This document shows positions 1-64,000 of a DNA stretch of 64,000 nt, piece by piece. The notes below the pieces were generated by a model. That model was not told the origin of the DNA. It made no database searches and worked only from the letters and a program-made list of their open reading frames with translations. This stretch comes from Candidatus Sumerlaeia bacterium. GTDB taxonomy: Bacteria; Sumerlaeota; Sumerlaeia; SLMS01. Numbering within the stretch: the stretch's first letter is position 1; each line of letters begins with the position of its first letter. A program made the translations under genes and the position numbers. Location: contig JBBQYG010000001.1 in the NCBI GenBank assembly GCA_038208905.1, positions 7,789-71,788 on the forward strand. Direction: 5' to 3'.

Positions 1-1
1 G

Positions 2-196
2 CGCCGCGCCGACACCGTCCGCACCTACCTCAGCCAGAAGGGCGTCGATGCCAACCGCCTTTCGACGATCAGCTATGGCGAGCTTCGCCCGCTGAACTTC
101 GACGCCACCGAGGAGGCGCACGCGCTCAACCGCCGCGCCATGTTCCTGGTTTACGAAACGGACAACACGGTGGCCTCCGCGCCCGCCGGATTCTGA
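2..196 (+). CDS. OmpA-family peptidoglycan-binding protein, C-terminal fragment (5' end lies outside the window)
   Basis: Open frame from the window edge to TGA at 194-196. Translation ...RRADTVRTYLSQKGVDANRLSTISYGELRPLNFDATEEAHALNRRAMFLVYE contains the OmpA/MotB C-terminal-domain signature (R..D......NRRVE-like). Confidence 0.7.
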   Translation, partial: RRADTVRTYLSQKGVDANRLSTISYGELRPLNFDATEEAHALNRRAMFLVYETDNTVASAPAGF

Positions 197-228
197 AAAT
201 CTACCACACGAAAGAGAACCATCGCTCC

Positions 229-879
229 ATGATCCGCTCGCTCCCGCTCCGCTCCCTGCTAGTCGCCCTCAGCCTCGTCGTCGTCGCATCCGGCACCATT
301 GGCTGCGCCGCCAAGAAGAAGCCCGTCGTCTCCACCGGTTCCGCCACGGGCCGCGGTACTTTCTCTGGCACCGGCACCGGCACCGGTGCGCCGGGCGAGT
401 TTGATCCCACCGCCGGCGGCACCCTTACCGACGAGGAGGCACTTGCCCGCCTCCGTGCCCAGGAAGCCGCCCGCAATGCCGCCGGCGGGAACAACCCGCA
501 GATCTATGGCGGCGAGAAGTCCGCCGTCGGAACGCCGATTCCCGACCTCGGCATTGTGTACTTCGGCTTCGACAGCGACGTGCTCGACACCGCGGCGACG
601 ATGACGCTCGACAAGAACACGAGCTACCTGAGCAGCCATCCGGAACTGCGCGTCGTCCTGCGCGGCCACGCCGACCAGGAGGGCACCGAGGAATACAACC
701 TCTCGCTCGGCGAGCGCCGCGCCCTGGCCGTCCGCGACCACCTGATCGGCGCTGGCATCGACGGCTCCAAGCTGGAGACCGTCAGCTTTGGCAAGATGAT
801 CCCCGCCTCGGAGGGCACCGATGTCGCCTCCCAGGCCCAGAACCGGCGCGTGGAGTTCTTTGTCTATACGGTGGAGTAG
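229..879 (+). CDS. Pal/OmpA-family peptidoglycan-associated lipoprotein
   Basis: 216-aa ORF. N-terminal signal peptide ending in a lipobox-like ...ASGTIGC. Gly/Thr-rich linker. C-terminal OmpA-like domain (LRGHADQEGTEEYNLSLGERRALAVRDHL...NRRVEFFVY). Confidence 0.85.
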   Translation: MIRSLPLRSLLVALSLVVVASGTIGCAAKKKPVVSTGSATGRGTFSGTGTGTGAPGEFDPTAGGTLTDEEALARLRAQEAARNAAGGNNPQIYGGEKSAVGTPIPDLGIVYFGFDSDVLDTAATMTLDKNTSYLSSHPELRVVLRGHADQEGTEEYNLSLGERRALAVRDHLIGAGIDGSKLETVSFGKMIPASEGTDVASQAQNRRVEFFVYTVE

Positions 880-901
880 CGCCGTAGCGATACGCAGCTT
901 G

Positions 902-940
902 GGCGCCCGGCGATTCGTTCCGCCGGGCGCCTTTTCTTTT
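902..940 (+). terminator. Rho-independent terminator downstream of the pal-like gene
   Basis: Perfect 10-bp inverted repeat gcgcccggcg / cgccgggcgc with an 8-nt loop, followed by ttttctttt. Confidence 0.6.
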
Positions 941-966
941 CCCCACGCTGAATCGGAGCAGATGCG

Positions 967-1299
967 ATGTCGGTCTTCTCGAATCCCTGGGTCCTTCTCG
1001 TCGTTGCCGGGCTGCTGGAAGTGGTCTGGGCAATCGCGCTCAAGCAATCCGATGGCTTCACGCGCCTATGGCCATCGGTCGTCATGCTGGTTGGCCTCGC
1101 CGCCAGCATGGTCCTGCTGGCGTTGGCGATGCGGTCGCTCCCCGCGGGGACGGCCTATGCCGCGTGGACGGGCATCGGGGCGGTAGGGACGGTCATCCTG
1201 GGGATCGTGATGCTGGGCGAGAGCGCCAGCCCCGCGCGGCTGTGCTGTGTGGCGCTGATCGTGGCAGGGATCGTGGGGCTCAAAGTGGTGGGTTCGTAA
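967..1299 (+). CDS. sugE: SMR-family small multidrug/guanidinium exporter (SugE/Gdx)
   Basis: 110 aa with four predicted TM segments. The N-terminal [37 protein letters not shown] matches the SugE/Gdx family, including the conserved Glu in TM1. Confidence 0.85.
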
Positions 1300-1351
1300 C
1301 CCGGGGATCGGCGTTGCTCCCCCGGGCCCGCTGGGCTTTCATCGCCCCGCC

Positions 1352-1696
1352 ATGCCGATCACGCCACCCATCGACAAGCGCCCCGGCCGGGTGGAACTGT
1401 TCGCGTTCTACTATCTGGGCTTCGATCCCGCGGGGAACTATCGCTTCCCCAACGTGCGCCATGTGGCCGCGTTCTACAACGTCAGCCACGATGCCGTGCT
1501 GCGCTGGCTGGGCGAGCTGGAGCTCAGCCCCTCGTTCATCCTCAGAAGCCAATACCCCCTTGCCGTGGCACAGGTGGATCTCCAGATGGAGGCGTCCAAC
1601 CTGACGATGGAGGGCATTCAGGAATATGCCACGGCGATCCTGGCCGATCTGGACAAGGCCCCCGGTGGCAGAAAGCCGTGGGAGGGGGAGTTTTAA
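1352..1696 (+). CDS. hypothetical protein
   Basis: 114-aa ORF in a gene-dense region immediately after sugE. No recognisable motif. Coding-like codon usage. Confidence 0.4.
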   Translation: MPITPPIDKRPGRVELFAFYYLGFDPAGNYRFPNVRHVAAFYNVSHDAVLRWLGELELSPSFILRSQYPLAVAQVDLQMEASNLTMEGIQEYATAILADLDKAPGGRKPWEGEF

Positions 1697-1750
1697 CGGC
1701 AGGGATGAGGGATGAGGCTTAAGGGATGAACGCCTGCGCCCCCCGTCCCA

Positions 1751-2617
1751 TCACCTCGACGACGGATCCACCGCGTCCCGCAGCCCATCGCCAAACAGGT
1801 TGAAGGCCAGCATCGTGATGCTAATCGCGATGGCCGGGAATATCAGTTGGTGGGGGGTGGAGTACATATAGGTCAATCCGTCGTTGGCCATGGTGCCCCA
1901 GCTTGCCTGCGGGGCGCTGACGCCGAGGCCGACGAAGCCGAGGAAGCTCTCGATAAAGATCGCCTCGGGGATTGCAAGCGTAGCCGCCACGGCGAGCGGC
2001 CCCGTGCAGTTTGGCAGGATCTGTTGAATCAGTATCCGGTGATTGCTTTGCCCGATGGAGCGCGCCGCCATCACGTAGTCCATCCGCGCCTGGTTGATGA
2101 CTTCGCCGCGGGCGAGACGCGCCATCGTGAGCCAGTTGGTGACGCCGAGCGCGAGGTAGATCGAAATGAGGTCCGGCGAAAGAAGCAGCGGCACGTTCTG
2201 GCGCCCGCCCATGAGCGCATCGAGATACTGCTTCACAAAAAGCTGAAGCAGGATCACCACCAGCAACAACGGAATGCTGTAGAGGATGTCCACCAAGCGC
2301 ATCATCATCGTGTCGATCAGTCGGATCCATGCCGAGCTTGAACTGTTGCACCACCCGGCGATGACCCCGAATCCAACCCCGATGACGAGGTTGATGAAGC
2401 AACTGACGACGCCAACGGCGAGGCTGATGCGCGCGCCGGCAAATATGCGCGCGAGCATGTCGCGGCCCTGCGCGTCGGTGCCCAGGAGATGACCCTTGGT
2501 GGGAGGCTCCGGCATTCCCACCAGCATCTCGTCGATGCTTGCGGGATCGACGCGATGGATCAACGGGCCGAACGCGGCGGAGAGGAACAGGACGATGATC
2601 ATGAACAGCGCGAGCAC
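1751..2617 (-). CDS. ABC transporter permease, oligopeptide/dipeptide (OppC/DppC) family
   Basis: 288 aa. The GHLLGTDAQGRDMLARIFAGARISL motif (GTDxxGRD) is typical of OppC/DppC. An ABC transmembrane type-1 signature is present, with about 6 TM segments. The start is GTG at 2615-2617 and is uncertain. Confidence 0.85.
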   Translation of the reverse strand: MLALFMIIVLFLSAAFGPLIHRVDPASIDEMLVGMPEPPTKGHLLGTDAQGRDMLARIFAGARISLAVGVVSCFINLVIGVGFGVIAGWCNSSSSAWIRLIDTMMMRLVDILYSIPLLLVVILLQLFVKQYLDALMGGRQNVPLLLSPDLISIYLALGVTNWLTMARLARGEVINQARMDYVMAARSIGQSNHRILIQQILPNCTGPLAVAATLAIPEAIFIESFLGFVGLGVSAPQASWGTMANDGLTYMYSTPHQLIFPAIAISITMLAFNLFGDGLRDAVDPSSR

Positions 2618-2721
2618 CGCGATTCGGTTGCGGAAGAATCGCGCAATGGCCGGGTGGCGCCGACGCCAGCTTTCGCGGGCGGGAACTCCTGCCGGGGTTA
2701 TTGGTGTGGATCCAGCGGCGC

Positions 2722-3771
2722 TCAGGTCTGAGCCCCCCGCTCTTTCCGGTTGATGAGCCGATGGAGGCGCGCCGCTCCCGGATGCTGCGCGTATTCATTG
2801 AGGAGTTGCTCGCAGAGGAGCCGTGCAACGCTCCCCTGGTGCAGCGCGATCAGGCTTTGGGCGAGCAGGAATCCGCCGTGCAGCTCCGCATCCGTGCGCG
2901 AGGCGATGTAGTTGCGCACGGCGCGCACCCAGCGGCGGAGCGCGCGGGTTCCCATCTGGCGGGCACGTTCGATCTGGGCCACCTGCGATGCGGAGGCAAA
3001 CTCCTCCGCCATGGCCAGATTCCGGACGATATCGGCCCGGTCGCCGGCCTGGCACTGCTCGATATGCCCGAGCCAGGCATAGGCGCCGCCGTCGCAGGGA
3101 TCGTCGCGCAGGATGTCGCGGAAAAGCTCCGACGCAATGACACCCTCCCCATCGCGGATCGCGTGGACCAGGGCGCGGCGGCGCGCGAGCCAGCGGGCAT
3201 CGGAAGTCAACTCGACTGTGGAGTGTGTCTCGGGGGGGAGTTCCACCAGCTTGCCGTCGGAATCCGCGAGCCGGAACTCGTGGACGAAACTCGCGCCCAC
3301 AAAGCTGGAACGAATGGCGAAGTCGTGGCCCAGATGCGAGAGCCGAACGAACGTGTAGGAGACAAGGAAGCGGGATTTCTCCGGCACGCCCTGATCCACG
3401 GCGCCGTCGAAGATTTGGGACTCGAGGGAGGCGAGGGCACCCTCGAGATCCTCGTCGAAGGGGAGGAAGAACTGCTGATAATTGACGATTGGAGCCTGTC
3501 CGGGGTTGGGCGAAATCCAAATCGACACCACCAGATCGGGAACGTCCGGCCCCCACAGCTCGACCAGAAGGCGGCGCTCCTCGACAATGGCGGAGGAGAT
3601 AGAGTCCATCGCGGGCGCGACAAATGGGGGCTCGGCGGGGGGATCGTCGGAGCGAATCTCCTCCGCCATCCGCGCGGCGCGGGCGCGATGGTCCTTTCGC
3701 ATTCCCCAGATCAGGAGAACCGAGAGCAGGACCATCACGAGCGGCACGGCGACCCAGTGCAGCGGCAACAC
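2722..3771 (-). CDS. hypothetical membrane-anchored protein (start uncertain)
   Basis: Long ORF 2722..4008. Only the part from the single N-terminal TM (LPLHWVAVPLVMVLLSVLLIWGM) onward looks protein-like. Candidate starts are GTG 3769-3771, ATG 3733-3735 and TTG 3871-3873. Confidence 0.4.
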   Translation of the reverse strand: MLPLHWVAVPLVMVLLSVLLIWGMRKDHRARAARMAEEIRSDDPPAEPPFVAPAMDSISSAIVEERRLLVELWGPDVPDLVVSIWISPNPGQAPIVNYQQFFLPFDEDLEGALASLESQIFDGAVDQGVPEKSRFLVSYTFVRLSHLGHDFAIRSSFVGASFVHEFRLADSDGKLVELPPETHSTVELTSDARWLARRRALVHAIRDGEGVIASELFRDILRDDPCDGGAYAWLGHIEQCQAGDRADIVRNLAMAEEFASASQVAQIERARQMGTRALRRWVRAVRNYIASRTDAELHGGFLLAQSLIALHQGSVARLLCEQLLNEYAQHPGAARLHRLINRKERGAQT

Positions 3772-3953
3772 GGCGGAGGACTCCCAATGGATTCTTTCGG
3801 CGTTCGCGGGAAGGCCGTTTGGCCACTCCCCTGTGCCAAGTGAAAGCGTGAGGCGCAATCCCCCTTGGCTCAAGACATTTTCCCCGCGCTTTCGCGATTG
3901 AGGCGGTGCGGCGATGAAGCGAGCCTTTGGACCGGAGCGTGGGCCGGAAGGCC

Positions 3954-5294
3954 ATGACGCAGCACGGGGAGGATGCGTTGCCCAATCAACCCGCGGAAGC
4001 ACCCGCATCGCCGATGACCGGGAGCCGCGTCTTTATCGGCGTGAGCGTATTCCTCCTCCTCTTTCTGGCGGGAATGGCTTGGTACATCCACGCCTCGCGA
4101 AACGCACGGTCCGCATGGCGTCAGGAAGCGCGAGCCGGCGTGAGCGCCAGCGACGCGCCCAATGCCATCGAGCCGATCCTCGACGCGCTGGACCGGGTGG
4201 ACTGGCGGGCAGTGCGCGCGTCGGAGGCGCTGCTCAAGCGCACGGCCACCGAAGGCTGGTCCGAAGAGAGTGCCCAGCTCATCCCGTTGATCGCCAACCA
4301 CCAGCAGGTCCTTTCCCTGGCGATGCGAAGCGCCGCGATCCCGCAATGCCGCCTGCCCCCCACCAGCGATGCCGACGCATCTGTTCCGCGCCCCAACATC
4401 GAGGAATTTCGGCTCCTCTCCTTCCTGCTCGTCGCCAACGGCCGGCGCCTGGCCGCGACCGGCCATGCGGAGGAGGCGGCCCAGCGCCTGATGGACGCGG
4501 CAATTCTGGGTGTGCGATTCACCCGCCCGCACGCGGAGGCGACCTTGACGTCCCACCTGATCGGAATGACGGCGATGGAATTGGCGATCGACGCGCTGGA
4601 CGATGTGATTTCCACCGCGGGGGAAATGCCCGCCGAATGGCGCGGCTCCCTTGCGGCGCAACTGGCGGAACTCGATGGCTCCTACTATCCGATCCGCGGG
4701 GCTTTTCGCGCCGAGGCGGGAATCTATTCCCGCGAGTTGGCGGCGCGCAGCGCCACCCCCGCCGATCTGGCCGAGGGCCTGCAACTGGCCGGCGCGGTCC
4801 TGCCGCAAGGCGCCAACACCGTCGAGGTGGCGGGATCGCTCCACGCGGATGCGCTGACCGTTACGGGCGAGCAGGATCGGGTTTGGGGGGTCCTCGATGG
4901 GATATTGGCAATGCCTCCCGCTCGCCAGCCGCGTATCGACCGGGAGTGGTTCGCCCAGGCGTCGCCCAATAGGCTCGTCCAAATCCAGTTCGCGGAGCTG
5001 ACGCCGCTGATCCTGCGCGAGGGAATCCTGCTGGCGCGGCTGAGGCTGGAACGCGCCGCGCTCCTGCCCGGGGGCGAGGCTCTTCCGGCAGACCCCTTTG
5101 ATGGCGAGCCCCTGCGCGTCGCGGAGGGTCGCATCTGGTCGATTGGGCCGGACCTTCGGGACGACGGCGGGATGGTGGAGTATGCGCCGGGGAAGGGGCT
5201 GGCGAGCGGGGGCGACATGATTGCGACGCGGCGTGCGAGCGGGCAGGCTCCCGGCTTGCCCCATCCCGCGCAACCCGCGAGCCTTCGCCCATGA
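3954..5294 (+). CDS. hypothetical membrane-anchored protein (start uncertain: 3927, 3954 or 4014)
   Basis: 455-aa ORF diverging from the previous gene. N-terminal TM (VFIGVSVFLLLFLAGMAWYI) followed by a large soluble domain. No recognised motif. Confidence 0.45.
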   Translation: MTQHGEDALPNQPAEAPASPMTGSRVFIGVSVFLLLFLAGMAWYIHASRNARSAWRQEARAGVSASDAPNAIEPILDALDRVDWRAVRASEALLKRTATEGWSEESAQLIPLIANHQQVLSLAMRSAAIPQCRLPPTSDADASVPRPNIEEFRLLSFLLVANGRRLAATGHAEEAAQRLMDAAILGVRFTRPHAEATLTSHLIGMTAMELAIDALDDVISTAGEMPAEWRGSLAAQLAELDGSYYPIRGAFRAEAGIYSRELAARSATPADLAEGLQLAGAVLPQGANTVEVAGSLHADALTVTGEQDRVWGVLDGILAMPPARQPRIDREWFAQASPNRLVQIQFAELTPLILREGILLARLRLERAALLPGGEALPADPFDGEPLRVAEGRIWSIGPDLRDDGGMVEYAPGKGLASGGDMIATRRASGQAPGLPHPAQPASLRP

Positions 5295-5611
5295 AACTGC
5301 TCGCGTCCATTCTGAAACCGCTTCGCGCGAAGCGCGCACGCCGCCTGCTCGCGACAGGAGCGCCCCGCCGCATCCGCATCCACTCCGTCACCCCGGACCC
5401 GGAGGAAAACCCGCGGCTCCACCGAATCGCGTTCGAGTTCCTCGACCCGCCGGGCCCCTGGTCGATGCAGTTCTATCAAGCCGAGCCCTTCAAAAGCAAG
5501 CTGCCGGACGCCTTGGCGCCCGGCAGCACGGCATGGTTCTATGAGACCGACGACGGCGCGCGGACCCGTGTGCTCAAGCTGGAGGACGGCACGCCCGTCT
5601 GGCCCAGCTAA
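5291..5611 (+). CDS. hypothetical small protein, translationally coupled to the upstream gene
   Basis: 106-aa ORF whose ATG overlaps the stop of the 3954..5294 gene (ATGA). No recognised motif. Confidence 0.35.
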   Translation: MKLLASILKPLRAKRARRLLATGAPRRIRIHSVTPDPEENPRLHRIAFEFLDPPGPWSMQFYQAEPFKSKLPDALAPGSTAWFYETDDGARTRVLKLEDGTPVWPS

Positions 5612-5617
5612 CGCCGA

Positions 5618-6592
5618 TCAGAGCAGGCCCCGCGGACCATAGCGGCGCTTGCGGGCGCTGTAGGTGCTTTCATCCTCCGGCACGGGCCCCGCAGCAGTGG
5701 GTAACGCATCCAACGGTGGGGCGGGACGCGGAGCGCGCGGGGCGCTGGGGCGCAGCGCGTCGCTCGGCGGGCGATCGGATGGATTCTCGAACTCGTCGTG
5801 AAAGGCGTCCGCGGGACGCGGCCCACCGGCCAGGCCCTCGCGCCGCCACAGGTAGATATAGCCGCGGATGCGAAAGCCCTTATAGTCGGAGACTTCCGAC
5901 TGATAGGTGTTGGGCTTCACGAATCCCTGATAGTGGCTGTTGATGACGGCATCATACCCCTCCAGCGTGTTCTTGGCGAAGAGCTTGGGGTACGTGGTCT
6001 CGTGATAGCGCTTGGCAACCGTCGCCACGAAGTCGGCGATCTGAAGCCCGGCGGAATCCGTTTCGCGCTGGACCATGGGCGAGCCGATGATCGGCTGGGC
6101 CTTGCCGTGGGCGCTGAACACGGAGGAAAACTGAATCTCGGAAATCGTCTGCCGCTCGTCGTCGCGCCCGGGTGGAACGATCAACATCCCTTGGCTGCGA
6201 TTTTCCTTCAGGTGCTGGGAGATCGGCTTCATCAAGTAGTGATACGTCAGCGGGAGGAGCCACTTCGGATGAGCGGGCTTGTCGGTGGTGCGCTTGTCCA
6301 CAACGACAAGGAAGACCTTTATCTCGAGAGCGGCCGCGATCTTCTCCAGTCCCTTGCAATAGGCGACGGCCCAAGGGCGCTCCGCATTCTTGGGATGCAA
6401 CAGGTCGTTGGCGTTTACCCGTGTCTTGCCCGGCTGGTAGTTCGCTTTTTGAAAGGACTTTTGCAAACCATTGATTCGCAGCTGGAGAGTCTTCCACTTA
6501 TCCTCCTGAATGGAAACGCCGGCCAAAGTCCAAAAGGTGCCCGCCGTGGATTCGACGGGCTTGCCCGACTGCTGAAGGAAAATGAGATGCAT
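5618..6592 (-). CDS. DUF3800-like protein with a degenerate N-terminal motif and a Pro-rich C-terminal extension
   Basis: 324 aa. The N-terminal MHLIFLQQSG sits where DUF3800 has YIDESG. The C-terminal GLQIADFVATVAKRY resembles the DUF3800 QxADxxA motif. The body (about 5900-6590) is about 55-57% GC against a roughly 68% background. The last ~80 aa are Pro/Ala/Arg-rich low complexity in high-GC DNA. Confidence 0.5.
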   Translation of the reverse strand: MHLIFLQQSGKPVESTAGTFWTLAGVSIQEDKWKTLQLRINGLQKSFQKANYQPGKTRVNANDLLHPKNAERPWAVAYCKGLEKIAAALEIKVFLVVVDKRTTDKPAHPKWLLPLTYHYLMKPISQHLKENRSQGMLIVPPGRDDERQTISEIQFSSVFSAHGKAQPIIGSPMVQRETDSAGLQIADFVATVAKRYHETTYPKLFAKNTLEGYDAVINSHYQGFVKPNTYQSEVSDYKGFRIRGYIYLWRREGLAGGPRPADAFHDEFENPSDRPPSDALRPSAPRAPRPAPPLDALPTAAGPVPEDESTYSARKRRYGPRGLL

Positions 6593-6918
6593 TCTGGGGA
6601 TTCTCTGTTGGGGGTGGGGGTTGGGCCTGGGGGGGGCCGGTCACTTTTCCAGTTGATGTTCTAACTAAGTCTCTCTCGTACTTGCCCGGGCGAACAAACA
6701 GTCTCTATCATGGAATACCCTGAGAGCAAGTGGAACAATCCGGGCGGTGCAATCTGGTACCCTCTTTTTGCTTCAAAAGGCTCGTTCCGAAGGACTTGCA
6801 CGACACTTGCGCCCGATCCGAGGTCTAAAACTCTCTTGGCGGGGTACTCGCGGCCCGAATCACATCGCGGGTTCCACGCCAGAGGCCCTCAAGATTCAAC
6901 AACGATCTCGGTAAATTC

Positions 6919-8661
6919 ATGGAATTCAGGTCTCAGCCCCTCTCCCAACTCGCCCACTACCCCGCCGTTCGGCTGGTGGGTCTGGGATTTTTCCTTGGTC
7001 TGATCGGAATCATTTCTGCGCGCCTTGTTCTCTTGACGACCCTTGGCCACGACGACGCGGCGGCGCAGGCCCAAGAAAATCTCTATCAGCAACGACGCCT
7101 GACATATCCTCGCGGAAACATTTCGGATCGCAATGGAAATGTTCTTGCGACGAATAAGCGGTGCTACGCGATCCGGTTTTCGCCTTATGGTCAATCCGAT
7201 GCGGTGGCGGGCGAGGCCCTTGATCGCCTTGCCGCGATCCTGGGCTCTCCGTCCCAAGAGGAGAGGGAGAAGATCCTCGCAGCGCGGCCGCGCTGGACAC
7301 GGCACCTGATCGCGTCGGGGCTGGGGCAATCCGATGTGATCCCCTTTATCGAGCGACCCCGCGACTATCCCGGAGTGCGCATCCAGGAAGAGTATGCCCG
7401 CGTGTATGAGCAGCCGGTGGACTTTGCGTTGATCGTCGGTTTCGTGGGGCGCATCCAGCCCGGCCAGGAAGCAGAGTTCCCCCGCCCCCGCTACCTCCCC
7501 GACGACATGGTGGGGCGCAGCGGGATCGAGCGTCAGTATCAGGACCGCCTGGCCGGATCGCCGGGCCGCGAGCGCCTCCAGCGGGACGCGCGCGGCCGCA
7601 GCTTGGCGGAGCCCGACGTTCTGGAGCCAAGTCATCCCGGAGAGGACCTGACCCTCGCACTCGACGCCCGTATTCAGACCGTGGCGATGGACCTCCTCAA
7701 GGGACACAAGGGGAGCATCGTCCTGATGGACGTGGCGACGGGCGAGGTCCACGCGATGGCTTCGCGGCCAACCTTCGACGCGACGAATCCCGGAGCCATG
7801 GAACTGGACGGCGAGCCCGCCGGTTTCGTGAATCTGGCAATGCGCGGCCTGTATCCACCGGGATCGACGCTCAAGGTGGTCTCCGCAATGGCGGCGCTGA
7901 AGGAAGGCGTCTCGCCCGCGGAGAGAATCGACTGCCGCGGAAGCTTTCTGGTCGATGGATGGAGCCGCCCCTTCTGGTGCGCCCACCGCGAGGGCCACGG
8001 CCCCATGGGGATGGCCGACTCGCTCAAGGCGAGCTGCAACGTGTACTACTACACGATGGCCAAGCGGTTGGGGCCGCGCCCGCTGTTCGAGGCGGGCCGC
8101 GAATTCGGCCTGGGCCGTGCCACGGGGATCGACCTTCCCGGCGAGGCGGGGGGCCAGCTCAGCACGATGCCGAATCCCGCTTCGGGAGAGACGACGAACT
8201 TGTATATCGGGCAGGGCTCCATGCTGGCCACTCCCCTGCAAGTTGCGCGGATGTATGCGGGGCTTGCCAACGGCGGCGTGCTGCCGGTGCCCCGCGTCGT
8301 CATCGGGGGATCGGCGCCAGCGACGGGCGGCGAACGGCTGCCGATGACCGAGGCGCAGCGTGCCGAGATAAACCGCGGTCTATACGGCGCCGTGAACGAG
8401 CAGGGCGGCACCGCCGCCAAGGCGGGGATACCGCGCGCGTGGGGAGTGTGCGGGAAAACCGGCACGGCGGAGAACGCCACCGGGGGCGTGGATGCGTGGT
8501 TTGCCGGATTCTTCCCGCAGGAGAATCCACGGTTCGCCTTTGCCGTTCACGTGGAAGAAGCGGACGGCCACGGCGGCGACGTGGCAGGGCCTATCGCGCG
8601 TGAACTGATTCGCGCGGTGCTTGCGCCGACGGACCAGAAGAGCGTGGCCGCGCTGCCCTAG
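6919..8661 (+). CDS. mrdA: Penicillin-binding protein 2 (peptidoglycan D,D-transpeptidase)
   Basis: 580 aa. N-terminal TM anchor. PBP dimerisation region. Transpeptidase motifs SxxK (GSTLKVV), SxN (SCN) and KTG (KTGTA). Confidence 0.85.
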   Translation: MEFRSQPLSQLAHYPAVRLVGLGFFLGLIGIISARLVLLTTLGHDDAAAQAQENLYQQRRLTYPRGNISDRNGNVLATNKRCYAIRFSPYGQSDAVAGEALDRLAAILGSPSQEEREKILAARPRWTRHLIASGLGQSDVIPFIERPRDYPGVRIQEEYARVYEQPVDFALIVGFVGRIQPGQEAEFPRPRYLPDDMVGRSGIERQYQDRLAGSPGRERLQRDARGRSLAEPDVLEPSHPGEDLTLALDARIQTVAMDLLKGHKGSIVLMDVATGEVHAMASRPTFDATNPGAMELDGEPAGFVNLAMRGLYPPGSTLKVVSAMAALKEGVSPAERIDCRGSFLVDGWSRPFWCAHREGHGPMGMADSLKASCNVYYYTMAKRLGPRPLFEAGREFGLGRATGIDLPGEAGGQLSTMPNPASGETTNLYIGQGSMLATPLQVARMYAGLANGGVLPVPRVVIGGSAPATGGERLPMTEAQRAEINRGLYGAVNEQGGTAAKAGIPRAWGVCGKTGTAENATGGVDAWFAGFFPQENPRFAFAVHVEEADGHGGDVAGPIARELIRAVLAPTDQKSVAALP

Positions 8662-8763
8662 TGTCGCATCGACCCAGATTCCAGCGATGCAGACTGCATG
8701 CAAAGTCAATTCGGTCCATCACGTCCATAAGGTCACAGCTCTCGTTCCTGGGTAGGGGGCACG

Positions 8764-9747
8764 CTAGGGAGCTTTTTCCAGTTCCTTCGTCACGCGCTCG
8801 ATGAACTTCTCCAGCGGCCGGTCGGCGACGAACTTCGCGTGGTAGCGCCTTGCCATTTCGAGCGCCTTGACGGGATCGCCGAACTTCTCCTCCATCAGGG
8901 CGGCCATGCGGCACACGCCCGTCGCGTCATCCTCCACGTGGTCGTTCCATTCCGCCTTGTTCTCGACGAAGGCACCATTGTAGCGCACGCGCATGACGAT
9001 CTCGGCCCCCTCGGCGAAAACATCGCGGGCGCGGACCGAGTACTCCAGCAACTTGTCGCCCGCGGCGCCCGTCTCGGCGGGATTCTTTGCCGTCGTGGCA
9101 TCCGTGCTCGCCACCTCGCGGAGCACCTGACCCAGCATGAAGCGGATGGCGAAGCTGTCGGGATTGTTGGCGACGCCCTCCTCCAGGAACTTCACGCCCT
9201 CCTCGGGATTGTGGGTCTTCAGCCACCATCCGCCGATGGCGTAGCAGCGCTCGCAGTTGGGATCGCTGGCGGTCATCAGGCGATACCAGGGGAGCAGTTC
9301 CGCGCCGTCGGAGTGGATATGCGGGAGGCTCGGATCGCGCCAAGGCTTCACCTTACGTTCCAGCACGCCCACGAAGCCCCGGAAATCGGAATCGCCGGAC
9401 CGTATGGTGGTGGCTGTGCCTTCGTGGCTTCCCGCATCGCCCATGATCTCGGATTCGGTTAGGTGCGGCGCGTAGCCGATGCCATTGTGCAGATAGCGCT
9501 CGGTCTTCATAAACATGATGTCGCTCATGCTGGTGCGGACTTCGCCGAGCACGCGCGCCACGGAGGAGGTGTTGCGCTCGATGCTGTCCTCGATGCTCTT
9601 GCTCCGCCCGCCCTTGTAGTCATTGGGGCGCAGGCCCGAGAACAGGAGCGGCCCCAGCGCAAAGGCGGTCCCGAACCCGCCGAGGAGGACGATTCTCCAC
9701 ATCGCAGAGCCTCCGCTGGATCGCGGGCTGCCGTTTCGCTTCACCAT
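8764..9747 (-). CDS. hypothetical membrane-anchored protein with a TPR-like C-terminal region (start uncertain, 9702 or 9747)
   Basis: ORF 8764..9846. A basic N-terminus followed by a TM (MWRIVLLGGFGTAFALGPLLFSGL). Lies 1 nt downstream of the ABC-2 permease stop. Confidence 0.45.
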   Translation of the reverse strand: MVKRNGSPRSSGGSAMWRIVLLGGFGTAFALGPLLFSGLRPNDYKGGRSKSIEDSIERNTSSVARVLGEVRTSMSDIMFMKTERYLHNGIGYAPHLTESEIMGDAGSHEGTATTIRSGDSDFRGFVGVLERKVKPWRDPSLPHIHSDGAELLPWYRLMTASDPNCERCYAIGGWWLKTHNPEEGVKFLEEGVANNPDSFAIRFMLGQVLREVASTDATTAKNPAETGAAGDKLLEYSVRARDVFAEGAEIVMRVRYNGAFVENKAEWNDHVEDDATGVCRMAALMEEKFGDPVKALEMARRYHAKFVADRPLEKFIERVTKELEKAP

Positions 9748-9748
9748 C

Positions 9749-10549
9749 CTAGAGCGACCTCCGGCCAAAGATCGCCGCACCCGCCGCCAGCGCCAGCCCC
9801 GTATAGACAACCGCATAGGCCGCGAGTCCCACGAACATCGCGCCATCCAGGGGGCCGATTCCGTCGGTGTATCGCGTCACGGTATCCAGGATCGAAAAGT
9901 TGGGAATGTATGCCGTGATCCACTGGGCGGCCGATGGACCGACGATTGGCGCAGCGCGCGCGCGCGCGAATCCGACCGCGGCATCGCCCACCACAACGAG
10001 CAGGCCCAGCACCACCACGTTGACCGCCTGGGGCGCGACGAGTGAAAACGCCAGCGCCAGCGCCGCCAGCATCGACACCGATAGCACGGCAAGAATCATC
10101 GTTTGGGCCAGCATCATGGCATCGTATTCCTCCATCCGCGGCGCGCCGATCCACGCCAGCGCCATTAACACCGCCAGCGAGGTCGCGCCGATTCCCGCCG
10201 CGGCGAGCCACTTGCCAACCAGATACTCCCCGCGCCCCAGCGGCTTGCCAAGCAGGGGATACAGCGTGCGGTTTTCCATCTCCGTGGGAACTTGGCGCGC
10301 CGCCGTCAGCAGCGTCAGCACCATCGCCGAATAGTAGGCCATCGTCATCCCCAGGTTGAGGAGGAACGTCCCCACGGCCTTGTTCTCGATCCCCACCACC
10401 ATCGTGACGATCATCCCCAGCACATAGACGCCCATGAGGATGAACAGGACATAGAACTCCTGGCGACGGATGGTTTCCAGAAGCACGCCGCGCGCAACCA
10501 GCGAGATAGAGCGCACGGGATTGATGGGGAGGGCGGCCACTGCCTGCAT
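9749..10549 (-). CDS. ABC-2 family transporter permease
   Basis: Six TM segments. Conserved ENRTLYPLLGKPLGRGEYLVGKWL block shared with the upstream paralogue. The start is taken at MQAVAAL by alignment to that paralogue. Start and stop overlap by 1 nt (TGATG). Confidence 0.75.
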   Translation of the reverse strand: MQAVAALPINPVRSISLVARGVLLETIRRQEFYVLFILMGVYVLGMIVTMVVGIENKAVGTFLLNLGMTMAYYSAMVLTLLTAARQVPTEMENRTLYPLLGKPLGRGEYLVGKWLAAAGIGATSLAVLMALAWIGAPRMEEYDAMMLAQTMILAVLSVSMLAALALAFSLVAPQAVNVVVLGLLVVVGDAAVGFARARAAPIVGPSAAQWITAYIPNFSILDTVTRYTDGIGPLDGAMFVGLAAYAVVYTGLALAAGAAIFGRRSL

Positions 10550-11340
10550 CAGAGCGGCCTCCGGCGGAACCAGACCAACGCGAGCGAGAAATAGAGCGCG
10601 GACCAGACAAAGCCATAGGCAAGCACCGCGAGCATCGACCAGGCGGAGAGTGGAGGCCACATCTCCCCCGCGTGGACTGTCTTCTCCGACAGGTCGAAGA
10701 GCGCCAGTTGTGGGATCGCGTAGTTCATCGCCGTCATGCCCATCCTTCCGAACTCATCCGCGAAATCGTACAAGTTGCTGATCACCGAGGAGATCACGGA
10801 ACTGGTGAAGTAGAAGATCGCCCCGATCGTGATCGCAGCGTCCAGGTTCATCAGCATCGACAGCCAGAAGCACAGCGTGGCGACGACGAGCATCCCGGCA
10901 AGCTGAAGCGTAACGTACTGCAAGAAGAGCACCCACGGCACTGGCTGGCCAAGGTACAGCGCCCCCGCCAGATACACCGACATGAACAATCCCAGGCAAA
11001 ACGCGCCCGCCATCATCACGCCCAGCAGTTTGCCCGCGAGGAAAGCCATGCGGCCAACCGGCTTCGCGAGCAGCGGATAGATCGTCCTGTTCTGGAACTC
11101 CCGCGGAAGCTGGCGCGAGGCCAGCACGATCACCGTGAGCGCGGTCGCGATTCCCATCACGCGCAGGGCCACCTCGCGATAGAACTTGTGCAGGTCCTTC
11201 AGATTGAAGAAGTCGATCGACATCACCGCGCCGATCAGCAGCACCGTGACGAGCACGATGGCGTAGATCTCCCGTCGGCGCACTGCCTCGATCAGCACGC
11301 TCCGGGCGATGAGCCAGGGTGACCGCAGAAAACCGGCCAT
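10549..11340 (-). CDS. ABC-2 family transporter permease (paralogue)
   Basis: 263 aa with six TM segments. Contains the QNRTIYPLLAKPVGRMAFLAGKLL block. Overlaps both flanking genes by 1 nt. Confidence 0.75.
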   Translation of the reverse strand: MAGFLRSPWLIARSVLIEAVRRREIYAIVLVTVLLIGAVMSIDFFNLKDLHKFYREVALRVMGIATALTVIVLASRQLPREFQNRTIYPLLAKPVGRMAFLAGKLLGVMMAGAFCLGLFMSVYLAGALYLGQPVPWVLFLQYVTLQLAGMLVVATLCFWLSMLMNLDAAITIGAIFYFTSSVISSVISNLYDFADEFGRMGMTAMNYAIPQLALFDLSEKTVHAGEMWPPLSAWSMLAVLAYGFVWSALYFSLALVWFRRRPL

Positions 11341-11735
11341 CAGCTCCCCGATCCGTGATGTTGCACGTCAGTGACTTCGTGCAGGTAGTCGTGGAGCCTG
11401 CTCATCAACGCGCGGTACTGCGCCGGGGTCAGATCAACCTCGGTGCCGCCCACCCCCAGGTCGATCATCGCATCCTTGGGGACAGACTTTAGGAATCCCT
11501 CGCGAAACACGACGCGGACGCGGTCGCCCTGCATGGTGATGACGACGTCGCTCTCCTCCGTGGGGCCAAACTTGATCGAGTGATCCTCCGCAAGTTCCAG
11601 CAGGATGCCATCTTTCAATGGATCGAAGGGTGCCGGGGTAGCGGCGGGGGTGGCTGGTGCAGGGGGTTTTTCCTCCCGCGATCCGCAGCCCGCAATGGCG
11701 AGAGCGGCGATAAAGAAAACAGTGCGTGGCGACAT
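11340..11735 (-). CDS. lipoprotein of unknown function, first gene of the ABC-2 permease operon
   Basis: 131 aa. Signal peptide with lipobox (FFIAALAIAGCGS). Pro/Ala/Thr linker. His-containing C-terminal tail (VQHHGSGS). Confidence 0.55.
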   Translation of the reverse strand: MSPRTVFFIAALAIAGCGSREEKPPAPATPAATPAPFDPLKDGILLELAEDHSIKFGPTEESDVVITMQGDRVRVVFREGFLKSVPKDAMIDLGVGGTEVDLTPAQYRALMSRLHDYLHEVTDVQHHGSGS

Positions 11736-11833
11736 GAACGGTTACTTCCCAAGGCGTGGAGTCACCGGGATCCCGGCGCGCCTGTGAGGTGGATTGATTG
11801 GCGGATGCCCGCCACCGGCGCAACCCCAAGCAT

Positions 11834-11880
11834 CGAATTGTAGTATTTGGTCACAAATGTATCATTGGTTACAAATTGGC
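11834..11880. promoter_or_regulatory. AT-rich direct-repeat element in the divergent promoter region; candidate metal-repressor operator
   Basis: The only AT-rich stretch in a roughly 220-bp GC-rich intergenic region. It reads gaattgtagtatttggtcacaaatgtatcattggttacaaattgg, i.e. two 12-mers TTGGTCACAAAT / TTGGTTACAAAT 6 nt apart, about 80 nt upstream of the binding-protein gene ATG. Confidence 0.3.
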
Positions 11881-11958
11881 TTGCCATCCCCCCGCCAATG
11901 GCCCCACACACATCGCGTCGCCGGTGGAACGGTGGCAGACTCCACCGAGGCCCGGTCC

Positions 11959-12903
11959 ATGCACTTTCCTCCCGCCCTTCGCGCACTGATCTGCTTCCTC
12001 GCCCTCGCGGCGTTGCTGGGGGCCGCACCGCTCCGCGCGGAGTATGCGGGTGCCTATCCCTTCAAGGCCGTGGCGACCACCGGAATGGTCGGCGACATGG
12101 TCCGCCGGATCGCGGGCGAGCGCGCCACCGTGACCGACCTGATGTCGGCGGGGATCGACCCCCACCTCTACAAGCCCGGCCGCGGCGACCTGATCGCGCT
12201 GAAGGGCGCGGACATCGTCTTCTACAGCGGACTGAAGCTGGAGGGCCAGATGTCGGAAATTCTCGCCGGCCTCTCCACCAGCAAGCCCAGCATCGCCATC
12301 GCCGAGGCGATCCCATCCGCCAGGCTCCTGGGTGACGACCATCATCACGACCCCCATGTTTGGATGGACGCGGCCCTGTGGCTCCTGGCGGCGGAGAAGG
12401 CCCATGCGGGGCTCGTCACCTTCGACCCGAAGGGGAAGACGATCTACGAGGCGAATATGGAAATCCTGAAGAAGGATATGGCGGCCCTCGATACGCGTGC
12501 CCGCGAAGCCATTGCTTCGATCCCCAAGGAGGCCCGCGTGCTCGTCACGGCACACGACGCCTTCAGCTATTTCGGACGCGCCTATGACATCGAAGTGATG
12601 GGCATCCAGGGCATCTCCACCGAGTCCGAGGCGGGCCTGCAAGACATCAACCGCATGGTGGAACTGCTCGTGTCGCGCAAGATTCCCGCGGTCTTTGTGG
12701 AGAGCAGCGTCAGCGAAAAGAACGTCCGCGCCCTCGTCGAAGGCGCCGCCGCCCGCGGCCACAAAGTCGCCATCGGCGGCTCGCTCTTCTCCGACGCCAT
12801 GGGCAAGGCCGGCACGCCGCAGGGCACGTACATCGGCATGATTGATCACAACGTGGAGACGATTGTGAAAGCGTTGAAGGGGAAGGAAGGGAATGGGGAA
12901 TAG
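11959..12903 (+). CDS. Metal (Zn/Mn) ABC transporter substrate-binding protein, cluster A-I (ZnuA/TroA/MntC family)
   Basis: ATG at 11959 follows an in-frame upstream extension. Signal peptide (ALICFLALAALLGAAPLRA). The DPHLYKP and DPHVWMD motifs are typical of the family. His-rich loop GDDHHHDPH as in ZnuA. Confidence 0.85.
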   Translation: MHFPPALRALICFLALAALLGAAPLRAEYAGAYPFKAVATTGMVGDMVRRIAGERATVTDLMSAGIDPHLYKPGRGDLIALKGADIVFYSGLKLEGQMSEILAGLSTSKPSIAIAEAIPSARLLGDDHHHDPHVWMDAALWLLAAEKAHAGLVTFDPKGKTIYEANMEILKKDMAALDTRAREAIASIPKEARVLVTAHDAFSYFGRAYDIEVMGIQGISTESEAGLQDINRMVELLVSRKIPAVFVESSVSEKNVRALVEGAAARGHKVAIGGSLFSDAMGKAGTPQGTYIGMIDHNVETIVKALKGKEGNGE

Positions 12904-13015
12904 GGAGTGGGGAATGGAGTTCCAACCCGCTCCCCTTCGCACTCCCTGTTAGGGATTCCTCGACATTCTCGCCACATCAGTTCCCTATTCCCCATTCCCC
13001 GTTCCCCATTCCCCC
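12887..13015. repeat. Inverted array of heptamer repeats (GGGGAAT)n ... (ATTCCCC)n spanning the stop of the binding-protein gene and the intergenic region
   Basis: Left arm aagggaatggggaatagggagtggggaatgg (about 12887-12916). Right arm tccctattccccattccccgttccccattcccc (about 12982-13015). They are reverse complements built from GGGGAAT units, about 65 nt apart. Confidence 0.6.
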
Positions 13016-13021
13016 TCTCCC

Positions 13022-13834
13022 ATGCCCCTCCCCGGAATCCGCCCCAGCATCCCCGCCACACCCCGCGACGACCACGCGGAGGATGCGCCGTTGTCTATAC
13101 ACGACCTGACAGTGGCGTATCGGCGGAAGCCGGTGCTGTGGGACGTGGACCTGGACCTGCCGGAGAAGCGCCTGATCGCGCTGGTGGGGCCGAATGGCGC
13201 GGGGAAGAGCACGCTGCTGAAGGCCGCGCTGGGGCTGGTGCCCGCCGTGTCGGGCGATGTGAAGGTCTATGGGCGCGACTACAAGGAGCAGCGCAGGCTG
13301 GTGGCCTATGTGCCGCAGCGGGAGTCTGTGGATTGGGACTTCCCCGTGAACGCACTGGATGTTGTGGCGATGGGCCGCTATCGGCGCATCGGATGGCTGA
13401 GGCCCGTGGGTCGCGCGGACCGCGAGGCGGCGATGGTGGCGCTGGGCAAGGTGGGGATGGCGGACTATGCGCAGCGCCAGATCAGCCAGCTTTCCGGGGG
13501 CCAGCAGCAGCGGGTGTTCCTCGCCCGCGCCCTGGCTCAGGAGGCGCGCCTGTACCTGATGGACGAGCCCTTCGCGGGCGTGGATGCCGCGACGGAGAAG
13601 GCTATCGTGGCGCTGCTCGACGACCTGCGCGAGCAGGGAAACACGGTGCTTGTTGTACATCATGATATACAGACCGTGCCCGCGTATTTCGACTATGTGG
13701 TGATGCTGAACATGCGCGTGGTGGCCCATGGTCCCGTTGAGGACGTGTTCACGGAGGAGAATCTGCGCAAGACATACGGCGGCAAGCTGACGCTGCTGAG
13801 CGCCGCCGCCGAGGCGCTGGCGGGCAGGCGATGA
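13022..13834 (+). CDS. Metal ABC transporter ATP-binding protein (ZnuC/TroB family)
   Basis: Walker A GPNGAGKST. ABC signature LSGGQQQRV. Walker B LYLMDEP. H-loop. 4-nt overlap with the downstream permease gene. Confidence 0.9.
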   Translation: MPLPGIRPSIPATPRDDHAEDAPLSIHDLTVAYRRKPVLWDVDLDLPEKRLIALVGPNGAGKSTLLKAALGLVPAVSGDVKVYGRDYKEQRRLVAYVPQRESVDWDFPVNALDVVAMGRYRRIGWLRPVGRADREAAMVALGKVGMADYAQRQISQLSGGQQQRVFLARALAQEARLYLMDEPFAGVDAATEKAIVALLDDLREQGNTVLVVHHDIQTVPAYFDYVVMLNMRVVAHGPVEDVFTEENLRKTYGGKLTLLSAAAEALAGRR

Positions 13835-15201
13835 TTTCGAGCCTGGCCGCCGCCAGCCACGCGGAAATCGTTCCTCCGATGGAGGCGCTGTGGCGGGTGC
13901 TGTCGCTGCAGGACTACAATACGCGGGTCGTCGTGATTGGCACAACGCTGCTGGGCCTCGCATCGGGGCTGGCGGGGGTGTTCCTGCTGCTGAGGAAGCG
14001 CTCGCTCCTAAGCGACGTGGTCAGTCACTCCGCCCTTCCCGGAATTGGCATCGCGTTCATCGCGATGACGATGATGGGCGGCGGCGGCAAGAACACCCTT
14101 GGCCTGCTGCTTGGCGCCACGGCGACCGCGCTGCTGGGCATTGTCGCGGTCGGCGCCATCCGTCGGTTCACGCGCCTGAAGGACGATGCGGCGCTGGCGA
14201 TCGTGCTGGGGACGTTCTTCTCCGCGGGGATCGCGCTGACCGGCGTGGCGGCGCGCATGCCTGGCGCGGGAGCGTCGGGGCTGGAGAGCTGGATCTACGG
14301 CAAGACCGCGTCGATGCTCTTCTCCGACGCGCTGCTGATCGGAATCACCGGCCTGCTGGTGACGCTGGGGACGGTGCTGCTCTTCAAGGAGCTGGCGCTG
14401 CTATGCTTCGACGAGGACTTCGCCGCGACGCAGGGTTGGCCCGTGGGGCTGCTGGACATGTTGCTGATGGGCGCGACGGTGGCCGTCACGGTGATCGGCT
14501 TGCAGGCGGTGGGGCTGATCCTGGTGGTGGCGCTCCTGATCATACCGCCGGCGGCGGCGCGGCTGTGGACGCATCGGCTGCGCCCGCTTGCCGCGATCTC
14601 GGCGGTGATCGGCGGGCTCGCCTGCCTGGTGGGGAGCGCCCTCAGCGCGCTGATGGAGAATCTCCCCGCGGGCGCGATCATCGTGCTCTCCGCGGCGGCG
14701 CTGTTCTGCGTCAGCCTCGTCTTCGGCACAGAGGGCGGGATGCTCCACCGAGGCCTCGGCGCGTGGACGCTGCGCAAGCGCGTCGGTCGCCAGCATCTGC
14801 TCCGCGCGCTGGCGGAGCTTGCAGAGCAATCCGGCAAGGACGTCGCCTCCTTCTCCACGATCCGTCACCGGCGATCGTGGCACACCGCGACGGTGCGGGG
14901 ACTCCTCGCAAGCGCCATGAAGGATGGGCTGGTGGAGCGCGTGGATGCGCGCCATTGGCGCCTGACGGAATCCGGAGTGGCGGAAGCCCGCCGCGTTGTC
15001 CGCAATCACCGCCTCTGGGAATTGTTCCTGATCACCCACGCCGACATCGCGCCCTCCCACGTGGATCGCGACGCCGACATGATCGAGCACATCCTGGACG
15101 AGCGAATGATCGCGCAGCTTGAGGGATTGATGGCCGGGGAGAATCGCGGCCACGTGCCGCCGAGCCCGCACGCATTGCGTCCGGCGGAGGGCACGGCCTG
15201 A
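13831..15201 (+). CDS. Metal ABC transporter permease (ABC-3/ZnuB-TroC family) fused to a C-terminal DtxR-family metal-dependent repressor domain (YtgC-YtgR-like)
   Basis: 456 aa. The N-terminal roughly 300 aa are a typical ABC-3 permease with 8-9 TM segments. The C-terminal roughly 140 aa read LLRALAELAEQSGKDVASFSTIRHRRSWHTATVRGLLASAMKDGLVERVDARHWRLTESGVAEARRVVRNHRLWELFLITHADIAPSHVDRDADMIEHIL. This matches a DtxR/MntR winged-HTH plus the RRHRLxExFL dimerisation region. Confidence 0.85.
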   Translation: MISSLAAASHAEIVPPMEALWRVLSLQDYNTRVVVIGTTLLGLASGLAGVFLLLRKRSLLSDVVSHSALPGIGIAFIAMTMMGGGGKNTLGLLLGATATALLGIVAVGAIRRFTRLKDDAALAIVLGTFFSAGIALTGVAARMPGAGASGLESWIYGKTASMLFSDALLIGITGLLVTLGTVLLFKELALLCFDEDFAATQGWPVGLLDMLLMGATVAVTVIGLQAVGLILVVALLIIPPAAARLWTHRLRPLAAISAVIGGLACLVGSALSALMENLPAGAIIVLSAAALFCVSLVFGTEGGMLHRGLGAWTLRKRVGRQHLLRALAELAEQSGKDVASFSTIRHRRSWHTATVRGLLASAMKDGLVERVDARHWRLTESGVAEARRVVRNHRLWELFLITHADIAPSHVDRDADMIEHILDERMIAQLEGLMAGENRGHVPPSPHALRPAEGTA

Positions 15202-16505
15202 TGTGGACGACCTTCGACACCGCGATCGTGGCCACGGGCGCCATCGCGGCGATGTCCTGCGCGCTGCCGGGATGCTTCCTTCTGCTGAGGCGCAGCAGCA
15301 TGATGGGCGACGCGATCAGCCACACGGTGCTGCCGGGAATTGCGGCGGCATACCTGCTGACGGGATCGCGGGACAGCCTGCCGATGTTCGTCGGCGCCAT
15401 CGTGGTGGGCGTCCTGACGGCGTTGCTGATTCAGGCGGTGCAGCGCGGCGGCCAGGTGGAGGAAGGCGCCGCGATGGGCGTGGTGTTCACGTCGCTCTTT
15501 GCCCTCGGCCTCGTGATGATCCGTCGCGCGGCGGACCATGTGGACCTCGACCCGAGCTGCGTCCTCTATGGCGCGCTGGAACTGGCGCCGCTGGATACCG
15601 TCTCCGTCGGCGGCTGGGACATTCCCCGCGCAGCAATTTCGAGCGGCGCGCTCCTGCTGATCAACGCGGTCTTCATCGGCATCTTCTACAAGGAGCTGAA
15701 GCTCTGTGCGTTCGACCCGGGCTATGCGCGGACACAGGGCATTCGCGTCGGCGCGCTGAATCTGGCGCTGATGACGCTGATCGCCGCGACCACCGTGGCC
15801 GCGTTCGAGAGCGTCGGCAGCATCCTGGTGATCGCGATGCTCATCGTGCCCGCCGCCACCGCCTACCTGATGACGGATCGGCTGCCGATCATGCTGGTGG
15901 GGAGTCTCGTCTTCGGCGCGCTCTCCGCCGCGCTCGGCCACGGCATGGTGGTGTGGATGGTCGATGGATTGGGACTGCCCGACACCAGCTCCGCGGGGAT
16001 GACCGGCGTGGCGGCGGGGATCCTCTTCGTCGCGATGGCGCTGGGTTCCCCGAAGTATGGTATCCTGATGCGCGCGGCCCGTTCGCTCCAGCTCGCCCTC
16101 GGCATCGCGCGCGACGATGTGCTCGCCTACCTGTACCGCCACGGCGAACTTGATCCACTGGGCACCCGCCCGCGCCCCACGGCAAGCAACCTCCGCGAGG
16201 CCATCCGTGCCCGCGTCGCGGTCAGCGCGGCGATCTGGCAACTGAGGAATCGGCGCCTGCTGGCGGCGGAGGGCGGCGGAATCGCCCTCACCCCCGCTGG
16301 CCGCGACACGGCCCGGGGCCTTGTCCGGTCGCATCGGCTGTGGGAGACGTATCTGGTGGAGAAATTGGGGCTCCGACCCGATCACGTGCATTCCACGGCG
16401 GAAGTTCTGGAGCACATCACCGACCGCACCATGCGCGAAAGCCTGAGCCGCGAGACCGGCGACGCCCCCCGGGACCCCCACCGCTCCAGCATCCCCCCAG
16501 AGTGA
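15201..16505 (+). CDS. Second metal ABC transporter permease fused to a C-terminal DtxR-family domain
   Basis: 434 aa. Permease core followed by ...SNLREAIRARVAVSAAIWQLRNRRLLAAEGGGIALTPAGRDTARGLVRSHRLWETYLVEKLGLRPDHVHSTAEVLEHITD, which is DtxR-like. ATG overlaps the upstream TGA (TGATG). Confidence 0.85.
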   Translation: MWTTFDTAIVATGAIAAMSCALPGCFLLLRRSSMMGDAISHTVLPGIAAAYLLTGSRDSLPMFVGAIVVGVLTALLIQAVQRGGQVEEGAAMGVVFTSLFALGLVMIRRAADHVDLDPSCVLYGALELAPLDTVSVGGWDIPRAAISSGALLLINAVFIGIFYKELKLCAFDPGYARTQGIRVGALNLALMTLIAATTVAAFESVGSILVIAMLIVPAATAYLMTDRLPIMLVGSLVFGALSAALGHGMVVWMVDGLGLPDTSSAGMTGVAAGILFVAMALGSPKYGILMRAARSLQLALGIARDDVLAYLYRHGELDPLGTRPRPTASNLREAIRARVAVSAAIWQLRNRRLLAAEGGGIALTPAGRDTARGLVRSHRLWETYLVEKLGLRPDHVHSTAEVLEHITDRTMRESLSRETGDAPRDPHRSSIPPE

Positions 16506-16587
16506 CCCCCCGCAATCGTTGCTGACACGCGGGCGGGCGTCGGCCTACACTTTCCACCAGATTACCCGCGAAGGAGCCGCGCAGCCC

Positions 16588-16809
16588 ATGTTACTCTTAT
16601 CGGCAGGCCTATTCCCCGGGTTCTGGGAAATGATGATAGTCCTCGCGGTGGTCCTGCTTATCTTCGGGCCGCGCAACCTCCCCAAGCTGGGCGCCATGAT
16701 CGGCAAGACCATTGGCTCCTTCCGCGACGCCGCTACCAAGGGCGTGGACGAGGACGAGGAAACCCCGAAAGCGCCCGCATCAATCGACAGTCGCAAGGAA
16801 CCGAGGTAA
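16588..16809 (+). CDS. tatA: Twin-arginine translocase subunit TatA/E
   Basis: 73 aa from the ATG at 16588, with AAGGAG 12 nt upstream. Sequence MLLLSAGLFPGFWEMMIVLAVVLLIFGPRNLPKLGAMIGKTIGSFRDA carries the canonical TatA TM, hinge and amphipathic-helix signature. Confidence 0.85.
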   Translation: MLLLSAGLFPGFWEMMIVLAVVLLIFGPRNLPKLGAMIGKTIGSFRDAATKGVDEDEETPKAPASIDSRKEPR

Positions 16810-16835
16810 GAAGGAAGTAAGGGACTGCAGGGGCC

Positions 16836-16885
16836 GAGGGAACGAAAAGCTGGAGTTCCCCTTTCCCTGCCTCCCCCTGCTTTTT
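16836..16885. terminator. Candidate bidirectional terminator between convergent tatA and pilT
   Basis: Hairpin gggaac gaaaagctgga gttccc followed by a T/C-rich run (ctttccctgcctccccctgctttttcc). Confidence 0.35.
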
Positions 16886-16902
16886 CCTGCCTCTCCCCCC
16901 CC

Positions 16903-17997
16903 CTAAACCACCGGATCTTCCGCCTCGTTCGTGTGGGCCATCATCTTGACGCGAAGTTCGTCGGGATAGGTGGCGCGCTCGAGGGCGACATCTCCGTTGA
17001 CCTGACCGGCCTTGTAGAGGCGGAACAGGAAATCGTCCATGGTCATCATGCCCATCTTGGCGGAGATCTGGATCTGGGAGAAGAGGCGGTTGGTCTTGTG
17101 CTCGCGGATGAGCGAGGCGACGGCGGGGACGTTGTGGAGGATCTCGTAGGCGGCGCGGCGGCCCTTGCCGGACGCGTGGGGGACGAGCGTTTGGGCGATG
17201 ATCGTCTTGAGCGCCACGGAGAGCACCGCGCGCACCTGTTCCTGTTGGTTGGCTGGGAAGGCGTCGATCATGCGGTCAACGGTGGAGGATGCGTCGATGG
17301 TGTGCAGCGTTCCGAACACCAAGTGGCCTGTTTCCGCGGCGTGGAGGCCGGCTTCCATCGTTTCCAAATCTCGCATTTCACCCACCAGAATCACGTCGGG
17401 GTCCTGACGCAGCGCGCCGCGGAGCGCGTAGGAGAAGCTGGGCGTGTCCACGTGGATTTCGCGATGGGTGACGATGGCCTTCTTGTGGGGGTGGATGTAC
17501 TCGATCGGGTCCTCGATGGTGATGATGTGGACGTAGCGGTTCACGTTGATGTAGTCGATCAGCGTCGCCAGCGTGGTCGTCTTGCCGGAGCCGGTGGGGC
17601 CGGTGATAATGCAGAGACCGCGGTGGGCGTGGAGCACGTTGATGATCGATTCCTTGGGAAGGCCAAGGACCTCGAACGGCAGCAGCCGCGAGGGAATGAG
17701 TCGCATGACGATGCTGATGTTGCCGCGCGCGCGGAACACGGCCACGCGGAAACGGGCCTGGTCGGAGTAGGAGTAGGCGAAGTCGGCGGAGCCGTGCTCC
17801 TGAAGCATCTGCTGATAGCGCGGCGGCGTGATTTCGCGCATCAGGCGCTCGGAATCGTCGGGCGTCAGGATGTCGGGATCGACCACGTCCAAGGTGCCGC
17901 CAAGCCGCATGACGGCGGCCTTGCCGACGGAGATGTGAAGGTCGGAGCCATCGCGCTCGACGATGATCTTCAGCATCTCGTTGATGTCCATTGCCAT
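16903..17997 (-). CDS. pilT: Type IV pilus retraction ATPase PilT
   Basis: Start taken at MAMDINEML... (ATG 17995-17997). Walker A GPTGSGKTTT. Asp box. Walker B. His box (ETGHLVFGTLHT). The long ORF-track N-terminal extension is non-coding-like. Confidence 0.9.
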   Translation of the reverse strand: MAMDINEMLKIIVERDGSDLHISVGKAAVMRLGGTLDVVDPDILTPDDSERLMREITPPRYQQMLQEHGSADFAYSYSDQARFRVAVFRARGNISIVMRLIPSRLLPFEVLGLPKESIINVLHAHRGLCIITGPTGSGKTTTLATLIDYINVNRYVHIITIEDPIEYIHPHKKAIVTHREIHVDTPSFSYALRGALRQDPDVILVGEMRDLETMEAGLHAAETGHLVFGTLHTIDASSTVDRMIDAFPANQQEQVRAVLSVALKTIIAQTLVPHASGKGRRAAYEILHNVPAVASLIREHKTNRLFSQIQISAKMGMMTMDDFLFRLYKAGQVNGDVALERATYPDELRVKMMAHTNEAEDPVV

Positions 17998-18278
17998 GGG
18001 TGAAGCGGCTCCTTGGCGGCGGATGCGCCGCGCGGACGGTTGGTTGGGCGTGCCCAATGGCCAGAGGATGGAACGCCCGCTCGAGGCTGTCAATGCGAGG
18101 TGTGGGTTGGGGGATGGGGCATCCACCAGCGATTTGGGATCACTGGAAAGTGTCGAGTTATCCAGGTCACCATGGTCATTAAGGTCATATAAGCGTCGTC
18201 CCGCGCCATCCTCGCGCTTGCCCACCCGCCCACCGACTCCCACGCTTTCTCCGACAGTCAATCCCCGGAGGAACCCTC

Positions 18279-18542
18279 ATGCCCGAAATACTCTCCATTG
18301 ATCCTACCCCCAATGAGAACGCGATGAAGTTCACCATCAACGGGAAGGCCATCGCCTCGGGCTCCGCCACGTTCAAGAAGGACACGGCCGCCAACAACCC
18401 CATCGCCGAGGCCGTCTTCAAGAATCCCGGCGTTGTGGCGGTTTTTCTGCTCAACGATTTCGTGACGGTGACCAAGGAGCCCGGCGCCGGGTGGAACGAC
18501 CTGCTGGATCCCGTGTCGGACTCCATCCGGAGCGTCGGCTGA
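18279..18542 (+). CDS. Nfu_N-domain protein (Fe-S scaffold Nfu/NifU N-terminal domain only)
   Basis: 87 aa. MPEILSIDPTPNENAMKFTINGKAI...NPIAEAVFKNPGVVAVFLLNDFVTVTK matches Nfu_N (TPNPNSLKF ... GVxxVFxGxDFITVTK). Confidence 0.7.
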   Translation: MPEILSIDPTPNENAMKFTINGKAIASGSATFKKDTAANNPIAEAVFKNPGVVAVFLLNDFVTVTKEPGAGWNDLLDPVSDSIRSVG

Positions 18543-18550
18543 CCCCCCCC

Positions 18551-20053
18551 ATGATCGCCCACGTCTTCCCCCCCGCGGCACCGCTTTCCGGCGTGATCGA
18601 TCCGCCATCGTCCAAGAACTTCACCACGCGCTACTTGCTGGCGAGTTGCCTCGCGGAGGGCCATAGCGTCGTCCGCCGCCCCGCCGTGCAGGACGACGCG
18701 GTGGCGCTGGTCGGGTGCTGCCGCGCGATGGGCGCCACGATCCGCGCGCTGGACCGCGACGGTGCGGAGGTTGCCTATGAGGTGGAGAATGACGGCCGCG
18801 TGGAGCGCCTTGAAATCATCGGCTTTGGCGCCGCGCCCAGGCTGCGCCATTCCGGGGAGCCACTGAACCCCGGCAATGCCGGCGCCGTGTTCCGCATGGT
18901 GATGGCTGTGAGCGCGTTGCTGCCGGAGGTGCGGTGGGAGACCGACTACGTCGATTCGCTGGGCAAGCGCCCCAACATCGACCTGCTGGAGGCGCTGGAG
19001 CGGCTTGGCGTGGAGGTGGAATACGCCGGTGGTGACGGCTGTCTGCCGATCACGCTGCGCGGAGGCGCCGAACGCATCCTCGCCCACCTTAGAACCGTGC
19101 GCCAGGACCTCGGCATTGCCGCTCACGATCCCGTGCCCATCGAGGTCTCTGGCGCTGTCAGCAGCCAGTACACCAGCGCGCTGATGTTTCTGGCGCCGCT
19201 GATCGGCGAGGACATCGAGCTTCGCGCGACGGGGCGGCTGAAGTCGCTCCCGCTGATCGAGACGACGCGCAACGTGCTCTCCGCCGCGGGGATCGAGGTG
19301 GAGTCCAGCGAGGCCCGCCACATCCACCGCATCCGCGCGGGACAGAAGTACCAGCCGCGCGTGTGGGAGACCAACGGCGACTGGCCCGGCTCCTCCGCGA
19401 TTTTGGCGGCGGCCGCCGTCGTGCCGGGGAGCCACATCACCGTGAGGCGCCTTTATCGCGACGAGCAGGGCGAGAAGGAATGTGTCCCTTTCTTCGAGAA
19501 GATGGGCTGCTCTGTCTCCGAATGGACCAGCGAAGGCGCCGATCCGCGCCTGGAGTTCCGCGGTCCCGCCGGGGATACGCTGGAGGCGGCGTCGGTGAAC
19601 GGCGACCTGTGTACCGACGCCGTGCTGGCGATGATGGGGGCGGCGCTGGTGGCGCGCGGCAACAGCCGCTTTGTCCAGATCCGAAACCTCCAGTTCAAGG
19701 AATGCGACCGCGTTCGCGAGCCGATCGCCGAATTGCGCAAGGTGTGGGCGACGGCGCTCCCCGGGGAGCGCGTCCTGCCCGGGAACCGCGCCATCCGCTG
19801 GGAACCGGACGACGATCCCGACACCATCCATGTGACGGGGGCCCCCCAGGGCTTCGAGGGCGGGATCGAGGTGGATGGCCGGGGCGACCACCGGGTGATC
19901 ATGATGCTGTCAATTGTGGCGTTGCGCTGCCGCAAGGGCCTCCGCATCCGGGGTGCCGAGCACGTGAGCAAGAGCTTCCCCGCGTGGTTCGACGTACTGG
20001 CCCAGATGGGCGTCCGCGTGGAATTCACCGAGGAAAAGCCGGGAACTCCATGA
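18551..20053 (+). CDS. aroA: 3-phosphoshikimate 1-carboxyvinyltransferase (EPSP synthase)
   Basis: ATG at 18551. PSSKNFTTRYLLASCL (the GSKS-like PEP/S3P-site region). SSQYTSALMFLAPL. KECDRV. DHRVIMMLSIVAL. All characteristic of AroA. Confidence 0.85.
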   Translation: MIAHVFPPAAPLSGVIDPPSSKNFTTRYLLASCLAEGHSVVRRPAVQDDAVALVGCCRAMGATIRALDRDGAEVAYEVENDGRVERLEIIGFGAAPRLRHSGEPLNPGNAGAVFRMVMAVSALLPEVRWETDYVDSLGKRPNIDLLEALERLGVEVEYAGGDGCLPITLRGGAERILAHLRTVRQDLGIAAHDPVPIEVSGAVSSQYTSALMFLAPLIGEDIELRATGRLKSLPLIETTRNVLSAAGIEVESSEARHIHRIRAGQKYQPRVWETNGDWPGSSAILAAAAVVPGSHITVRRLYRDEQGEKECVPFFEKMGCSVSEWTSEGADPRLEFRGPAGDTLEAASVNGDLCTDAVLAMMGAALVARGNSRFVQIRNLQFKECDRVREPIAELRKVWATALPGERVLPGNRAIRWEPDDDPDTIHVTGAPQGFEGGIEVDGRGDHRVIMMLSIVALRCRKGLRIRGAEHVSKSFPAWFDVLAQMGVRVEFTEEKPGTP

Positions 20054-20153
20054 TAAGTGGCTTGCTTACCAGCCAGTCGTTGACCGATTGTTTTTAGTGT
20101 CCAGATACTTGTGACGGCTTTCCGAAACTCATCCCGTCAAGGATACCTCCCCC

Positions 20154-21251
20154 ATGCTGTCCGTTCGCCTCGATGACCTCCTCGTGGAGATGGTTGAAAA
20201 GGGCGCGTCCGACCTGTTTCTGAAGGCAGGCGTCGGCCCCCACATCCGCGTGGATGGCAAAATTCAGATGATGGACTATGGGGAGTTGACCCTGGAAGAG
20301 ACCCAGGAAATCGCCTATGGCATGATGACCGAGGAGCAGATCGAGCGCTTCGAGCGAATCCCCGAAATGGATCTGGCGCTCGGCGTGCGGGGCGTGGGCC
20401 GCTTTCGCGTGAACCTGTTCCGCCAGCGCGGCTCCATCGCGATGGTCTTCCGCCACATCAAGTCGCCGGGATTCAGCTTCGAGGATCTGATGCTCCCCGA
20501 TACCGTGCGCCAGCTGGCCGAGAAGAACCGTGGCCTCGTTCTGGTGACGGGCACCACCGGCTCCGGCAAGTCCACGACGCTGGCCGCGATGATCAACCAC
20601 ATCAACACGATCCGCAAGTGCCACATCGTGACCGTGGAAGACCCCATCGAATTCCTCCACGCCGACCGCGAGGCGATCATCAGCCAGCGCGAGGTGGGCT
20701 TCGACACCAAGTCCTTCTCCGACGCGCTGCGCCACGTCCTTCGCCAGGCGCCCGACGTGATTCTGATCGGCGAGATGCGCGACCTGGAGACGGTGCAGAC
20801 CGCCATCGCCGCGGCGGAGACGGGTCACCTCGTCCTGTCCACGCTCCACACCATCGACGCCGTGCAGACGGTGGAGCGCATCATCAACTTCTTCCCCGCC
20901 TATCTCCACGCGCAGATCCGCATGGAAATGGCCCTCGGCCTGCAGGGCGTCATCAGCCAGCGACTTCTTCCCCGCAAGCGCAGCAACGGTCGCGTCCCCG
21001 CGGTGGAGACACTTGTCGCCACGCCCTTCATCAAGAAGCTCCTCAACGAGGGGAAGACCCTCGAAATCCTTCCCGCCATCGAGGAAGGCGGGCACTGGGG
21101 AATGCAGAGCTTCAACCAGGCGCTCCACACCCTGATCCAGAAGGACCTGGTGGCGATGGACATGGCGATGACCTATGCCACGAGTCCCGAGGAACTCCGC
21201 CTCATGGTCGAGGGCATCACCAGCGGCGTCCGCACGATGAGGGCGCGGTAA
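20154..21251 (+). CDS. PilT/PilU-family type IV pilus ATPase (second paralogue)
   Basis: 365 aa. Walker A GTTGSGKSTT. His box ETGHLVLSTLHT. About 45-50% identical to the pilT at 16903..17997. Confidence 0.9.
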   Translation: MLSVRLDDLLVEMVEKGASDLFLKAGVGPHIRVDGKIQMMDYGELTLEETQEIAYGMMTEEQIERFERIPEMDLALGVRGVGRFRVNLFRQRGSIAMVFRHIKSPGFSFEDLMLPDTVRQLAEKNRGLVLVTGTTGSGKSTTLAAMINHINTIRKCHIVTVEDPIEFLHADREAIISQREVGFDTKSFSDALRHVLRQAPDVILIGEMRDLETVQTAIAAAETGHLVLSTLHTIDAVQTVERIINFFPAYLHAQIRMEMALGLQGVISQRLLPRKRSNGRVPAVETLVATPFIKKLLNEGKTLEILPAIEEGGHWGMQSFNQALHTLIQKDLVAMDMAMTYATSPEELRLMVEGITSGVRTMRAR

Positions 21252-21281
21252 ACCATTCCAGGGGCCGAGCGTGATTCCACC

Positions 21282-23474
21282 ATGACGATGCCCGGCGAGC
21301 GGGCATGGCGCTCTCACATTCCGGCCCTCCTGCTCTTGCTGGCGCTTCAGGCCATCGTGCTGCTCCCGATGTTTCCCCCCTGGCGCTGGGGGACGCACCT
21401 GCACAACGACGACGCCCGCATCACCAGCTACATGATCAGCTGGGGCCAGCACGTCCTGTGGACGAGGCCGTGGGACTACTTTGCGATCCCGCTCTTCCAT
21501 CCCGTCCAGGGAATGAAGGCCGTTACCGAGACGAACCAGTTGATGGAGTTGGTGACGGCGCCGCTGCGCATTTTCCGCAATCCCGTGCTCGGCTACAACG
21601 TGCTGATGGTGCTGAACGCCGTGCTGGCTGGGATGGCGGCATACGCATTGTGTTTCTGGGTTACACGCCGGCGCATCGCGGCGGTGTTTGGCGGGTTGGT
21701 TTTCTCCGGCAATGGCTACATGATTTGGCACCTGTGGGGGCATCCGAATATCTGCTGTACGTTCCCAATCCCGCTGGCGGCGCTGTGCTATCTGAAGTGG
21801 AGGAAGGACGGTCGCGCCCCCGCCGCGATCGGCGTGGGCGTCGCGATGGTCTTGCAGTTCGCGGCGAGCCTGTATCTCGGCGTCATCCTCGGAATCGGGC
21901 TCGGCGCGATGTGGCTCTTCGACGCGGCCCGGGCGCCGCGCCGCATCCTGTGCCGTGGCGAACTCAAGCTGATCGGCGCGGTGGCCGCAGCGATGGCGGT
22001 GTCGCTGGCGCTGGCATCGCCCTATCGCGCGATGAACGAGCGCCTGGGAGCGTCGCGCGGCCTCGACCAGGCGACACTGTTTTCGGCGAGCGTGTGGAGC
22101 TACCTCCTCCCCTCCCACATGGAGGGCGGGCCGGAACCCCTCGCGGGCGTGGCGATCCGCAAGGTTGTGCCGATCCGCACGCGCATGGAGGAGGCCTCCT
22201 TTGCTGGGTGGCTCCCGCTCGCGCTTGCCGCGAGCGCCCTTGCGTGGGCATGGCGTCGGCGCGAAAACGCGGAAGCGGAAATCGTCCGCCAGATGAGCGC
22301 CCTCGCGCTCGTGGGATTCGTCCTCTCCCTCGGCCCGTTCCTCTGGACCGGCAACAAGGCCATCGCGTGGCGCCTGCCGTTCTACTTCATCTACGAGTAT
22401 ATTCCCCCGCTCCGGTTCCTGCGCGCGACGGCACGGTTCTCGGTGCTGTGCATGTTGGCGATTTCCGTGGGAGGCGCCGTGGCCGTGGCAAGGATCGAGG
22501 CGTCGCGGCGCCTCGCTCCGGCGGGATTGAGAATTCTACTGGCGGGAATGCTGATCGCGCTGCTGGTTGAATACACACCGATCAGCGCCCCCGCGACACC
22601 CGAGGTTTCCCGCGACGCGACGCGCGCGATCGCAGAGCTCCCTCCCGATTCCATTCTGGCTCCCTTCCCATTCGACAGCGAGCAATGGCTCCCCACGGCG
22701 GCGCTGAAATTCCACCCCACCGTGACGGGCACCGTCGGCGGAGTGTACAATCACCGCTATCGCTCGATCAGGGACGCATTGACCGCGCCGATGAGCGACC
22801 AATTGCTGGCGCGCATCGCCGCGACCGGCGCGAACACGCTCGTCGTGGAGAATGCCGTCCACCTCCCCATTGCTGACAATATGGAGGGCCTGAAGCCCAT
22901 CACTCGCTGGGACGGCGGAGCCGTCTATCGCATCGAGGCCGCGCCCGATGCGGCGTTCGCCGCGTGGATGTCCACCTTACCCGAGCGCCCTGATCTGTCC
23001 CACGTCGCCGCCCCCCCCGCTGGATACGCCCCGTGGAAACCAGTCCGCTGGATCGTGGCCACCGACACCGGCGAATGGATCGAGTACACCGGCGACCCCG
23101 CCATGGATGGATTCATCAGCCGGGGAGGAAGCGACCGCATCGGAGTCGTCGCCGGCGGCGTCCCGCTCGCCCCTTTCCGCCGACTCGCCATCGAGTTCCG
23201 CCACGACAGCATCGGCATCGACCACTCCCAGGCCCGCGTCCAGTGGATCACCACCCGCCGCCCCCTCGTCGCCGATTCGCCCTCCATCTGGACCACCGTC
23301 TCCGGCACCCACGACTGGCAATACGCCACCTTCGACATCGGCGCCAACCCCGCCTTCGATCCCACCGACGAAGTACTCGCCTTCATCCTGGAACTGCCAG
23401 CGGCGAACTACCCGGGCATGAAATGCGAAATCCGCGGCATCGGCGTCGTTGGCGTCTATACAGAGGATAAGTGA
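21282..23474 (+). CDS. Large polytopic membrane protein with a C-terminal soluble domain (possible GT-C-fold glycosyltransferase/YfhO-like)
   Basis: 730 aa. At least 10 predicted TM segments in the first ~430 aa. Early periplasmic loop with NDDARITSY. C-terminal roughly 300-aa non-membrane domain. No definitive family match from sequence alone. Confidence 0.55.
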   Translation: MTMPGERAWRSHIPALLLLLALQAIVLLPMFPPWRWGTHLHNDDARITSYMISWGQHVLWTRPWDYFAIPLFHPVQGMKAVTETNQLMELVTAPLRIFRNPVLGYNVLMVLNAVLAGMAAYALCFWVTRRRIAAVFGGLVFSGNGYMIWHLWGHPNICCTFPIPLAALCYLKWRKDGRAPAAIGVGVAMVLQFAASLYLGVILGIGLGAMWLFDAARAPRRILCRGELKLIGAVAAAMAVSLALASPYRAMNERLGASRGLDQATLFSASVWSYLLPSHMEGGPEPLAGVAIRKVVPIRTRMEEASFAGWLPLALAASALAWAWRRRENAEAEIVRQMSALALVGFVLSLGPFLWTGNKAIAWRLPFYFIYEYIPPLRFLRATARFSVLCMLAISVGGAVAVARIEASRRLAPAGLRILLAGMLIALLVEYTPISAPATPEVSRDATRAIAELPPDSILAPFPFDSEQWLPTAALKFHPTVTGTVGGVYNHRYRSIRDALTAPMSDQLLARIAATGANTLVVENAVHLPIADNMEGLKPITRWDGGAVYRIEAAPDAAFAAWMSTLPERPDLSHVAAPPAGYAPWKPVRWIVATDTGEWIEYTGDPAMDGFISRGGSDRIGVVAGGVPLAPFRRLAIEFRHDSIGIDHSQARVQWITTRRPLVADSPSIWTTVSGTHDWQYATFDIGANPAFDPTDEVLAFILELPAANYPGMKCEIRGIGVVGVYTEDK

Positions 23475-23475
23475 A

Positions 23476-23709
23476 TCACCAGCGGTAGTAGAGACTTCCG
23501 TCGGAGATCGTCCCATTCGTGGGATCGTACTGGGGTTCGGCATCGAGCCACTTCGCCGACGAGTCCCCACCCGTGGCGTAGTTGCGCTCGTCCACGTTGG
23601 GCCGGAAGCTGAAGATTATTGGCGGCTGGCCGGGATGCACCGTCAACGGGCGCCCGCGCGCATCGGCGAAGATGTCCACCGGCAAGTGGTTTGGGAACTG
23701 CGCCTCCAC
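23476..23709 (-). CDS. hypothetical small protein
   Basis: 77-aa ORF about 37 nt downstream of cbpA on the same strand. No motifs. Could be spurious. Confidence 0.2.
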   Translation of the reverse strand: MEAQFPNHLPVDIFADARGRPLTVHPGQPPIIFSFRPNVDERNYATGGDSSAKWLDAEPQYDPTNGTISDGSLYYRW

Positions 23710-23746
23710 ATCGCCGGTGGTGCGGGGGCGGAAGCCTTGTCCCCCG

Positions 23747-24652
23747 CTACTCCTCCAACCCCCTCAACTTCTCATACAACTCCCGCTGCTCCGCCGTCGG
23801 GCTTACCGGAACTGTGATCATCACCTGCACCAGCAGGTCTCCCCCGCCGAGGCCCTTGCCGCGGATTCGGAGCCGCTTGCCGGAGGAGCTGCCGGGGGGG
23901 ATCGTCATGGTGATGTTGCCATCGGGCGTGGCGACGGGCGCCTTGCCGCCGAGGGCGGCGGTGGCGGGCGAGACGCGCGTCTCCACCACCAGGTTGCCTT
24001 CCTCCAGGCGATAGGTGTCGTCGGGGGCGTAGCGGATCTTCAGGTGGATGTCGGAGCCGTCAGGCCCTTGGCCGGCGAGGCGGATTTTCTTTCCCTCGGC
24101 GATTCCCTTGGGAATGCGCACGTCGAAGGTTCTGGTGCCGACCCCGGGAATGGAGAGCGAGAGGTGCTCGACGCCGCCGTGAACGATGCGCGAAATCGGG
24201 ACCGCCAAATCCACTTCGCTGACCGGCGCGGCCTCCTGGGGGAAGCCGCCGGGAAACCCGCCGCCGGCGCCGCGGAAATCAGCGCGCGGTCCGCCTGGGC
24301 CGCCGCGCGCGCCGCCGAAGAACTGCTCGAAGAAATCGCTGAAGCCGCCAAAGTTGCCGGCCCCGGCGCCACCTCCGCCCGCGTTGCCCTGCCAGCCGGG
24401 CGGCGGACGGAACTCCTGACCCGTCTTCCAGTCGGCACCCAGCGTGTCGTACTTCTTCCGCTTCTCGGGATCCTTGAGAACCTCGTAGGCCTCGTTGATG
24501 GACTTGAACTTCTCCTCGGCCTTGGGGTCCGTCTTGTTGGTGTCGGGATGCCACTTGCGCGCGAGCTGTCTATACGCGCGGCGAATCTCCTCCGCGGTGG
24601 CGCCGCGGGAGATTCCAAGTGTCTCGTAGTAGTCCTTGAATTTAACGCTCAT
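23747..24652 (-). CDS. cbpA: DnaJ-class co-chaperone, CbpA-like (J domain plus C-terminal client-binding domains, no Zn-finger)
   Basis: N-terminal J domain with HPD ([35 protein letters not shown]). Gly/Phe-rich region. Two DnaJ_C beta domains. No CxxCxGxG repeats. Confidence 0.85.
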
Positions 24653-24698
24653 GGGAGTGCCTCAAGGCCTTCGATCAGCGTCTCGATGAAACCGCTAT

Positions 24699-24896
24699 TC
24701 ACGGGATCGCATTCCCGCCAGAACGCGCGGATCCTTCAACTGGTCTTCCATGCCAAGCTCCCGAACTGCTTCGTAGGAGAGCCGATCCAGCTCGCGAGAG
24801 GCCCTGATCGAGGAGCGGGCGGCAAACTTCTGCCCACGCGGCGTCCTTCAGTTCCCAGGTGAAGAGCTGGGCCTCGGATTCCTTCACTTCGCTCAT
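24699..24896 (-). CDS. small ORF between grpE and cbpA (possible degenerate or frameshifted cbpM-like modulator)
   Basis: 65-aa ORF MSEVKESEAQLFTWELKDAAW.... A second frame downstream (RELDRLSYEAVRELGMEDQLKDPRVLAGM) is also protein-like, which suggests a frameshift. Confidence 0.2.
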   Translation of the reverse strand: MSEVKESEAQLFTWELKDAAWAEVCRPLLDQGLSRAGSALLRSSSGAWHGRPVEGSARSGGNAIP

Positions 24897-24955
24897 GGCT
24901 TCAAAACCTCCAGTACGATCATGAACGCCAATGGGTTCTTCTTCGCGACTTCCCC

Positions 24956-25465
24956 CTACTCCGACTTCGGCGCGCCGGTGCTGATGATCACCTGCGCCGC
25001 ACGGAGGAGGCCCACTTCGTCCTGGAATCCGGGCCGCGATTCCTCGCAGACGATGCCCTCGGGATACGTCGCGCTGGGGAGGTTCGCGATGGCCTCGTGG
25101 ACCGCCGGGTCGAAGGGCTTGCCGCGCGTGGGGACTTTCTTGACGCCGAGCTGCTCGAAGCCGGTGAGCAACTGGCGCTGCACGGCTTCCATGCCTTGGC
25201 GCGCGGCGCTGTCGGCGGGGACGGTGAGGAGGCCCATCGCGAGAGAGTCGATGGCGGGGAGGAGGCGTTCGATGGCCTCGCGGCGCCCCTTCTGCTGGGC
25301 CAGGCCCATCTCCTTGTTCGTCCGGCGGCGGTAGTTATCGAAGTCGGCCCGCAGCAGGAGCAGCGGATCGGCTTGGGGCTTCTCCGCCGGAGACTCCTCA
25401 AACTCCTCGAGGATGATCTCTTCCTGATTCTGGTTGTCGTCCATTGGTTCCTGATCCGTGCTCAT
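24956..25465 (-). CDS. grpE: Nucleotide exchange factor GrpE
   Basis: ATG at 25463-25465. An acidic N-terminus followed by the GrpE signature LLRADFDNYRRRTNKE ... LLPAIDSLA ... PFDPAVHEA. Confidence 0.85.
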   Translation of the reverse strand: MSTDQEPMDDNQNQEEIILEEFEESPAEKPQADPLLLLRADFDNYRRRTNKEMGLAQQKGRREAIERLLPAIDSLAMGLLTVPADSAARQGMEAVQRQLLTGFEQLGVKKVPTRGKPFDPAVHEAIANLPSATYPEGIVCEESRPGFQDEVGLLRAAQVIISTGAPKSE

Positions 25466-25608
25466 GGTGGCGGCTGTCCTCCCGTCGGGGGGTCTTTTGA
25501 AGAGCTGGCTTGCAAGTCCTGAACCGGCTTTGAGGGCTTTGAATACTGAATTTATGCGATTCATGAGGGCCCGAATGTGTCGCCATGCACCACCCGGCGC
25601 ACGGTGCG

Positions 25609-26307
25609 TCAGGGGGCGGCGCTTTCGTCGCGGTTGCTGGCTTCATAGTCCTCGGGCCGGCCCAGATCGAGCCAGTGGCCCGCGTGGGGGTGGGCGTGGA
25701 TTGGCTCCCCGGTGGCCAGCATCGCGAGCACCAGTTGGTCGAACCCGAATGGCTGCCCCCGCGGCACAAAATCGAGGCACCGGCGGTTCAGGATGTAGAT
25801 GCCCATGCTGACCTCGTAGGGGATTGTGGGCTTCTCCACGAAATCGGTGACGCGGTTCTCCTCATTGCGGCGGAGCACGCCGAAGTCGATCTGCACCTTG
25901 CGTGCGTGGGTGGCGATGGTGAGGGCGCGGCGGTGCAGGAGGTGGTCCTCCCACAGCGCGCGCAAATCGAGGTCCGTCAGCACGTCGCCGTTCATCACCA
26001 GGAAGTCCTCGCCCAAGCCATCGATGAAGGCGAGCGGCCCGATGGTGCCCAGTGGCTCGTCCTCGATGGCGTAGTCCAGCTTGAGGCCATACTTGGCGCC
26101 GTCGCCGAAGAATGCCATGATGAGTTCCGCCAGATGCCCCACGGAAATCGTGACGTCGCGAAAGCCCGCCTTGCCCAGACTCTCCAACACGCGGTGAAGG
26201 ATGGGCCGGTCGCCCACGGGGAGCAGTGGCTTGGGGAGGATGGTGGTATAGGGGAGCAGGCGGCGCCCCTTTCCGCCGGCGAGCACCACCGCGCGCGGGC
26301 CGCTCAT
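25609..26307 (-). CDS. Sugar-1-phosphate nucleotidyltransferase (NTP_transferase family; HddC/ManC/RmlA-like)
   Basis: Start MSGPRAVVLAGGKGRRLLPYT (the G-x-G-x-R-L motif), then LPKPLLPVGDRPIL. 4-nt overlap with the upstream dehydratase gene. Confidence 0.8.
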   Translation of the reverse strand: MSGPRAVVLAGGKGRRLLPYTTILPKPLLPVGDRPILHRVLESLGKAGFRDVTISVGHLAELIMAFFGDGAKYGLKLDYAIEDEPLGTIGPLAFIDGLGEDFLVMNGDVLTDLDLRALWEDHLLHRRALTIATHARKVQIDFGVLRRNEENRVTDFVEKPTIPYEVSMGIYILNRRCLDFVPRGQPFGFDQLVLAMLATGEPIHAHPHAGHWLDLGRPEDYEASNRDESAAP

Positions 26308-27341
26308 CGGGCGTACTCCGAAACGCGGATCGTCGCAAGGCGCGGCTCCATCCACTTCGCCGTCGCCTTGATCCCATCGTGCAGGTTGGTCTCGGGCTTC
26401 CAGCCGATCTCGCGCTTGATGCGGCGGTTGTCGCTGACGAGGAGGCGCACCTCGCTGGCGGCGGGGCGCGCGCGGGAATCGTCGGCCTCGATGGGCTTCT
26501 TCACGTCGAGCACATCCAGAATCACCTGGGCCAGGCTTCCCACGCTGATGCCGCGCCCCACGCCAAGGTTGTAGGTGACTCCGATGACCTTCTCAGCGGG
26601 CGCCTCCGCAATCATGCGAAATGCCCGGGCCGTGTCGTGGACATAGGTCAAATCCCGTACTGGATCGAGCGAGCCGAGGCGAATCGCGGGGACATCCTTC
26701 GACAATGCCTGGGCGATGATCGTCGGGATCACGGCGCGCAGCGACTGGCGCGGGCCGAATGTGTTGAAGGGCCGCACGATGGTGACGGGGGTAGCGAAGG
26801 AAAGAAAGTAGGACTCCGCCAGTTTATCGGCGGCGATCTTGGACGCGGAGTAGGGCGACTGCGCCTGAAGCGGATGGGTTTCGTCCATCGGCGTGGTCAA
26901 GGCGCTACCATAGACCTCGCTGGTGGAGGTGTGCAGCAGCCGTGGCACCCCGGCGTCGCGGCAGCCCTCCAGCACGTTCAGCGTTCCGACGATGTTGGTG
27001 TTCACATAAGATTGTGGCGCGGCGTAGGAGTAGGGAATTCCGATGAGCGCGGCAAGGTGGAACACCGCGTCGGCGCCGCGAACCAGGTCGCGCACGCAGC
27101 GCGCGTCGCACACATCGCCCGCAACGATTTCGAGCCGCTGGCGCGCCTCGGCGGCGAGGCCCGCAACGACCTCCTCCAGATGCCCCCGCGTGGCGGCAGC
27201 ATTGTAGTGGACGAGCGCGCGGACTCGGTAGCCCGCCGCCAGAAGGTCCTCCACCAAGTGGCTTCCAATGAAGCCCCCCGCGCCGGTGACGGCGGCGATT
27301 CGCTGGCGGGGGGATGTGGCGGGGGACTCGGTTTCACTCAT
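26304..27341 (-). CDS. NAD-dependent sugar epimerase/dehydratase (extended SDR)
   Basis: Start MSETESP.... Rossmann motif VTGAGGFIGSHL. Catalytic YxxxK in SPYSASK. Confidence 0.85.
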   Translation of the reverse strand: MSETESPATSPRQRIAAVTGAGGFIGSHLVEDLLAAGYRVRALVHYNAAATRGHLEEVVAGLAAEARQRLEIVAGDVCDARCVRDLVRGADAVFHLAALIGIPYSYAAPQSYVNTNIVGTLNVLEGCRDAGVPRLLHTSTSEVYGSALTTPMDETHPLQAQSPYSASKIAADKLAESYFLSFATPVTIVRPFNTFGPRQSLRAVIPTIIAQALSKDVPAIRLGSLDPVRDLTYVHDTARAFRMIAEAPAEKVIGVTYNLGVGRGISVGSLAQVILDVLDVKKPIEADDSRARPAASEVRLLVSDNRRIKREIGWKPETNLHDGIKATAKWMEPRLATIRVSEYAR

Positions 27342-27444
27342 CGCGATCTTGTCGTCCGTGCCTGAATGCGGGGCGTCCCCGGGTGGCCATCGAAGCGATG
27401 GCATCCCGGGGACGCAAGCGAACCGTGGAGCTGGTCGAAACCGA

Positions 27445-28953
27445 CTACGAGTTCATGGCCTCGAGGAAGTCCTTGTTGCTGGTGGTCTTCTTCATGCGTT
27501 CGAGGAGGAAGTCCATCGCTTCGATGACGTTGAGTTCGTTGAGGATCTTGCGGAGAAGCCACACGCGCTGAAGCTCGGTGGGGCTGAGGAGCAGCTCCTC
27601 CTTGCGCGTGACAGAGATCATGATGTCGATGGCGGGATAGATACGGCGGTCGGCCAGCTTGCGGTCCAGCTTAACCTCGCTGTTGCCGGTGCCCTTGAAC
27701 TCCTCGAAGATCACGTCGTCCATCTTGGACCCGGTCTCGACGAGGGCGGTGGCGATGATGGTAAGGGAGCCGCCCTCCTCCACGTTGCGCGCGGCGCCGA
27801 AGAAGCGCTTGGGCTTGTGGAGGGCGTTGTCGTCGATACCTCCGGAAATCTCGCGGCCCGAGGATGGGGCGATGGTATTGTAGGCGCGCGCCAAGCGGGT
27901 GATCGAGTCGAGCAGGATCACCACGTCGCGTCCGTGCTCGGTCAGGCGCTTGGCCTTCTCGATGACCATCTCGGCGACTTGGACGTGGCGGTCGGCGGGC
28001 TCGTCGAAGGTCGAGCTGATGACCTCGCCATTCACCGTGCGCTCCATGTCAGTCACTTCCTCGGGACGCTCGTCGATGAGGAGGACGATCAGGAACACTT
28101 CGGGGTGGTTGGTCGTGATGGCGTTGGCGATGTCCTGAAGCATCACCGTCTTGCCGGTGCGCGGCGGGGCGACGATCAGGGCGCGCTGGCCCTTGCCCAG
28201 CGGCGTCAGCAAGTCCATGACGCGGGTGGTCAGCTTGCCGCGAAGCGTCTCAAGACGGAAACGCTCGTTGGGATACAGCGGCGTCAGATTGTCGAAAAGG
28301 ATCTTCTCCTTCGCCGTCTGCGGATCGACGTCGTTGATCTTCTCCACCTTGAGGAGGGCGAAGTACTTTTCACCTTCCTTGGGTGGGCGGACGGTGCCCA
28401 CGACGGTGTCGCCCTTGCGCAGGCCGAATCGGCGCACCTGGGACGGCGAGACGTAAATGTCATCCGGTCCCCACAGGTAGTTGTAGCTGGCTGAGCGAAG
28501 GAATCCAAAACCGCCATCGGGGAGGATTTCCAGTACGCCGTTGGCGCGCAGGCCGCCCTCGATGTTGGCGTTGTGGCGTAGTATCTGGAAAATGAGGTCC
28601 TGCTTGCGCATGCCCGCGGCGTTATCAACGCCGATTTCCTGAGCCATCTTGGCGAGTTCCGCCATCGACATGCGCTTGAGCTGGCCGAGATCGACGACGT
28701 GGCCGACATTGGGATTCAGGCTGCCACCATCGGCGGGCGCAAAGTCCTCCTCCTCGGGATCGTCCTCGAACTCGTCGTAGTAGTTCTCGTCGAGTCCCGG
28801 CGGCATCGGCTGGGAATTGGGGTTTCCCCCGTTGCCACCTGGGCGCTTGCGCCGACGCGGGCGCGGCCCGTTGTGCCCCATTTGAGGCTGGGGGGCGGCG
28901 GCGGAATTGCCGGGCTGGGGTCCCTGTCCGGACGAGTTTTTTCTACGGCGCAT
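27445..28953 (-). CDS. rho: Transcription termination factor Rho with an N-terminal low-complexity insertion
   Basis: 502 aa. OB-fold RNA-binding domain. Walker A (APPRTGKT). Q- and R-loops. C-terminal ATPase. The first ~90 aa are basic and Gly/Asn/Pro-rich, followed by an acidic patch. Confidence 0.95.
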
Positions 28954-29097
28954 GAAGCTACTTCTCCTGTGGTTGGTTGCCGAGTGGTTGGTGGTTTGCT
29001 TGCAAAGTCATAAAGGGGGAGGGGGGCCCGGCTGGGCAGGCGGCGCCTCGAAAAGAGCGAGGCGCGCGGAGGCGGGGTGGTCTATCTCACAGAGTAA

Positions 29098-29739
29098 TCA
29101 AGATTCGGGCCCAAGATCGGCCCCCGTCGAAATACCAGCGGGGAATCCGCCGGGAAACAGATGGGCCAGCAGCACGGCCACCTTGGCCGCCGTCACCCGT
29201 CGCGAGCCCGAATTGTCGATCAGATGATCTGCCCGCGTGATCTTGTCGGCCTGACTCATCTGGGCCGAGAGGCGCCGCTGGGCCTCCTCCCGGTCGATCC
29301 CGCGATAGGACGCGAGGCGGCGAAAGCGCTCCTCGTCGTCGATCGTAACCACCAACGTCTGGTCGCATTCGGCGTCGAGCCCGGTCTCGAACAAGAGCGG
29401 GACATCGAGCACGACGAGCGGGTCGGCGCGGTAGGACTGGATCAATTCGAGTTCTCGTTCCCGGACAGTGGGGTGAATGAGGCTTTCGAGGAGTAGTCGC
29501 TTATCGGGGTCGGCAAAGACGATCTTTGCCAGTGCATGCCTGTCGAGCGAGCCATCAGGTAGCAGAACGCCGTCGCCAAACTGGCGGGCAATCGCGGAAA
29601 GAACGGGTTTTCCTGGCTGGACGATGTCGCGGGCGATGGTGTCGGCACAGACCACCTTGGCGCCGCACCGTGACATCAGCGACGATACAAACGTCTTCCC
29701 ACTGCCTAGCGAGCCCGTCAAGCCGAGAATCAAGGGCAT
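29098..29739 (-). CDS. coaE: Dephospho-CoA kinase
   Basis: Start MPLILGLTGSLGSGKT (P-loop). CoaE fold motifs. Located downstream of polA, which is the common polA-coaE linkage. Confidence 0.85.
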   Translation of the reverse strand: MPLILGLTGSLGSGKTFVSSLMSRCGAKVVCADTIARDIVQPGKPVLSAIARQFGDGVLLPDGSLDRHALAKIVFADPDKRLLLESLIHPTVRERELELIQSYRADPLVVLDVPLLFETGLDAECDQTLVVTIDDEERFRRLASYRGIDREEAQRRLSAQMSQADKITRADHLIDNSGSRRVTAAKVAVLLAHLFPGGFPAGISTGADLGPES

Positions 29740-29747
29740 GGGACTGC

Positions 29748-29919
29748 TCCAAGGGAAGGGACGAGCGGGAAAGACGGAAAAAGCGGGAAAGGGGGAGAAA
29801 AGATGAAAGGTCGATGCCATCCGACCGAGTTCGGTATCGACACGTCGTTCATAATCCCCGCCCTGCCTTTCGTCGCCGTTCCCGTATTTCCCGCCGTCCC
29901 CGCCTTTCCCGCCGTTCCC
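29748..29919. repeat. Inverted arrays of GGGAAA / TTTCCC unit repeats flanking a ~55-nt spacer between coaE and polA
   Basis: Left arm gggaagggacgagcgggaaagacggaaaaagcgggaaaggggg (29748-29800). Right arm ccgcctttcgtcgccgttcccgtatttcccgccgtccccgcctttcccgccgttcccc (29860-29919). The arms are reverse-complementary in composition (purine-rich GGGAAA units versus TTTCCC units). Confidence 0.55.
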
Positions 29920-32607
29920 CTAGCACCTAGCCCAATTCTCCCCCACCGACACATCCACCCGGATCGGGACATCAAGGGGGAGGGCGTTGGCCATCTCGTC
30001 ACGGACGAGGATGGTGAGGCGGTCCACCTCGGGGAGGGGGGTGTCGAAGATGAGTTCGTCGTGGACTTGCAGGATCATGCGGGAGGCAAGCCCCTCGGCC
30101 TTGATTCGGGGGGCGATGCGCAACATGGCGGCCTTGATCATGTCGGCGCTGGTCCCTTGGATCGGCGTGTTGACGGCGATGCGTTCGGCAAAGTTCCGCT
30201 GGTTGGCGTTGCGCGCGTTGATGTCTGAGACAAAGCGGCGGCGACCCAGCAGCGTGGTCACGTAGCCATCGCGGCGCGCGGCCTCCTTGGTTTCCTCGAT
30301 GAAGCGGGCCACGCCGGAATAGATGCGGAAGTAATCGTCGATGAAGCGCTTGGCCTCGGCGCGGCTGATTCCCAGGTCCTTGGAAAGCCGGAAGTCCGAC
30401 ATGCCGTAGATGATCCCGAAGTTGATGGCCTTGGCCTGGCCGCGCATCGCGGAGCTGACCTCTGCCTCGGGGATTCCGAAGACCTTGGAGGCCGTGAGCG
30501 TATGCACGTCGCCGCCGGTGCGGAAGGCCTCGCGCAGGGCCTCGTCACCGCTCAGATGCGCGAGGATGCGGAGCTCGATCTGGGAATAGTCGGCGGAAAC
30601 GAGAACCCATCCGTCGGCGCGCGGGAGAAAGCCCTCGCGGATGCGGCGCCCCGCCTCCGTGCGGATGGGGATGTTCTGCAAGTTTGGATTCGAGCTGGAG
30701 AGCCGGCCCGTGGCGGCGATGGTCTGGTTGAAGCTCGTGTGGAGGCGACCCGTCTGGGGATGCACCATGCCGGGTAGCGGTTCGAGGTACGTGTTGCGCA
30801 GCTTTTCCACCTGGCGAAATTCCAGCAACTTGCGCGGGAGTGGATGCTTGTCCTCCAGCTCCTCGAGCACGGAAACGTCGGTGGAGTAGGTGCCGGACTT
30901 CCCCTTTTTGCCGGTGGGGAGTTTCAGCTCGTCGAAGAGGATCGCGCCCACCTGCTTGGGGGAGTTGATGTTAAAGAAGCGCCCGGCAATGCGGTGGATT
31001 TCCTCCGCGTGGCGGGCGAGTTCCCTTTCCGCCTCCTTGGAGAGGCGCTGGAAGTGGTCGCGGTCGATGCGGACGCCTTCCATTTCCATCTCGGCGAGGA
31101 TCGATTCGAGGGGGAGTTCGACCTCTCGATAGAGCCGGTCCATCCCTGCCTCGGCCACCTTGGGCGCAAGGTGGCGGCATAGCTGAAGCGTGGCGTCGGC
31201 ATCCTGGCAGGCATATCGGCCCGAGTCCTCGATGGTGACACCGGCCATCGTGACCATGTCGTCTCCGCCGCCGATGAGTTCGGAGATCTCGGTCATCTTG
31301 ATGCCAAGAAGCGAGACGGCCATTTCCTTGAGGCGCAGGGAATTCGACCGGTCGGGCGCGAGCAGGAATCCCGCGATCATCGAGTCGCCCGCGATGACGC
31401 ACGGCGGGAATCCGGCCCGGCCCAGAATCTTGCAGTCGTAGTTCCAATTGTGCGCGACCCAGCGGATCGCGGGGTCGGAAAGGAGGGGACCGAGCACCGC
31501 GCGCACGTCATCGAGCGCAAGCTGTGGCTCAGAACCGCCGTGGCCGACGGGGAGATACACGGCCTGATTCGTGGCCCACGAAATCGAGATGCCGACGAGG
31601 CTCGCCACGAGCGCGTCGAGGTCGGTGGTCTCGGTGTCGATGGAGGCCTCGCCCGCGGAGCGGATCGCGCTCGCGGCATCCTCCAGTTCCGCGCGCGTGC
31701 GCAGGACGCGGTAGTCAACGGTGCGCTCTTCGACGGTGGCGCCGCCGAGATCGGCGAGGAGCGATTGGAAGTTCATCTCGCGATAGAACTCGCGCAGCTC
31801 TGGCGTCGGCACGTAGGACCAGAGGAACGCATCCCAGTCGAAGGACGCGATGCAGTCTGTATCGAGCGTTGCCAGCTTTTCCGACAGGCGAACCGCTTCG
31901 GGCTGGGTGCGGAGGAACTCCGCCACCTTTGCGGGCTTCACCGCGTCGGCGTTGGCGATGATGGCCTCGATGGTGCCGTACTCGGCGAGGAGCTTGGCGG
32001 CGCCCTTCGCTCCGCAGCCTGGCACGCCGGGAATGTTATCCGCCGTGTCGCCGACGATGCCGAGGTAGGCGGCGATTTGGTTGGGGCGAACGCCCATCTT
32101 CTCAAAGACGCCCTGCTCGTCCAGCAGTTCGGTCTTCTGAAGATGCTCTCGCAGGACCTTGATCCCCGGGCGGACGATCTGGAGAAGGTCCTTGTCGGAG
32201 GAGCAGACGAGGGCCTCTCCCCCGCTCTCCGCCGCGCGGAGCGCCAGTGCGGCCAGCGCGTCGTCGGCCTCGAAGCCATCGAGTGTGACCATCGGCACGC
32301 GCAGGATGCCGAGCAGTTCCTTCACGCGATGGTACTGAATCTTGAGGTCGTCGGGCGTGGGGGGGCGGTGGGCCTTGTACTCGGCAAAGAGGTTGTCGCG
32401 AAAGGACTTGCCGGGGGCGTCGAACACGACGGCGACGTGCTGGAGGCCATGCTGCCGCTGGAGGCGGAAGAAGGTGGAGATGAACCCGTAGATGGCCGAC
32501 GTTGGCTCCCCGCGCGCGTTGGTCAGCTGCTCGCGGATCGCGTGGTAGGCCTTGTAGAGGTTCGAGTGACCATCGATGAGGACGAGGGTCTTTCCGGAGT
32601 TGCTCAT
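29920..32607 (-). CDS. polA: DNA polymerase I
   Basis: 895 aa. N-terminal 5'-3' exonuclease (LVLIDGHSNLYKAYHA). 3'-5' exonuclease region. C-terminal family-A polymerase motifs (DYSQIELRILAHLS, RRQAKAINFGIIYG, QVHDELI). Confidence 0.95.
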   Translation of the reverse strand: MSNSGKTLVLIDGHSNLYKAYHAIREQLTNARGEPTSAIYGFISTFFRLQRQHGLQHVAVVFDAPGKSFRDNLFAEYKAHRPPTPDDLKIQYHRVKELLGILRVPMVTLDGFEADDALAALALRAAESGGEALVCSSDKDLLQIVRPGIKVLREHLQKTELLDEQGVFEKMGVRPNQIAAYLGIVGDTADNIPGVPGCGAKGAAKLLAEYGTIEAIIANADAVKPAKVAEFLRTQPEAVRLSEKLATLDTDCIASFDWDAFLWSYVPTPELREFYREMNFQSLLADLGGATVEERTVDYRVLRTRAELEDAASAIRSAGEASIDTETTDLDALVASLVGISISWATNQAVYLPVGHGGSEPQLALDDVRAVLGPLLSDPAIRWVAHNWNYDCKILGRAGFPPCVIAGDSMIAGFLLAPDRSNSLRLKEMAVSLLGIKMTEISELIGGGDDMVTMAGVTIEDSGRYACQDADATLQLCRHLAPKVAEAGMDRLYREVELPLESILAEMEMEGVRIDRDHFQRLSKEAERELARHAEEIHRIAGRFFNINSPKQVGAILFDELKLPTGKKGKSGTYSTDVSVLEELEDKHPLPRKLLEFRQVEKLRNTYLEPLPGMVHPQTGRLHTSFNQTIAATGRLSSSNPNLQNIPIRTEAGRRIREGFLPRADGWVLVSADYSQIELRILAHLSGDEALREAFRTGGDVHTLTASKVFGIPEAEVSSAMRGQAKAINFGIIYGMSDFRLSKDLGISRAEAKRFIDDYFRIYSGVARFIEETKEAARRDGYVTTLLGRRRFVSDINARNANQRNFAERIAVNTPIQGTSADMIKAAMLRIAPRIKAEGLASRMILQVHDELIFDTPLPEVDRLTILVRDEMANALPLDVPIRVDVSVGENWARC

Positions 32608-32643
32608 GGGGGCGGGCTGCCGTGCGCGGGGGAGGGAATGAAA

Positions 32644-32672
32644 CGCGCCCCGGGAAAAAGCCCCGGGGCGCG
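32644..32672 (-). terminator. Rho-independent terminator after the secretin gene
   Basis: Perfect hairpin cgcgccccggg(aaaaag)cccggggcgcg. On the minus-strand transcript it is followed by UUUCAUU. Confidence 0.55.
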
Positions 32673-32697
32673 AAGGTGAGGCGGCTTGGCGGGGGTG

Positions 32698-35600
32698 TTA
32701 GTCCTTCACGACGTTACCGGTGAGGAAGATGAGGAGCGTAATCTTGTCCTCGGTGTTCTGGGTCCGGTTGAATAGGTACTTGCCGATGAAGGGAATGTCG
32801 CGGAGAATCGGGACGCCGGACTCGAGGTCCTGCGTGCGCTCCGACCGCCATCCACCGAGGACCACCGTGCCGCCGTCCTTGATGCGGGCCCTGGTGGTCA
32901 GTTCCTTGCGGATGCGGCCCACGTCGGCGAAGCGGCTGGCCTGGGGAAGCGTGGTGGCGGGAGCGAGTGCCGACACCGCAGAGGGATCAAGGGTGACGAT
33001 CTGACCGATGTTCTGATCGATGTCCTCCATATTCACGTCGATATCCAGCGTGATGTTGCCCGCGCGGGTGACGTTGGGGGTGATCGAGAGATCGACAGGC
33101 GTCAGGCCCGTGACCAAGCTGAGCTGCTGGTTGCCGCCGCCGGTCGCGCCGCCACCAGTTGCTCCCTCGATGGGGCGGGGCGAGCCGAACGAGCGCTCGA
33201 CGATGAAGTCGGCGGTTTCGGTATTCAGCACCGTGACGCGGGGTCCGTTGACGACGTTGATGATTCCCTGGGCCTCGAGCACGCGAAGCGTGAACGAGAT
33301 GGGGGAGCTGCCGTTGCTGACCAGGTAGTTGAAGACGGTCGAGCCCTTGAGGAGGTTTGCGGCCTCGTTCCCCTCGACGGGGGCCTCGAAGGGGCTGCGG
33401 AACTCGTCGCGGTCCTGAGCGAATCGCGAACCGAGAAGAGAATCCGAGAGATCGAAGCCATCGGTCAGGTTGCCGATCGTGAACTCCGGCTTGATTTCCT
33501 TGGCCTTGTTGCTGGCCACCTCGACGAACTTGATCTCGATATCGACCTGAAGCGTCGGGATGTCCAGCGTGCGGACCCAGAACTCCACGCGGCGGAGCTC
33601 TTCGATGCTGTCGTACTCGACGAAGATGGCGTTCAGGTTCTCGATCTCGACGATGGTGAGGCCGGTTTCGGCGCGAACCTGATCGCGCTGGGCCTCGACG
33701 TCGGCCTGAGCCTGATCCTGCACTTGGGTGTCGCCGCCGCCGGTGTTTCCGCCGGGGACGAAGCGGATGGTCAAACGGACTCGGCCTTCGCCGGGCGTGT
33801 TGGAGGGCTTGATGTCATCGGCGACGATCTCGAAGTCCTCGACGAATTGCGAGCGGAACTCCTCGATGGTGACATCCTGGCTGGTGGTGCCGGTGCGGAC
33901 GACCATCTCCACGCTGTCGTCGTTATCGTCCACGGTGTCATTCTCGTTCACGCGCGTAACCCGGAAGTTGCCGCCGTTGAAGTCGAAGTCGTCCTGGACG
34001 CCAAGCGTCTGATTGACCTCGGTGCCGCTGGACGCGCTGGAATCCGCGCTGGCGCTGATTCCGAGGAAGGACTCGATCTGGCCGGCCAGATCGGCGGCAT
34101 TGGCGTGATCGAGGAAGATGATCTTGCTGCGCCGACGCGCATCGATCTGGGGAAGGTTCTCGATGAAGTTCTGCACCGTGGCGATGCGGTCGGCCGTGTC
34201 GGTGATGGTGAGCTGGAGGGAGGCCGGGTCGTACCAGAGGCGACGGCCCTCGGCCTCCGCCTTGCTGTAGCCGTCCTGCGAGTAGAGGAGCGTCTCGACG
34301 ACCGAGCGCACCTGATCCGCGAAGGCGCGGGCAAGGTCGGGGTTGTCGGCGAACTGGGTGATCGGCGTCAGGTTGAAGGTGGCGATGGTGAGCTCATTGC
34401 TGTAGAACTTGGCGAGGAAGTTCTGGTCCTGCAGGATATTGCGGACCTTCTGAACGTTGTCGGCGGTGTCCTTGATGATAAGGGTGCTGCCCTCGATGAT
34501 GAGCTTGCGCTCGGGGTTGAAGGGCTGGAGGTCGTCGGCGACGAGGAGGGCGGAGAGGAGCGCCTTGATCTCGGGGGCCTTGGACTCGTCGATCTCGTAG
34601 CTATCGAAGATGAGCTGCGTGCGCTGCTGGCCGCGCAGGCTCTCCTGAATCTTGCGGATCTTGGAGATGTTGGCCTCGGAATCCGTGACGATCAGCAGGT
34701 TGCGGGCGGTATCGAGGAGGATCTCCTGGCCGAGGAGGCTGGGAACGCCCTTCTCACCGTAAAGCAGGCGCGGAAGCGTGCCGCCCTCGATGAGGGACTC
34801 GATGGTGGATATCTGGTCGGGAGCGAGGCGGAAGACCTCGGTGCGCAGGTCGGGTTCGATGATAACGATGCTCTTGCCCGGTTCGCGGCGCCAGCGGAGG
34901 CCGATGGGAAGCAGCGCGGAATCGAGCACCTCGTGCAGGGCCACGTCTTCCCAGGCGCCCTCGATCTTGGCATTCACTTCGCCGACGATGGAAAAGTCGA
35001 TGCCCGAGAGCACGCGCAGGTTCTGGAGGAAATCCGCGAGGGACATGGCGCCGATGGTCCGCAGGGGAATCGGCGTGTTCATCTTCTCGACGGCGTCGGC
35101 CTCACTCTGCTCAAGGTTCCGCTTTGCGGCCTCGTTGGCCTGGAGGGCGTTGTACTCGGCTTCCGTGCCGGCGAGGTAGGAATCGGGCTTGAGGAACGAA
35201 GGATCGAGGTCCTTGGCATCCAGCCAGCGCTGACGGGCGCGGGCGAGTTCACCCTTCTTGTAGAGGGAAACGCCCTCGTCATAGGCCATCTCGGCCTGAC
35301 GGGTGCGCTCCTTGGAGAGGCGTTCGACATCGGCCTTGGCCGCGGCTTCCTGTGCCTTGACGGCGGCATCGGCCTTGGCAACCGCGGCTGCGGGAGTGGG
35401 GGCGGTCGCTTCGACAGGGGGAACCGGGGTGGGGGCCGGTGTGAACTGGGCGGCGGGGGCGTTGGCAAAGGGGCTGTCGGGGACGCCGGGCGCGGGGGCA
35501 GGCGTGGGCGCCGGAGCGGAAGCGAAGGGGCTGTCGGGAACGGTCGCGGCGGCAGCCGACACGGGGCGTTCGATGACGACAGGAGGCGCGGGAGTGGGAG

Positions 35601-36960
35601 CAGGCGTCGGGGCGGGCGTGGGCTTGGGAGCCTCGGCCACCACGGCGGTCTTCTTGACGGCCTCGGCGGCCGCCTTCTTGTCGTCTTCTGCCTTCTTGGC
35701 GGCAGCGGCGAGGGCCTTCTTCTCTTCTCCGGCCTTCTTGACTGCGGCCGCGTCGGCGATCTTCTTGTCCTCCGCAGCCTTCTTCGCGGCAGCGGCTTCG
35801 CCGACCTTCTTATCGTCCTCGTCCTTCTTTGCGAGAGCGGCTGCCTTCTTGTCGTCTTCCGCCTTCTTCGCCGCAGCGGCCTTCTTATCGGCGTCCACGG
35901 ACTTCATGGCGGAGGAGCTTGCTGCTCCCAGCGACTTGTTGGCCGACTCGAGGCCCTTCTTGGCCTTGGAGTTTGTGGGCGCGGAGGCGAGCACGGCCGC
36001 GTAGGCCTTGGCGGCGCCATCGTAGTTCTTCGCCTTAAGCAGGCGATCGGCGGCGGCGAGGTCCTCCCCGAGCTTCCGCTCCTGAGAGGCGGCGACGAAC
36101 TTCTTCTCCTCGGAGCCAATCTTGGCGAGGAGGGAAGTGGCGGGCTTGTTCTGCTTATCGAGCGCGAAAACGCGGCCGACGGTCTGGCGGGACTTGTCGA
36201 ACTGGTTGGCCTTGAGTTCCGCGCTGGCGGTCTTCAGGAGGCCATCGATCGCGGTCTTGTTCTTGGCGGCGTTGAAGGCGGATTCCTCTTTGGCAATCCG
36301 GGCGGAGAGCTTATCGAGGTCATTCTTGAAGAGCCCCTTGGCGGTCTCGCGCGCGGCGGCCTCGTTCCGGCGGGCCTCGTCGAAACGCTTCTCCTTGGAG
36401 GCGCGTTCGGCGGCCTTGATCCGGTCGCCCACAGCCTTCTCGAGGGATTCTTCGAGGCCCTTGGTGCGCTCCTTCTCGATGCGCTCGCGAAGGCTCTTGG
36501 CGCGTGAGTTGGCCGGGTCGAGTTCCAGTGCCTTGGTGACCTCGACGGCGGCTTCGTCATAGCGGCCTGCATTGCGGCGGTCGTCCGCGGAACGCAGGAT
36601 GCTGGACACTCGCTCTGCGCGGGCGCTGGCGACGGCGGCTTGCTCGGCCGCGGCGATATCCTTGGCGAGCTGGTCGAGACCGGGCGCCTTGGGATCGGCG
36701 GCGCGCGCCCTCTCGAGGAACTCGCGGGCGGCGGAAAACTGCTCCTTCTTCAACTCGGCGCGAGCCGACTTGAGGAGCTGTTCCGCCTGAGCGGTGCCAT
36801 TGGTTTTCTTGGCATCGGTCTGGCTGGACTTGGATGCGGTGTCGTTGGGGGCCGATTGGATCGCCACCGGTGCCAGCATGAGGCTGGCAGCCAGAGTGGC
36901 TTGGATAGCCACGCCTCCGGTTAGCTTTCGTAGGCAACGCCTGCTGCTCTGCCGATTCAT
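32698..36960 (-). CDS. pilQ: Giant type IV pilus/T2SS-type secretin (PilQ-like) with a long N-terminal TPR/coiled-coil and Ala-Lys-rich repeat region
   Basis: 1420 aa. Signal peptide. The first ~420 aa are TPR-like/coiled-coil. A low-complexity (KKAAEDKK)n region is followed by a PTPAPTPAP linker. The C-terminal secretin domain ends ...GGWRSERTQDLESGVPILRDIPFIGKYLFNRTQNTEDKITLLIFLTGNVV. It is downstream of the pilM-N gene. Confidence 0.8.
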   Translation of the reverse strand: MNRQSSRRCLRKLTGGVAIQATLAASLMLAPVAIQSAPNDTASKSSQTDAKKTNGTAQAEQLLKSARAELKKEQFSAAREFLERARAADPKAPGLDQLAKDIAAAEQAAVASARAERVSSILRSADDRRNAGRYDEAAVEVTKALELDPANSRAKSLRERIEKERTKGLEESLEKAVGDRIKAAERASKEKRFDEARRNEAAARETAKGLFKNDLDKLSARIAKEESAFNAAKNKTAIDGLLKTASAELKANQFDKSRQTVGRVFALDKQNKPATSLLAKIGSEEKKFVAASQERKLGEDLAAADRLLKAKNYDGAAKAYAAVLASAPTNSKAKKGLESANKSLGAASSSAMKSVDADKKAAAAKKAEDDKKAAALAKKDEDDKKVGEAAAAKKAAEDKKIADAAAVKKAGEEKKALAAAAKKAEDDKKAAAEAVKKTAVVAEAPKPTPAPTPAPTPAPPVVIERPVSAAAATVPDSPFASAPAPTPAPAPGVPDSPFANAPAAQFTPAPTPVPPVEATAPTPAAAVAKADAAVKAQEAAAKADVERLSKERTRQAEMAYDEGVSLYKKGELARARQRWLDAKDLDPSFLKPDSYLAGTEAEYNALQANEAAKRNLEQSEADAVEKMNTPIPLRTIGAMSLADFLQNLRVLSGIDFSIVGEVNAKIEGAWEDVALHEVLDSALLPIGLRWRREPGKSIVIIEPDLRTEVFRLAPDQISTIESLIEGGTLPRLLYGEKGVPSLLGQEILLDTARNLLIVTDSEANISKIRKIQESLRGQQRTQLIFDSYEIDESKAPEIKALLSALLVADDLQPFNPERKLIIEGSTLIIKDTADNVQKVRNILQDQNFLAKFYSNELTIATFNLTPITQFADNPDLARAFADQVRSVVETLLYSQDGYSKAEAEGRRLWYDPASLQLTITDTADRIATVQNFIENLPQIDARRRSKIIFLDHANAADLAGQIESFLGISASADSSASSGTEVNQTLGVQDDFDFNGGNFRVTRVNENDTVDDNDDSVEMVVRTGTTSQDVTIEEFRSQFVEDFEIVADDIKPSNTPGEGRVRLTIRFVPGGNTGGGDTQVQDQAQADVEAQRDQVRAETGLTIVEIENLNAIFVEYDSIEELRRVEFWVRTLDIPTLQVDIEIKFVEVASNKAKEIKPEFTIGNLTDGFDLSDSLLGSRFAQDRDEFRSPFEAPVEGNEAANLLKGSTVFNYLVSNGSSPISFTLRVLEAQGIINVVNGPRVTVLNTETADFIVERSFGSPRPIEGATGGGATGGGNQQLSLVTGLTPVDLSITPNVTRAGNITLDIDVNMEDIDQNIGQIVTLDPSAVSALAPATTLPQASRFADVGRIRKELTTRARIKDGGTVVLGGWRSERTQDLESGVPILRDIPFIGKYLFNRTQNTEDKITLLIFLTGNVVKD

Positions 36961-37125
36961 AGGCCTCGTGCATCTCCTTGGTTTTCCACTACCAAGACAA
37001 CCTTACTCGTCTCCGGGGGCTTCAATCCACCCGGCAACCGAAAAGGTGTCAAGGAAACAGATGGGCTCTTTTCGCGGTCCATCATCATCGCTGCAATCCT
37101 GTGGTGCACTCCGAAATGCTGTAAA

Positions 37126-37668
37126 TCATGGGGTTGGCGCCACCGGTTGATCCGGCACGGGAGTCGGGGCGGTAATGGCGGCAATCTGGTTCTGTAGGTC
37201 CAGCGCCTCCCGGTGGGACGGATCACGATCCAGAATCCCGTTCACCACCCGCAGGGCATCGGTATACCGCTTCTCCTTGAAGAAGGACTCCGCATTGCGG
37301 TATTCCTTGTTTAACTCCTCGCGGGCGGCGCCTTCCTCGGTGGTGGACTTGCGGTCGAACATGTTGGGGCGGATCAGCTTCACCGCCTTGGTGTCCTTGG
37401 TGATGTCGGTCTGGGTGGAGATCAACTTCCCCTCCACGGCCATGATCGCATCGCGGTAGACGGGGACCACCTTGTCCTTCATCCGCTCGGAGGGAAGCAG
37501 GATCGTGAATTCCTTGGGTGTGGGATTGGGCTGCTCTGGTGGCGTGAAGTTGCTTTCGTTCAGCAGCATGTAGCCCGCGAGGCAGAGCAGCCCAACCAGA
37601 ACCCCGGTCGCCACCAAGTCGGCGCGCTTTTGGAGTTTCTCGAGGATTTCCTTCACCTGGTCGTTCAT
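37126..37668 (-). CDS. Membrane-anchored pilus-operon protein with one TPR-like repeat (at the PilO/PilP position)
   Basis: ATG at 37666-37668. N-terminal TM (LVATGVLVGLLCLAGYMLL). Located between the pilMN fusion and the secretin. Confidence 0.4.
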   Translation of the reverse strand: MNDQVKEILEKLQKRADLVATGVLVGLLCLAGYMLLNESNFTPPEQPNPTPKEFTILLPSERMKDKVVPVYRDAIMAVEGKLISTQTDITKDTKAVKLIRPNMFDRKSTTEEGAAREELNKEYRNAESFFKEKRYTDALRVVNGILDRDPSHREALDLQNQIAAITAPTPVPDQPVAPTP

Positions 37669-37710
37669 CGCGGCATCACCTTGGCGTGTTACCAAATTCC
37701 TGCTTTCCTG

Positions 37711-39657
37711 CTACTGGCGGCGGCGCGATCCGCCCGCTGGGGGGCCGGGGCGGCGCGGAACCGTCGGATCGCCTTCGAAACCTGTGAATCCTCCACCGGG
37801 CTGCGTGCCCGCCCTTGCGGTGGGAACCGGCGTGGGGGTGATCTTGAGGTGGTTGACCTTGTCGATCATCTTGGTCTTGATCGTGAACCGCTGGACTCCC
37901 AGCGGCGAACTGCCCGCGGGGCCCGCAAGGCTCACGATGTCGTCGATCTCGGGATCGATCAGCGTCCGGCCCTTGAGCTTTTCCTTGATCGCGGAGTTGA
38001 ACGTCGCGGCGTCAACCGACTGCTCGCTCTGGGCGACCACCGTCAGCGAGCCATCGTGGCCTGTCTCGATGTCCACGATGGTGATTCCCGGCGGGCGGGC
38101 CTCGGCGAGCAGCGTCAGCACATCGATCCAATAGTCCCGCTGGCCAACGGCCTTGTTGAGGCCCAGGAACTTGTCGGCGATGTCCTGCTGCTCAGCCTGG
38201 GCATCGGTGAAGCGCTTGGACTGGGCGAAGTTCTTGAGGTACTCGCCCTCCAGCGACGAGGCCGCTGCGCCATATTTGACGGAGTAGTCGTTGCCTGCCT
38301 GGGAGGCGAAGAACACCGTGCCACCCACCACCGCAGCCATGACCGCGGCCACCCGATAGGGGAAGTCGCGGGTGATCTTGCGCTCCTCTGGCAGGAAGTC
38401 CACGCGGCAACTGCCGATGCCCATGCCCTGCAGCGCGAGGCCGATGGCGGGGAGGAACGTTGTGATGGCGCCGAGCGTGTCGGGCCAGCGCAGGGGGCTA
38501 TCCGCGGGGAGTTGGTTGGCGATGGAGACGTTCATCGTCAGCTTTTCCTCGAGGTAGGTGTCGATGCCCTTCATCTGGGCCAGGCCGCCGCCCAGAATCA
38601 CGGAGTCGATCGCCATGCCGTCGGGCTGGGTGATGTAGAAGTCGAGGGAACGGCGGATTTCCGTCACGATGCGGTCGGCGACTTCGGTCGCCGCGGCGGA
38701 GGCGTCCTCGTTGAGTTGGCCCTCGGATTCGAAATCGAAATTGTAGGACATCAACTGGGTGGAGGTGGTCTTGATCCGCTCGGCGTCGTGGAAGCTCTCC
38801 ACGGAGCAGCGCCGCTGGATCGCCTTGGTCATCTCGTTGCCGCCCAGGGGGATCGTGCGGTTGAAGAGGACCATTTCCCCCACGCGCCCGCGGCCCACGG
38901 CGAGGTCCATCGTCGTGGCGCCAAGGTTGATGTAGCCCCTGACTTCCTCGTAAGCGAACTCCGCCGGGGCTTCCTCTTCCGGCGCCGCCTCGGGTTCGGG
39001 CTCGGGGGCTGCCTTGCCCTTCTTGCCAAACTTTGGAATCTGGAAGCCAGCGCCCTTGGCCTTTGCCTTGGGACCGGCGGCTTTTCCCCCGTGGGAGAGC
39101 GCGTCGAACAGCTTGGCGGCCTTGGCCTCGTCCATTCCCACGAATTCAAGCGCGTTGAACACGGCGAAGGACGAGACCCCGATGGCGATGGGCGTCAGGC
39201 CGGTCTTCGCGGCGAGCGCCATGAAGTCACGAACCTCGTCGATTCGGACGGCGGCGAGGAGGACTTCGACTTCGCCCTCGTCGGCTAGTTCGCGGTGCTG
39301 ATACTGGAGGATCGTCTTGTCGAGCGGGAAGGGGATCTGCTGGCGCGCCTCGTACTGGATGATGCGGGCCAGGCGCTCGTCGGAAGTCTTGGGTAGGCGG
39401 AAACGCCGGGTGAAAATCTTCTGTCCAGAGATAGTGAAGATCGCCTTGCGGCTGGAAAAGCGCCCCTTTTTCAGCACTTCGCGGGCAGTCATCGCGATGG
39501 CCTGACGAACCTCGTCGTCGGCCATGCCGGGGGTTGCCCCCGTTGGCGCCGATTCGGCACGGAGGACGCGAACGCCTTTCTTGTCGAGCGCCAATTCGAC
39601 GATCTTGACCGTGTTGAAGCCAAGATCGACGCCGAGGCATTGCTTTAGCAGGGGCAT
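37711..39657 (-). CDS. pilM: Type IV pilus assembly protein PilM fused to a PilN-like membrane domain
   Basis: N-terminal actin-like fold with GVDLGFNTVKIVEL and the FtsA/PilM motifs, interrupted by a Lys/Ala/Pro/Glu-rich insert. After ~420 aa there is a TM (VAAVMAAVVGGTVFF) and a PilN-like periplasmic domain. Confidence 0.8.
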   Translation of the reverse strand: MPLLKQCLGVDLGFNTVKIVELALDKKGVRVLRAESAPTGATPGMADDEVRQAIAMTAREVLKKGRFSSRKAIFTISGQKIFTRRFRLPKTSDERLARIIQYEARQQIPFPLDKTILQYQHRELADEGEVEVLLAAVRIDEVRDFMALAAKTGLTPIAIGVSSFAVFNALEFVGMDEAKAAKLFDALSHGGKAAGPKAKAKGAGFQIPKFGKKGKAAPEPEPEAAPEEEAPAEFAYEEVRGYINLGATTMDLAVGRGRVGEMVLFNRTIPLGGNEMTKAIQRRCSVESFHDAERIKTTSTQLMSYNFDFESEGQLNEDASAAATEVADRIVTEIRRSLDFYITQPDGMAIDSVILGGGLAQMKGIDTYLEEKLTMNVSIANQLPADSPLRWPDTLGAITTFLPAIGLALQGMGIGSCRVDFLPEERKITRDFPYRVAAVMAAVVGGTVFFASQAGNDYSVKYGAAASSLEGEYLKNFAQSKRFTDAQAEQQDIADKFLGLNKAVGQRDYWIDVLTLLAEARPPGITIVDIETGHDGSLTVVAQSEQSVDAATFNSAIKEKLKGRTLIDPEIDDIVSLAGPAGSSPLGVQRFTIKTKMIDKVNHLKITPTPVPTARAGTQPGGGFTGFEGDPTVPRRPGPPAGGSRRRQ

Positions 39658-39923
39658 GTGATGCTAAAGTTTCCTTCCTTGGGGTCGCCGAGCGGTACAA
39701 CAAGCTTGATGGGCCGGGCTGCTGAATCCCGGGCCCCCATGACGGCGCGATTCGCGCTCGCACCAGCAACTGACGACTAGCGCTTGCAAGGGCAACGTCA
39801 ATCTCTCCCCCGGCGGGGCATGGCAGGAGAATGGGCGGACCGGATGGCGGGTGTCCCGCAATGGTCCCCGCAGACTCCGGGGCTCCAACTTTGCCGCCAT
39901 TGCAGAGTGGGGTGGTGCAAGGG

Positions 39924-42050
39924 TCAACGTGATTCCTCCGACCCCGCGACAAACTCCGCCATCGAGGTGGGAAGTTCGAGCGCGGCGACGACGCGCTCCA
40001 CCGCCAGCAGCCGCATCGCGTGGTTGACGGGAAGGCCGCGGCACTCCTCCGGGAGCAGGTCGCCGGGCCCGGCGGATAGCGTCCGGATTGGCGGTGGCTC
40101 CTCGCCCTCCAGCCTCGGCAGCGGCCCCCAGCGATGCTGACCCGTCATGCCGAAAAGCACCATCGCTGGCGCACCAACCGCCTGGGCCAGATGGGCGGGA
40201 CCCGAGTCGCACCCAACAAAGAAGAGCGCACCCGCAAGTAACGCCGCCAACTCGTCCGAATCCAACGCGCCATGCAGGCTGTGGCACCACGGGCGCTTGC
40301 GCAGCGGACCGGCCAGCGCCATGCGTCCCTCTCGCGAGCCGACAAGCAGCACCGGGAAGCCGCGAGCATGCAGCTCGTCGGCCAGTCCCAGAAAACTTGC
40401 GAGGGGCCAGAACTTGTCCCGGCTGTCGGCCTCCACATGGAGCACGGCGTAGGTCCCGGGGTCCGCACCGGCGCGCTCCAGTAAACGCGTGCGGCGTTCG
40501 AGGGCAGGGGCGCTCGGCAGGACGCGCGGGCGTTCCAGCCGGGCGGCGATCCCGAAGGGCGCCAGCAGGTCGAGGATCGCGGCGACCTCGGGCTTTTCCA
40601 TGCTCTTGGCCACCGGTGCGGCCAGCAGGTCGCCCCACACCTGCTCCTTCAGGCCGTTATCCCCCCGCCAGCCGACGACCGGCGCGCCGGCCTGCAGGAA
40701 CAAGGGCGCCGGGGAAATTCCGTGGCAATATGCCAGCAGGACGACATCGGGCACGATGCAATCCAGGAACCGGGCGAATTGCCATGCGGCCCGGGGAGAT
40801 CGCCCTCTCGCCGCATCGGGAACCTCGCGAACGCGCACGTTTTCGGGCACGTTTGCCCTCAACACCGGCGCCGAGACGGGGCCCGCCAGGAGGTCAATCC
40901 GCGTCCCGGGAAAAGCCAAAGCCAACTGCCCCACCATCGGGAGCGCCAGCACGGCGTCACCCAGCATATCGTGCAGCACCACTTGGATCCGGGCCGGGCT
41001 CTCACCCGCTTGGGGAATGGCGCGGTCACCCCGCGAGGCGTGGTGGGCGGCGGCGATTCCGGGGCGGATGGCCTGCTTGGCGGCGGAAGCGAGCGCTCGC
41101 GCGCCCTCCCCCAGCAGCATCCCAACTCGGTCCATCGGCGAGATGCGGGTGTCGGGGTCGTCCAGCGCGTATTCGAGGAAGGCCCACTGGCGCCGCGCCC
41201 AAACCGTCCGGCTTTCCCACGACTGACTCAGTGGGATCCCGCGGCGATAGGTGTCCTCCAGCGCACCGAATGGCGCGAAGGCGATATCTCGCGCGGCGGG
41301 GCGGATTTCCTCCACCAGGCGCTCGCGATTCCAGAAGCCCCGTCCGTCCTGACGGGCGCGCTCCCGGGCGCGGTCGCGGTTGATGCGGTTCAGCGGCAGG
41401 TGGTGCCAGACGAGGGCCGTGGGCTCGACGCCGACCGGGAGCCCCGCGCGGCGGAGCTCTCTCCAGAACTGGGAATCCTCGCGGCTGTACTCGTAGTTCC
41501 ACGTGAGGGAAGACTTGTCGGAGGTGATTTCGCGGAAGGGAAAGTCCGCGGCCAGGCGACGCTCGAAGATCAGGTTGGAGGTCGTGGGAATATCCAGCCG
41601 TCCGCCGAGCTTTCCGAAGAACGTGGGCGTGCTGCACCCGATGGTCCATGCGAGTTCGGGGGAGTACCAGTTGGGCGAGAGCATCTCCGCCGCGGGAAGG
41701 ACAGCTCCACCGGCGGCCACCCATTGGTTGCGATCGAGGGCGGCGAGCAGGCGCTCCAGCCAGAACCGGTCAACCTCGCAATCATCGTCGATGAAGGCCA
41801 CCAGCTCCGAGGTAGCCGCCGCGACGCCGGCGTTGCGGCACTCGGTGAAGGTGCCCTCGGGCCCGGGGATCACGCGGTGGGGAAAGGCGAAGCGCGCGGA
41901 GGCGAGATACTGCTCCGTGTCGTCGGTGGACTGATTGTTGACGATCACCACCTCAGCCGGAAGGGCGGTCCCCGACCCCAGCGCGCCCAGTGCCTGGGCC
42001 AGCAGCGCCCGCCGGTTGGCGGTCATGATGACGACGGAGACAGACCTCAT
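39924..42050 (-). CDS. Bifunctional glycosyltransferase: N-terminal GT2 domain fused to a C-terminal GT9 (ADP-heptose:LPS heptosyltransferase-like) domain
   Basis: N-terminus VVIMTANRRALL...VIVNNQSTDDT...AFIDDDCEV (GT2 DxD region). C-terminal ~330 aa carry GT9 motifs (HVEADSRDKFWPL...GFPVLLVGSREG...FVGCDSGPAHLAQAVGAPAMVLFG). Confidence 0.75.
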   Translation of the reverse strand: MRSVSVVIMTANRRALLAQALGALGSGTALPAEVVIVNNQSTDDTEQYLASARFAFPHRVIPGPEGTFTECRNAGVAAATSELVAFIDDDCEVDRFWLERLLAALDRNQWVAAGGAVLPAAEMLSPNWYSPELAWTIGCSTPTFFGKLGGRLDIPTTSNLIFERRLAADFPFREITSDKSSLTWNYEYSREDSQFWRELRRAGLPVGVEPTALVWHHLPLNRINRDRARERARQDGRGFWNRERLVEEIRPAARDIAFAPFGALEDTYRRGIPLSQSWESRTVWARRQWAFLEYALDDPDTRISPMDRVGMLLGEGARALASAAKQAIRPGIAAAHHASRGDRAIPQAGESPARIQVVLHDMLGDAVLALPMVGQLALAFPGTRIDLLAGPVSAPVLRANVPENVRVREVPDAARGRSPRAAWQFARFLDCIVPDVVLLAYCHGISPAPLFLQAGAPVVGWRGDNGLKEQVWGDLLAAPVAKSMEKPEVAAILDLLAPFGIAARLERPRVLPSAPALERRTRLLERAGADPGTYAVLHVEADSRDKFWPLASFLGLADELHARGFPVLLVGSREGRMALAGPLRKRPWCHSLHGALDSDELAALLAGALFFVGCDSGPAHLAQAVGAPAMVLFGMTGQHRWGPLPRLEGEEPPPIRTLSAGPGDLLPEECRGLPVNHAMRLLAVERVVAALELPTSMAEFVAGSEESR

Positions 42051-42131
42051 GGCGGGAGCATGGACCCGGGGCCCGCGAAGGGGAAGCGGAATCGCGGCGC
42101 CCGGGCGGCGCGGGGGATGCGGGAAGTGCGC

Positions 42132-42240
42132 CTACCACGAATGGACACTGATAGGCACGAATTCTCCCCGCCTGAACCCGATAGAGACCATGCCGCGTGC
42201 TCGCTTCCATTTGCGTTGATTTGTGTCCATTCGTGGTAAC
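42132..42240. repeat. Copy A of a ~110-bp intergenic element bounded by 14-bp inverted repeats (ccacgaatggacac ... gtgtccattcgtgg)
   Basis: Inverted repeats at 42135-42148 and 42223-42236. Internal cacgaat motif. About 75% identical to copy B at 56874-56986, in the same orientation and the same divergent-intergenic context. Confidence 0.7.
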
Positions 42241-42335
42241 CTCCTCCCTGGCGGCATGGAGGCTTGACGGTCAGGCTCGCGGCTCCTTCACTGGGGGCCT
42301 GAAGCAAACCCGCCCCCTGCGAGAACCGACGCGCC

Positions 42336-44429
42336 TTGGCCCTGACCAGCAATCCCGACTACCGCATGATCGCCGCCGGGTCGGCGGCGGATGCGCGGGG
42401 TCCCTCGCTCTCCGTCGTCGTTCGCCTGGCGCGGGGCGCGGCCTATGTGGCCATCGCCGTGTTGATGGGTTACTTCCTCTCCGTTGGCACCATCGAGAGC
42501 CGGTCGTTCTATCTGCTGGCCTTCGCGACCGGCTGGCTGAACCCGGTATGGAGCATCTACGCCCTGGCGATGATGGGGCCGACGTATCTCCTGGACCAGT
42601 CCAAGACACACCTGCTGGCGGGGATCGAGGTGTTCATCCTCGGCATGTTTGCCGGAGAACTTCGCCTGGTGGGGAGGCCGATCCGCGGCGCCAACGCGGA
42701 AGACCAACGCGACGCCACGATGGACGTGGGCGGCGCGGCGCCACCGGTGTATTGGGGCGTATGGCCCCATTATCTGGTGGGACTGCTGCTGATGCTGGCG
42801 GCGTCCTCGCTGGTGGGGCTGCAACTGGTGGTCTTTCGCGAGAACGCGGGCGAGGCGCGCTTCTCCCAGAACAACCTGATCAACGGCCTGAGCCAGATGT
42901 TTTACTTCGCCGCGACAGCGCCGGAGTGGACGCTCAAGTCTCTCTGGAACTGGGCGACCGGCGCGCTGGTCGCCGTGATAGTCGCCCGCCGCGCGACGCC
43001 AATCATCGCGGCGCGATGGATGAAGATCGGCGGCGTGGCGCTGTTGGCGGCGTGCTTCTTTGGATTTCTGGAGTGGCGCGGATGGCTTTCGCTTCATCAC
43101 GTGCGCGCGCCCAATCCCGATCCGCTCCACGCGGGGCGCTTTCAGGGCACCGCCGGCCACGCGGGCTGGTTTGCCCAGTGGATCGTGCTGATGTGGCCGG
43201 GCCTGCTGCTGTGGTGGGCGTGGGGGCGCGGAAAGCGCAACGTCGCCGTGGCCGGCGCGCTGGCGTTCGTGGCCATGGCGCTGGTGCTGACGGCGGCGCG
43301 CGCGGGATGGCTGGGCGCGATGGTGGGCGGGGCGCTGGGCGGCGTGTATCTCTTCGTCCACTACCCGGCGCTGCGGCGGCAACTGCCCAAGGTTCTCGCC
43401 ATCGCAATCGCCATCGCGGCGGTGGGCGTCTTCTTTGGCGGAGATGTGCTCTGGCACCGCGTGACGAATCTGCTGAGGGCGCAGGACCGCGCGAACTACT
43501 ACGTTTCGGGGCTCCTTTTCCTCCGCGAACATCCCTTCGGCCTCGGCCTTGGCACGCACTTCCAGTTCTATGACTGGTGGATCAACCCCTCGTGGACGTG
43601 GGCGCAATTCGACCATGTGGACTCCCACTCGATCTGGCTGCACACCTTCATCGAGAACGGCCCCTTCGTGCCGATGATGATCCTGGCGGGTCTCATTGGC
43701 ACGGTGCTGGAAGTCCGCAAGTCGTGGGCGCTGATGGACGAGCACACCCGCGCCATCCTGGTGGCGCTGTGCCTGGCGCTGGCGGGAATCTTCACCGTGG
43801 GATTCGCCCAGTACCTGCCGTATATACGCATTGTGGAGCTGTCGATCTGGATCGCCTTTGGCCTGCTGGTGGGTATTTGCCGCAAGAAGCGCGCGCGCCA
43901 GGCAGAGCCCGTGCAGAGCGCCCGCGGGCCGCGGCTCCTGCTGCTCTGCGGCGGCGGCGCCCTGCTGATGGCGAGCATGAACGCCCCGCGCGCCGTGACG
44001 AATTCGCTGCCACGCGCCTACTCGAGGGAGAAGGACGGCGCCGTCTCCGTCTGGACGACGGGCGAGTGGCGCACGGTGGTGGATCGCGACATCGACCACA
44101 TCGCGTTCTCGCTGTATCGCAAGGGCTATCCCGACCATAAGGTGAAGGGCCTCCCGGCGCATGGCGCGGTCACCTGGCCAGACGGGCGGCGCGAGACGTT
44201 CACGCTCCAGCCGGAGGAGTGGCGCTACTTCGAAATGCGCCGCGAGAGCCGCACGCCCGAGCGCTGGGCCGCGCCGGAGTTCCTCTCCATCGCCGTGACC
44301 CCGCTCTTTACTCCCGCCGAGTTCGACCCCGGGAGCGCCGACCGCCGGCAGCTTGGCGTCTATCTCAATGGCCTGACCTTCGAGTCGGAACGCCGCGAGA
44401 AGCGCGACGAGCCGATCTGGCGCTATTGA
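42336..44429 (+). CDS. O-antigen ligase/polymerase-family (Wzy_C/WaaL-like) polytopic membrane protein with a C-terminal soluble domain
   Basis: 697 aa. At least 10 TM segments. Periplasmic loop with HSIWLHTFIENGPFV and an FGLGLG block typical of the O-antigen ligase domain. C-terminal roughly 180-aa hydrophilic domain. Confidence 0.65.
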   Translation: MALTSNPDYRMIAAGSAADARGPSLSVVVRLARGAAYVAIAVLMGYFLSVGTIESRSFYLLAFATGWLNPVWSIYALAMMGPTYLLDQSKTHLLAGIEVFILGMFAGELRLVGRPIRGANAEDQRDATMDVGGAAPPVYWGVWPHYLVGLLLMLAASSLVGLQLVVFRENAGEARFSQNNLINGLSQMFYFAATAPEWTLKSLWNWATGALVAVIVARRATPIIAARWMKIGGVALLAACFFGFLEWRGWLSLHHVRAPNPDPLHAGRFQGTAGHAGWFAQWIVLMWPGLLLWWAWGRGKRNVAVAGALAFVAMALVLTAARAGWLGAMVGGALGGVYLFVHYPALRRQLPKVLAIAIAIAAVGVFFGGDVLWHRVTNLLRAQDRANYYVSGLLFLREHPFGLGLGTHFQFYDWWINPSWTWAQFDHVDSHSIWLHTFIENGPFVPMMILAGLIGTVLEVRKSWALMDEHTRAILVALCLALAGIFTVGFAQYLPYIRIVELSIWIAFGLLVGICRKKRARQAEPVQSARGPRLLLLCGGGALLMASMNAPRAVTNSLPRAYSREKDGAVSVWTTGEWRTVVDRDIDHIAFSLYRKGYPDHKVKGLPAHGAVTWPDGRRETFTLQPEEWRYFEMRRESRTPERWAAPEFLSIAVTPLFTPAEFDPGSADRRQLGVYLNGLTFESERREKRDEPIWRY

Positions 44430-44902
44430 TCGATCGTTCCGGAGCGACCGCCGGATTTGTGGCGGAGGCGGACGCGCTCGATCCGCATGTCGCGCTGCAC
44501 CGACTTGAGCATGTCGTAGAGCGTGAGCAGCGCGACGCTCACCGCCGTCAACGCTTCCATCTCCACCCCCGTCTTTCCCGCCAGCTTCACCGTGGCGCGA
44601 ACACGGGCCGCGGAGGGCCGCGCGACCTCCTCGATGTCTATATCGATGGACGAGAGCGCCAGCGGATGGCAGAGCGGAATCAGCGACGCAGTGTTCTTCG
44701 CAGCCATGATTCCGGCGATGCGCGCCGCGGCCAGCGCGTCGCCCTTCCTTGACTTGCCGGAGAACAGCAGCAGCCGCGTTTCCGCCGACATCCGCAGTTC
44801 GCCTTCGGCCACGGCGACGCGCTCGGTCACCGCCTTGCCTCCCACGTCCACCATGCGCGCGGCGCCCTGCTCGTCCAGATGGGTCATCAGCTTCTTTGCC
44901 AT
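44423..44902 (-). CDS. moaC: Cyclic pyranopterin monophosphate synthase accessory protein MoaC
   Basis: 159 aa. MTHLDEQGAARMVDVGGKAVTERVAVAEG...KGDALAAARIAGIMAAKNTASLIPLCHPL...EALTAVSVALLTLYDM matches the conserved MoaC core. Confidence 0.9.
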   Translation of the reverse strand: MAKKLMTHLDEQGAARMVDVGGKAVTERVAVAEGELRMSAETRLLLFSGKSRKGDALAAARIAGIMAAKNTASLIPLCHPLALSSIDIDIEEVARPSAARVRATVKLAGKTGVEMEALTAVSVALLTLYDMLKSVQRDMRIERVRLRHKSGGRSGTIDQ

Positions 44903-44903
44903 G

Positions 44904-46007
44904 CTAATCCTGCCTACTCCCCTGAAGGATGCGCATCACAAGCCGCCGCGAGAGCGCCTCGAACTCCGCCGTGGAATCCGTCAGCGACGCATTCGTGAGG
45001 AGCGCCATCGTCATGCCCGACCGCGAGTCGATCCACAACAGGCATCCCGTATATCCCGTGTGATAGCGAATCCGCCCAGGGATCGACAGGTCCGGCGCGT
45101 AGGGAAGCGTGGTTGGCGAAATCATTCCGCCCTCTGTGATCCAGATGCTTCCGAATCCATCGCAGCGGGGCAGCGAAGTTGCGGGACCGAGCAGGAGGCG
45201 TCGCCACTCTCCGCGGGGGCCGCCGCTCTCCGCCTCCAACCGGGAAACGACGAGGGCGATGCTCTCCGCCGTGGCGAAGAGCCCACTGTGCGCGGGGAGG
45301 CCGACGCCGGACTCCAGCATGAACGCGGCGAGGGGATCGTAGGGTTGGCCGGCAAGCGCATTGCCCGCCTTGTCCACGCCCGACACGGCGACCTGTGAGC
45401 TCTGTGACGGGGCGAACGTGATAGAATCCCCGCCCAGCGGATTCCAGAAATCGTCGCGCAGACGCTCCTCCTTGAACTCCGCCGCAAAGAGGCCAATAAG
45501 CACATAGCCGGAATTCGCGTAGTGGTAGCATCCCCGATTCCGCACGCCCTTCAGCAGGGAGGACACCCCATCCGACAGGATCAGCTCGCGCAACGTCGGC
45601 ATCAGCACCTCGTCGTCGAGCCCGCCGCGGTGCATGCGGAGAACACCAACCCGAGCATCGCCCGGGTGCTTCCCATCGAGCAGGATCGACAGCGGGACGC
45701 CGGCCAGAGGCTTCGCAAGCGAGGCCGTGTCGAAGAGCGTGGCGCGGTCGATGGGAGGAGACTTCTCCGCCATGCCAACGCTTCCAAACGTGTTTGAATA
45801 GACCAGCGCCCCGTTGTGCGCGATGGCGAGCTGGCCCCCGACGATGGGGCCCTCGCGATGAGCGCGCGCGATGTCGGCGTCGAGAGTTGCGAAGGTTCCA
45901 TCCAGCAGGCCGTGATCGGCCTCGCGCGCAGCAATCAGATTGCCACGCCGTGTTGGCGCACAGGCGGTCGCCAGCATCGCGAGCAGCGCGACGAGGATCA
46001 GCCTCAC
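44904..46007 (-). CDS. Serine hydrolase, beta-lactamase/transpeptidase-like family (class C beta-lactamase-related)
   Basis: GTG start overlapping the upstream stop (GTGA). Signal peptide. SxxK motif in TLFDTASLAKPLAG. C-terminal HTGYTG block. A paralogue of the gene at 55553..56803. Confidence 0.65.
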   Translation of the reverse strand: MRLILVALLAMLATACAPTRRGNLIAAREADHGLLDGTFATLDADIARAHREGPIVGGQLAIAHNGALVYSNTFGSVGMAEKSPPIDRATLFDTASLAKPLAGVPLSILLDGKHPGDARVGVLRMHRGGLDDEVLMPTLRELILSDGVSSLLKGVRNRGCYHYANSGYVLIGLFAAEFKEERLRDDFWNPLGGDSITFAPSQSSQVAVSGVDKAGNALAGQPYDPLAAFMLESGVGLPAHSGLFATAESIALVVSRLEAESGGPRGEWRRLLLGPATSLPRCDGFGSIWITEGGMISPTTLPYAPDLSIPGRIRYHTGYTGCLLWIDSRSGMTMALLTNASLTDSTAEFEALSRRLVMRILQGSRQD

Positions 46008-47086
46008 GGCAGCACCGTCGCCAGCCAGGGCTCGGCGCGCGTATAGACATCGCGCGGCGATAGTCCCGCAAGGCAGGCCATGTGGGCGTCGCCCTTCAGC
46101 GGACAAGTCCGCTCCCAGCAGGGCACGCACGCGAGATCGTCGCGCTGGATCGCGAGCTGATCCGCCGCGCCGCCGGTCCACGGATGATTTCGCTGTGCAT
46201 CGGTTCCGCCAAAGAGCGTCAGCACCGGCACGCGAAACAACCCCGCCAGATGCGATGGTCCCGTATCGCTGCCGATGAAGAACTTGCAGAGCGAGATCAG
46301 CGACGCCATTTCGCGCACGCTCGTCGGCGGCGCGGCGAATGCGCGCTCCCTGGCGAGCAGCGATACGATCTCGTCGCGCATCGGCTCTTCCTTCGGTCCC
46401 CACAGCACGATGGGGCGCAGGCCGCTTCGCGCGGCGATGAGCCGTGCCAATTCGGCGAAGCGCGCGGGTGCCCAGCGCTTGCTGGCGAAACCCGCGCCGG
46501 GATTCACCGCGAGGAGGGGTTCGCCCTTCCAACCGGCCCCGCTCAGGCTCGCACCGATGGCCTCGCGCTCCGCGTCGCGAATGCCGATGCGGCCCCGCGG
46601 GGGGACGCGCGGCACCTCCAGGCCCAGGCCTTCCAGCAGGCGCAGGTTCTGCTGCGTCACATGCACGTCGCTGGCCTCGGGGCGGACGCGGCGGTTGTTG
46701 AAGAGGAAGTCCACTTCCCGCGAGTTGGGCCCCGCGAATCCCACCCGAGTCCGCGCGCCACAGGCCCACGCCGCGAGGCCGCCTTTGGTGATCCCCTGCA
46801 AGTCCAGCGACGCGTCCCAGCCCTCCTCGCGAACTGCGCGAAAGAAGGGGCGGATCTCCGACCGGTACATCGCCCGGAATTTCCCGCGCCAGCGGCGCCG
46901 GGGGATTGTATAGACGCGGTCGAGGGCCGGGTGATTTTCGAGGAGTGGCGCGCTGAGCTCCTCCACGAGCCAACCGATGCGCGCGCCGGGGAGCTGATCC
47001 CGCAACGCATCGAGCACCGGAAGCGCATGGATCACGTCGCCAATGGCCGACAGCCGCACAACGAGAACGGAGGTAGGTTTCGTCAT
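46004..47086 (-). CDS. ADP-heptose:LPS heptosyltransferase (GT9)
   Basis: ATG at 47084-47086 (MTKPTSVLVVRLSAIGDVIHALPVL, the canonical RfaF/RfaC N-terminus). C-terminus FIGSDTGPSHLAGLFRVPVLTLFG. Confidence 0.8.
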   Translation of the reverse strand: MTKPTSVLVVRLSAIGDVIHALPVLDALRDQLPGARIGWLVEELSAPLLENHPALDRVYTIPRRRWRGKFRAMYRSEIRPFFRAVREEGWDASLDLQGITKGGLAAWACGARTRVGFAGPNSREVDFLFNNRRVRPEASDVHVTQQNLRLLEGLGLEVPRVPPRGRIGIRDAEREAIGASLSGAGWKGEPLLAVNPGAGFASKRWAPARFAELARLIAARSGLRPIVLWGPKEEPMRDEIVSLLARERAFAAPPTSVREMASLISLCKFFIGSDTGPSHLAGLFRVPVLTLFGGTDAQRNHPWTGGAADQLAIQRDDLACVPCWERTCPLKGDAHMACLAGLSPRDVYTRAEPWLATVLP

Positions 47087-47094
47087 TCCGTGGA

Positions 47095-48774
47095 TCAGCG
47101 GAGGTGGAAGCCCGTGCGGTGTGGGACGAATGGTTCCGCGGGGTGGGCCTTGGTCTGAACGCGGAGGCACCGCAGGAAATTCAGCAAGTCCTCCTGCTCG
47201 CTGGCGGAGAGCGCCTTGAAGATTGCCACGGAGCTGTTGGCCTCGCTTCCCTCGCCCGCGTGCATCACCACCGCCTCGCGCAGCGTGGTCGCGCGCCCAT
47301 CGTGCAGCCACGGCCCCGTGTCGGCCACGCCCCACAGGGGCCGCGTCACGAAGAGATCGGGCTCCACCGTGAGCGAGCGCATCTCTGTCCGCTGGGGAAC
47401 GATGTCAGCCAGTTCGGCGCCCATGCGGTGACGGCGGAGGTCGCTGAAGAGCGGGACGTCGATGGTGCCATCGGCATTGTGGGGCAGGCGGGGCAGCGCC
47501 TCGTCGGGCATGTCCTCGCTGTTGAGGTCGAATGTATACCCCGTGGGCCGCTCGTCGGCGCCCTTCCGCAGGGCATGGGTGCGCTGAACCACGGGGGCGA
47601 GGTTCTCCGAGAGGAACTCCCCGGGCACCATCGGCGGCATCTCGCCCTCGACCTGCTTGAAGACGGAAACGAACTCGGCGGATTTGCGGAAGGGCTGTTC
47701 GCGGATCGCGAGCTCGCGCGGGTCCAGAATCGTGACGCGCGGGTCGCGAATGCGCAGGCTGGGCACATGGCATACAGTGCAGCCAACTGTGTCCATCAAC
47801 GCGCGGCCACGCGCCGTGGAGGCACTATCCAACTGGCGTTCGTCCACCGCGGGCGGGCGCATCGCGGCGAGGAAGATCGCGATGGCCGAAACCTCGCCCT
47901 CCAGCATTTCGTGATAGGCGCCCTGGGCGTCGTCGTCGATGAAGCCGCGCTCCAGCAGTTCGCGCGGCTGGATGGCGAAATGGAAGTTCACCGCACCGGC
48001 GATGAAGTTGCGCAGCGACGAGGCGATGCCCTTGAACTGAAAGGGCCGCACGACCATGTCCAGGCTGACGCCCTGGACTTCCGACCGGTCGAGCGCCCCC
48101 ACCGAACTCGCCGTGATGTATCCGAAGCCGACTCCCTTGGAGACGAGGGCCTTGCGCGACGGCACACCCGTCGCCACCGCCTCTCGCAATGCCTCGTCGG
48201 CGATATCGAGCAGGTCCGAAGTCATTTCGTCGGAGAGGCGCTGTATATACCCTAGCCCGAAATTGTGGGGCGGGTTGCGGACGATGCCCCGCGTCATGTC
48301 GTCGGGTTCCTCGAAGATGAACACGTTGGCGGAAAACCCCGCGCCGGAGCCAATGCTCCCCGATTCGCGCGGCATCGAGAGGTCGCCGTGCCTTGTGGAA
48401 CCCATGGCGCTGTGGCACTCGAAGCAGCCCTGTGCGTCGAGGCCGTTGAACCGCAGGAACGGCGAAATTGTCCCCCCCGCAAGCGAGAGCTTCCTTCTGC
48501 GCGGACCCGTCGGGCCTTCCCCGAATCCGTCGTCGGTTGTGTAGCGGTTCGTGTACAGATGCATCCCGCGATAGAACAGCGTCGGCAGGTCCACCGTTCC
48601 CGCGTTGATGTCGTCCTGGGCCGTCAGGACGCCGGGCTTCAGCACGCCATCGTGTGGATGGGGCAGCGTCGGCACCGGGTCGTCGGGCCGCGTGCCGCCG
48701 TCATAGGCGGCACCCGCCGGGGAACCGGCGAGGAGAAGGCCAAGGGCGATGCAGGAAAGGGATCGAAAGGCCAT
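47095..48774 (-). CDS. Di-haem c-type cytochrome oxidoreductase (DUF1111-like putative peroxidase/thiol oxidoreductase)
   Basis: Signal peptide (MAFRSLSCIALGLLLAGSPAGAA). Two CxxCH haem-binding motifs (CFECHS, CTVCHV) about 210 aa apart. Roughly 560 aa. Confidence 0.6.
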   Translation of the reverse strand: MAFRSLSCIALGLLLAGSPAGAAYDGGTRPDDPVPTLPHPHDGVLKPGVLTAQDDINAGTVDLPTLFYRGMHLYTNRYTTDDGFGEGPTGPRRRKLSLAGGTISPFLRFNGLDAQGCFECHSAMGSTRHGDLSMPRESGSIGSGAGFSANVFIFEEPDDMTRGIVRNPPHNFGLGYIQRLSDEMTSDLLDIADEALREAVATGVPSRKALVSKGVGFGYITASSVGALDRSEVQGVSLDMVVRPFQFKGIASSLRNFIAGAVNFHFAIQPRELLERGFIDDDAQGAYHEMLEGEVSAIAIFLAAMRPPAVDERQLDSASTARGRALMDTVGCTVCHVPSLRIRDPRVTILDPRELAIREQPFRKSAEFVSVFKQVEGEMPPMVPGEFLSENLAPVVQRTHALRKGADERPTGYTFDLNSEDMPDEALPRLPHNADGTIDVPLFSDLRRHRMGAELADIVPQRTEMRSLTVEPDLFVTRPLWGVADTGPWLHDGRATTLREAVVMHAGEGSEANSSVAIFKALSASEQEDLLNFLRCLRVQTKAHPAEPFVPHRTGFHLR

Positions 48775-48914
48775 GGTACGGGGTCGCAAGGATGTATCGG
48801 ATGCTGGTCGAAAACAAACGAAGTCTAGGCGGCCCGCATTGTCACGGGCAATCTGGATTGAGGCCATGTTGGGCGTCGGAAATCCGGGATTGCTCGGGAG
48901 GGGCGATCAAATGG

Positions 48915-51116
48915 ATGCTGGCCTCCGCCATGTCAGCCGCCGCCATCCCAGCCCCGACGACCGTCCCGCGCAAGAGCCCGTGGCTGGTGGGCCCCATGGT
49001 GGACATCCTGATCGGGTGTGGCGCGTGGACGATTCCCCTGCTGGTGGCGACGCGCCTGGCGGAGACCTCTCAGGTCATCGCGGTTTCCTTTTTCTTCTAC
49101 TTCCTCACGATCTTCTGCAACAATCCACACTATATGGCGACGATCTATCGCGCCTATGGCACGCGGGCGGATTTCAGCAAGTACCGGTTCTTCACGGTTT
49201 ACCTGACGGCGCTTCTGATCCTGACGGCGGTGGGGGCCCACTTTGCGCCGGTGGTGTTGCCGATCCTGTTTACGGTCTATCTGACGTGGAGCCCCTGGCA
49301 CTACACCGGCCAGAACTTCGGCATTGCGATGATGTTTGCGCGGCGGGCGGGGGTACAGCCGACGCGGACGCAACGCAACCTCCTCTACGCCGCCTTTGGA
49401 GCGTCCTACCTCGTCTGGTTCCTGTCTATACATTCCACCTTCGCGGCCAGCCCCTACATCCTGACGCTCGGCATTCCGTCCGCCGTGGCGGAGCCGTTGC
49501 GCTGGGTCCTCTTCGCCGTGTTCGTCACGACGGCGGGGCTCGCCATCGCGGGGATGTCGCGCGTGGTGGGAATGCGGGCGCTCATGCCGGCGGCGATCCT
49601 GATCTCCACCCAGTTCCTGTGGTTCGTGCTGCCGGTTTTCCTGAGCACCCTCGCCGCCGACACCGCCGCGCCGCTCTACTTCAGCACCGGGGCGCTGGCG
49701 TTCATGCACTGCGCCCAGTACCTGTGGATCACCAGCTACTACGCCCGGCGCGAATCCGACACCGGCGCGCGGCCCTCGCGGTGGAGGCCGGTTGCCTACT
49801 ATGGCGGCATGGTGGTGGGCGGCATTGCGCTCTTTGTGCCGGGGCCGTGGCTGGTCAGCCGCGTGTTCCGCTTCAACCTGGTGGAGAGCTACCTGATCTT
49901 CAGCTCGCTGGTGAACATCCACCACTTCCTGCTGGACGGCGCGATTTGGAAACTGAGGGACGGGCGCATTGCCGCGCTTCTTCTCGGCACGTCGGGTCGC
50001 GCTTCGGCGGATGGCTCCGCGCGCCGCGGCCTGCTCGTCCGCGGGGCGGGATGGATCATGGCGCCCCGGGCCCGATTTGCGCGGTACGGGCTGGCGGCGG
50101 CGATCATCGCCATCGGACTGCTGGATCAGTGGCAATACTTCCTGACGATGGACGGCGCCCCCACCGAGCGCGCGGCCCTGGCGGAGCGCCTGAACCCCTC
50201 AGACTCCCGCGCCCTGATGCGGCAGGCGCGCCAAAGCCTCGACGCCGGGCGCCCCGCGGAGGCCCTCGACCTCGTCACGCGCGTCTCCGCCCTCGGCGGG
50301 CTCAACGCCGACGCGCTCCGGCTGCGCGGCAATATCCTCGCCGGCGCGGGTCAGGACGACGAGGCATGGCTCACCTACCGCACGCTGGAGGCCGTCGTCC
50401 GCCCCGACATTCCCACGCTGGTCAACGTCGGCGTCCTCGCGGCCAGGCGCGGCGAGAAGACCACCGCCATCGCGAAGTTCCGCGCCGCCCTCTCCGCAGA
50501 TCCCGTGCGCACCGATGTGATGCTGAACCTGGCCGAGGCCCTGTATGAGCGCGGCGACTATCGCGAGGCCATCGCGCAGTACGACGCCTACATCGTGGCC
50601 GCGGGCGCGAAAGCCAAGACGCCCGGCGAGTTGCGCGGCGTCCTTCGCGCGACGCTCCGCATGGCCGCCGCACAGGCCGGCGCGGGCGAGGACGAGGCCG
50701 CCTTCGAGACCGCCCGCTCCGCCGCCCAGCTCGCCGCCGGAGCCTCGCTCCCCGACCTCGAGAGCCAGGCCCTCGAGCGCATGAGCGGCATCCTCAGCGA
50801 CGGCGGCAACGACCGCGCCGCTCTGCCGCTCCTCCAGCAGGCCGTGGGTCGCGCGGGAGAGGCCCGCGATCCCCTGCTGGCCGCCATTCAGTTCTACAAC
50901 CTGGGCACCATGCTGACGCGCATCGAAGCGCGCGAAGAGGAGGCCTGGGCCTGCCTCGTCGAGTCGCGCCGCCTCTTCTCCGAAAGCCCCGGAGCCCAGG
51001 CCCCCGCGACCCTCCCCGGCCTGATCGCCGGACTGGAAGCCACCCACCCCGTGCTCGCCACGCTCCCCGACCCCGACCGCCTCGCGCGCCTCCGCCGCGC
51101 CCTCACACAGCCATAG
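48915..51116 (+). CDS. Polytopic membrane protein with a C-terminal TPR-repeat domain
   Basis: ATG at 48915. About 11 TM segments in the first ~430 aa. The C-terminal ~300 aa are Ala/Leu/Arg-rich with TPR-like periodicity (ALDLVTRVSALGG..., EAIAQYDAYIVAAG...). Confidence 0.55.
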   Translation: MLASAMSAAAIPAPTTVPRKSPWLVGPMVDILIGCGAWTIPLLVATRLAETSQVIAVSFFFYFLTIFCNNPHYMATIYRAYGTRADFSKYRFFTVYLTALLILTAVGAHFAPVVLPILFTVYLTWSPWHYTGQNFGIAMMFARRAGVQPTRTQRNLLYAAFGASYLVWFLSIHSTFAASPYILTLGIPSAVAEPLRWVLFAVFVTTAGLAIAGMSRVVGMRALMPAAILISTQFLWFVLPVFLSTLAADTAAPLYFSTGALAFMHCAQYLWITSYYARRESDTGARPSRWRPVAYYGGMVVGGIALFVPGPWLVSRVFRFNLVESYLIFSSLVNIHHFLLDGAIWKLRDGRIAALLLGTSGRASADGSARRGLLVRGAGWIMAPRARFARYGLAAAIIAIGLLDQWQYFLTMDGAPTERAALAERLNPSDSRALMRQARQSLDAGRPAEALDLVTRVSALGGLNADALRLRGNILAGAGQDDEAWLTYRTLEAVVRPDIPTLVNVGVLAARRGEKTTAIAKFRAALSADPVRTDVMLNLAEALYERGDYREAIAQYDAYIVAAGAKAKTPGELRGVLRATLRMAAAQAGAGEDEAAFETARSAAQLAAGASLPDLESQALERMSGILSDGGNDRAALPLLQQAVGRAGEARDPLLAAIQFYNLGTMLTRIEAREEEAWACLVESRRLFSESPGAQAPATLPGLIAGLEATHPVLATLPDPDRLARLRRALTQP

Positions 51117-51178
51117 GCTTGACCGGCGACGCCCCGCCGCCGATACTCTCCCCCATCACCCCGGGGAGCGCGCCGACC

Positions 51179-51526
51179 ATGGACCACGACCACAAGAATC
51201 ACCCCCACCAGCACGGCCCAGGCTGTGGACACCCCGCCGTCGTCCACGGCGACCACGTGGACTACCTCCACAACGGCCACCTGCACCACGTGGACGGCAC
51301 CAAGGTGGAGGAACACGCCCTGGACATCACCCCCCGCAACCCCTCCGACTGCGAAGCCACCAGCCTCCACACCCCGCACCACACCCACGGCCCCACCTGC
51401 GGCCACGAAGCCGTCCCCCACGGCGACCACACCGACTACGTCGTCAACGGACGCCTCCACCACCCCCACGACGGACACTGCGACGATCATGGTCCGGTGG
51501 TGGTGTTGAAGAATATGGCGCCGTGA
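51179..51526 (+). CDS. Small His/Cys-rich putative metal-binding protein with an internal tandem duplication
   Basis: Two ~28-aa repeats: HGPGCGHPAVVHGDHVDYLHNGHLHHVDG and HGPTCGHEAVPHGDHTDYVVNGRLHHPHDG, plus a C-terminal HCDDHGP. An alternative upstream start lies at 51119. Confidence 0.5.
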   Translation: MDHDHKNHPHQHGPGCGHPAVVHGDHVDYLHNGHLHHVDGTKVEEHALDITPRNPSDCEATSLHTPHHTHGPTCGHEAVPHGDHTDYVVNGRLHHPHDGHCDDHGPVVVLKNMAP

Positions 51527-51565
51527 GGGGCGCTGCACTTTTCGCTTCATAGTCGAAAGCGCCCG
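51527..51565. terminator. Bidirectional terminator-like hairpin between convergent genes
   Basis: gggcgc tgcacttttcgcttcatagtcgaaa gcgccc with an inner cttttcg/cgaaag pairing. Flanked by T-runs on both strands. Confidence 0.4.
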
Positions 51566-51578
51566 GATTTCGAAATTC

Positions 51579-52745
51579 TCAGGGCTCGGTATCCTGGGCT
51601 GCTTTGTAGGCCTGCCGCATGTGGTGGGGCTCCTCGGGGATCGTGTATTTCAGGCTACCCTCCGCAATCATGGGGCTCAATTGATTCTCCACCAAGTATG
51701 TCTGATTCCGCCCAAGAATTCGTGCGATTTCCTCGGCCCTGAGTGGCCTCCATTCACATAGCTCGATGATGGCGGCCCGAAGCTTTTCTTTGCGGGCGCT
51801 CTTGCCCAACCCTTCCACTTTCAGTAGAATCGCCGGGGGGATAGCCCTTAGATTTTTTGGCAAGCTGCGCAGCCTATCGCCTATTGGGCCCCACTCCTCC
51901 ATCAGCGAGCCCTCGTCCTCCACTTCGAGCCCCTCGACCTCACTAGGGTTCGTGCCGACCTCACGAGGTTTCTGCCCGACCTCACTAGGTTTTGCGGGGA
52001 CCTCCTCAGATCTTGCGGCAGCGACCTGCATAGGTTTCGAAGACTCTTCGCCGCGCTCCTCCTGCAGGTAGGCAGATGGCACGTAGTAGGTGGCTGATCC
52101 TTTCCCTTTCTGGTCGAGAAGGCCTTCATCGCGAAGCCGACGCAGGGTTCTGCTGGCAGCGAGAGTCTCGGCTCCAGAAAGATTTCGAAGCGCCCGATTG
52201 CTGATTGCTCCCAGTTCACGGGCGTAGACGAGCGCCTGGCATTCATCTGCAGTTAGGTAGTGTTGCCGGAAACGGGCCAGCCACTCCACGTCCTCGCCGC
52301 CAAGCAGATGGTGGAAGAGGAGGATTAGACTGAAGGCATTGCCTGCTCGGTTGGATTCGAACGTCGGTGGCGCCAATCCGGCGTTCTGCATTTGCTCCCT
52401 CATAATGGAGATACCCCGCCCCTTGGTCTCGGCAAAGCGGGTTTCGTGAAGTACCTCGGCAATCCATGGATTTCTTGACACCGAGACGGGATCACCGAGG
52501 AGTTCCTCGGCCTTGAGCGAGTAGCCGGGATTCCTGAACTCCAGCCGGTTCCGATCCGATTGTACGGATGCTTCTGGCGCCACTTCAACGACGCCCACCG
52601 GCCGTGCAATGCCGGCGCGGCCGATGCTTGCCTGATAGCGGCAGGACCGATGAATCTCTGGATCAAGTCGTAGGCTTGATCTACGAGCCCGTTGTTGTCG
52701 TTCCAGCCGGCGTAGGCGAGGATGAACTGTCTGCGGCCGCCCCCC
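51579..52745 (-). pseudogene. Remnant of an AlbA_2/HATPase_c_4 ('RecG C-terminal-like') putative transcriptional-regulator gene. N-terminally truncated and frameshifted.
   Basis: Translation ...VQSDRNRLEFRNPGYSL...SRNPWIAEVLHETRFAETKGRGISIMREQMQNAGLAPPTFE matches HATPase_c_4. The C-terminal winged-HTH is intact. Upstream protein-like sequence (FILAYAGWNDNNGLVDQAYDLIQRFIG) sits in a different frame and is cut off by the neighbouring gene end at 52746. GC is about 55% against a roughly 68% background. A 13-nt unit cctagtgaggtcg is repeated 3 times. Confidence 0.5.
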
Positions 52746-55556
52746 CTACCTCACCCGCCATTCCTCCCCCGCGTCCTCCCCGCCCAGCGCGCCGGTTACC
52801 CTTAGCGCCAGCAGGCTTGTCGGGTGGGCGCCGTATTGGCCGGAGTAGCCGATGAGGCGGAATTCGACGGGTTGGGTGAGGGCTCGGAAGCGGGGCTCCT
52901 GGGGGAAGGCGATGCGGAGCGTTTGGTCGTCCTCCGATTGGGAGCGCGGCGTGGTGAGGAGCGCGGCGGGCTCGGCGAAGCCGTCGATGCTGCTGAACAC
53001 GGCGTAGCGTCGCGGGGCGTGCCAGCTCTGGCGGCGGATGGTGAGCGTGAGGTCGTGGCCCGCGAGCGTGAGCGGCTGCTGCTCAGGCGGGGTGATGGTG
53101 AAAGTGAGGTGCTGGCCCTGTTGAATCGCATAGGCGAGGGTGGCGGCGGCTTCCTCCGCGGGGAGGTTGACGGACCAGCGCAGTGCGTCGTCTCCGGCCG
53201 TGCGGACGATGCCCGGTCCGGCGTCGATGCCCGACCATTCGAGCCCGCTGGCGAGCACGTGGTGGCTGGTCCACGGGAGGCTCTGGCCTGGATTGGAGCC
53301 GAGGAAGCTGGCCTCCACGATGACGTTGGGCCCGCCCACGGTGTGCAGGCTAAAGGTGCGCCAAGTGGCGTCGCCGTTGGCGTCAACGACCCGCGTATAG
53401 ACAAAGGAGAGCCCCGGCTGCGTGGCCGTGCCGGCGATCGTGATTCTGGGCGGCTGGGCGGTGACGATCTCGGCGGAGAGGTCGCCGCGCAGGCGCTCGG
53501 CGATGATCTCAACCGAGAGCGGGCCATCGCCGCCGGTGGTGGCAATCGTCGCGGTGTAGGGCTCGCCATACTTCGCAACGGGAAGGAGGGGCGGCGTTTG
53601 GAAGGACGGGACGGCCCCCTCTGGTTCGTCCACGTGGTTGGTGCGCGGGCTTTCGGCGATCCAATCGAGGAGGAATTGATACTTGTGGGCGTCGGCGTTG
53701 GGCTGGGTCAGGTGCTCCAAGTGGCCCCATTGCCCATACTTGCCGAAGGGGGATGAATCGGTGAACATCACATGCGTGCGCAGGCCCTTTGACCGTGCCA
53801 TGTTCAGGTGGGCGCGATAGACATCGCGGATGCGGGGGTCGCGGTTCATCATGGAGAGGAAGGTGGTGATGCCATCGTCGCGGGCGTCTCCGCCGTCATA
53901 GCCGTCGGTGTAAAGCGACGGCCCGCCCTCGTAGGCGATGAGCGGCTTGGGAGCCGGGAACGCCGTCCGCGCGAGGTCCACGGCCCAGCGGTCAAAGCCA
54001 CCGGCAAACGCCGTTGCGTCGGGTCCGGCGCCCTCGCGCGCATCGCCAGAGAGCATGCGCTCCATCCACTCGTCATAGGCCTCCGCGATGTGGCGGTGGT
54101 TGCTGGCGCTTCCCCAATAGGGATCGTCGGCGGGGACGGATACGGGGCGCATATTCCCGCCGCCGGGGTTGAACGTCTGGGTGGTCAGGAACCACGGATC
54201 GTCGGTGCCGGCCTGCTCCTGCGCGCGCTGAAAAACCCAGTCCTGAATGCCATTGCCAAAGTAGGTGGTCACGGCGACGGCGTCGGGCTCCACGGGGGGA
54301 TTCAGCGTCGCGCCATAGGTTCTCATCTCGGCGAGGAACTCGGTCGAGTAGCTCTCGACCCCGGTGAAGATCGCCGCCACGCGGACGATTCGCTGGTCTC
54401 CGCCAAAGACCTCCTGAAACTGGCGCCACACGTCGCAGAAGCGCCGCGCGTTGAACTGAGGCTTGCCGATGCCGAGCTCGGTGGCGCGCTGCCGGGCCCA
54501 GTCCCCTTGGGCAAAGGCGTTCCCGTTGCTCCATATCTCATTGGAGTATTCGAGGTAGATCCTCCGCCCCGGCTCGAGCGGCGGATGGACGGGATTTTCC
54601 TGTGGCGATTCATAGGGGGCGACGCCATCGCCGCCGTGGAGCATCAGCAGCGCCAGGTTGCGTATATACGTTTCGTTGGCGAGATGGGGGATGGTGATCC
54701 ACAGGTCGAGTTCCGCCGCGTTGGCCAGCGCGATCACGTGCTCCCACGCGATGCCGGTCTGGCGAATGCCGGCGTGCCCGCCGCCGGGGCTGCGACGATG
54801 TTGCGGCCCCGTTTGGAACACGGCGGAGGGAAGGCGCCGATCGCCCCAGTCCTGCTCGGGATTGGCGTTGGTCTCCGTCAGGTTCATCGTGCGCAGGAAG
54901 CCCCAAGGGGCCTCGCGCAGGCGGGCGAGAAACGCGGGGTGGAAGAGCTGGCCCTCCAGCGACGCGCCCGTGGGATTCGCCGGATCGGGAAGCCACACGT
55001 CCAGATCGGTGAGGGGGTTGGCGGGGTCGAGGGCGTGGACCTCCACCCAGGTGAGCTGACCGCCCGGGGCGAACTGATACGCGCGCCGCCCGTCCACGAG
55101 CGACCCCGTGGCCGCGCCGGAGGAGTCGCCCGCCAGAAAGCCCCCGCCGTTGAGCCGCAGGTCGGCGTTGCCGCGCCACTCCAGCACCACGCGCCCGCGG
55201 ACGAGTTCCGCGCGGTCGGGCTGACCCGTGGCGGCCACGGCGCCGGGGACGTTGGTGGCAAACATCAGGGCGCGATACCGGCGACCCTCTGGCAGGGAAA
55301 TCGGCAACCCGCGCGCCGAAAAGTTTGGCTCGTTCCAGTGGAGGATCTCGCTCCCCCACGGGCCGCCGGGGGTGTACTCCATCCACACCCCGGCAGAGTG
55401 CATCCCGTTTGCGAAGTAGGGCGTGTCCCAATAGCTGACGCCGCCCGAGTGGTACCCCACTGCGGGGAGCGTTGCGGGATCGGCGGCGCCGTGGCCGCGC
55501 GTCACGAGGAGGACCAGCAGCGCGGCGAGGGCGAGGAGGCGACACAGCATGGTCAA
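52746..55556 (-). CDS. Large secreted protein of unknown function (possible carbohydrate-active enzyme; Ig-like He_PIG-type domain near the C-terminus)
   Basis: 936 aa. Signal peptide (MTMLCRLLALAALLVLLV). No catalytic motif recognised. Ig-like stretch PLLPVAKYGEPYTATIATTGGDGPLSVEIIAE. Translationally coupled to the upstream hydrolase gene. Confidence 0.5.
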   Translation of the reverse strand: MTMLCRLLALAALLVLLVTRGHGAADPATLPAVGYHSGGVSYWDTPYFANGMHSAGVWMEYTPGGPWGSEILHWNEPNFSARGLPISLPEGRRYRALMFATNVPGAVAATGQPDRAELVRGRVVLEWRGNADLRLNGGGFLAGDSSGAATGSLVDGRRAYQFAPGGQLTWVEVHALDPANPLTDLDVWLPDPANPTGASLEGQLFHPAFLARLREAPWGFLRTMNLTETNANPEQDWGDRRLPSAVFQTGPQHRRSPGGGHAGIRQTGIAWEHVIALANAAELDLWITIPHLANETYIRNLALLMLHGGDGVAPYESPQENPVHPPLEPGRRIYLEYSNEIWSNGNAFAQGDWARQRATELGIGKPQFNARRFCDVWRQFQEVFGGDQRIVRVAAIFTGVESYSTEFLAEMRTYGATLNPPVEPDAVAVTTYFGNGIQDWVFQRAQEQAGTDDPWFLTTQTFNPGGGNMRPVSVPADDPYWGSASNHRHIAEAYDEWMERMLSGDAREGAGPDATAFAGGFDRWAVDLARTAFPAPKPLIAYEGGPSLYTDGYDGGDARDDGITTFLSMMNRDPRIRDVYRAHLNMARSKGLRTHVMFTDSSPFGKYGQWGHLEHLTQPNADAHKYQFLLDWIAESPRTNHVDEPEGAVPSFQTPPLLPVAKYGEPYTATIATTGGDGPLSVEIIAERLRGDLSAEIVTAQPPRITIAGTATQPGLSFVYTRVVDANGDATWRTFSLHTVGGPNVIVEASFLGSNPGQSLPWTSHHVLASGLEWSGIDAGPGIVRTAGDDALRWSVNLPAEEAAATLAYAIQQGQHLTFTITPPEQQPLTLAGHDLTLTIRRQSWHAPRRYAVFSSIDGFAEPAALLTTPRSQSEDDQTLRIAFPQEPRFRALTQPVEFRLIGYSGQYGAHPTSLLALRVTGALGGEDAGEEWRVR

Positions 55557-56803
55557 TCCGACCCCGCCGCCGTCTGCCCCGCGAAGTAGTCCGTGTACTC
55601 CGGCAGCCCGTGCAGCACCGCGTCGCAGAGTTGTTTTCGGACGGTGGCGATGCTGAGTTCGTCCTTACCCTTGGTGGCGTCGTCGGGGAAGGTTCGGTTG
55701 GTGAAGAAGACCATGTAGGTCTTGGTCTTCTTGTCGATCCAGACCAGGGTGCCGGTGTAGCCGGTGTGGCCGACGATGAGGTCGGCGGGCTGCTGGTTGA
55801 GGTCGGTGGTGTAGGGCTTTGAATCCCACACGTCGAAGCCCAGGCCGCGCTTGGCGTCCACGTTGGCGGGGGACTGGGTGGTGGTGAAGAGGCGGACGGT
55901 TTCGGGCTTGAAGACGCGGGTGTCGCCGAGGGCGCCTTCGTTGGCGATCATCTCGCACCAGCGGGCCACGTCGGCGGCGGTGGAGAAGACCCCCGCGTTG
56001 CCGGGGCAGTGGGCGTCGGACCCGTGGTAGGCCGCCAGCGGGTCGTGGACGATGCCGACGAGGGGGGTGCCGTCCTTGCGCTCGATGGTGGGGGCCGTGC
56101 GGGTGAGGGCCTCCTTGCTGGGGAGGTAGGTGGTGTCCACCATGCCGAGGGGGCCGAAGACGCGCTCGCGCAGGAGGTCCTCCAGGCGCCGTCCGCTGGC
56201 GTTCTCGACAATGCGCGCGGTGGTCTGGAAGTTGAGGCAGCTATAAACGCTCTTGGTGCGCGGTTCATAGGAAGTCTTGAGCGCGGCATAGCGCGCGATC
56301 AGCGCGTCGGCGTTGAGCTGGCCGGGCTGGCGCAGGGACTCCACGGTGTCCTTGTTCTCGTAAGCCTTGAGCCCCGACGTGTGCGTCATCAAATCGCGGA
56401 CGGTGACGGTTTCCTTGCCGTTGGCCTCGAAGCCGGGAATGTACTTGGAGGCGAGGTCGTCGGGGGAAATCACCCCATCCTCCACCAGGATCATGGCCCC
56501 GGTGGTGGTGCCGACCACCTTGGAAACGGAGGCCAGATCGAACACCGTATTCATCTGCATGGGCGCCGCGTCCTCGGCATAGGTGAGCTTGCCGTAGGCC
56601 CTGGACCGCAGGACCTTTCCCGGCTGCCCAACCACCAGGACGGCACCGGGATAGACCTTTGCGGTGATTCCCGCCTCGACGATGGGGTCGAGCTTCTCCC
56701 ACCCGGGCGCGGCGACCTCGGCCAGGGGTTCCGCCGCGGGCGCAACCGGCGCCGCCATCAGCGCGGCGAGCAGAATGGGGGCAGCACGGGGGAAAAGTCG
56801 CAT
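55553..56803 (-). CDS. Serine hydrolase, beta-lactamase/transpeptidase-like family (class C beta-lactamase-related), secreted
   Basis: ATG at 56801-56803. Signal peptide. SxxK motif in TVFDLASVSKVVG. YxN-like region. C-terminal HTGYTG block. Confidence 0.7.
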   Translation of the reverse strand: MRLFPRAAPILLAALMAAPVAPAAEPLAEVAAPGWEKLDPIVEAGITAKVYPGAVLVVGQPGKVLRSRAYGKLTYAEDAAPMQMNTVFDLASVSKVVGTTTGAMILVEDGVISPDDLASKYIPGFEANGKETVTVRDLMTHTSGLKAYENKDTVESLRQPGQLNADALIARYAALKTSYEPRTKSVYSCLNFQTTARIVENASGRRLEDLLRERVFGPLGMVDTTYLPSKEALTRTAPTIERKDGTPLVGIVHDPLAAYHGSDAHCPGNAGVFSTAADVARWCEMIANEGALGDTRVFKPETVRLFTTTQSPANVDAKRGLGFDVWDSKPYTTDLNQQPADLIVGHTGYTGTLVWIDKKTKTYMVFFTNRTFPDDATKGKDELSIATVRKQLCDAVLHGLPEYTDYFAGQTAAGSD

Positions 56804-56873
56804 GGATGGGGCGCCTTGGAAGGGGATTACGGAGGCAAAATACAGCGCGGTCAACACCGATTAGTCAAGGGTG

Positions 56874-56986
56874 CCTTTACCACAAATCGACACTGATAAA
56901 CACGAATTTTTCCCTGCCCGTGCCCGAAGGAAACCCACGCGGACATGGTCGATTCCATTTGTGATCATTCGTGTCCATTCGTGGCA
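56874..56986. repeat. Copy B of the ~110-bp inverted-repeat-bounded intergenic element
   Basis: accacaaatcgacac (56879-56893) ... gtgtccattcgtgg (56971-56984). An internal cacgaat and a duplicated cattcgtg. Alignable end-to-end with copy A. Confidence 0.7.
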
Positions 56987-57236
56987 ACTGCTCCCCGATT
57001 CCCGCTCACCGGGCGGCCCATCCGAATGACCTTCGGTAAAGCGCTCTTCATCCCCCCACCCCCCCGGGCCGTGAAAACCGTTGCCACAATAGGCCCGGAA
57101 CCTACCTTGTGAAGGGGGGAAGTTGGAGCAATTGGACTTAGGCCCGGCGGCGGGGTGGTGGGTGCCCGGGGCTGATGACCGTGGCGAGCCGATGGCTCCA
57201 CGATGAATTTTCAGAAGCAAGCAAGGTGCGTCCCGA

Positions 57237-58475
57237 ATGAGCCAGATCCTGAACGGTGCCGAATCCCTTCATGACGAGGTCCATAGTGGGAGGTCGCCCC
57301 TGCTGGCGAAATGCGACCGCTTCACCAAGGCGGAGGAGCTGCGCGAGGTAGGCCTCTACCCGTATTTCCGCAAGATCGAGTCGGCCCAGGATACGGAGGT
57401 CGAGATCGATGGGCGGCGGATGCTCATGCTCGGCTCCAACAGCTACATGGGGCTGACCAACGACCCGCGCATCAAGGAGGCCGCCACCAAGGCCATTGCC
57501 AAGTACGGCACCGGCTGCGCGGGCTCCCGGTTCCTGAACGGCACGCTGGACATCCATGTGGAACTGGAGGAGCGCATCGCCGAAGTCCTCGGCAAGGAGG
57601 CGGCCCTGGTCTTTACCACCGGATACCAGACCAACCTGGGCGCGATCTCCGCGCTGGTGGGTCGCGAGGACGCGGTATTCGTGGACCGCACGGACCACGC
57701 CTCGATCATGGACGGCGCGAGGCTATCCTATGGCAAGACGTTCAAGTTTGCCCACAACAACGTGGACGATCTGGATCGGATGCTGACCAATAGCACGGCC
57801 CGCGGCAAAATGATCGTGGTGGATGGCGTCTATTCGATGGAGGGCGACATCGCCAAGCTCCCCCAGATCGTCGATGTCGCCCGCAGGCACCGGGCCGCGA
57901 TTCTGGTGGACGACGCCCACGCCCTGGGGGTGATCGGGCGGGACGGCTCGGGAACGGCAAGCCACTTTGGCGCGACAGACGATGTGGAAATCATTGCGGG
58001 AACGTTTTCCAAGTCGCTGGCGTCGATCGGCGGCTATGTGGCGGCGGACCGCGCCATTATCGACTACCTGAAACACCACGCCCGGGCGCTTATCTTTAGC
58101 GCCTCGATGGCGCCCTCCTGCGTGGCCGCCGCCCGGGCAGCTCTGGAAATCATGATCGCCGAACCGGAGCGCCGGGAGAACCTGTGGCGCAACACGCGCT
58201 TCATGATGGAAGGCCTGAAGTCCATCGGCCTGGACACCGGCGATTCCGAAACGCCGATCATGCCGGTGGTCATCGGCGAGATCGAGCGCTGCTTCCAGGT
58301 ATGGCGGATGCTGCACGACGCGGGGATCTTCGTGAATCCCGTGGTCGCCCCGGCGACTCCGCTGGACCGCTCTCTGATCCGCATCAGCGTGATGGCGACC
58401 CACACAACGGACCAGCTCTCCCACGCCCTCGATTGCATCGAGAAATGCGTCCGCACGATGGGGCTGACGGGCTAA
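57237..58475 (+). CDS. PLP-dependent alpha-oxoamine synthase (BioF/Kbl/serine palmitoyltransferase family)
   Basis: 412 aa. Class-II aminotransferase fold with the PLP lysine in GTFSKSLASIGG. Conserved HASIMDG and VVDGVYSMEGD. Confidence 0.85.
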   Translation: MSQILNGAESLHDEVHSGRSPLLAKCDRFTKAEELREVGLYPYFRKIESAQDTEVEIDGRRMLMLGSNSYMGLTNDPRIKEAATKAIAKYGTGCAGSRFLNGTLDIHVELEERIAEVLGKEAALVFTTGYQTNLGAISALVGREDAVFVDRTDHASIMDGARLSYGKTFKFAHNNVDDLDRMLTNSTARGKMIVVDGVYSMEGDIAKLPQIVDVARRHRAAILVDDAHALGVIGRDGSGTASHFGATDDVEIIAGTFSKSLASIGGYVAADRAIIDYLKHHARALIFSASMAPSCVAAARAALEIMIAEPERRENLWRNTRFMMEGLKSIGLDTGDSETPIMPVVIGEIERCFQVWRMLHDAGIFVNPVVAPATPLDRSLIRISVMATHTTDQLSHALDCIEKCVRTMGLTG

Positions 58476-58549
58476 GCCTTGCGTCCAGCCGGTCCACCGC
58501 GAGGATTCTCCCCTCAGAGGGTCGGGGATCGGGGGATGACAACTTGGCG

Positions 58550-61500
58550 ATGAGTTTCAACAACTGCTTCTATCGCGTCGTTGCGAGCCTGTTGCTCGTC
58601 GGGGCGTTGCACGGCGCCGCCCCGGCGGCGCGCGTGATTTTTGACGGCGTTCCGCCCGAGGGAATTCTGACGCGGGCAGACCGCCTGATGGTGACGACGA
58701 CGGGGACGCTTGTCTCGCGGAAGGTTCCCCCCGTGAAGTCGCAGAGCGACACCTACCTTTTTGCGGTGCCCGAGGGGCCGTTGGAGCTGGTGGTCAACCG
58801 CCTCCAGTTCCGCAACACCCGCACGGGCGAGTTGCGCGATTCCCTGCCCGGCGAGCCGCGCCACAAGGCCGTGTTCGACGCGGGCAAGCGCCAGTTCAAG
58901 CTCGATCCCTTCGGCCAATTCCGCGGCGTGCGCGCGGCGCGGCTGCAGATCAGCACGGCCCGGCCCTTCACCGATTCGGGCGAACAGCTGGAGATCGCCG
59001 GTTACGAGGCGGAGGTCCGCTGGCCCGAGCCCGGTGCGCCGCCCGCGTCCACCGACTCCGCGGTGGCGGGCGGGCTCTATCGCGAGATGCTCGACGCGAC
59101 GCTGGCATATCCCCCCGCCCTCGAAGCGTTTGCCGCGCCCGATTCGGCAAGCCCCCACCCAGGGCCGACGGCGTGGCAGCCCGCGGCGGAGGGTTCACCC
59201 GGGATGCCGTGGCTTCGGTTCGCGGTGAAGGATGACGACCTCTATCGCATCGATGCGGATTGGCTCCGCAAGGCCGGCGTCGCACTCGGAGAACTGACAC
59301 CCGGCGACATCCAGATCGTCCGGGAGGGTGTCGCCGTGCCGGGCCTCGCGCTGCCGGATGCAAAGCGCCCCTTTGCCGACGGCGGCAGGCTCGTGTTTCA
59401 CGCGAGCGGCAGCGATTCCAGCGAGACCGCCGAGGCCACCTATTTCCTGGGCCGCCGACCGCAGCCCGCTCCGATGGCGGCGATGGAGACCGCCCCGCCG
59501 TCCAATGGCGATATCCGCGAAGCGGTTGTCTATACGCGGCGGCACGTGGCCGAGCAGGACAACCAGTTCGAGACGCGCATGGGCGCGTTCCTTTCCATCC
59601 GGGAGATGGACTGGCTGTGGGGTCCGCTGGGCGTGGCCAAACCGCTCGTAACGCCCTTCGCGCTTCCCGGCCTCTCCGACGGCGGAACGACCGCGACGGT
59701 GCGCCTCTACTACGGAGAGGGACCTTTCCCCGCCGGCGCGCGCCTGACCGCAAAGATTGGCGGATCCCAGATTCTGGACGCGGAAATAAAAGCGGCCACG
59801 CGCGACTACGAATTCGCGATCCCGGCCGGTGCCGTTTCGCGAGAAGGGAACCAGCTTGAGTTCCAGCTGTCCGCCAAGGCCGAGCCCGAGTCCAAGGTGC
59901 TCCTCGACCAGATCGCGTTCGACTATCGCTCGTTTCCGTCCGCTGATGCGGGGCGACTTGACTTCGCGTTCTCGCCACTCGCCACAGAGGTGGGTGGCAC
60001 GACGGGCCTGCGCGCCGTTGGCTTCTCCGATTTCGTGCTGGCTGTTGACGTGACTGATCCCGCCAAGCCGATGCTGTATTCTCCGGAAAAGAGCGAGGGC
60101 GCCGTCCGTATCGTCGGCGCGATGGGGCCGACGACCCGCATCCTCCTCCGCGATCGCGACGCGGTGATGCTCGCCCCCGATGGACGCCCCGCGGCGGCGA
60201 CGGACCTCGCGTCGCGCTCACAGTCGGCGGATGCGCTGATCGTCTATCACAACCTCTTCGGGAAGGAAGCCACCCGCCTCGCCGAGTCGCTGCGCGAGGA
60301 AGGCATCGGAGTGAAGCTCATCGACGTGGAGACGATCTACAACGCCTACTCGTACGGCGATACTTCCTCCACGGCGATCCGCAATTTCCTGGCGGTGGCG
60401 GTCAACGAGTGGGCTGGTCGCCGCCCCGCCGCCGCGATCCTGATCGGCGACAGCACCAGCGACGGCCGCGGAGAGGCGCGCAACGGCCTACCCAATCATA
60501 TGCCGATCCCGTTGATGGTTTCCACCCAGGGTCAGGCGAAGGAGTTCTGCTCCGACAGCGTCTATACATGGCTTCGCGGAGAAGACCAGGCCGCCGACAT
60601 CATCCTGGCGCGCATTTCCCCCTCCGTTCCCGAGGAAGCCGCCGCGATTGTTGCCAACATCGTGCGCTATCGCGCGGCACAGGACACGCCGCAGGACTGG
60701 GCCGGCCGTGTGGTGACGCTGGTGGACAGCGGGGAATTCCGCGTTCCAGTGGAGCAGGCCTTCCGGCCCGGCCTGTTTGGCGGATACGAGAACCGCTTCG
60801 TCCACGCGGAGGACTTCGCGTGGGAGGACAACTACTACCTGCCGGAGCATCTGATACGTCGCGTGGAGGACTCCAAGGTGAGCCCTCTGCTGACGGCGGA
60901 GATCGAGAACGCCTTCAACGAGGGCGCCGCCGTGGTTTCGTTCTTCGGCCACGGCGCGCCCAACCTGTGGAGCAATCAGCGCTTTTGGTTCGGCGGCGGC
61001 ACGCCCAACAGCGACATCCCGCGGCTGCGCAACGGCGAGCGGATGCCGCTGGTGACATCGTTCACCTGCAACAACGCCGTGGTGGACTATCCGCTGGAGC
61101 CATGGAACATCTGCATCGCCGAGGACTTCATGCGGCACGAGGGGAAGGGCGCCATCGGCTGCTTCATGCCGTCTGGGCCGGGCTTCCTCGCCAGCCATCG
61201 CGTGATGGCGGAGGGATTCTCCAACGCGATGTCGCGCGCGCGGGTTCGCTCTCAGGGCGTCCTCGCGGAGCTGACGCGCACCTACTATCAAGCCAAGCAG
61301 AATCCCGACGATCACTCGCGCATGTTCCTCTTCCTCGGCGATCCCTTTCTGCGCCTTCCCCCGCCGACGGGCCCGGGCGGGGACTATCGCCGCGAGCGCG
61401 ACGCGACGCTTTCCGCCGAGGGCGGCGCCGTCGTGATCCGCGAGCTCAACGCGCAGGGAACGCCGGAGGAGAAGAAGCTCGCGGGGTTGCGACGCTGGGC

Positions 61501-62806
61501 GTTGACGCTGGAGAACCAGCTCTCGGTTCCCGCGGAGGCGACTCTTGAGGGCACGCTGACATCCGCGGAAGGCGAGGTCGTCGCGCGGCGGGTGCTGAAG
61601 CTGGATATTCCCGCGTTCGAGACCGCGCACGCGACGATGGAACTCGAAGTGCCGGGCCCCGGCGCGTACAAGTTTCGCGCGGAGATTCCCCACGAGAGCG
61701 GCGCGTGGGAAAGGCCCCGGATGCCATCGCGCATTGCCGGAGAGTTCCTTGTGGTTCCAGGCACCGAGAGGGGAATTCGCATCGCGCCCGCAACCTTTGC
61801 GCTTTCCGAGTCAACGGCGGGGCGCCAGGCCGCCCACCTCCAATTCACGATCTTCAACGAGGGAACGGAGCCCGCCTCCGCGCGCATGGAAGGCACGATC
61901 CGCCGCAACGGCGAGCCGGTGCATGAGTTTGCCAACGACTATCGTCGCTACAACACGGGCCAAACGGCGCTCATCTCCCAGGAGCTCCCGCTGGGAATGG
62001 AATTCCCCGAGCCACTGGACGTGGAGGTTCGCCTGCGCCACCTGGGCGACGAAGGCCCCGGCGAGGAGTATGCACGCTGGGAGTGGCGTATCGACGCGGG
62101 CAGCCTTCCCGACATCGCCGTAGTCCCCGACTCGGTCCGGGTGTCGCCACTGCCGCAGGCCGATGGCCTGACGGTTTTCGTGGAGGCGATCGTCGAGAAT
62201 CGCGGCGGCGCCACGAGCCCGCCGTTCAGTTGCGCGCTGTTCAAGGCCGAGGACATCGAGTTGAAGGAATCGCTCCGCAATGTGACTGGGCCCGATGCCG
62301 TGGCGGTGGAGCCGCTGGCCCCCGGCGAGCGCCGCGCGGTGCGCCTGCGCTGGGATCCTTCCAAGAACGCGGGGCGCTACGAGATCGCCCTCCGCACCGA
62401 CTCGGGCCGCGTGGTGCCTGAACCCGACAAGGCCAACAACCGGGTCACGATCCCTATGCAGGTCAGGACGAAGAGCCGCCTGTATATCGGAGACATCGCC
62501 ATGAAGCCGGGCGCGACGCCCAATGAGTTCCTGTTGAGCGGGATCGTCGGAAACTCCGGCGAGACCGACGCCCGGCGCGTCGCGGTGTTCTTTTTCCGGT
62601 CCCCCGAGCAAAGCAACGCCACCCGCATCGGCGAGGTCCTGCTGGATCGAGTCCCCGCGGGCGGCACCGCGACGGCGACAATGAAGTGGGTGGTGGACCC
62701 GATGCGCGAGGACGTGACCAAGCTGAAGCCGAGCTTTGCCGCCGCGCTGAAGGGGAGCCTGATGCGCATTTCCTCCATCGCCGAGCCAGAGGCCGCCGCA
62801 CCATGA
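58550..62806 (+). CDS. Large secreted peptidase C25 (gingipain-like, clan CD) family protein with C-terminal CARDB-like domains
   Basis: ATG at 58550 with a signal peptide. The upstream ORF-track extension overlaps bioF and is non-coding. Catalytic-dyad-like motifs VSFFGHGAPN (His) and LVTSFTCNNAV (Cys) about 35 aa apart. At least two CARDB-like modules (...GRYEIALRTDSGRVVPEPDKANNRVTIPMQV). Confidence 0.65.
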   Translation: MSFNNCFYRVVASLLLVGALHGAAPAARVIFDGVPPEGILTRADRLMVTTTGTLVSRKVPPVKSQSDTYLFAVPEGPLELVVNRLQFRNTRTGELRDSLPGEPRHKAVFDAGKRQFKLDPFGQFRGVRAARLQISTARPFTDSGEQLEIAGYEAEVRWPEPGAPPASTDSAVAGGLYREMLDATLAYPPALEAFAAPDSASPHPGPTAWQPAAEGSPGMPWLRFAVKDDDLYRIDADWLRKAGVALGELTPGDIQIVREGVAVPGLALPDAKRPFADGGRLVFHASGSDSSETAEATYFLGRRPQPAPMAAMETAPPSNGDIREAVVYTRRHVAEQDNQFETRMGAFLSIREMDWLWGPLGVAKPLVTPFALPGLSDGGTTATVRLYYGEGPFPAGARLTAKIGGSQILDAEIKAATRDYEFAIPAGAVSREGNQLEFQLSAKAEPESKVLLDQIAFDYRSFPSADAGRLDFAFSPLATEVGGTTGLRAVGFSDFVLAVDVTDPAKPMLYSPEKSEGAVRIVGAMGPTTRILLRDRDAVMLAPDGRPAAATDLASRSQSADALIVYHNLFGKEATRLAESLREEGIGVKLIDVETIYNAYSYGDTSSTAIRNFLAVAVNEWAGRRPAAAILIGDSTSDGRGEARNGLPNHMPIPLMVSTQGQAKEFCSDSVYTWLRGEDQAADIILARISPSVPEEAAAIVANIVRYRAAQDTPQDWAGRVVTLVDSGEFRVPVEQAFRPGLFGGYENRFVHAEDFAWEDNYYLPEHLIRRVEDSKVSPLLTAEIENAFNEGAAVVSFFGHGAPNLWSNQRFWFGGGTPNSDIPRLRNGERMPLVTSFTCNNAVVDYPLEPWNICIAEDFMRHEGKGAIGCFMPSGPGFLASHRVMAEGFSNAMSRARVRSQGVLAELTRTYYQAKQNPDDHSRMFLFLGDPFLRLPPPTGPGGDYRRERDATLSAEGGAVVIRELNAQGTPEEKKLAGLRRWALTLENQLSVPAEATLEGTLTSAEGEVVARRVLKLDIPAFETAHATMELEVPGPGAYKFRAEIPHESGAWERPRMPSRIAGEFLVVPGTERGIRIAPATFALSESTAGRQAAHLQFTIFNEGTEPASARMEGTIRRNGEPVHEFANDYRRYNTGQTALISQELPLGMEFPEPLDVEVRLRHLGDEGPGEEYARWEWRIDAGSLPDIAVVPDSVRVSPLPQADGLTVFVEAIVENRGGATSPPFSCALFKAEDIELKESLRNVTGPDAVAVEPLAPGERRAVRLRWDPSKNAGRYEIALRTDSGRVVPEPDKANNRVTIPMQVRTKSRLYIGDIAMKPGATPNEFLLSGIVGNSGETDARRVAVFFFRSPEQSNATRIGEVLLDRVPAGGTATATMKWVVDPMREDVTKLKPSFAAALKGSLMRISSIAEPEAAAP

Positions 62807-63993
62807 CGCGGCGGGCGCTGTATCTGGCGCTGCTGATTGTCGCGTCTTGCGCGGTCGGATGCGCGTCGCTTGGCAAGCCTGCGGCTGGGTCGCAAGTTCG
62901 AGACCGGGGATTCCGCGCGAGGCCCGTGATCCTGTGGGTGGACGCGGCGGGCTGCCCCCGCGCGCTGGCCTCCGCGGAGGCCAGTCTGGCCCTCGCCGTC
63001 GCCGCGAGGCAGACCGGTGTAACCCACCTTGCCATCGAGGCGCGCGACGCACGGGGCCGCGACAGCCTCGATATGTATCGACACGTCCGTCTTGCCGCGG
63101 AGCAGACGGGACTCCGCCTCGCCGTCGTGCTGCCACTCTTCGTCGCAGGAAGCGATGCGCCGCGCGAGGCCCAATCCGAGGCCGCGCGGTGGACCGGCGA
63201 AGGCTGGGCCATCGATCCGATGGATGGAAAGGGCGGCGCGCCGGCGATGCTCTCCCCCGCCGTCCCCGCGAATCGCGCGAGAGAGATTGAGGCAATCGCG
63301 CGCATCGCCGCCGATCCCAAGGTGGATATCCTGCTGATTACGGAACTTGGATTTCGCGATCCGCAAGCCGATGTCTCGCCCGCCGCGCGGCGAGCCTTCG
63401 AATCGTGGACGGGAACCACGATGCGTAGCTGGCCGGAGGCGGTCATGGGCACGGCGGCGCCCAGTTTTCCCTACGGGCCCCAAGGGCGCGGCCCGCTCTG
63501 GAATTCGTGGGTGTGGTGGCGCGCGGCGCTGCTGAGGGACTTCCTCGCGGAGATCAAGGGCGCCTTGGTAACCAGCGCCACCCAGCCGCCGCCGACGCTG
63601 GCGATTGTGGTGGACGCGCCCTATCCCGCCCACCAGCGCGCGGGCCTCAACTGGGCCGCGGCGGGGACCAGCGCTACGGCAGACAATCCGTGGCTTCCAA
63701 TGGACTATGACGCGACGGCGGCGGGACACCTGGCCGACGCGGTGGTGCTGGGATTCTGGGAGCCGGGGCTTGCGACGGTGGCCGACGCCGAGGCGCGCGG
63801 GTTTGCGTGGTGGGCCTCGGTGGAGGGAGGCGGCGCGGCGGCGCGGCGCTATCGATCCGAGGGCACGGGCCTGTGGGCGGCGCTGGATCAGGACGGCACG
63901 ATGTCGGAGGATCCCGCGCTATTGGTTGCGGCGAGGTCGCTCGATGGAGTGCTCATTCTATCGGCGTCGAAGATGTACCCGGAATTCCGCTGA
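62803..63993 (+). CDS. Lipoprotein of unknown function (possible glycoside-hydrolase-like TIM-barrel, GHL-type), coupled to the C25 peptidase gene
   Basis: ATG overlaps the upstream TGA (ATGA). Signal peptide with lipobox LIVASCAVGC. 396 aa. No catalytic motif identified. Confidence 0.45.
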   Translation: MTRRALYLALLIVASCAVGCASLGKPAAGSQVRDRGFRARPVILWVDAAGCPRALASAEASLALAVAARQTGVTHLAIEARDARGRDSLDMYRHVRLAAEQTGLRLAVVLPLFVAGSDAPREAQSEAARWTGEGWAIDPMDGKGGAPAMLSPAVPANRAREIEAIARIAADPKVDILLITELGFRDPQADVSPAARRAFESWTGTTMRSWPEAVMGTAAPSFPYGPQGRGPLWNSWVWWRAALLRDFLAEIKGALVTSATQPPPTLAIVVDAPYPAHQRAGLNWAAAGTSATADNPWLPMDYDATAAGHLADAVVLGFWEPGLATVADAEARGFAWWASVEGGGAAARRYRSEGTGLWAALDQDGTMSEDPALLVAARSLDGVLILSASKMYPEFR

Positions 63994-64000
63994 CCCCGCG

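Follow-up and report, generated by a model that had tools for sequence, protein, structure and literature searches.

DUF3800 is a widespread protein family whose genes occur next to retrons, to Cas12a2/a3 and to eleven or more orphan noncoding RNA (ncRNA) motifs. To our knowledge, its function has never been demonstrated by experiment. The family has an RNase H2-like fold (PMC7736814, PMC10910872) and is defined by two motifs, an N-terminal DE and a C-terminal QxxD, which have been interpreted by DEDD analogy with RNase H2 (PMC7736814); Altae-Tran et al. described DUF3800 as an RNase H fold 'with a catalytic rearrangement' (PMC10910872). DUF3800 genes are often associated with defence systems and mobile elements (PMC13594972, PMC10910872, PMC7736814), and their association with ncRNA motifs (DUF3800-I to DUF3800-XI, drum and skipping-rope) is frequent (PMC5737381). 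Such surroundings characterize the family, but neither kind is obligatory.

A divergent relative of this family was analysed in a 64,000-nucleotide stretch of DNA from a Candidatus Sumerlaeia bacterium (GCA_038208905.1, JBBQYG010000001.1:7789-71788), referred to below as the window; all positions are counted from its first letter. An earlier reading of the window, made from the sequence alone (the sequence-only reading), had drawn attention to the gene and its low GC content.

Gene layout and base composition

The DUF3800-derived gene (5618..6592, -) encodes 324 amino acids plus a stop codon and starts MHLIFLQQSG. The assignment was based on the open reading frame (ORF), its 72 homologues and the hhalign match described below. 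Plus-strand ORFs over the gene (e.g. 5798-6664) were rejected, since the minus-strand product has these homologues and a confident fold. The product was divided into a globular core with a predicted RNase H2-like fold (residues 1-251; 5840..6592, -; net charge +12, pI 9.65) and a predicted disordered C-terminal tail (residues 252-324, with the stop codon 5618..5839, -). Within the 45 nt immediately ahead of the start codon is a C-rich tract (6597-6640, read on the gene's strand) with eight consecutive C residues. There is no obvious Shine-Dalgarno sequence ahead of the gene, and several orthologous leaders are also pyrimidine-rich.

On the other side of a divergent intergenic region of 326 bp (6593..6918, GC 0.552), which separates the two start codons, lies the gene for a 580-residue class B penicillin-binding protein (6919..8661, +), identified as PBP2/MrdA-like by its Pfam PBP_dimer and Transpeptidase domains. 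The TIGR03423 (pbp2_mrdA) model scored 422.7 bits, under its cut-off of 455, and FtsI models scored far lower (117 bits); the SxxK (STLK), SxN (SCN) and KTG motifs were seen in the translation. The sequence-only reading had placed the DUF3800-like gene upstream of an orphan mrdA. The gene does adjoin an mrdA-like gene that lacks rodA and mreBCD company; the two are on divergent strands, however, and the DUF3800-like gene is not upstream in an operon sense.

A convergent ORF of 106 aa (5291..5611, +) ends 6 bp from the stop codon of the DUF3800-like gene. It is a conserved neighbour in some loci, with tblastn matches of 54-60% identity, equally placed relative to the gene, in L004-L007, L011, L012, L014 and L022. 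A 455-aa ORF (3927-5294, +) overlaps it by ATGA and is conserved in two related loci, compared with eight for the 106-aa ORF. Neither ORF has a family match in Pfam or in the PADLOC, NCBIfam and PHROGs scans. These last three scans covered the DUF3800-like protein and the two neighbours downstream of it and were uninformative: there was no PADLOC match and the sole PHROGs match had an E value of 0.029.

The intergenic region contains no conserved block or operator across 15 loci aligned with MAFFT, and its folding on both strands was no better than that of shuffled sequence (z = 1.28 and 0.07). Rfam searches of 5000-7500 at E <= 1 returned no DUF3800-type RNA, the lone match being a chance one to RpsF_leader (E = 0.62). 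At 11 orthologous loci, searched at gathering thresholds, neither a DUF3800-type family (the eleven motifs, drum and skipping-rope) nor any other Rfam family was found.

Base composition was calculated in 1 kb segments (mean GC 0.657, sd 0.027 across the window) and as a 300-nt profile. The lowest-GC kilobase of the 64 kb is 6196-7195 (0.553), and in the finer profile a GC of 0.54-0.61 is held from ~5.85 to ~7.3 kb. The dip noticed in the sequence-only reading is real and is the deepest in the window, on a background of about 66% rather than the ~68% given there. Three segments make it up: the gene core, with a GC of 0.58, the intergenic region (0.552) and the initial ~95 codons of the PBP2 gene (0.558). 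For the third segment (codons 1-95; 6919-7203, +), its amino acids and the codon usage of the window would predict 0.638; the shortfall at the 5' end of the PBP2 gene lies at synonymous sites and adds to the dip.

Expected GC values and log-likelihoods were computed using the window's own codon table. GC at third codon positions (GC3) is 0.782 in the DUF3800-like gene (0.79 in the core) and 0.783 in the PBP2 gene, the mean for genes of the window being 0.826 (sd 0.048). The GC deficit of the gene sits at codon positions 1 and 2, where the core has values of 0.56 and 0.39, respectively. The observed core GC of 0.576 compares with 0.594 expected from the amino acids under host codon usage (difference -0.02), and the synonymous codon choice of the gene is ordinary (per-codon log-likelihood z = -0.24); its codon usage is native. 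At the three orthologous loci measured, orthologue GC was 0-5 points under that of the locus. The low GC of the patch is a by-product, because the core is rich in Lys, Asn, Ile, Tyr and Phe and is joined by an AT-richer intergenic region and the PBP2 5' end. The proposal that a foreign gene had been inserted here is contradicted by the ordinary codon choice, by a GC3 like that of the PBP2 gene and by an observed GC near expectation.

An insertion of prophage or defence origin also found no support in the surroundings. No tRNA gene is present in the window, the gene is not flanked by direct repeats, and scans for tRNAs, repeats, promoters and terminators gave no insertion scars. Neither an integrase nor a defence gene was found near the gene, and its neighbourhood was not of the mobile-element, defence, retron or CRISPR type, the neighbours being housekeeping genes. 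The locus is a clear annotation case of a strong local GC dip without horizontal transfer.

The region is housekeeping chromosome, including ZnuABC, ABC-2 permeases, PolA, Rho, CoaE, DnaJ/GrpE and pilus genes. Pfam scans of ~35 of the 48 putative ORFs, a set covering nearly every long one, detected no member of the rodA or mreBCD families. ZnuA (11794-12903) and an ABC ATPase (13022-13834) are followed downstream by two ABC-3 (Znu/Tro-type) permeases (13831-15201, + and 15201-16505, +), both with a Fe_dep_repr_C domain (DtxR-type, metal-binding/dimerisation) at the C-terminus. The pilus genes (16903-18261, -; 20154-21251, +; 32698-36960, -; 37711-39657, -) comprise two PilT-like T2SSE ATPases around an EPSP_synthase-family gene, a 1420-aa secretin and a 648-aa PilM/FtsA-like protein. 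The second-lowest GC patch is at ~51400-52700 (1 kb minimum 0.578); 'ORFs' near it (45122-45505, 45602-45934 and 51902-52246) show GC2 > GC3 and are unlikely to be real genes.

Core homology, catalytic positions and tail

The Pfam profile PF12686 (DUF3800) matched the window protein with 19.1 bits (E = 0.0023), short of the gathering score of 21 and without covering the N-terminus. The same profile was matched by 39 of 57 orthologues at E <= 0.01 (best 1.8e-6). When the clade profile was aligned using hhalign to a profile of 16 Pfam-confirmed DUF3800 proteins, the probability was 99.9% (E = 2.1e-33) over 241 columns. An exhaustive phmmer search of 1.84 billion cluster representatives yielded only 24 clusters at E <= 1e-3, the distant matches being Pfam-confirmed DUF3800 proteins with scores of 35-68 bits; the match to one bona fide member, P0078, had an E value of 1.8e-11. 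Judged in this way, the likeness to DUF3800 is weak for the single window sequence and strong at the profile level, and the homology, which is secure, extends along the whole core. The sequence-only reading had been right to call the gene a divergent DUF3800 relative, despite the subthreshold Pfam score.

The structure was modelled with AlphaFold2 using 78 sequences (mean pLDDT 87.4, with ~95-98 for residues 1-250). Foldseek matched the model to RNase HII (1eke, E = 3e-5), and its best viral match was a phage DUF3800 protein (E = 5.8e-10, target-normalised TM-score 0.70). A profile search of PDB sequences retrieved no solved relative. The core is predicted to have an RNase HII/HIII-like (RNase H2-like) fold.

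Catalytic positions were compared in a joint alignment. Bona fide DUF3800 proteins have [IVL]-D-[ED]-S-G where the window protein has Q7-Q8-S-G (QQSG, residues 7-10; 6563..6574, -), in place of the 'D-E-S/A-G' of DUF3800 and RNase H2. Q7 is invariant in the 57 orthologues, and position 8 is Gln in most and His in a few. The mid-protein 'vvfD' Asp, nearly invariant in the DUF3800 set (D143 of P0078), is the third catalytic Asp position, and the residue aligned with it here is P140 (6173..6175, -; alignment A1). The QxxD motif is kept as Q184-I-A-D187 within GLQIADFVATVAKRY (residues 182-196; 6005..6049, -) and is nearly invariant in the clade. The replacement of DESG by QQSG reported in the sequence-only reading is borne out by these alignments, in which a further catalytic Asp, at the position of P140, is also gone. 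In total, only one of four canonical carboxylates, D187, is kept; the other three have been replaced (D to Q7, E to Q8 and D to P140), and the replacements are fixed across the clade. In the clade alignment 45 columns are invariant, with polar or charged residues in many of them; H66, D99, K100, D104, R143, E146, D187, D214 and N218 are among the invariant polar residues.

The exchange of Asp or Glu for Gln is the substitution used to build substrate-trapping RNase H mutants. The presence of an invariant Gln at a D/E site is a hint that the groove may still be used for binding. By DEDD analogy (PMC7736814) and from the DUF3800 alignment, canonical two-metal catalysis would not be possible, because the DEDD-equivalent positions read Q7, Q8, P140 and D187.

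A paralogous clade with 34-42% identity to the main clade occurs in the same Sumerlaeia metagenome-assembled genomes, as in the pairs P0071 with L009 (GCA_020831705.1) and P0074 with L001 (GCA_033764015.1). Its first site reads H[PTA]SG or AESG and its second site is Pro or another non-acidic residue; D187 is gone (QVSA, QVAS or QMAR) and the fold-defining core is kept. This paralogue (clade B: L026-L029, L030 and L032) is more degenerate than the main clade, with all canonical carboxylates lost, and in some genomes its gene is flanked by those for a GT4 glycosyltransferase and an MBOAT acyltransferase. A cell-envelope role suggested by this context was dropped because another member is located between a proton-antiporter subunit and a subtilase.

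The tail of the window protein (73 residues: 21% Pro, 15% Ala, 12% Arg; GC 0.73-0.74) is predicted to be disordered, with pLDDT values of 45-69. Every one of the 56 full-length orthologues has a tail, 20-139 residues long; 55 of these tails are acidic (mean charge -4.4), in contrast to the uniformly basic orthologue cores (mean charge +10.6, pI 9.6). The motif VAE[DE]xxxY[GAS] was found in 22 of the 56 tails, 3-17 residues before the C-terminus. The window copy of this motif is VPEDESTY (residues 304-311; 5660..5683, -), and the window sequence VPEDESTYSARKRRYGP closely parallels VAEEESQYARRKR of P0003 and VAEEPLVYGLRKRR of P0002. Among 67 tails, that of the window protein is the most Pro-rich (21% versus a median of 6%) and it is nearly neutral.

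These comparisons indicate that the tail is genuine and not an accidental read-through, because the orthologues have tails and 22 of 56 carry the C-terminal motif paralleled in the window copy. Of the earlier description of this segment, the disordered Pro/Arg-rich character stands, and the idea of a reading frame running on into host DNA does not. The Pro/Ala/Arg composition and the high GC of the tail may be attributed to GC-biased mutational pressure on a weakly constrained disordered segment.

Distribution and synteny in Candidatus Sumerlaeota

A word-indexed search returned 72 homologues, of which every taxon-labelled one is from Candidatus Sumerlaeota or Sumerlaeia; 68 of the 72 are 52-79% identical to the window protein over the first ~250 residues. 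A set of 20 loci was assembled with the clade alignment as query, taking one genome per GTDB species. The titles of 18 loci name Ca. Sumerlaeota or Sumerlaeia and those of the other two only 'bacterium'.

Searches by tblastn with the window PBP2 showed a head-to-head arrangement with the gene in 14 of the 20 species-level loci (13 plus L002). The synteny comparison proposed in the sequence-only reading thus placed an orthologue at the same position in most of these loci, contrary to its expectation of an inserted gene. The outer neighbours vary: a Ser/Thr kinase in L001, TPR and secretin genes in L002, a gamma-glutamyltranspeptidase in L005 and a TPR protein in the window. The DUF3800-like gene is the sole conserved neighbour of PBP2 in the loci of this lineage. 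In none of the loci examined does rodA or mreBCD adjoin PBP2, and an mrdA set apart from these genes, which had been regarded as unusual, is the rule here. In CAYFUR010000004.1 (L004/L007) the neighbouring PBP2 was called only as a 116-aa fragment, and tblastn covers residues 1-470; a near-identical JGI contig (L005) has the gene intact, and the break is probably an assembly frameshift, possibly a pseudogene.

No PBP2 is nearby in the remaining six loci, five of which (L016, L018-L020 and L024) form one clade in a neighbour-joining tree, nested inside the PBP2-linked loci. In this clade a PilT-like ATPase is conserved downstream. The PilT-like ATPase is also near the gene in L002, the earliest-branching locus. 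The PBP2 linkage looks ancestral and lost once or twice, because L002 has both PBP2 and the PilT-like ATPase and five of the six loci without the linkage form one clade.

In the 14 genome pairs compared, identity was 52-76% for the core and 39-54% for PBP2, the core value being higher in every pair. The pattern of homologues indicates that the DUF3800-like gene is old, vertically inherited and found only in Candidatus Sumerlaeota.

Interpretation and comparison with known systems

The reading that we prefer, with a probability of roughly 0.6, is that of a chromosomal, vertically inherited Sumerlaeota gene whose ancestor encoded a DUF3800 nuclease of RNase H2 fold and whose product has been domesticated into a non-catalytic role. 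On this view the former active-site groove would still accommodate a ligand of the ancestral kind, RNA or an RNA/DNA hybrid, or else a protein partner, with no capacity for two-metal cleavage. The acidic, aromatic-tipped tail would recruit a partner or fold back on the basic surface, and the divergent promoter region in common with PBP2 would couple expression to cell-wall elongation. With moderate confidence, we infer a non-catalytic binder of nucleic acid or protein that is co-expressed with PBP2.

Two alternatives concern the origin and chemistry of the protein. Horizontal acquisition of a prophage or defence-island DUF3800 gene, inserted by mrdA and read through into host DNA, is barely credible: the window's lowest-GC kilobase is here, DUF3800 genes are often linked to mobile elements or defence (PMC13594972, PMC10910872, PMC7736814) and the tail composition is unlike that of the core, but codon usage and GC3 are native, orthologues are found beside PBP2 at the same position across the phylum, tails and their common C-terminal motif are family-wide, and PADLOC matches, tRNAs, integrases and flanking repeats are all lacking. 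We consider it unlikely that the protein is still an enzyme, with a site rewired from clade-invariant residues (e.g. D99, E146, D187, R143 and H66) and a new substrate. The loss of three of four canonical carboxylates, one of them to proline, argues against such an enzyme, as does the sister paralogue clade, in which D187 is lost too while the fold-defining core is kept; the very strong conservation (45 invariant columns, many polar or charged), a Q7 that is invariant rather than drifting and the published 'catalytic rearrangement' of the DUF3800 RNase H fold (PMC10910872) all agree with it.

The other alternatives turn on the neighbouring PBP2 gene. The adjacency may be inherited synteny without functional coupling, because the linkage is absent in six of the 20 loci and the paralogues lie in unrelated contexts. 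In its full form, in which the protein has an unrelated housekeeping role and ancestral synteny is slowly decaying, this explanation is possible but somewhat doubtful. It agrees with L002, which has PBP2 and the PilT-like ATPase, later lineages keeping one or the other, and with the heterogeneous paralogue contexts; it sits less well with a pair that has persisted at 39-54% PBP2 identity while every other neighbour was reshuffled. That persistence of the head-to-head order in 14 of 20 loci, the basic core and the unusually low GC at synonymous sites of the PBP2 5' region would all suit a transcriptional or post-transcriptional regulator of the PBP2 gene that binds the intergenic DNA or the mrdA 5' leader. 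Such a role is nevertheless improbable: the protein has no recognizable DNA-binding domain, the intergenic sequence is neither conserved nor unusually structured, and one clade has lost the linkage while keeping the protein highly conserved. A more specific proposal, for which the odds are similarly long, is a catalytically dead, essential cytoplasmic factor that was domesticated from a mobile-element-type DUF3800 nuclease and acts together with the elongation-specific PBP2; it might, for instance, bind an RNA or the short N-terminal cytoplasmic segment of PBP2, with the acidic aromatic-tipped tail serving as a tether. If true, this would be a lineage-specific cell-wall regulator on an RNase H2 fold in this phylum.

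Under the preferred reading of a domesticated non-catalytic protein, a clade that is phylum-wide, lacks the catalytic carboxylates and has a core conserved above PBP2 would represent a second, non-nucleolytic use of the fold. A natural 'substrate-trap' version (D/E to Gln) could help to find what DUF3800 proteins bind. The practical weight is otherwise modest, the organism being uncultured.

The closest described system is PF12686 DUF3800, which occurs stand-alone, associated with type VII retrons and as TPR-DUF3800 with Cas12a2/a3. The window protein resembles it in the whole ~250-residue core, which is homologous by profile comparison and predicted to have the same fold, in the retained S9-G10 and QxxD and in its similar length. 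It differs from PF12686 proteins in lacking the N-terminal D-E (QQ here) and the mid-protein Asp (P140). Unlike them, the Sumerlaeota clade is confined to one phylum, chromosomal and syntenic with PBP2, outside mobile, defence, retron or CRISPR contexts; Rfam found no DUF3800-type ncRNA at the window locus or the 11 orthologous loci, and the Sumerlaeota proteins carry an acidic disordered tail. Identity to type 2 RNases H (RNase HII, HIII and H2A) is 8-13%, and the DEDD tetrad of these enzymes is reduced to one Asp here. Inactivated RNase H folds are known in the Prp8 RNase H-like domain, the PIWI domain of dead Argonautes and Med13, with which there is no specific homology beyond the superfamily fold; these reside as domains in large eukaryotic or archaeal machines, in contrast to the window protein, which is small, stand-alone and bacterial. 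Compared with all of these, the protein is a new, phylum-restricted DUF3800 variant that is catalytically degenerate, strongly conserved and long linked to PBP2, with a basic core and an acidic tail.

Follow-up and report, generated by a model that had tools for sequence, protein, structure and literature searches.

A conserved candidate DtxR-family operator upstream of a tro/ytg-type metal uptake operon with permease-fused DtxR-like domains in a Sumerlaeia bacterium

The permease YtgC of Chlamydia carries a DtxR-like domain, YtgR, that is released by cleavage and acts on an operator at the ytgA promoter to repress ytgABCD. This repression is metal-dependent and autoregulatory, and orthologous permease-repressor fusions have already been reported in 11 phyla (PMC6504234, PMC5599777). 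For TroR, operators have been defined experimentally in T. denticola (TTTTGATATATCAAAA) and T. pallidum (CTTTGATGCATCAAAA) (PMC2628430), and the enterobacterial MntR box is AACATAGCnnnnGCTATGTT (PMC1698941). SloR of Streptococcus mutans binds tandem, partly degenerate dyads that extend over the -35 and -10 elements; binding is cooperative and involves two or three adjacent dyads, with one strong site nucleating the others (PMC12096823).

We analysed a stretch of 64,000 nucleotides from a Candidatus Sumerlaeia bacterium, referred to here as the window, which contains a tro/ytg-type metal uptake operon made up of the following genes.

11959-12903, plus strand: TroA-like cluster A-I metal-binding protein with a signal peptide (Pfam ZnuA, 4.8e-75; ATG start)
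13022-13834, plus strand: ABC transporter ATPase (Pfam ABC_tran, 1.3e-28)
13831-15201, plus strand: permease 1, fused to a DtxR-like domain (Pfam ABC-3, 3.6e-53; Fe_dep_repr_C, 6.3e-14)
15201-16505, plus strand: permease 2, fused to a second DtxR-like domain (Pfam ABC-3, 6.3e-46; Fe_dep_repr_C, 5.6e-19)

The binding-protein gene is preceded by a GAGG Shine-Dalgarno sequence at 11947-11950, and the closest solved structure to its product is TroA of T. pallidum (8e-73). Together with the ATPase, this cluster A-I protein gives the operon the composition of a YtgCR-type operon. A divergent operon on the minus strand, ending at 11735, encodes a small lipoprotein and then ABC-2 permeases, so that the gene context is as the original prediction described it. 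The divergent lipoprotein and ABC-2 genes were not conserved beside the operon in relatives, and the operator described below therefore belongs with the metal operon. A TatA-like gene (16519-16809) lies downstream of permease 2 in the window, and in three of the closer relatives, L081, L082 and L084, the gene next after permease 2 codes for a P-type (E1-E2) ATPase (6800-8740).

Both permeases consist of an ABC-3 domain and, C-terminal to it, a DtxR-like domain with a winged helix-turn-helix, the architecture of YtgCR-type fusions. In permease 1, the C-terminal 154 amino acids can be aligned with DtxR, IdeR, SloR and related chains from about residue 11 to residue 133. For the DtxR-like domain of permease 2, matches in the PDB reach down to 7e-15, and the alignments to DtxR chains span residues 8-133. 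Both fused domains are thus alignable across the helix-turn-helix and the metal and dimerisation region of the DtxR family. At the positions of DtxR His98 and Cys102 the permease 1 domain has Asp and Asp, and the permease 2 domain has His and Glu, like Mn-sensing relatives. More than 4,400 homologues of the permease-DtxR fusion are detectable; the first permease alone is fused in Verrucomicrobiota loci, and both permeases are fused in many Planctomycetota loci and in the four close relatives checked (L001, L081, L083 and L084).

The 119-nt gap between the stop of the binding-protein gene (12903) and the start of the ATPase gene (13022) is filled by a hairpin, a long imperfect inverted repeat (12880-13031) of GGGGAAT heptamers and their complement ATTCCCC. 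Its arms are 18-33 nt long and its loop about 70 nt, and as RNA it folds with -35.5 kcal/mol (z = -3.0). No Rfam family scored above threshold on it; weak matches to microRNA models, which are hairpin-shaped, were the only ones found (12870-13030). The close relatives L081 and L084 lack such a gap between the two genes. A role in intercistronic processing or RNA stability is possible, as is an origin from a small repeat element inserted here.

Between the divergent operons, an AT-rich island stands in a GC-rich intergenic region (GC 0.36 in 11825-11874 against 0.6-0.8 in the surroundings). The island, its two near-identical 12-mers and its TAGTAT -10-like hexamer had all been pointed out in the original prediction, and all three are present. 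The sequence of 11830-11885 is gcatcgaattGTAGTATTTGGTCACAAATGTATCATTGGTTACAAATTGGcttgcc, and its features are listed here; class A refers to the motif of orthologous loci described further below.

11837-11865, minus strand: promoter-like ATGATA-17-TACAAT, a consensus match only, facing the lipoprotein/ABC-2 operon
11839-11857: 19-nt unit 1, TGTAGTATTTGGTCACAAA
11839-11855, no strand: distal, degenerate candidate operator site I, TGTAGTATTTGGTCACA, a weak copy of site II
11841-11846, plus strand: TAGTAT, alternative -10-like hexamer inside site I, read from the sequence
11847-11858, plus strand: first 12-mer, TTGGTCACAAAT, comprising the right part of site I and the spacer and containing the -35-like TTGGTC
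11858-11873, no strand: proximal candidate operator site II, TGTATCATTGGTTACA, a 16-bp imperfect dyad and the best class A match
11858-11876: 19-nt unit 2, TGTATCATTGGTTACAAAT
11865-11876, plus strand: second 12-mer, TTGGTTACAAAT, comprising the right half of site II and the -10-like TACAAA

The 12-mers lie 85-110 bp 5′ of the TroA-like binding-protein gene, are 18 bp apart from start to start and differ by one base (11/12 identity). No further copies with zero or one mismatch were found elsewhere in the 64-kb window. When the 56-nt island was dinucleotide-shuffled 3000 times, 6 shuffles contained a non-overlapping direct repeat matching at 11 of 12 positions; for the complete 223-nt GC-rich intergenic region the figure was 75 in 1000. 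Because of the latter frequency, the 12-mer repeat on its own is only moderately unusual. The repeat extends beyond the 12-mers, however, to form the two abutting 19-nt units.

Other symmetries in this region were considered and set aside. Two GC-rich inverted repeats of 8-9 bp bracket the island, ATTGGCGG/CCGCCAAT at 11797-11804 and 11892-11899, and CCACCGGCG/CGCCGGTGG at 11812-11820 and 11919-11927; their pairs cross instead of nesting, and we attribute them to chance. A 7-3-7 dyad, ACAAATG-tat-CATTGGT (11853-11869), was dropped because its centre is off the dyad conserved in relatives.

Upstream regions of the operon were compared among about 100 loci, comprising 80 genome loci, 5 loci of the closest proteins and 13 metagenome loci. 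The gene order of binding protein, ATPase, fused permease and second permease, the last with or without a fusion, was found in about 80 of them. Orthologous upstream regions carry one of two 16-bp palindromes. Class A, with the consensus TGTAGCCnnGGCTACA and AT flanks, was present no more than 300 bp from the binding-protein gene in 22 loci, and farther upstream in several more; class B, with the consensus TTTTGACnnGTCAAAA, was present within the same distance in 25 loci. Many sites of the family are perfect palindromes, for example TGTAGCCAAGGCTACA and TGTAACCGGGGTTACA, the latter being the site of the closest locus, that of a Sumerlaeota MAG (L001; permease identity 63%). When each class A locus was left out in turn, the best match of the whole 7-15-kb locus fell in the 340-bp upstream region in 20 of the 22, where about 3% would be expected by chance. 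Among metagenome loci outside the training set, all six with a class A or class B box had their best match just 5′ of the binding-protein gene; a seventh with a binding-protein gene (L100) had no box. Related genomes therefore carry an operator-like box at the orthologous position, a conservation characteristic of DtxR/MntR/TroR-family operators.

Footprinting against the 90%-cluster relative L086 was uninformative, as its intergenic region is 100% identical, and the closer relatives found in the metagenome scan were only the same organism, with the upstream part missing, and relatives of at most 54% identity. The island aligns without gaps to the corresponding regions of L081-L084, with GG.TACAAA invariant. 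L081, L082 and L083 each have three matrix matches at an exact 19-bp spacing, the strongest being proximal, and L084 and L092 have two matches with the 19-bp phasing. Two strong tandem sites 21 bp apart are present in L043 and L057.

Some further observations concern the distribution of boxes and regulators among these loci. Both box classes occur within one family, the Puniceicoccaceae (L012 versus L004 and L032). Two perfect TGTAGCACAAGCTACA sites 30 bp apart lie about 1.5 kb 5′ of the binding-protein gene in L058 (3556-3601), and a class A site lies between the binding-protein and ATPase genes in L002 (6020-6035). Such sites point to additional regulated genes, or to promoters within the operon, in some lineages. 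Bacteroidota loci L061-L062, L065-L068, L070, L074 and L079 contain, besides the permease fusion, a free-standing DtxR-like ORF about 300-700 bp 5′ of the binding-protein gene, detected by tblastn as matches of permease 2 residues about 340-434.

The class A matrix used to scan the window was built from the other loci only, with the window left out. In its 22-bp form, the best match in the 64 kb was at 11855-11876 (score 18.5) and the second best was at 11836-11857 (score 7.1), adjoining the first, so that the top two matches both lie in the island. A 16-bp core matrix without the AT flanks also ranked 11858-11873 first in the window, with a score of 12.9; its next match scored 9.5 and lies inside an ORF, at 51644. 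The core score of 12.9 was reached in 9 of 20,000 dinucleotide shuffles of the island. No class B box (TroR-type, TTTTGAYnnRTCAAAA) was found in the intergenic region, and the best class B score in the window was 7.0, at 12836 inside the binding-protein gene. As the window holds no further class A or 12-mer site, no regulon can be demonstrated from these 64 kb.

Site II reads TGTATCA tt GGTTACA, flanked by AAA and AAAT, and so has the interrupted palindrome typical of DtxR/MntR/TroR-family operators. It is imperfect: its halves TGTATCA and TGTAACC are symmetric at 5 of 7 positions, it agrees with the class A consensus at 11 of 14 positions, and its score of 12.9 compares with 15-22 for the best sites of the family. 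Its right half, GGTTACA, recurs unchanged in the site of L001. Site I is located exactly 19 bp 5′ of site II, and has a good left half and a right half, GGTCACA, shifted by one extra central T. The 16-mer at 11839-11854 (TGTAGTATTTGGTCAC) has a class A score of 3.5, ranking 27th among 63,985 positions, with a per-position probability of 0.0035 in island shuffles. As read from their sequence, the 19-nt units repeat a single TGTA-N8-TACA dyad unit head to tail. On the same reading, and given that several of the closer relatives also have a 19-bp phase in which the proximal site is the strong one, the direct repeat is made up of the right halves and A-rich/AAAT flanks of two tandem dyad operators. 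From these matches we consider that 11858-11873 is very probably a DtxR-family operator of the metal operon.

Promoter positions were inferred from hexamers matching at the consensus level. On the plus strand, a -35-like TTGGTC (11847-11852) is followed after 17 nt by a -10-like TACAAA (11870-11875); as read from the sequence, both are weak matches, at 3/6 and 4/6 of the consensus positions respectively. No -35 match is present in the window 16-18 nt 5′ of the alternative hexamer TAGTAT, and in L043 the first site holds TTGACG-17-TAGTAT at the corresponding position. In relatives the distal site contains TTGACC and the end of the proximal site supplies TACAAA; their spacing, TTGACC-19-TACAAA, exceeds the usual 16-18 nt. 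On the minus strand, ATGATA-17-TACAAT is the only sigma-70-like match in 11600-12100, and both operator copies overlap it. No Rfam family reached its gathering score in 11600-13100, so the leader has no recognisable riboswitch or further RNA element. The idea of a repressor box overlapping a promoter, put forward in the original prediction, agrees with the conserved operator motif in the island, and the overlap with a promoter is suggested by hexamers of consensus level only.

The same hexamers raise the question of whether the island could be a promoter only, with AT-rich -35, -10 and UP-like elements for one or both divergent operons and no repressor site, its likeness to the family motif stemming from shared promoter elements. 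This would fit the minus-strand promoter-like match, and also the inclusion of TACAAA in the matrix match, where it belongs to the segment most conserved relative to relatives. Yet the perfect palindromes seen at many sites of the family are not required of promoter elements, the left half TGTA is conserved as well, and the core matrix still ranks the site first in the window when the AT flanks are removed; moreover, the class B sites found at the same position in other loci are proven TroR operators. We consider a promoter without an operator very unlikely. Extremely improbable, in our judgement, is a reading implied by the original prediction, that the 12-mers are true direct repeats, bound in tandem for instance by an OmpR- or NarL-type response regulator. 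Their 11/12 identity at an 18-bp spacing, rare in island shuffles, is what such sites would produce, but tandem duplication of the dyad unit explains the repeat fully and the 12-mer occurs nowhere else in the window. What relatives keep is the 16-bp dyad with its 19-bp phase and not the 12-mer, and the proposal that the 12-mer direct repeat is itself the operator unit was therefore abandoned.

If the site is an operator, the protein that reads it has to be considered separately. The box could be a genuine DtxR/MntR-type operator whose reader is a free-standing regulator from an unlinked gene, the fused domains having a different task such as gating the transporter by sensing cytoplasmic metal. 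Such a division of labour would accommodate the Bacteroidota loci, which hold an extra free-standing DtxR-like ORF beside the operon in addition to the fusion, and the variability in the family alignment of the helix-turn-helix positions that follow the conserved Trp. No helix-turn-helix residues of permease 1 or 2 were found to track class A versus class B, nor does the presence of the second fusion track box class; with no covariation found between helix-turn-helix and box class, the comparison among loci provides no link from the box to the fused domains. Within the 64-kb window, however, no other DtxR-like or Fur-like gene was detectable, YtgR demonstrates that a fused domain can be a repressor, and both fused domains keep a full DNA-binding region alignable to DtxR. 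A free-standing regulator is accordingly an unlikely reader of the box, and the DtxR-like domains fused to the permeases are, by analogy with YtgR, its most plausible binders. The original prediction that the island is an operator for the fused DtxR domains is thus borne out for the site itself, which is the best class A match in the window at a conserved position, and its choice of binder follows from this analogy.

These considerations lead to a model in which the island is the promoter-operator of the metal uptake operon, autoregulated by the permease-fused DtxR-like domains. The region at 11837-11876 would contain two head-to-tail 19-bp units, each forming an AT-flanked dyad of 16-17 bp. 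A DtxR-family dimer loaded with metal (Mn, Fe or Zn) would bind the strong proximal site, and a second dimer would probably be recruited cooperatively to the weak distal site. The two sites together would cover TTGGTC and TACAAA (or TAGTAT) as well as the promoter-like match on the minus strand that faces the divergent operon, so that bound protein would keep RNA polymerase out and uptake would cease when metal is sufficient. The fused domains might act after proteolytic release, as in Chlamydia YtgR, or while tethered to the membrane. We regard the full model as probable and no more, given that box class and fused domains showed no covariation and that the analysis covered 64 kb of the genome.

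The difference in metal-ligand residues between the two DtxR-like domains raises a more speculative idea, to which we assign little probability. The two domains might pair as a heterodimer only upon assembly of the permease heterodimer, and so read the asymmetric half-sites TGTATCA and TGTAACC. The phased 19-bp array would then be read while the domains are membrane-tethered or after their release. Were this so, assembly of the transporter, or flux through it, would be coupled directly to transcription of its own operon, and the split between MntR-like and TroR-like boxes would reflect which domain dominates recognition.

With site II, the metal uptake operon gains a probable regulatory site with base-level coordinates in this genome, and the class A matrix offers a means of locating the remaining members of the regulon. 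More broadly, fusion operons in Sumerlaeota, Verrucomicrobiota, Planctomycetota and further phyla have either an MntR-like box or the experimentally defined TroR box, and both recognisable types are defined probes for whether fused domains outside Chlamydia are true repressors.

Among the described systems, the tandem arrangement recalls SloR, although the SloR elements are 18-bp units of 6-6-6 structure with 4-bp gaps, a 22-bp period and another sequence, compared with 16-bp units and a 19-bp period in the window. MntR is a DtxR-family protein, and class A and class B boxes are both of kinds read by DtxR-family proteins. The class A consensus aaTGTAGCCnnGGCTACAtt shares with the MntR box the TAGC-N4-GCTA core, an even dyad of 16-20 bp and AT flanks. 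By our count from the sequence, the window site itself matches the E. coli MntR consensus at about half of the specified positions, and its outer positions are TGTA/TACA in place of the CATA/TATG of the MntR box.

The class B boxes of the 25 orthologous loci match the published TroR operators, whereas the window carries a class A (MntR-like) box and not a TroR-type one. The locus resembles Treponema troABCD(R) in operon order, in its TroA-like binding protein and in having a 16-18-bp dyad, here at the putative promoter; Treponema TroR differs from the fusions in the window in being a separate gene at the end of the operon. With YtgCR of Chlamydia trachomatis the locus shares an ABC-3 permease fused at its C terminus to a DtxR-like domain, and with ytgABCD an operon of a binding protein, an ATPase and two permeases with a candidate operator in what appears to be its own promoter region. 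Most likely, therefore, this is the autoregulatory tro/ytg-type arrangement already known from Chlamydia YtgCR and Treponema TroR, and current understanding of metal regulation is unchanged. Two features are mildly new: orthologous operons are split between MntR-like and TroR-like boxes with no visible reason in the proteins, and, unlike in Chlamydia, where YtgC alone is fused, both permeases in the window carry a DtxR-like domain, as they also do in many Planctomycetota loci.

What the first reader, a model, noticed from the sequence alone, without database searches (positions are those of the whole stretch)
12887..13015. Inverted heptamer-repeat arrays (GGGGAAT)n/(ATTCCCC)n between the binding-protein and ATPase genes
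The 3' end of the binding-protein gene (encoding ...GKEGNGE*) consists of tandem GGGGAAT-like units. About 65 nt downstream is the reverse-complementary array ccctattccccattccccgttccccattcccc, which ends just before the ATPase start codon.

On the mRNA this predicts a ~30-bp imperfect stem with a 65-nt loop inside the operon. That could act as an attenuator or an RNA-stability element, giving differential expression of the binding protein versus the membrane components. It could instead be a protein-binding repeat array.

It belongs to a class of GGGAA-unit inverted structures that recur in this window (see 29748-29919 and 16836-16885).
Basis: seen in the sequence. Interest (0 to 1): 0.5.

Follow-up and report, generated by a model that had tools for sequence, protein, structure and literature searches.

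The report
Inverted G-rich heptamer repeat hairpin
Two facing arrays of the 7-base unit GGGGAAT sit between the binding-protein and ATPase genes of a metal transporter operon and can fold into a long hairpin; this is a new example, in a little-studied bacterial phylum, of a repeat class already described in Xanthomonas and Nostoc whose function is still unknown.

Summary
A G-rich heptamer array (12879-12917) holds the last codons and the TAG stop of a ZnuA/TroA-type binding-protein gene. Its reverse complement (12981-13020) ends 1-6 nt before the ATPase ATG at 13022. The arms are 27 nt at 89% complementarity. The RNA fold is -71.4 kcal/mol against -53.5 for shuffles (z = -4.6).

It is not a new kind of element. 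It meets every feature tested here of the G-rich heptameric repeats of Rehm et al. 2015 (PMC4692102) and resembles cyanobacterial STRR hairpins. The new points are the host, a Candidatus Sumerlaeota relative, and the unit GGGGAAT.

Relatives with the same operon have overlapping stop and start codons (ATGA or GTGA), so the element is lineage-specific. Near-identical metagenome strains differ by whole 7-nt units in either arm, yet every haplotype keeps the stem. The loop is single-copy. There is no U-tract, no Rfam family and no sense-strand bias in folding.

The most likely effect, which is inferred, is an intercistronic mRNA hairpin. It would shield the binding-protein cistron and make ATPase translation depend on upstream ribosomes. 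A neutral slippage-built palindrome remains a serious rival. Of the two companion sites, 29748-29919 is similar and 16836-16885 is not significant.

The parts
11959..12903 (+). ZnuA/TroA-type metal-binding protein gene (314 aa). Its last 7-8 codons (GKEGNGE) and the TAG stop are encoded by the G-rich heptamer array.
   Evidence: Pfam ZnuA at E = 8e-75, with the domain ending at ...KALKG. The metagenome gene call has the same start. Homologues end either at ...KALK/KALE or with a different conserved tail, APEKGMQGKLS.
12879..12917 (+). Left, G-rich arm: GGGGAAG GAAGGGAAT GGGGAAT AGGGAGT GGGGAAT GG. It has 4-5 G-tracts and contains the stop codon UAG at 12901-12903.
   Evidence: It matches a G4 motif on the + strand. 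Loci L003 and L007 lack one 7-nt unit here.
12918..12980 (+). Enclosed unique sequence (the loop) with small internal hairpins, for example UCCCU-GUU-AGGGA at 12943-12955.
   Evidence: It has no second copy in the window at up to 3 mismatches. A 20-mer from it matched only the two already known contigs in the JGI metagenome collection. Only 2-3 SNPs occur among 7 strain variants.
12981..13020 (+). Right, C-rich arm: TTCCCTA TTCCCCA TTCCCCG TTCCCCA TTCCCCC TCTCC. It is the reverse complement of the left arm and carries no Shine-Dalgarno motif.
   Evidence: It matches G4 motifs on the - strand. Loci L002 and L005 lack one 7-nt unit here.
13022..13834 (+). ABC transporter ATPase gene. In the minimum-free-energy fold its AUG pairs with 12871-12874 at the base of the stem.
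   Evidence: Pfam ABC_tran. The N-terminal extension DDHxxExPLSIHD is shared with the 79%-identical L129 homologue, which supports ATG 13022 as the start. Base-pair probabilities are 0.72-0.84, and the start codon is 0.14-0.20 unpaired.
13831..16505 (+). Two ABC-3 permease genes (13831-15201 and 15201-16505). Each is fused to a DtxR-type C-terminal domain, and each start overlaps the preceding stop codon.
29748..29919 (-). Second element of the same architecture, between the polA stop (29922-29920) and coaE (SD GGAG at 29750-29747, ATG at 29739). On the - strand, a G-rich array of 8-9-nt units starts at the stop codon and a C-rich array ends at the SD.
   Evidence: (pair I2).

Best explanation
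The element is a convergent (inverted) pair of G-rich heptameric simple-sequence repeats. It belongs to the class described in Xanthomonas (GGGAATC) and Nostoc (GGGGA(C/T)T), to which the cyanobacterial STRR hairpins are related. Here the unit is GGGGAAT and the host is a relative of Candidatus Sumerlaeota.

Shown: it is a lineage-specific addition to a junction that in relatives is a 4-nt stop/start overlap. Its arms grow and shrink by whole 7-nt units, as expected from replication slippage. Because both arms are periodic, any register still pairs, so the long stem survives these changes.

Inferred: the operon must be transcribed through the element, since no terminator or internal promoter is detectable. 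The mRNA would then carry an interrupted hairpin of about 35-40 bp, with the binding-protein stop codon in the 5' arm and the ATPase start codon at the base of the 3' arm. The most likely consequences are two. First, the hairpin would act as a barrier to 3'->5' decay, or as a pause or processing site, which favours the binding-protein cistron. Second, it would occlude the ATPase initiation region, which has no Shine-Dalgarno motif. ATPase translation would then be low and depend on ribosomes finishing the binding-protein gene and melting the 5' arm.

The net effect would be more binding protein than ATPase and permeases, with translational coupling retained despite the 118-nt spacer.
For: Identity:
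- Array anatomy and significance.
- Every class feature from PMC4692102 that could be tested is met. These are a heptamer with a G3-4 tract, a position between aligned ORFs, the G-rich strand overlapping the stop codon, the G-rich strand on the non-coding side within 50 bp of the next ORF, a convergent pair, 4-5 units, and length variation between strains.
- The same GGGGAAT/ATTCCCC pairs occur in Rhodanobacter, Dokdonella, Gemmatimonadetes, Nostoc and others. In 17 of 17 pairs closer than 400 nt, the G-rich arm comes first.
- A Sumerlaeota relative (L131) has three arrays of GGGGTAT-type units at gene boundaries. Two of them are inverted pairs (ybaB-recR, and a DUF507 gene and the next gene), with z = -2.5 and -4.9.

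Lineage-specific insertion: relatives with the same four-gene operon overlap the stop and start codons (ATGA in L129, GTGA in L128).

Slippage: whole-unit indels occur in either arm, and each allele is seen in two independent samples. There are about 7 variant events in 136 nt, against 0.77% variable sites in the flanks. All haplotypes keep a fold of -64 to -78 kcal/mol.

Mechanism:
- The AUG is paired (p = 0.72-0.84) and the stop codon lies mid-stem.
- Among about 16 gene starts, the ATPase start codon is the least accessible (0.13), and its -20..+10 region ranks second lowest (0.23).
- Blocking 12883-12916, as a terminating ribosome would, raises the unpaired fraction of the right arm from 0.17 to 0.74, and of the -20..+10 region from 0.31 to 0.66.
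- There is no SD upstream of the ATG.
- No terminator-like or promoter-like site lies at the junction.

Literature: STRR hairpins between hupS and hupL have been proposed to raise transcript stability or to confer translational coupling (PMC2670836). In Xanthomonas RNA-seq, transcripts start or stop more often at G4-capable repeats than at control repeats (PMC4692102).
Against: - No expression data exist for this organism, so every functional step is inferred.
- The antisense strand folds as well as or better than the sense strand in 6 of 9 elements tested, including this one (-76.0 against -69.2 kcal/mol). There is therefore no sign of selection on the sense RNA specifically.
- The element is absent from relatives and hypervariable within the population. 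That pattern fits tolerated simple-sequence DNA as well as it fits a tuned regulator.
- About half the genes in this lineage lack an SD anyway, so the missing SD is not special.
- With a ribosome placed on the stop codon, the AUG itself stays paired to downstream sequence in the 400-nt model.
- An element that fills the whole spacer between stop and start is expected for anything that expands inside a tight junction. That placement is not independent evidence of function.
- Rehm et al. found no regulatory role for the class.
Confidence: 0.5

Rival explanations
1. It is a neutral by-product. Slippage-prone heptamer arrays arose and expanded in the spacer, or were laid down by some DNA-level process. 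They are tolerated because they do not abolish expression of the downstream genes. The hairpin is a consequence of the sequence, not a selected function.
For: - The element is absent from the same junction in relatives.
- It is about 7-fold more variable than the flanks, with whole-unit indels in either arm that are not compensated in the other arm.
- Folding shows no sense-strand asymmetry.
- The class has no demonstrated role after a dedicated study (PMC4692102).
- The units differ between elements in one genome: GGGGAAT here, 8-9-mers at 29748-29919 and AGGGATG at 1701-1729.
Against: - Neutral slippage does not explain why two arrays of the same unit face each other.
- It does not explain why the G-rich arm came first in 17 of 17 close pairs across phyla.
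- It does not explain the preference for about four units, or the avoidance of divergent intergenic regions, reported for the class.
- All five haplotypes keep a very stable stem.
Confidence: 0.3
2. The active structures are G-quadruplexes, with an i-motif on the complementary strand, rather than the hairpin. The G-rich array would form a G4 on the non-template DNA or in the mRNA just after the stop codon. The second array would form a G4 on the template strand ahead of the ATPase gene. Together they would pause or block RNA polymerase or ribosomes.
For: - Both arms satisfy G3+N1-7 x4: 12879-12905 on the + strand, and 12983-13007 and 13011-13033 on the - strand.
- Oligonucleotides of the related Xanthomonas and Nostoc repeats form K+-dependent G4s in vitro.
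- The class prefers four units, which is the minimum for a G4.
- Transcripts start or stop more often at G4-capable repeats (PMC4692102).
Against: - G4 motifs are not enriched in this window: 15 observed against about 19 in shuffles.
- In the mRNA, a fully complementary C-rich arm 65 nt away should outcompete an intramolecular G4, given the -71 kcal/mol stem.
- G4 formation was not tested for the GGGGAAT unit.
Confidence: 0.1
3. It is a small mobile element, of the MITE or REP/BIME kind, with heptamer terminal inverted repeats, moved by a transposase or a RAYT-like enzyme.
For: - It has a palindromic architecture and an intergenic position next to a stop codon.
- The fixed polarity of the arms (G-rich first) is what a defined terminal repeat would give.
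- It is absent from the orthologous site in relatives.
Against: - The loop is single-copy in the window and in the metagenome collection that holds this population.
- Loops of elements in other genomes are unrelated.
- The units differ between elements of one genome.
- No target-site duplication is evident in the sequence.
- Rehm et al. found no association with insertion sequences.
Confidence: 0.04
4. It is a protein-binding repeat array, for example an operator for the DtxR-like domains fused to the two permeases, or it is a Rho-independent attenuator.
For: - The units are repeated and the operon encodes DtxR-type domains.
- A small palindrome in the loop (TCCCT-GTT-AGGGA) is invariant among the strains.
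Against: - The unit number varies among near-identical strains.
- The same arrays occur next to unrelated genes and in unrelated phyla.
- A more conventional operator candidate, TTGGTNACAAAT x2 in an AT-rich stretch, lies upstream of the operon.
- No U-tract or terminator-like site is present.
Confidence: 0.04

Closest known systems
G-rich heptameric SSRs of Xanthomonas (GGGAATC) and Nostoc PCC 7120 (GGGGA(C/T)T), including their convergent inverted pairs (Rehm et al. 2015, PLoS One, PMC4692102)
   Same: - The unit is a heptamer with a G3-4 tract followed by an A/T-rich tail.
- The arrays are intergenic and lie between co-directional ORFs.
- The G-rich strand on the coding side overlaps, or lies within 50 bp of, the stop codon.
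- The G-rich strand on the non-coding side lies within 50 bp upstream of the next ORF.
- Most arrays are paired convergently, so a stem-loop is possible.
- Arrays have about four units.
- Length varies strongly between close relatives.
- There is no link to insertion sequences.
   Different: - The unit is GGGGAAT, which is neither of the two published consensus units.
- The host is a Sumerlaeota relative, a phylum that the paper did not examine.
- Genome-wide abundance could not be measured here.
- This copy splits a junction that is a 4-nt stop/start overlap in relatives, and it provides both the stop codon and the upstream context of the next start codon.
Cyanobacterial STRR (short tandemly repeated repetitive) heptamer sequences that form intercistronic hairpins, for example between hupS and hupL (as summarised in PMC2670836)
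   Same: Both consist of 7-bp tandem units arranged so that a hairpin forms between two genes of one operon. The proposed roles, transcript stability or translational coupling, are the ones inferred here, and the function is likewise unproven.
   Different: The host is not a cyanobacterium. It has a Rho factor whose closest named relatives are Sumerlaeota, and its DNA is 65% G+C. From memory, the unit of STRR1 is CCCCA(A/G)T, so it is similar but not identical.
REP/BIME palindromes in E. coli operons such as malE-malF (from memory: they stabilise the upstream binding-protein mRNA segment)
   Same: Both are stable palindromes placed between the periplasmic binding-protein gene and the downstream transporter genes of an ABC importer operon. 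The expected outcome is an excess of binding protein.
   Different: REPs share a conserved sequence of about 35 nt, present in hundreds of copies and linked to RAYT transposases. In this element the arms are simple-sequence arrays, the loop is unique and no shared consensus was found.
Translational coupling through long-range mRNA structure (from memory: rpmI-rplT in E. coli and the coat/replicase genes of RNA phages)
   Same: The start region of the downstream cistron is base-paired to the 3' end of the upstream ORF, so upstream translation should open it.
   Different: No experiment has been done here. The pairing partner is a hypervariable repeat rather than a conserved sequence.

Membership tests
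G-rich heptameric SSR class (Rehm et al. 2015) | A tandem array of at least 2 heptamer units, each with a G3-4 tract followed by an A/T-containing tail | tested here: met
   TRF reports period 7 with 4.1 and 4.9 copies. The units are GGGGAAT, AGGGAGT and GGGGAAC. The unit differs from both published consensus units, GGGAATC and GGGGA(C/T)T.
G-rich heptameric SSR class (Rehm et al. 2015) | Intergenic position between aligned ORFs, with the G-rich strand on the coding strand within 50 bp of, or overlapping, the stop codon | tested here: met
   The stop codon TAG at 12901-12903 lies inside the + strand G-rich array, and both flanking genes are on the + strand.
G-rich heptameric SSR class (Rehm et al. 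2015) | Upstream of an ORF, the G-rich strand is on the non-coding strand within 50 bp of the start codon | tested here: met
   The C-rich array on the coding strand ends 1-6 nt before the ATG at 13022.
G-rich heptameric SSR class (Rehm et al. 2015) | Two arrays in convergent orientation close to each other, forming an inverted repeat | tested here: met
   The arms are 27 nt at 89% complementarity and 71 nt apart. The G-rich arm came first in 17 of 17 close pairs found in other genomes.
G-rich heptameric SSR class (Rehm et al. 2015) | About four units per array, with length variation between close relatives | tested here: met
   Each arm has 4-5 units. Alleles with one unit fewer exist for each arm, and each allele appears in two independent samples.
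G-rich heptameric SSR class (Rehm et al. 2015) | High genome-wide abundance (about 90-190 arrays per genome), spread over the chromosome | not testable with these tools
   Only 64 kb of this genome is available. It holds this pair, the 8-9-mer pair at 29748-29919 and a solitary AGGGATG array at 1701-1729. A relative has three arrays in 21.6 kb.
G-rich heptameric SSR class (Rehm et al. 2015) | G-quadruplex formation by the repeat in vitro | not testable with these tools
Cyanobacterial STRR | Occurs in filamentous or heterocystous cyanobacteria | tested here: not met
   The window encodes Rho, whose closest named relatives are Candidatus Sumerlaeota at 74-79% identity. G+C is about 65%.
Cyanobacterial STRR | 7-bp tandem units that form a hairpin between genes of an operon | tested here: met
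   the description of STRR hairpins is in PMC2670836.
REP/BIME or MITE | Many dispersed copies that share a conserved sequence, with terminal repeats plus a target-site duplication in the case of MITEs | tested here: not met
   The loop 27-mer is unique in the window at up to 3 mismatches. A 20-mer from the loop matched only this locus in the metagenome collection. No flanking duplication is seen.
Intrinsic (Rho-independent) terminator or attenuator | A G+C-rich hairpin followed directly by a run of U | tested here: not met
   No terminator-like site lies at the junction in the scan of 11500-17200. The 3' arm is followed by CUCUCCCAUGCCCC.
Any curated RNA family (Rfam 15) | A score at or above the family's gathering threshold | tested here: not met
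   There were no hits at gathering thresholds in the whole window. The permissive search gave only sub-threshold microRNA-precursor (generic hairpin) matches, on both strands.

The most novel reading that the evidence does not exclude
These stop-to-start heptamer hairpins may be a cross-phylum device for long-distance translational coupling. The periodic stem would hold the upstream stop codon and the downstream start codon, which has no Shine-Dalgarno motif, side by side. A terminating ribosome would then be handed across more than 100 nt, a bacterial analogue of ribosome shunting. Whole-unit slippage would tune the efficiency. The invariable polarity, with the G-rich arm first, might instead record a dedicated DNA-level process that installs the arrays at gene boundaries. 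One such process could be G-strand addition at both 3' ends of a break, which would leave a structure like two fused telomeres.
Probability: 0.07. Interest if true: 0.8.

Novelty: new member of a known kind. Interest (0 to 1): 0.33.

Why it matters
The class of G-rich heptamer repeats, often found as inverted pairs, was described a decade ago and still has no known function. This copy gives a clean natural comparison. In relatives the two genes overlap by 4 nt, whereas here 118 nt of repeat hairpin separates them. The element supplies both the stop codon of one gene and the start context of the next. Natural alleles differing by one unit in either arm already exist.

That makes the stability, coupling and G4 hypotheses directly testable with a few reporter constructs. 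The result also extends the class to a candidate phylum (Sumerlaeota) and to further lineages such as Gemmatimonadetes and non-Xanthomonas Xanthomonadales. In 17 of 17 close pairs found in the genome scan, the G-rich arm came first.

For annotation, it warns that the short tails and heads of ORFs next to such arrays are repeat-derived. Here these are GKEGNGE at the binding-protein C-terminus and, by inference from the C-rich coding sequence, the first residues of the ATPase N-terminus (MPLPG...).

Tried and rejected
- Rfam at gathering thresholds on the whole window, and a permissive search on 12700-13200, gave no family. Only generic hairpin matches appeared, on both strands.
- The promoter and terminator scan found nothing at the junction.
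- A search for dispersed copies of the loop found none, either in the window at up to 3 mismatches or in the JGI metagenome collection with an exact 20-mer. MITE and REP are therefore rejected.
- The genome-contig scan with GGGGAATGGGGAAT was meant to recover the source genome and its other arrays. It did reveal how widely such pairs are distributed.
- An exact look-up of the NCBI copy of the binding protein found nothing on record.
- The alternative ATPase start at TTG 13091, with a GGAGGA motif 7 nt upstream, was considered. It was set aside because the N-terminal DDHxxExP segment is conserved in the L129 homologue.
- The test for sense-strand-specific wobble or energy asymmetry was negative.
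- The test for G4-motif enrichment in the window was negative.
- The third companion site, 16836-16885, folds no better than shuffles.
- Literature searches for the exact repeat strings gave nothing. Searching for the 7-mers as whole words led to PMC4692102.
Full report
**1. What is in the sequence**

A ZnuA/TroA-type substrate-binding protein gene (11959-12903; Pfam ZnuA, E = 8e-75) ends in ...AAG GGG AAG GAA GGG AAT GGG GAA TAG. Its last residues, GKEGNGE, and its stop codon are therefore encoded by a G-rich heptamer array at 12879-12917.

The reverse-complementary C-rich array at 12981-13015 continues as CTCTCCC and ends at the ATG of the ABC ATPase gene (13022-13834). Two ABC-3 permease genes follow, each with a start codon overlapping the preceding stop.

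The evidence that this is more than chance:
- TRF calls both arrays at period 7, with 4.1 and 4.9 copies.
- The arms are 27 nt at 89% complementarity, and a register shifted by 7 nt gives 18/18 matches.
- The double-unit pattern occurs 12 times in the window against 2.4 expected, and 7 of the 12 lie here.
- The RNA fold is -71.4 kcal/mol against -53.5 +/- 3.9 for shuffles (z = -4.64). The single-stranded DNA fold gives z = -4.16.
- In a 400-nt context the two arms still pair with each other.

**2. Host and evolutionary context**

The window also encodes polA, coaE and rho. The closest named relatives of its Rho protein are Candidatus Sumerlaeota/Sumerlaeia, at 74-79% identity. The nearest homologue of the binding protein is only about 60% identical, so no close species is available for comparison.

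Two more distant relatives carry the same four-gene operon, including the permease-DtxR fusions. These are L129, whose ATPase is 79% identical, and L128. In both, the binding-protein stop and the ATPase start overlap by 4 nt (ATGA and GTGA). In L129 a GGAGGA motif sits inside the binding-protein 3' end.

The 118-nt stop-to-start spacer in the window is therefore a lineage-specific addition to a junction that is normally tightly coupled. The ATPase N-terminal segment DDHxxExPLSIHD is shared with L129, which supports ATG 13022 as the true start. The sequence upstream of that ATG consists only of C and T, with no Shine-Dalgarno motif. About half the genes in this lineage lack one as well.

**3. 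Variation in the population**

Seven metagenome contigs from seven samples carry this locus at 99.0-99.6% identity. Within the 136-nt element there are about seven variant events:
- three transitions, at 12907, 12918 and 13001;
- two SNPs in the loop;
- loss of one 7-nt unit from the left arm, in L003 and L007;
- loss of one 7-nt unit from the right arm, in L002 and L005.

The flanks show only 0.77% variable sites. Each unit-loss allele appears in two independent samples, so these are real alleles and not assembly noise. The losses are not compensated in the opposite arm. Even so, every haplotype folds at -64 to -78 kcal/mol, because periodic arms can pair in any register.

The loop is nearly invariant and single-copy. 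It has no second copy in the window. A 20-mer from it matched only this locus in the JGI metagenome collection.

**4. What kind of thing it is**

A scan of species-representative genomes for GGGGAATGGGGAAT returned more than 119 loci. Many are from Nostocales and Oscillatoriales. Others are from Xanthomonadales (Rhodanobacter, Dokdonella, Xanthomonas, Pseudoxanthomonas), Gemmatimonadetes, Chloroflexi and other groups.

In 17 of these loci, arrays on the two strands lie within 400 nt of each other. In all 17 the G-rich array comes first. This polarity looks the same from either strand. The high-G+C examples sit tightly between gene ends.

The literature search found the class already described. 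Rehm et al. 2015 (PMC4692102) report the following for G-rich heptamer repeats, GGGAATC in Xanthomonas and GGGGA(C/T)T in Nostoc:
- They are intergenic and lie mostly between aligned ORFs.
- On the coding strand they lie within 50 bp of, or overlap, the stop codon.
- On the non-coding strand they lie within 50 bp upstream of the next ORF.
- There are 70-75 convergent inverted pairs per Xanthomonas genome.
- Arrays prefer four units and vary in length between species.
- They form G4 structures in vitro.
- Transcripts start or stop at them more often than at control repeats.
- No function has been established.

Cyanobacterial STRR heptamers form similar hairpins between hupS and hupL. Suggested roles there are transcript stability or translational coupling, and the function is unknown (PMC2670836).

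The element in the window meets every class feature that could be tested. The exceptions are genome-wide abundance and G4 biophysics, which these tools cannot address. It is therefore a new member of a known kind, with a slightly different unit (GGGGAAT), in a phylum not examined before.

Sumerlaeota relative L131 adds support. It has three arrays of GGGGTAT-type units at gene boundaries, and two of them form inverted pairs:
- one between ybaB and recR, whose C-rich arm abuts the ATG;
- one between a DUF507 gene and the next gene, z = -4.9.

**5. The companion sites in the window**

Site 29748-29919 has the same architecture on the - strand. The polA stop codon overlaps the first G of a G-rich array of 8-9-nt units. 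The complementary C-rich array ends at the GGAG Shine-Dalgarno motif of coaE. The arms are only 76% complementary, and z = -2.56. Relatives have an extra 880-910-residue gene at that position.

Site 16836-16885 lies between the convergent tatA and a T2SSE-family ATPase gene. It does not fold better than shuffles (z = -0.90). I do not count it as an element of the class.

A solitary AGGGATG array lies directly after a stop codon at 1697-1729.

**6. How it probably works**

The shown facts are these:
- In the minimum-free-energy fold, the stop codon UAG lies in the middle of the 5' arm.
- The AUG at 13022-13024 pairs with 12872-12874 at the base of the stem, with pair probabilities of 0.72-0.84. 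Its unpaired probability is 0.14-0.20.
- Among about 16 gene starts folded in the same way, this start codon is the least accessible (0.13), and its -20..+10 region ranks second lowest (0.23). The lowest belongs to the second permease, whose start overlaps the preceding stop codon and is presumably coupled.
- Forbidding pairing of 12883-12916, to mimic a terminating ribosome, raises the unpaired fraction of the right arm from 0.17 to 0.74. For the -20..+10 region it rises from 0.31 to 0.66. The AUG itself stays paired to downstream sequence in that model.
- No terminator-like or promoter-like site lies at the junction. The ATPase and permease genes must therefore be read through from upstream.

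From these facts I infer an intercistronic mRNA hairpin with two effects. It would protect or delimit the binding-protein segment of the transcript. It would also keep ATPase translation low and dependent on upstream ribosomes. This would preserve the coupling that relatives achieve by codon overlap, and it would favour an excess of binding protein.

**7. Why confidence is limited**

- The antisense strand folds as well as or better than the sense strand, for this element and for most others tested. Nothing points to selection on the sense RNA specifically.
- The element is absent from relatives and hypervariable in the population.
- An element that fills the whole spacer is expected for anything that expands inside a tight junction.
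- The only dedicated study of the class found no regulatory role.

A neutral slippage-built palindrome is therefore a serious rival, which I rate at about 0.3. It does not explain the invariable polarity or the pairing of the arrays.

The G4 reading remains possible. Both arms match the motif, but G4 motifs are not enriched in the window (15 against about 19 in shuffles). In the mRNA a fully complementary arm should outcompete a quadruplex.

The other rivals fail defining tests. These are a MITE or REP element, an intrinsic terminator and a protein-binding array. A more conventional operator candidate lies upstream of the operon.

**8. Verdict**

The element is a new member of a known but functionally unexplained class. 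Interest is modest. Its main value is as a clean natural test case, and as evidence that the class and its fixed polarity extend well beyond Xanthomonas and cyanobacteria.

Noticed in passing
window 13831-15201 and 15201-16505: Both ABC-3 permeases carry a C-terminal DtxR-type metal-binding and dimerisation domain (Fe_dep_repr_C). In the first permease, weak winged-helix hints (MarR_2, FeoC) precede that domain. From memory, this resembles the Chlamydia YtgC-YtgR permease-repressor fusion. The relative L129 has the same architecture.
   Followed up: partly
window 11850-11885: An AT-rich stretch upstream of the binding-protein gene holds two direct copies of TTGGT(C/T)ACAAAT (TTGGTCACAAAT and TTGGTTACAAAT). 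This is a plausible operator for a metal-dependent repressor. It overlaps a promoter-like site on the - strand at 11865-11837.
   Followed up: no
window 42133-42148 / 42223-42238: A perfect 16-nt inverted repeat, TACCACGAATGGACAC ... GTGTCCATTCGTGGTA, with 74 nt between the arms, lies in the intergenic region between divergent genes (39924-42131 on the - strand and 42303-44429 on the + strand).
   Followed up: no
window 27373-27415: A tight hairpin with 20-nt arms at 90% complementarity and a 3-nt loop (GCGTCCCCGGGTGGCCATCG / CGATGGCATCCCGGGGACGC) lies just downstream of the rho stop codon (27445) on the - strand.
   Followed up: no
window 29007-29920; L130 6591-9326; L131 6642-9278: Relatives have an 880-910-residue CarboxypepD_reg-repeat gene between polA and coaE. 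The window has no such gene there. It has only the second inverted array and a spacer.
   Followed up: partly
window 1697-1729: A solitary G-rich heptamer array, AGGGATG in about 4 copies, starts 4 nt after a TAA stop codon between convergent ORFs. No complementary array follows it.
   Followed up: partly
window 35646-35880: Tandem repeats of 42-45 nt, about 5 copies at 68-70% identity, lie inside the 1434-residue secretin/TPR gene on the - strand. On that strand they read GCCAAGAAGGCGGC..., which would encode an Ala/Lys-rich repeat region.
   Followed up: no
window 51888-52004: Tandem repeats of 21 nt (2.6-3.3 copies, 77-86% identity) lie in a stretch (51116-52746) where my GC3-based ORF filter found no gene.
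   Followed up: no
window 6593-6640 (- strand leader), and gene starts generally: Many start codons in this lineage are preceded directly by CCC or another C-rich stretch (for example GCCC ATG and CCCC ATG). About half the genes lack a Shine-Dalgarno motif. The gene at 5618-6592 (- strand) has a C-rich leader whose complement matches a G4 motif at 6610-6636.
   Followed up: partly
L131 3615-3638, 14757-14875 and 19665-19809: A Sumerlaeota relative (Rho 77% identical) carries three arrays of GGGGTAT-type heptamers at gene boundaries. Two are inverted pairs, one between ybaB and recR and one between a DUF507 gene and the next gene.
   Followed up: yes
L066 1424-1508; L107 358-442; L045 2629-2721; L033 7859-7923: In Rhodanobacter, Dokdonella, a Gemmatimonadetes MAG and one other MAG (L107), GGGGAAT/ATTCCCC inverted pairs begin 1-10 nt after the stop codon of a long ORF. 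In three of the four (all except L033) they fill the whole gap to the next ORF end, both between convergent ORFs and between co-directional ORFs.
   Followed up: partly

Follow-up and report, generated by a model that had tools for sequence, protein, structure and literature searches.

A Tro/Ytg-type metal importer of a Sumerlaeota bacterium with DtxR/MntR-family modules fused to both permeases

The importer operon and its two permeases

The window analysed here is a 64-kb stretch of DNA in which four genes on the forward strand follow one another in a Tro-like order, i.e., TroA-like binding protein, ATPase, PermA and PermB. The first gene (11959-12903; Pfam ZnuA, E 8e-75) encodes a TroA-like periplasmic metal-binding protein (SBP, cluster A-I) with a signal peptide, and its true start is the ATG at 11959, inside a longer open reading frame of 11794-12903. 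The protein was aligned with TroA of T. pallidum (1toa, E 8e-73; His-His-His-Asp site) and keeps all four TroA ligand motifs, DPHLY, DPHVW, TAHDAF and FSDAMG. The SBP gene is located directly 5' of the ATPase gene in 74 related loci, or 75 counting the window. The TroB/YtgB-like ABC ATPase is annotated at 13022-13834 (Pfam ABC_tran, 1e-28) and matches the NCBIfam models of the Mn/Fe ATPase (6.5e-72) and MntA (1.9e-70); these alignments begin at residues 21-24, and the TTG at 13091, with GGAGGA just before it, is probably the start codon instead of the annotated ATG. A long imperfect inverted repeat on the forward strand (12885-13031), composed of (GGGGAAT)n and (ATTCCCC)n, covers both the stop codon of the SBP gene and the ATG annotated for the ATPase. 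The repeat search resolved it into the pairs I1-I8, and its perfect core measures 18 nt. As RNA it is expected to fold into a hairpin of -71.4 kcal/mol (z = -4.6), and none of 200 shuffles folded equally well. The region 12887-13015 had been proposed in the initial annotation as a possible operator, but what lies there, between the genes, is a long hairpin of RNA type and no obvious operator.

The open reading frames at 13831-15201 (456 aa) and 15201-16505 (434 aa) both encode ABC-3 permeases, PermA and PermB. The junction of the ATPase and PermA genes reads ATGA at 13831, and the previously noted overlap TGATG is indeed present at 15199-15203, where the PermB start overlaps the PermA stop codon. 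The transmembrane domain of PermA (aa 1-298, 13831-14724, forward strand) is TroC/YtgC-like and that of PermB (aa 1-285, 15201-16055, forward strand) is TroD/YtgD-like; their PF00950 matches reached 181 bits (E 3.6e-53) and 157 bits (E 6.3e-46), respectively, against a curated cut-off of 20.1, and the two domains share about 30% identity. In the Foldseek comparison, made for PermA only, the best structural match of the transmembrane domain was PsaC of the S. pneumoniae Mn importer PsaBC (PDB 7KYP; target-normalised TM 0.87, rmsd about 3 Å, 29% identity). Unlike PermA and PermB, PsaC is a homodimeric permease without a C-terminal regulatory module. Its sequence identifies the locus as a divalent-metal importer of the Tro/Ytg type (cluster A-I, ABC-3) with two heterologous permeases.

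Complete DtxR/MntR modules in the models of both permeases

Both permeases continue on the forward strand into a C-terminal two-domain DtxR-family module, which comprises aa 304-447 of PermA (14740-15171, 16.4 kDa, pI 10.6) and aa 287-432 of PermB (16059-16496, 16.2 kDa, pI 10.9). The motifs by which the fusions were first recognised, RNHRLWELFL...MIEHIL in PermA and RSHRLWETYLVEK...VLEHITD in PermB, are present, the open reading frames lie where they had been placed, and the claim that both ABC-3 permeases are DtxR-fused is borne out by the concordance of PF02742 (52 and 68 bits), phmmer, AlphaFold and Foldseek. The suggested profile check gave a divided answer: the dimerisation domain was found (Fe_dep_repr_C, PF02742; 52.2 bits for PermA and 68.3 bits for PermB, cut-off 27), while the Pfam search returned no match of either protein to the N-terminal wHTH profile PF01325 at E <= 0.1. 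In the phmmer search against the PDB, residues 324-435 of PermA aligned with residues 14-123 of IdeR/DtxR, residues 303-432 of PermB aligned with residues 11-136 of DR2539 and residues 8-133 of DtxR, and the PermB module matched M. tuberculosis MntR (5zr4) at E 7e-15.

As the initial annotation had expected, the C-terminal regions model as wHTH modules in AlphaFold and Foldseek. The AlphaFold models of both have the full topology of helices 1-3, wing and helices 4-6, with a pLDDT of 95.4 for the PermB C-domain and of 90-97 for residues 300-400 of PermA, where the helices span 304-334, 341-347, 352-364, 380-403, 408-415 and 424-433 and the wing spans 368-378. The top Foldseek matches of the modules were DR2539, MntR, IdeR, DtxR and SloR, over alignments of 114-137 columns and with DNA-bound structures among the targets; the PermB module was closest to the Mn repressor DR2539 (TM 0.78/0.83, rmsd 1.8 Å), and the PermA module matched SloR, IdeR and DtxR at rmsd 2.3-2.9 Å. 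DR2539 and M. tuberculosis MntR, to which the PermB module is closest in both structure and sequence (TM 0.78-0.83, rmsd 1.8 Å, 30-34% identity), differ from it in being soluble, free-standing proteins with canonical recognition helices. Full-length M. tuberculosis MntR also has a third domain (5zr4/5zr6, 214-226 residues), and DR2539 is described in its published abstract as a three-domain protein, whereas the fused modules have only the wHTH and the dimerisation/metal domain and no SH3 domain. The PermB module ends in DPH..IPP, a motif located just N-terminal to the SH3 linker in three-domain relatives. In each permease about five residues, in PermA a loop of five, separate the last transmembrane helix from the module, and in the AlphaFold models the extended helix 1 leads straight out of the membrane. 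Both the whole modules and the wHTH parts alone have a strongly basic computed pI (10.6-12.0). The models thus show on each permease a complete DtxR/MntR module with wHTH, wing and dimerisation/metal-binding domain, and the fusion is not due to chance, as thousands of homologs of each permease share this architecture.

The metal ligands, referred to DtxR positions M10, H79, E83, H98, C102, E105 and H106, are complete in both modules yet different. The equivalents are H322, H393, E397, D412, D416, E419 and H420 in PermA (H / H-E-D-D-E-H, with two His/Cys-to-Asp changes relative to DtxR) and D306, H378, E382, H397, E401, E404 and H405 in PermB (D / H-E-H-E-E-H). The six PermA ligands from H393 to H420 are invariant in 49 homologs, and about 80% of 82 sequences share the consensus residue H322; in PermB, D306, H378, E382, H397, E404 and H405 are invariant columns and E401 alternates with His. 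The metal-site half of the PermA module (LITHADIAPSHVDRDAD-IEH) hardly varies from phylum to phylum, whereas helix 3 is variable. One could regard the modules as decayed remnants of fused repressor genes without present function, since the recognition helix varies and PF01325 has no match, but the invariant ligands and the high pLDDT speak against decay, and the sampled fused forms keep their full length without truncation across phyla and thousands of sequences, so that we give this explanation almost no credence.

Distribution, upstream palindrome and neighbouring regulators

Relatives are encoded in at least 583 species genomes. Among the sampled species loci with a second permease visible, 33 of 79 have both permeases fused, in at least six phyla including Desulfobacterota and Sumerlaeota, and the other 46 have one module only. 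Permease-repressor fusions have been reported from 11 phyla (Thompson et al. 2012, as cited in PMC5599777). By these sequence comparisons the double fusion is a widespread architecture over several phyla, not a local oddity or a PVC-specific trait, and it is a variation on the already known permease-repressor fusion. The view that it is special to this stretch of DNA therefore fell away, and so did the proposed affinity to the PVC superphylum, because the same operon occurs in Desulfobacterota and the PolA and PermA proteins of the window point to Candidatus Sumerlaeota, a group that stands outside the PVC group (NCBI). The presence of the architecture in thousands of homologs of at least six phyla indicates that it is under selection.

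An MntR-box-like palindrome, ATGTATCATTGGTTACA, was found by motif match at 11857-11873 (extended form AAATGTATCATTGGTTACAAAT at 11855-11876), 86 nt 5' of the start codon of the SBP gene; the island around it has 35% GC, and the site overlaps the likely promoter. It is the sole match to ATGTANC-N4-GNTACA in the 64 kb, with 0.13 expected by chance, and L002 and L004, the other two loci from Sumerlaeota, keep its 16-mer frame 5' of the SBP gene. The layout matches that of the enterobacterial MntR box AACATAGC-N4-GCTATGTT (PMC1698941). The palindrome was assigned to a class M1, AAATGTAGCC-NN-GGCTACATTT, of which it is a degenerate copy (12 of 16 core and 15 of 20 extended positions). The exact M1 22-mer precedes 13 metagenomic fused-permease operons, and in other metagenomic loci it separates mntH from a free mntR gene. 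The operator of the MntR-mntH regulon, which is governed by the E. coli-type two-domain MntR, shares the 8-4-8 palindrome layout with the degenerate window site, and the core TAGC-N4-GCTA is common to its box and class M1; the regulon has a free MntR, whereas no free-standing DtxR/MntR gene is present within the 64-kb window. Because of the MntR-type box, regulation by manganese is inferred, and the metal of the importer is probably manganese; Mn, Zn or Fe could all be transported. A weaker adjacent site read from the sequence, TGTAGTATTTGGTCACA at 11839-11855, is half-similar, has a 3-nt spacer and matches M1 poorly, and together the two sites form the direct repeat TTGGT(C/T)ACAAAT at 11847-11858 and 11865-11876, which the initial annotation had noticed. 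The best match to a TroR box upstream in the window covered just 10 of 16 positions.

Related operons carry either the MntR-type box or the experimentally defined TroR box, and a third shared palindrome, which might have served the fused modules as an operator of their own, was not found among them. In 24 of 81 related loci (about 30%) the operon adjoins a gene for a canonical TroR-like repressor, which has three domains and the classical TPGT-T recognition helix, and the palindrome present at these loci is the TroR box; therefore a separate regulator can account for the operators. An adjoining free repressor was found at none of the 11 M1-type genome loci versus 19 of the 37 TroR-box loci (Fisher p = 0.0017).

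The recognition-helix motifs of DNA-binding members (S/T-P-G/x-T-V/A-T in DtxR/TroR, H-P-T-x-x-K in E. coli MntR) are absent from both PermA and PermB. The PermA helix reads RSW-HTATVRG, with a family consensus of RSW-SPxxLRR, and the corresponding region of PermB is variable among relatives. The fused helices are poorly conserved, also where the operons have exactly the same 22-bp box, while the free MntRs beside that box keep GV-x-H-x-T-x-x-K. The PermA helix follows phylogeny and not operator class: nearly identical helices occur in L006 with an MntR-type box and in L031 with a TroR box. To the E. coli-type MntR class, whose members pair with this box, the fused modules are only remotely related (17-18 bits). 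Taken from sequence comparison, this evidence weakens the idea that the modules are sequence-specific operator readers.

Proposed metal feedback by the fused modules

Among the closest described systems is YtgABCD of C. trachomatis, which shares the order SBP, ATPase, permease and permease. There YtgC is cut to release YtgR, a metal-dependent repressor of the ytg promoter (PMC5599777, PMC6504234, PMC7755916). YtgC-YtgR was rightly named as the precedent for the first permease: by its published description it is an ABC-3 first permease of an SBP-ATPase-permease-permease operon with a C-terminal DtxR-like module and conserved metal ligands, as in PermA, and the PermA fusion would correspond to ytgC-ytgR. 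Differences are that YtgD is unfused whereas PermB is fused too, that the operator here resembles an MntR box and suggests Mn rather than Fe, and that the host is a free-living Sumerlaeota bacterium, unlike Chlamydia. In agreement with the initial annotation, no characterisation of such fusions outside Chlamydia was found in the literature searched. The Treponema tro operon also shares the gene order, in addition to the close TroA homolog. Its order is troABCDR, and T. pallidum TroR is a two-domain, DtxR-like protein of 153 aa without SH3, whose gene comes right behind that of the second permease (PMC2628430). Given this position of troR behind troD in treponemes, PermB has the look of troD and troR joined in frame: what is a separate gene in tro is here a TroR-like module in frame with the TroD-like permease. 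The second module, on the TroC-like permease, has no tro counterpart, and the window has the MntR-type box instead of the TroR box TTTGA-N4-TCAAA that precedes many related fused-permease operons.

By analogy, the best reading, on which we are evenly poised between belief and doubt, is a YtgR-like metal feedback repression of the operon by its own fused modules. The modules would report cytoplasmic metal back to the importer; under metal-replete conditions they would bind metal and act, like chlamydial YtgC-YtgR, as co-repressor-dependent repressors of their own operon, with the MntR-type palindrome at 11857-11873 as the target. The ytg operon is metal auto-regulated (PMC5599777, PMC6504234), and the regulation here is a candidate counterpart. 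Observations in favour of repression are the domain identity, fold, ligand conservation, basic charge and conserved architecture, the palindrome that is unique in the window, kept in the Sumerlaeota relatives and of a class found 5' of fused-permease operons, the absence of a free DtxR/MntR gene both from the 64 kb and beside all 11 M1-type genome loci, and the YtgC-YtgR and troABCDR precedents. Against it are the variable recognition helices, the independence of the PermA helix from the operator class, the canonical TroR-like repressor adjoining 24 of 81 related operons, the missing PF01325 match, the remoteness from E. coli-type MntR and the lack of a third shared palindrome.

Structures of DtxR and IdeR bound to DNA place the N-terminus next to the DNA. 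Because this end of the fused module emerges almost directly from the membrane, proteolytic release before DNA binding, which we advance tentatively as a minority expectation, is likelier than binding by modules still tethered to the membrane, which we find rather improbable. Release is known only in Chlamydia and on heterologous expression in E. coli (PMC5599777, PMC7755916). The released fragment of about 15 kDa predicted in the initial annotation was overstated and need not have that size, since the chlamydial product is 28-30 kDa (PMC5599777, PMC7755916), larger than the 16-kDa module here. That annotation had envisaged a membrane-bound hetero- or homodimer as repressor, whose dosage would depend on transporter assembly; in this view the operator DNA would be drawn to the membrane. 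The translational coupling of the PermA and PermB genes would suit such an arrangement, as would the dimerisation domain in each module with its different ligand set, and a review suggested that full-length YtgC might repress like a membrane-anchored LacI (PMC5599777). It is nevertheless decidedly improbable, because the linker has only about five residues and helix 1 extends straight from the membrane, so that the membrane should get in the way of a tethered module with its N-terminus against DNA; a heterodimer within one complex would be sterically doubtful, with the pseudo-twofold axis below the permeases taken up by the ATPase dimer, and 46 of 79 relatives manage with a single module, so that a heterodimer is not required.

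Feedback repression competes with the serious, though less favoured, explanation that the modules stay on the transporter as cytoplasmic metal sensors and, once metal-loaded, inhibit transport or alter its stability (trans-inhibition), with transcription left to an unlinked MntR here and to TroR elsewhere; metal-promoted association of the two modules could clamp both permeases. This would fit the canonical repressor genes and known operators that accompany the operons in many lineages, the switching of operator class over an unchanged fused recognition helix, the contrast in PermA between a nearly invariant metal-site half and a variable helix 3, the very short, helical link to the last transmembrane helix with its 5-residue loop, and the MntR-type box that is read by free MntR elsewhere. 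Trans-inhibition by C-terminal regulatory domains also occurs in the ABC importers MetNI and ModBC, there on the ATPase. On the other side, a complete, confidently folded and very basic winged wHTH is kept in thousands of sequences although metal sensing alone needs none, single-fusion operons have no intramolecular clamp partner, no free MntR was seen in the 64 kb, and DtxR folds are not known to regulate transporters. Moreover, the sole experimentally studied member is a DNA-binding repressor (PMC5599777, PMC6504234). In its strongest form, which we consider unlikely, the modules are not primarily repressors but built-in cytoplasmic metal gates, in which pairing of the H-E-D-D-E-H and H-E-H-E-E-H modules clamps the heterodimer and shuts import within seconds, and MntR or TroR handles transcription. 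If true, such gating would be a new principle of ABC importers, i.e., trans-inhibition through a transcription-factor fold on a membrane subunit, and the role of uncleaved YtgC in Chlamydia would need re-examination.

Permease genes and their C-terminal modules

The two ABC-3 permeases of the metal importer, PermA (13831-15201, plus strand, 456 aa) and PermB (15201-16505, plus strand, 434 aa), are encoded by open reading frames at exactly the positions initially annotated, and the genes are joined by ATGA at the ATPase/PermA junction and by the expected TGATG overlap at the PermA/PermB junction. Both proteins matched the ABC-3 family in Pfam (PF00950; E 3.6e-53 for PermA and 6.3e-46 for PermB). 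The initial annotation had proposed that each permease ends in a DtxR/MntR winged helix-turn-helix (wHTH) plus dimerisation region; in the profile searches the dimerisation part was recovered by Fe_dep_repr_C (PF02742, cut-off 27 bits) with 52 bits for PermA and 68 bits for PermB, and the NCBIfam DtxR/MntR models span the tail region of both, but the Pfam model of the DtxR N-terminal wHTH (PF01325) scored on neither protein. Against PDB sequences, PermA 324-435 aligned with residues 14-123 of IdeR/DtxR, and PermB 303-432 aligned with residues 11-136 of DR2539 and 8-133 of DtxR and also matched M. tuberculosis MntR (E 7e-15).

The wHTH topology is complete in the AlphaFold2 models of both tails. 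The PermB C-domain (pLDDT 95.4) is modelled with helices 2-32, 43-50 and 53-65, a beta-hairpin at 69-78 and helices 80-102, 112-119 and 124-133, and in full-length PermA (pLDDT 86.5) the last transmembrane helix (280-298) is followed by a 5-residue loop, a long helix (304-334), the wHTH, the wing and three more helices. The top Foldseek match of the PermB C-domain was the manganese-dependent repressor DR2539 (TM 0.78/0.83, rmsd 1.8 A), followed by MntR, IdeR, DtxR and SloR, DNA-bound structures included; the PermA tail matched SloR, IdeR and DtxR, and its transmembrane domain resembled PsaC of the pneumococcal manganese importer (TM 0.87). Because profile, PDB and model evidence agrees on DtxR/MntR tails, these regions are not extra transmembrane or periplasmic segments, and each tail comprises both domains of a DtxR/MntR module in full and lacks the SH3-like third domain.

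The positions equivalent to DtxR M10/H79/E83/H98/C102/E105/H106 are occupied by H322/H393/E397/D412/D416/E419/H420 in PermA and by D306/H378/E382/H397/E401/E404/H405 in PermB. Most of them are invariant among 45-49 diverse homologs, the less fixed ones being PermA H322 (about 80% conserved) and PermB E401 (alternating with His), and the PermA stretch LITHADIAPSHVDRDAD-IEH is almost invariant over 82 sequences. The modules are strongly basic (pI 10.6 for PermA and 10.9 for PermB; 11.3 and 12.0 for the wHTH parts). In PermA aa 401-420 (window 15031-15090), the segment ITHADIAPSHVDRDAD-IEH, almost invariant across phyla, carries more His and Asp residues (H403, D405, H410, D412, D414, D416) than a canonical DtxR site requires, a surplus that may reflect an additional or binuclear metal site, or else a conserved surface for protein contacts.

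Distribution of the fusion and its Tro and Ytg relatives

For each permease, thousands of homologs share the ABC-3 plus PF02742 architecture, and a scan of one genome per species gave at least 583 confirmed relatives. Among the best 80 of these at least 583 relatives plus Desulfonema ishimotonii, PermA was fused in 81 of 81 loci, a figure that holds partly by construction because one of the two patterns searched for was a PermA-module motif, and PermB was also fused in 33 of the 79 loci in which it is visible. Among the loci listed, double fusions occur in Sumerlaeota, Kiritimatiellae, Lentisphaerae, Planctomycetota (Gimesia, Isosphaeraceae, Pirellulaceae and Phycisphaerae), Desulfobacterota and a few Verrucomicrobiota, the last having mostly single fusions. 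The closest PermA relative among the matches listed came from a Sumerlaeota MAG (63% identity), and all named PolA matches above about 48% identity belong to Candidatus Sumerlaeota/Sumerlaeia. The fusion had been taken to support affinity with the PVC superphylum. This was rejected, since PolA and PermA point to Sumerlaeota; NCBI taxonomy places Candidatus Sumerlaeota among candidate phyla outside the PVC group and the fusion also occurs in Desulfobacterota, so it says nothing about PVC affinity.

Upstream of PermA are the genes for an ATPase and a binding protein (SBP). The SBP is closely homologous to TroA of Treponema pallidum (E 8e-73) and keeps all four TroA ligand motifs, and 74 related loci (75 with the window) show the same SBP-ATPase-PermA-PermB order. 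In treponemes the gene order is troABCDR, with a two-domain, DtxR-like TroR of 153 aa in T. pallidum (PMC2628430); on this order and domain content, PermB with its repressor-like module looks like an in-frame troD-troR fusion, and the chlamydial ytgC-ytgR gene (PMC5599777) is the counterpart of the fused PermA. That review credits Thompson et al. 2012 with reporting permease-repressor fusions in 11 phyla. Our literature search found no paper describing a double fusion and none characterising any permease-repressor fusion outside Chlamydia, in agreement with the initial annotation. The double fusion is a widespread, apparently undescribed variant of the known YtgC-YtgR/Tro theme.

Operators, gene starts and neighbouring genes

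Two palindrome classes are enriched upstream of SBP genes and absent from coding controls; a search of the same upstream regions for a further shared palindrome that might serve the fused modules as an operator of their own found none. The M2 class, (C/T)TTTGA-N4-TCAAA(G/A), coincides with the TroR operators established by experiment in T. denticola (ATTTTGATATATCAAAAT) and T. pallidum (CTTTGATGCATCAAAAT), both known from oligonucleotides (PMC2628430). The M1 class, AAATGTAGCC-NN-GGCTACATTT, is identical in Gimesia and a Phycisphaerae MAG, and has in common with the enterobacterial MntR box AACATAGC-N4-GCTATGTT (PMC1698941) the layout and the TAGC-N4-GCTA core. The exact M1 22-mer had 35 metagenomic matches, of which 13 lie directly upstream of fused-permease operons (PermB fused in all seven visible cases) and at least 10 beside NRAMP mntH and/or small free-standing E. 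coli-type MntR genes. In L087, L109 and other metagenomic loci it also adjoins genes with no link to metal transport, one of them encoding a DUF1559-like protein with a prepilin-type N-terminus (GFTLIELLVVIAIIG), typical of Planctomycetes; such genes could be additional members of the regulon or stand there by chance.

In the window, the candidate operator is the M1-like site at 11857-11873 (ATGTATCATTGGTTACA), 86 nt upstream of the SBP start codon and within an island of 35% GC. It is the sole M1-like site in 64 kb (0.13 expected), and its frame is kept in both other Sumerlaeota loci. On this operator evidence, the operon is probably manganese-regulated via a DtxR-family protein. A sigma-70 scan found no plus-strand promoter, a TTGGTC-17-TACAAA pair visible by eye on that strand being below its threshold; its sole match was a minus-strand hexamer pair (11865-11837), and because this overlaps the operator, the site could control both divergent directions. 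The site is within the divergent intergenic region 11735-11959, across which the opposite unit (9749-11735, minus strand) encodes a small lipoprotein and two ABC-2 permeases; these divergent genes were searched for a metal-related clue and gave none.

The SBP start is placed at ATG 11959 rather than the listed TTG 11794, because the candidate operator falls inside the longer ORF; the shorter one begins with a normal signal peptide (MHFPPALRALICFLALAALLGAAPLRA). The ATPase gene (plus strand) is annotated from ATG 13022, which adds a 20-residue Pro-rich leader uncovered by family profiles, alignments beginning at residues 21-24, and its true start is probably TTG 13091, preceded by GGAGGA (13079-13084). 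The SBP-ATPase spacer holds an imperfect inverted repeat of GGGGAAT/ATTCCCC heptads (12885-13031) with an 18-nt perfect core, which extends over both the SBP stop codon and the ATPase start as annotated, and which folds as RNA at about -71 kcal/mol (z = -4.6). The suggestion that 12887-13015 is a repressor operator was therefore abandoned in favour of a long G-rich/C-rich RNA-level hairpin with 33-nt arms, which may set the SBP:transporter ratio (subunit stoichiometry), mask the ATPase start or affect mRNA stability. A tatA/E-family gene (16519-16809; PF02416, E 7e-14) starts 13 nt past the PermB stop on the same strand and may be co-transcribed with the importer. Elsewhere in the window are a 1420-aa secretin with an N-terminal TPR region (32701-36960) and a 1540-aa C25-peptidase/CARDB protein (58184-62803).

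Fused modules, free repressors and the reading of the operator

The fused modules, whose architecture, fold, ligand conservation, operator class and wide distribution are documented here, would act as sensors of cytoplasmic metal that exert feedback on the importer. We rank first a YtgR-like repression of their own operon, to which our analysis gives about an even chance. YtgR, the sole studied member, binds its own promoter and represses it in a metal-dependent manner after cleavage from YtgC (PMC5599777, PMC6504234, PMC7755916), and the fused modules keep an intact, highly basic wHTH. The repressor interpretation is weakest on the question of what reads the operator. The canonical recognition helix is replaced in the fused modules (RSW-SPxxLRR-type in PermA, variable in PermB), and these helices track phylogeny, not operator class: they are near-identical between a locus with an MntR-type box (L006) and one with a TroR box (L031), and they vary even among operons with the identical M1 22-mer, beside which free MntRs keep GV-x-H-x-T-x-x-K. 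Co-variation of the fused recognition helix with operator class was looked for and is absent, so the argument for direct operator reading was dropped. In sequence score, the fused modules resemble one another and the TroR class (median 50-78 bits) more than they resemble E. coli-type MntR (17-18 bits).

In the main rival reading, suggested by these helix data, the modules gate transport in cis and the box is read by an unlinked MntR; against the intact, basic wHTH and the YtgR precedent we consider it rather unlikely, and no free DtxR-family gene lies within the 64-kb window. Among the 81 loci (best 80 of at least 583 plus D. ishimotonii), an extra free-standing three-domain TroR/SloR-like repressor with the classical VTPGT-T recognition helix adjoins 24, and such a gene is adjacent in 19 of the 37 TroR-box loci versus none of the 11 MntR-box loci listed (Fisher p = 0.0017). 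Loci with a TroR box (TTTGA-N4-TCAAA) and an adjacent free three-domain TroR-like gene, additional to the fused module(s), include L003, L005, L023, L030, L031, L038, L042, L044, L048, L052, L060-L062, L066, L068, L074, L078 and L081. In Desulfobacterales (L009, L011, L012, L015, L040, L076) the free repressor gene lies upstream on the same strand; PermB is also fused in five of the six (not L040), whose operons thus hold three DtxR-type modules each. The intergenic palindromes of these Desulfobacterales loci are again different (for example L009 AATTTGGCCACCCAAATT and AATTTTGGGTTGCCAAATT; L011 TAGGTTGACCTA).

DtxR-family proteins bind with the N-terminus lying against DNA. Here the module starts about five residues past the membrane helix, which together with this orientation favours release over tethered binding; for YtgR-like repression, we regard release before DNA binding as a tentative possibility, somewhat short of even, and binding while tethered as improbable. 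The tethered hetero- or homodimeric repressor originally proposed is thus possible but sterically doubtful, and it is not required because most relatives have one module only. The original observation of two fused permeases is confirmed, and its interpretation is partly supported.

The region can be annotated as a Tro-like importer, probably manganese-regulated, with two sensor-fused permeases and a candidate operator at 11857-11873. Permease-repressor fusions have so far been known from one pathogen, in which the agent and timing of cleavage are in question. In Tro-type metal importers of hundreds of free-living species the fusion is standard, often affecting both permeases, and it frequently co-exists with a canonical repressor and the well-defined operator of that repressor. 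The interest of the finding rests on why importers carry DtxR sensors alongside canonical repressors. A chlamydial curiosity thereby becomes a general and testable question, namely why a metal importer should be fitted with DtxR-type sensors of its own despite the presence of a soluble one, and culturable Planctomycetes like Gimesia, which combines the double fusion with a perfect 22-bp operator, would be tractable systems for it.
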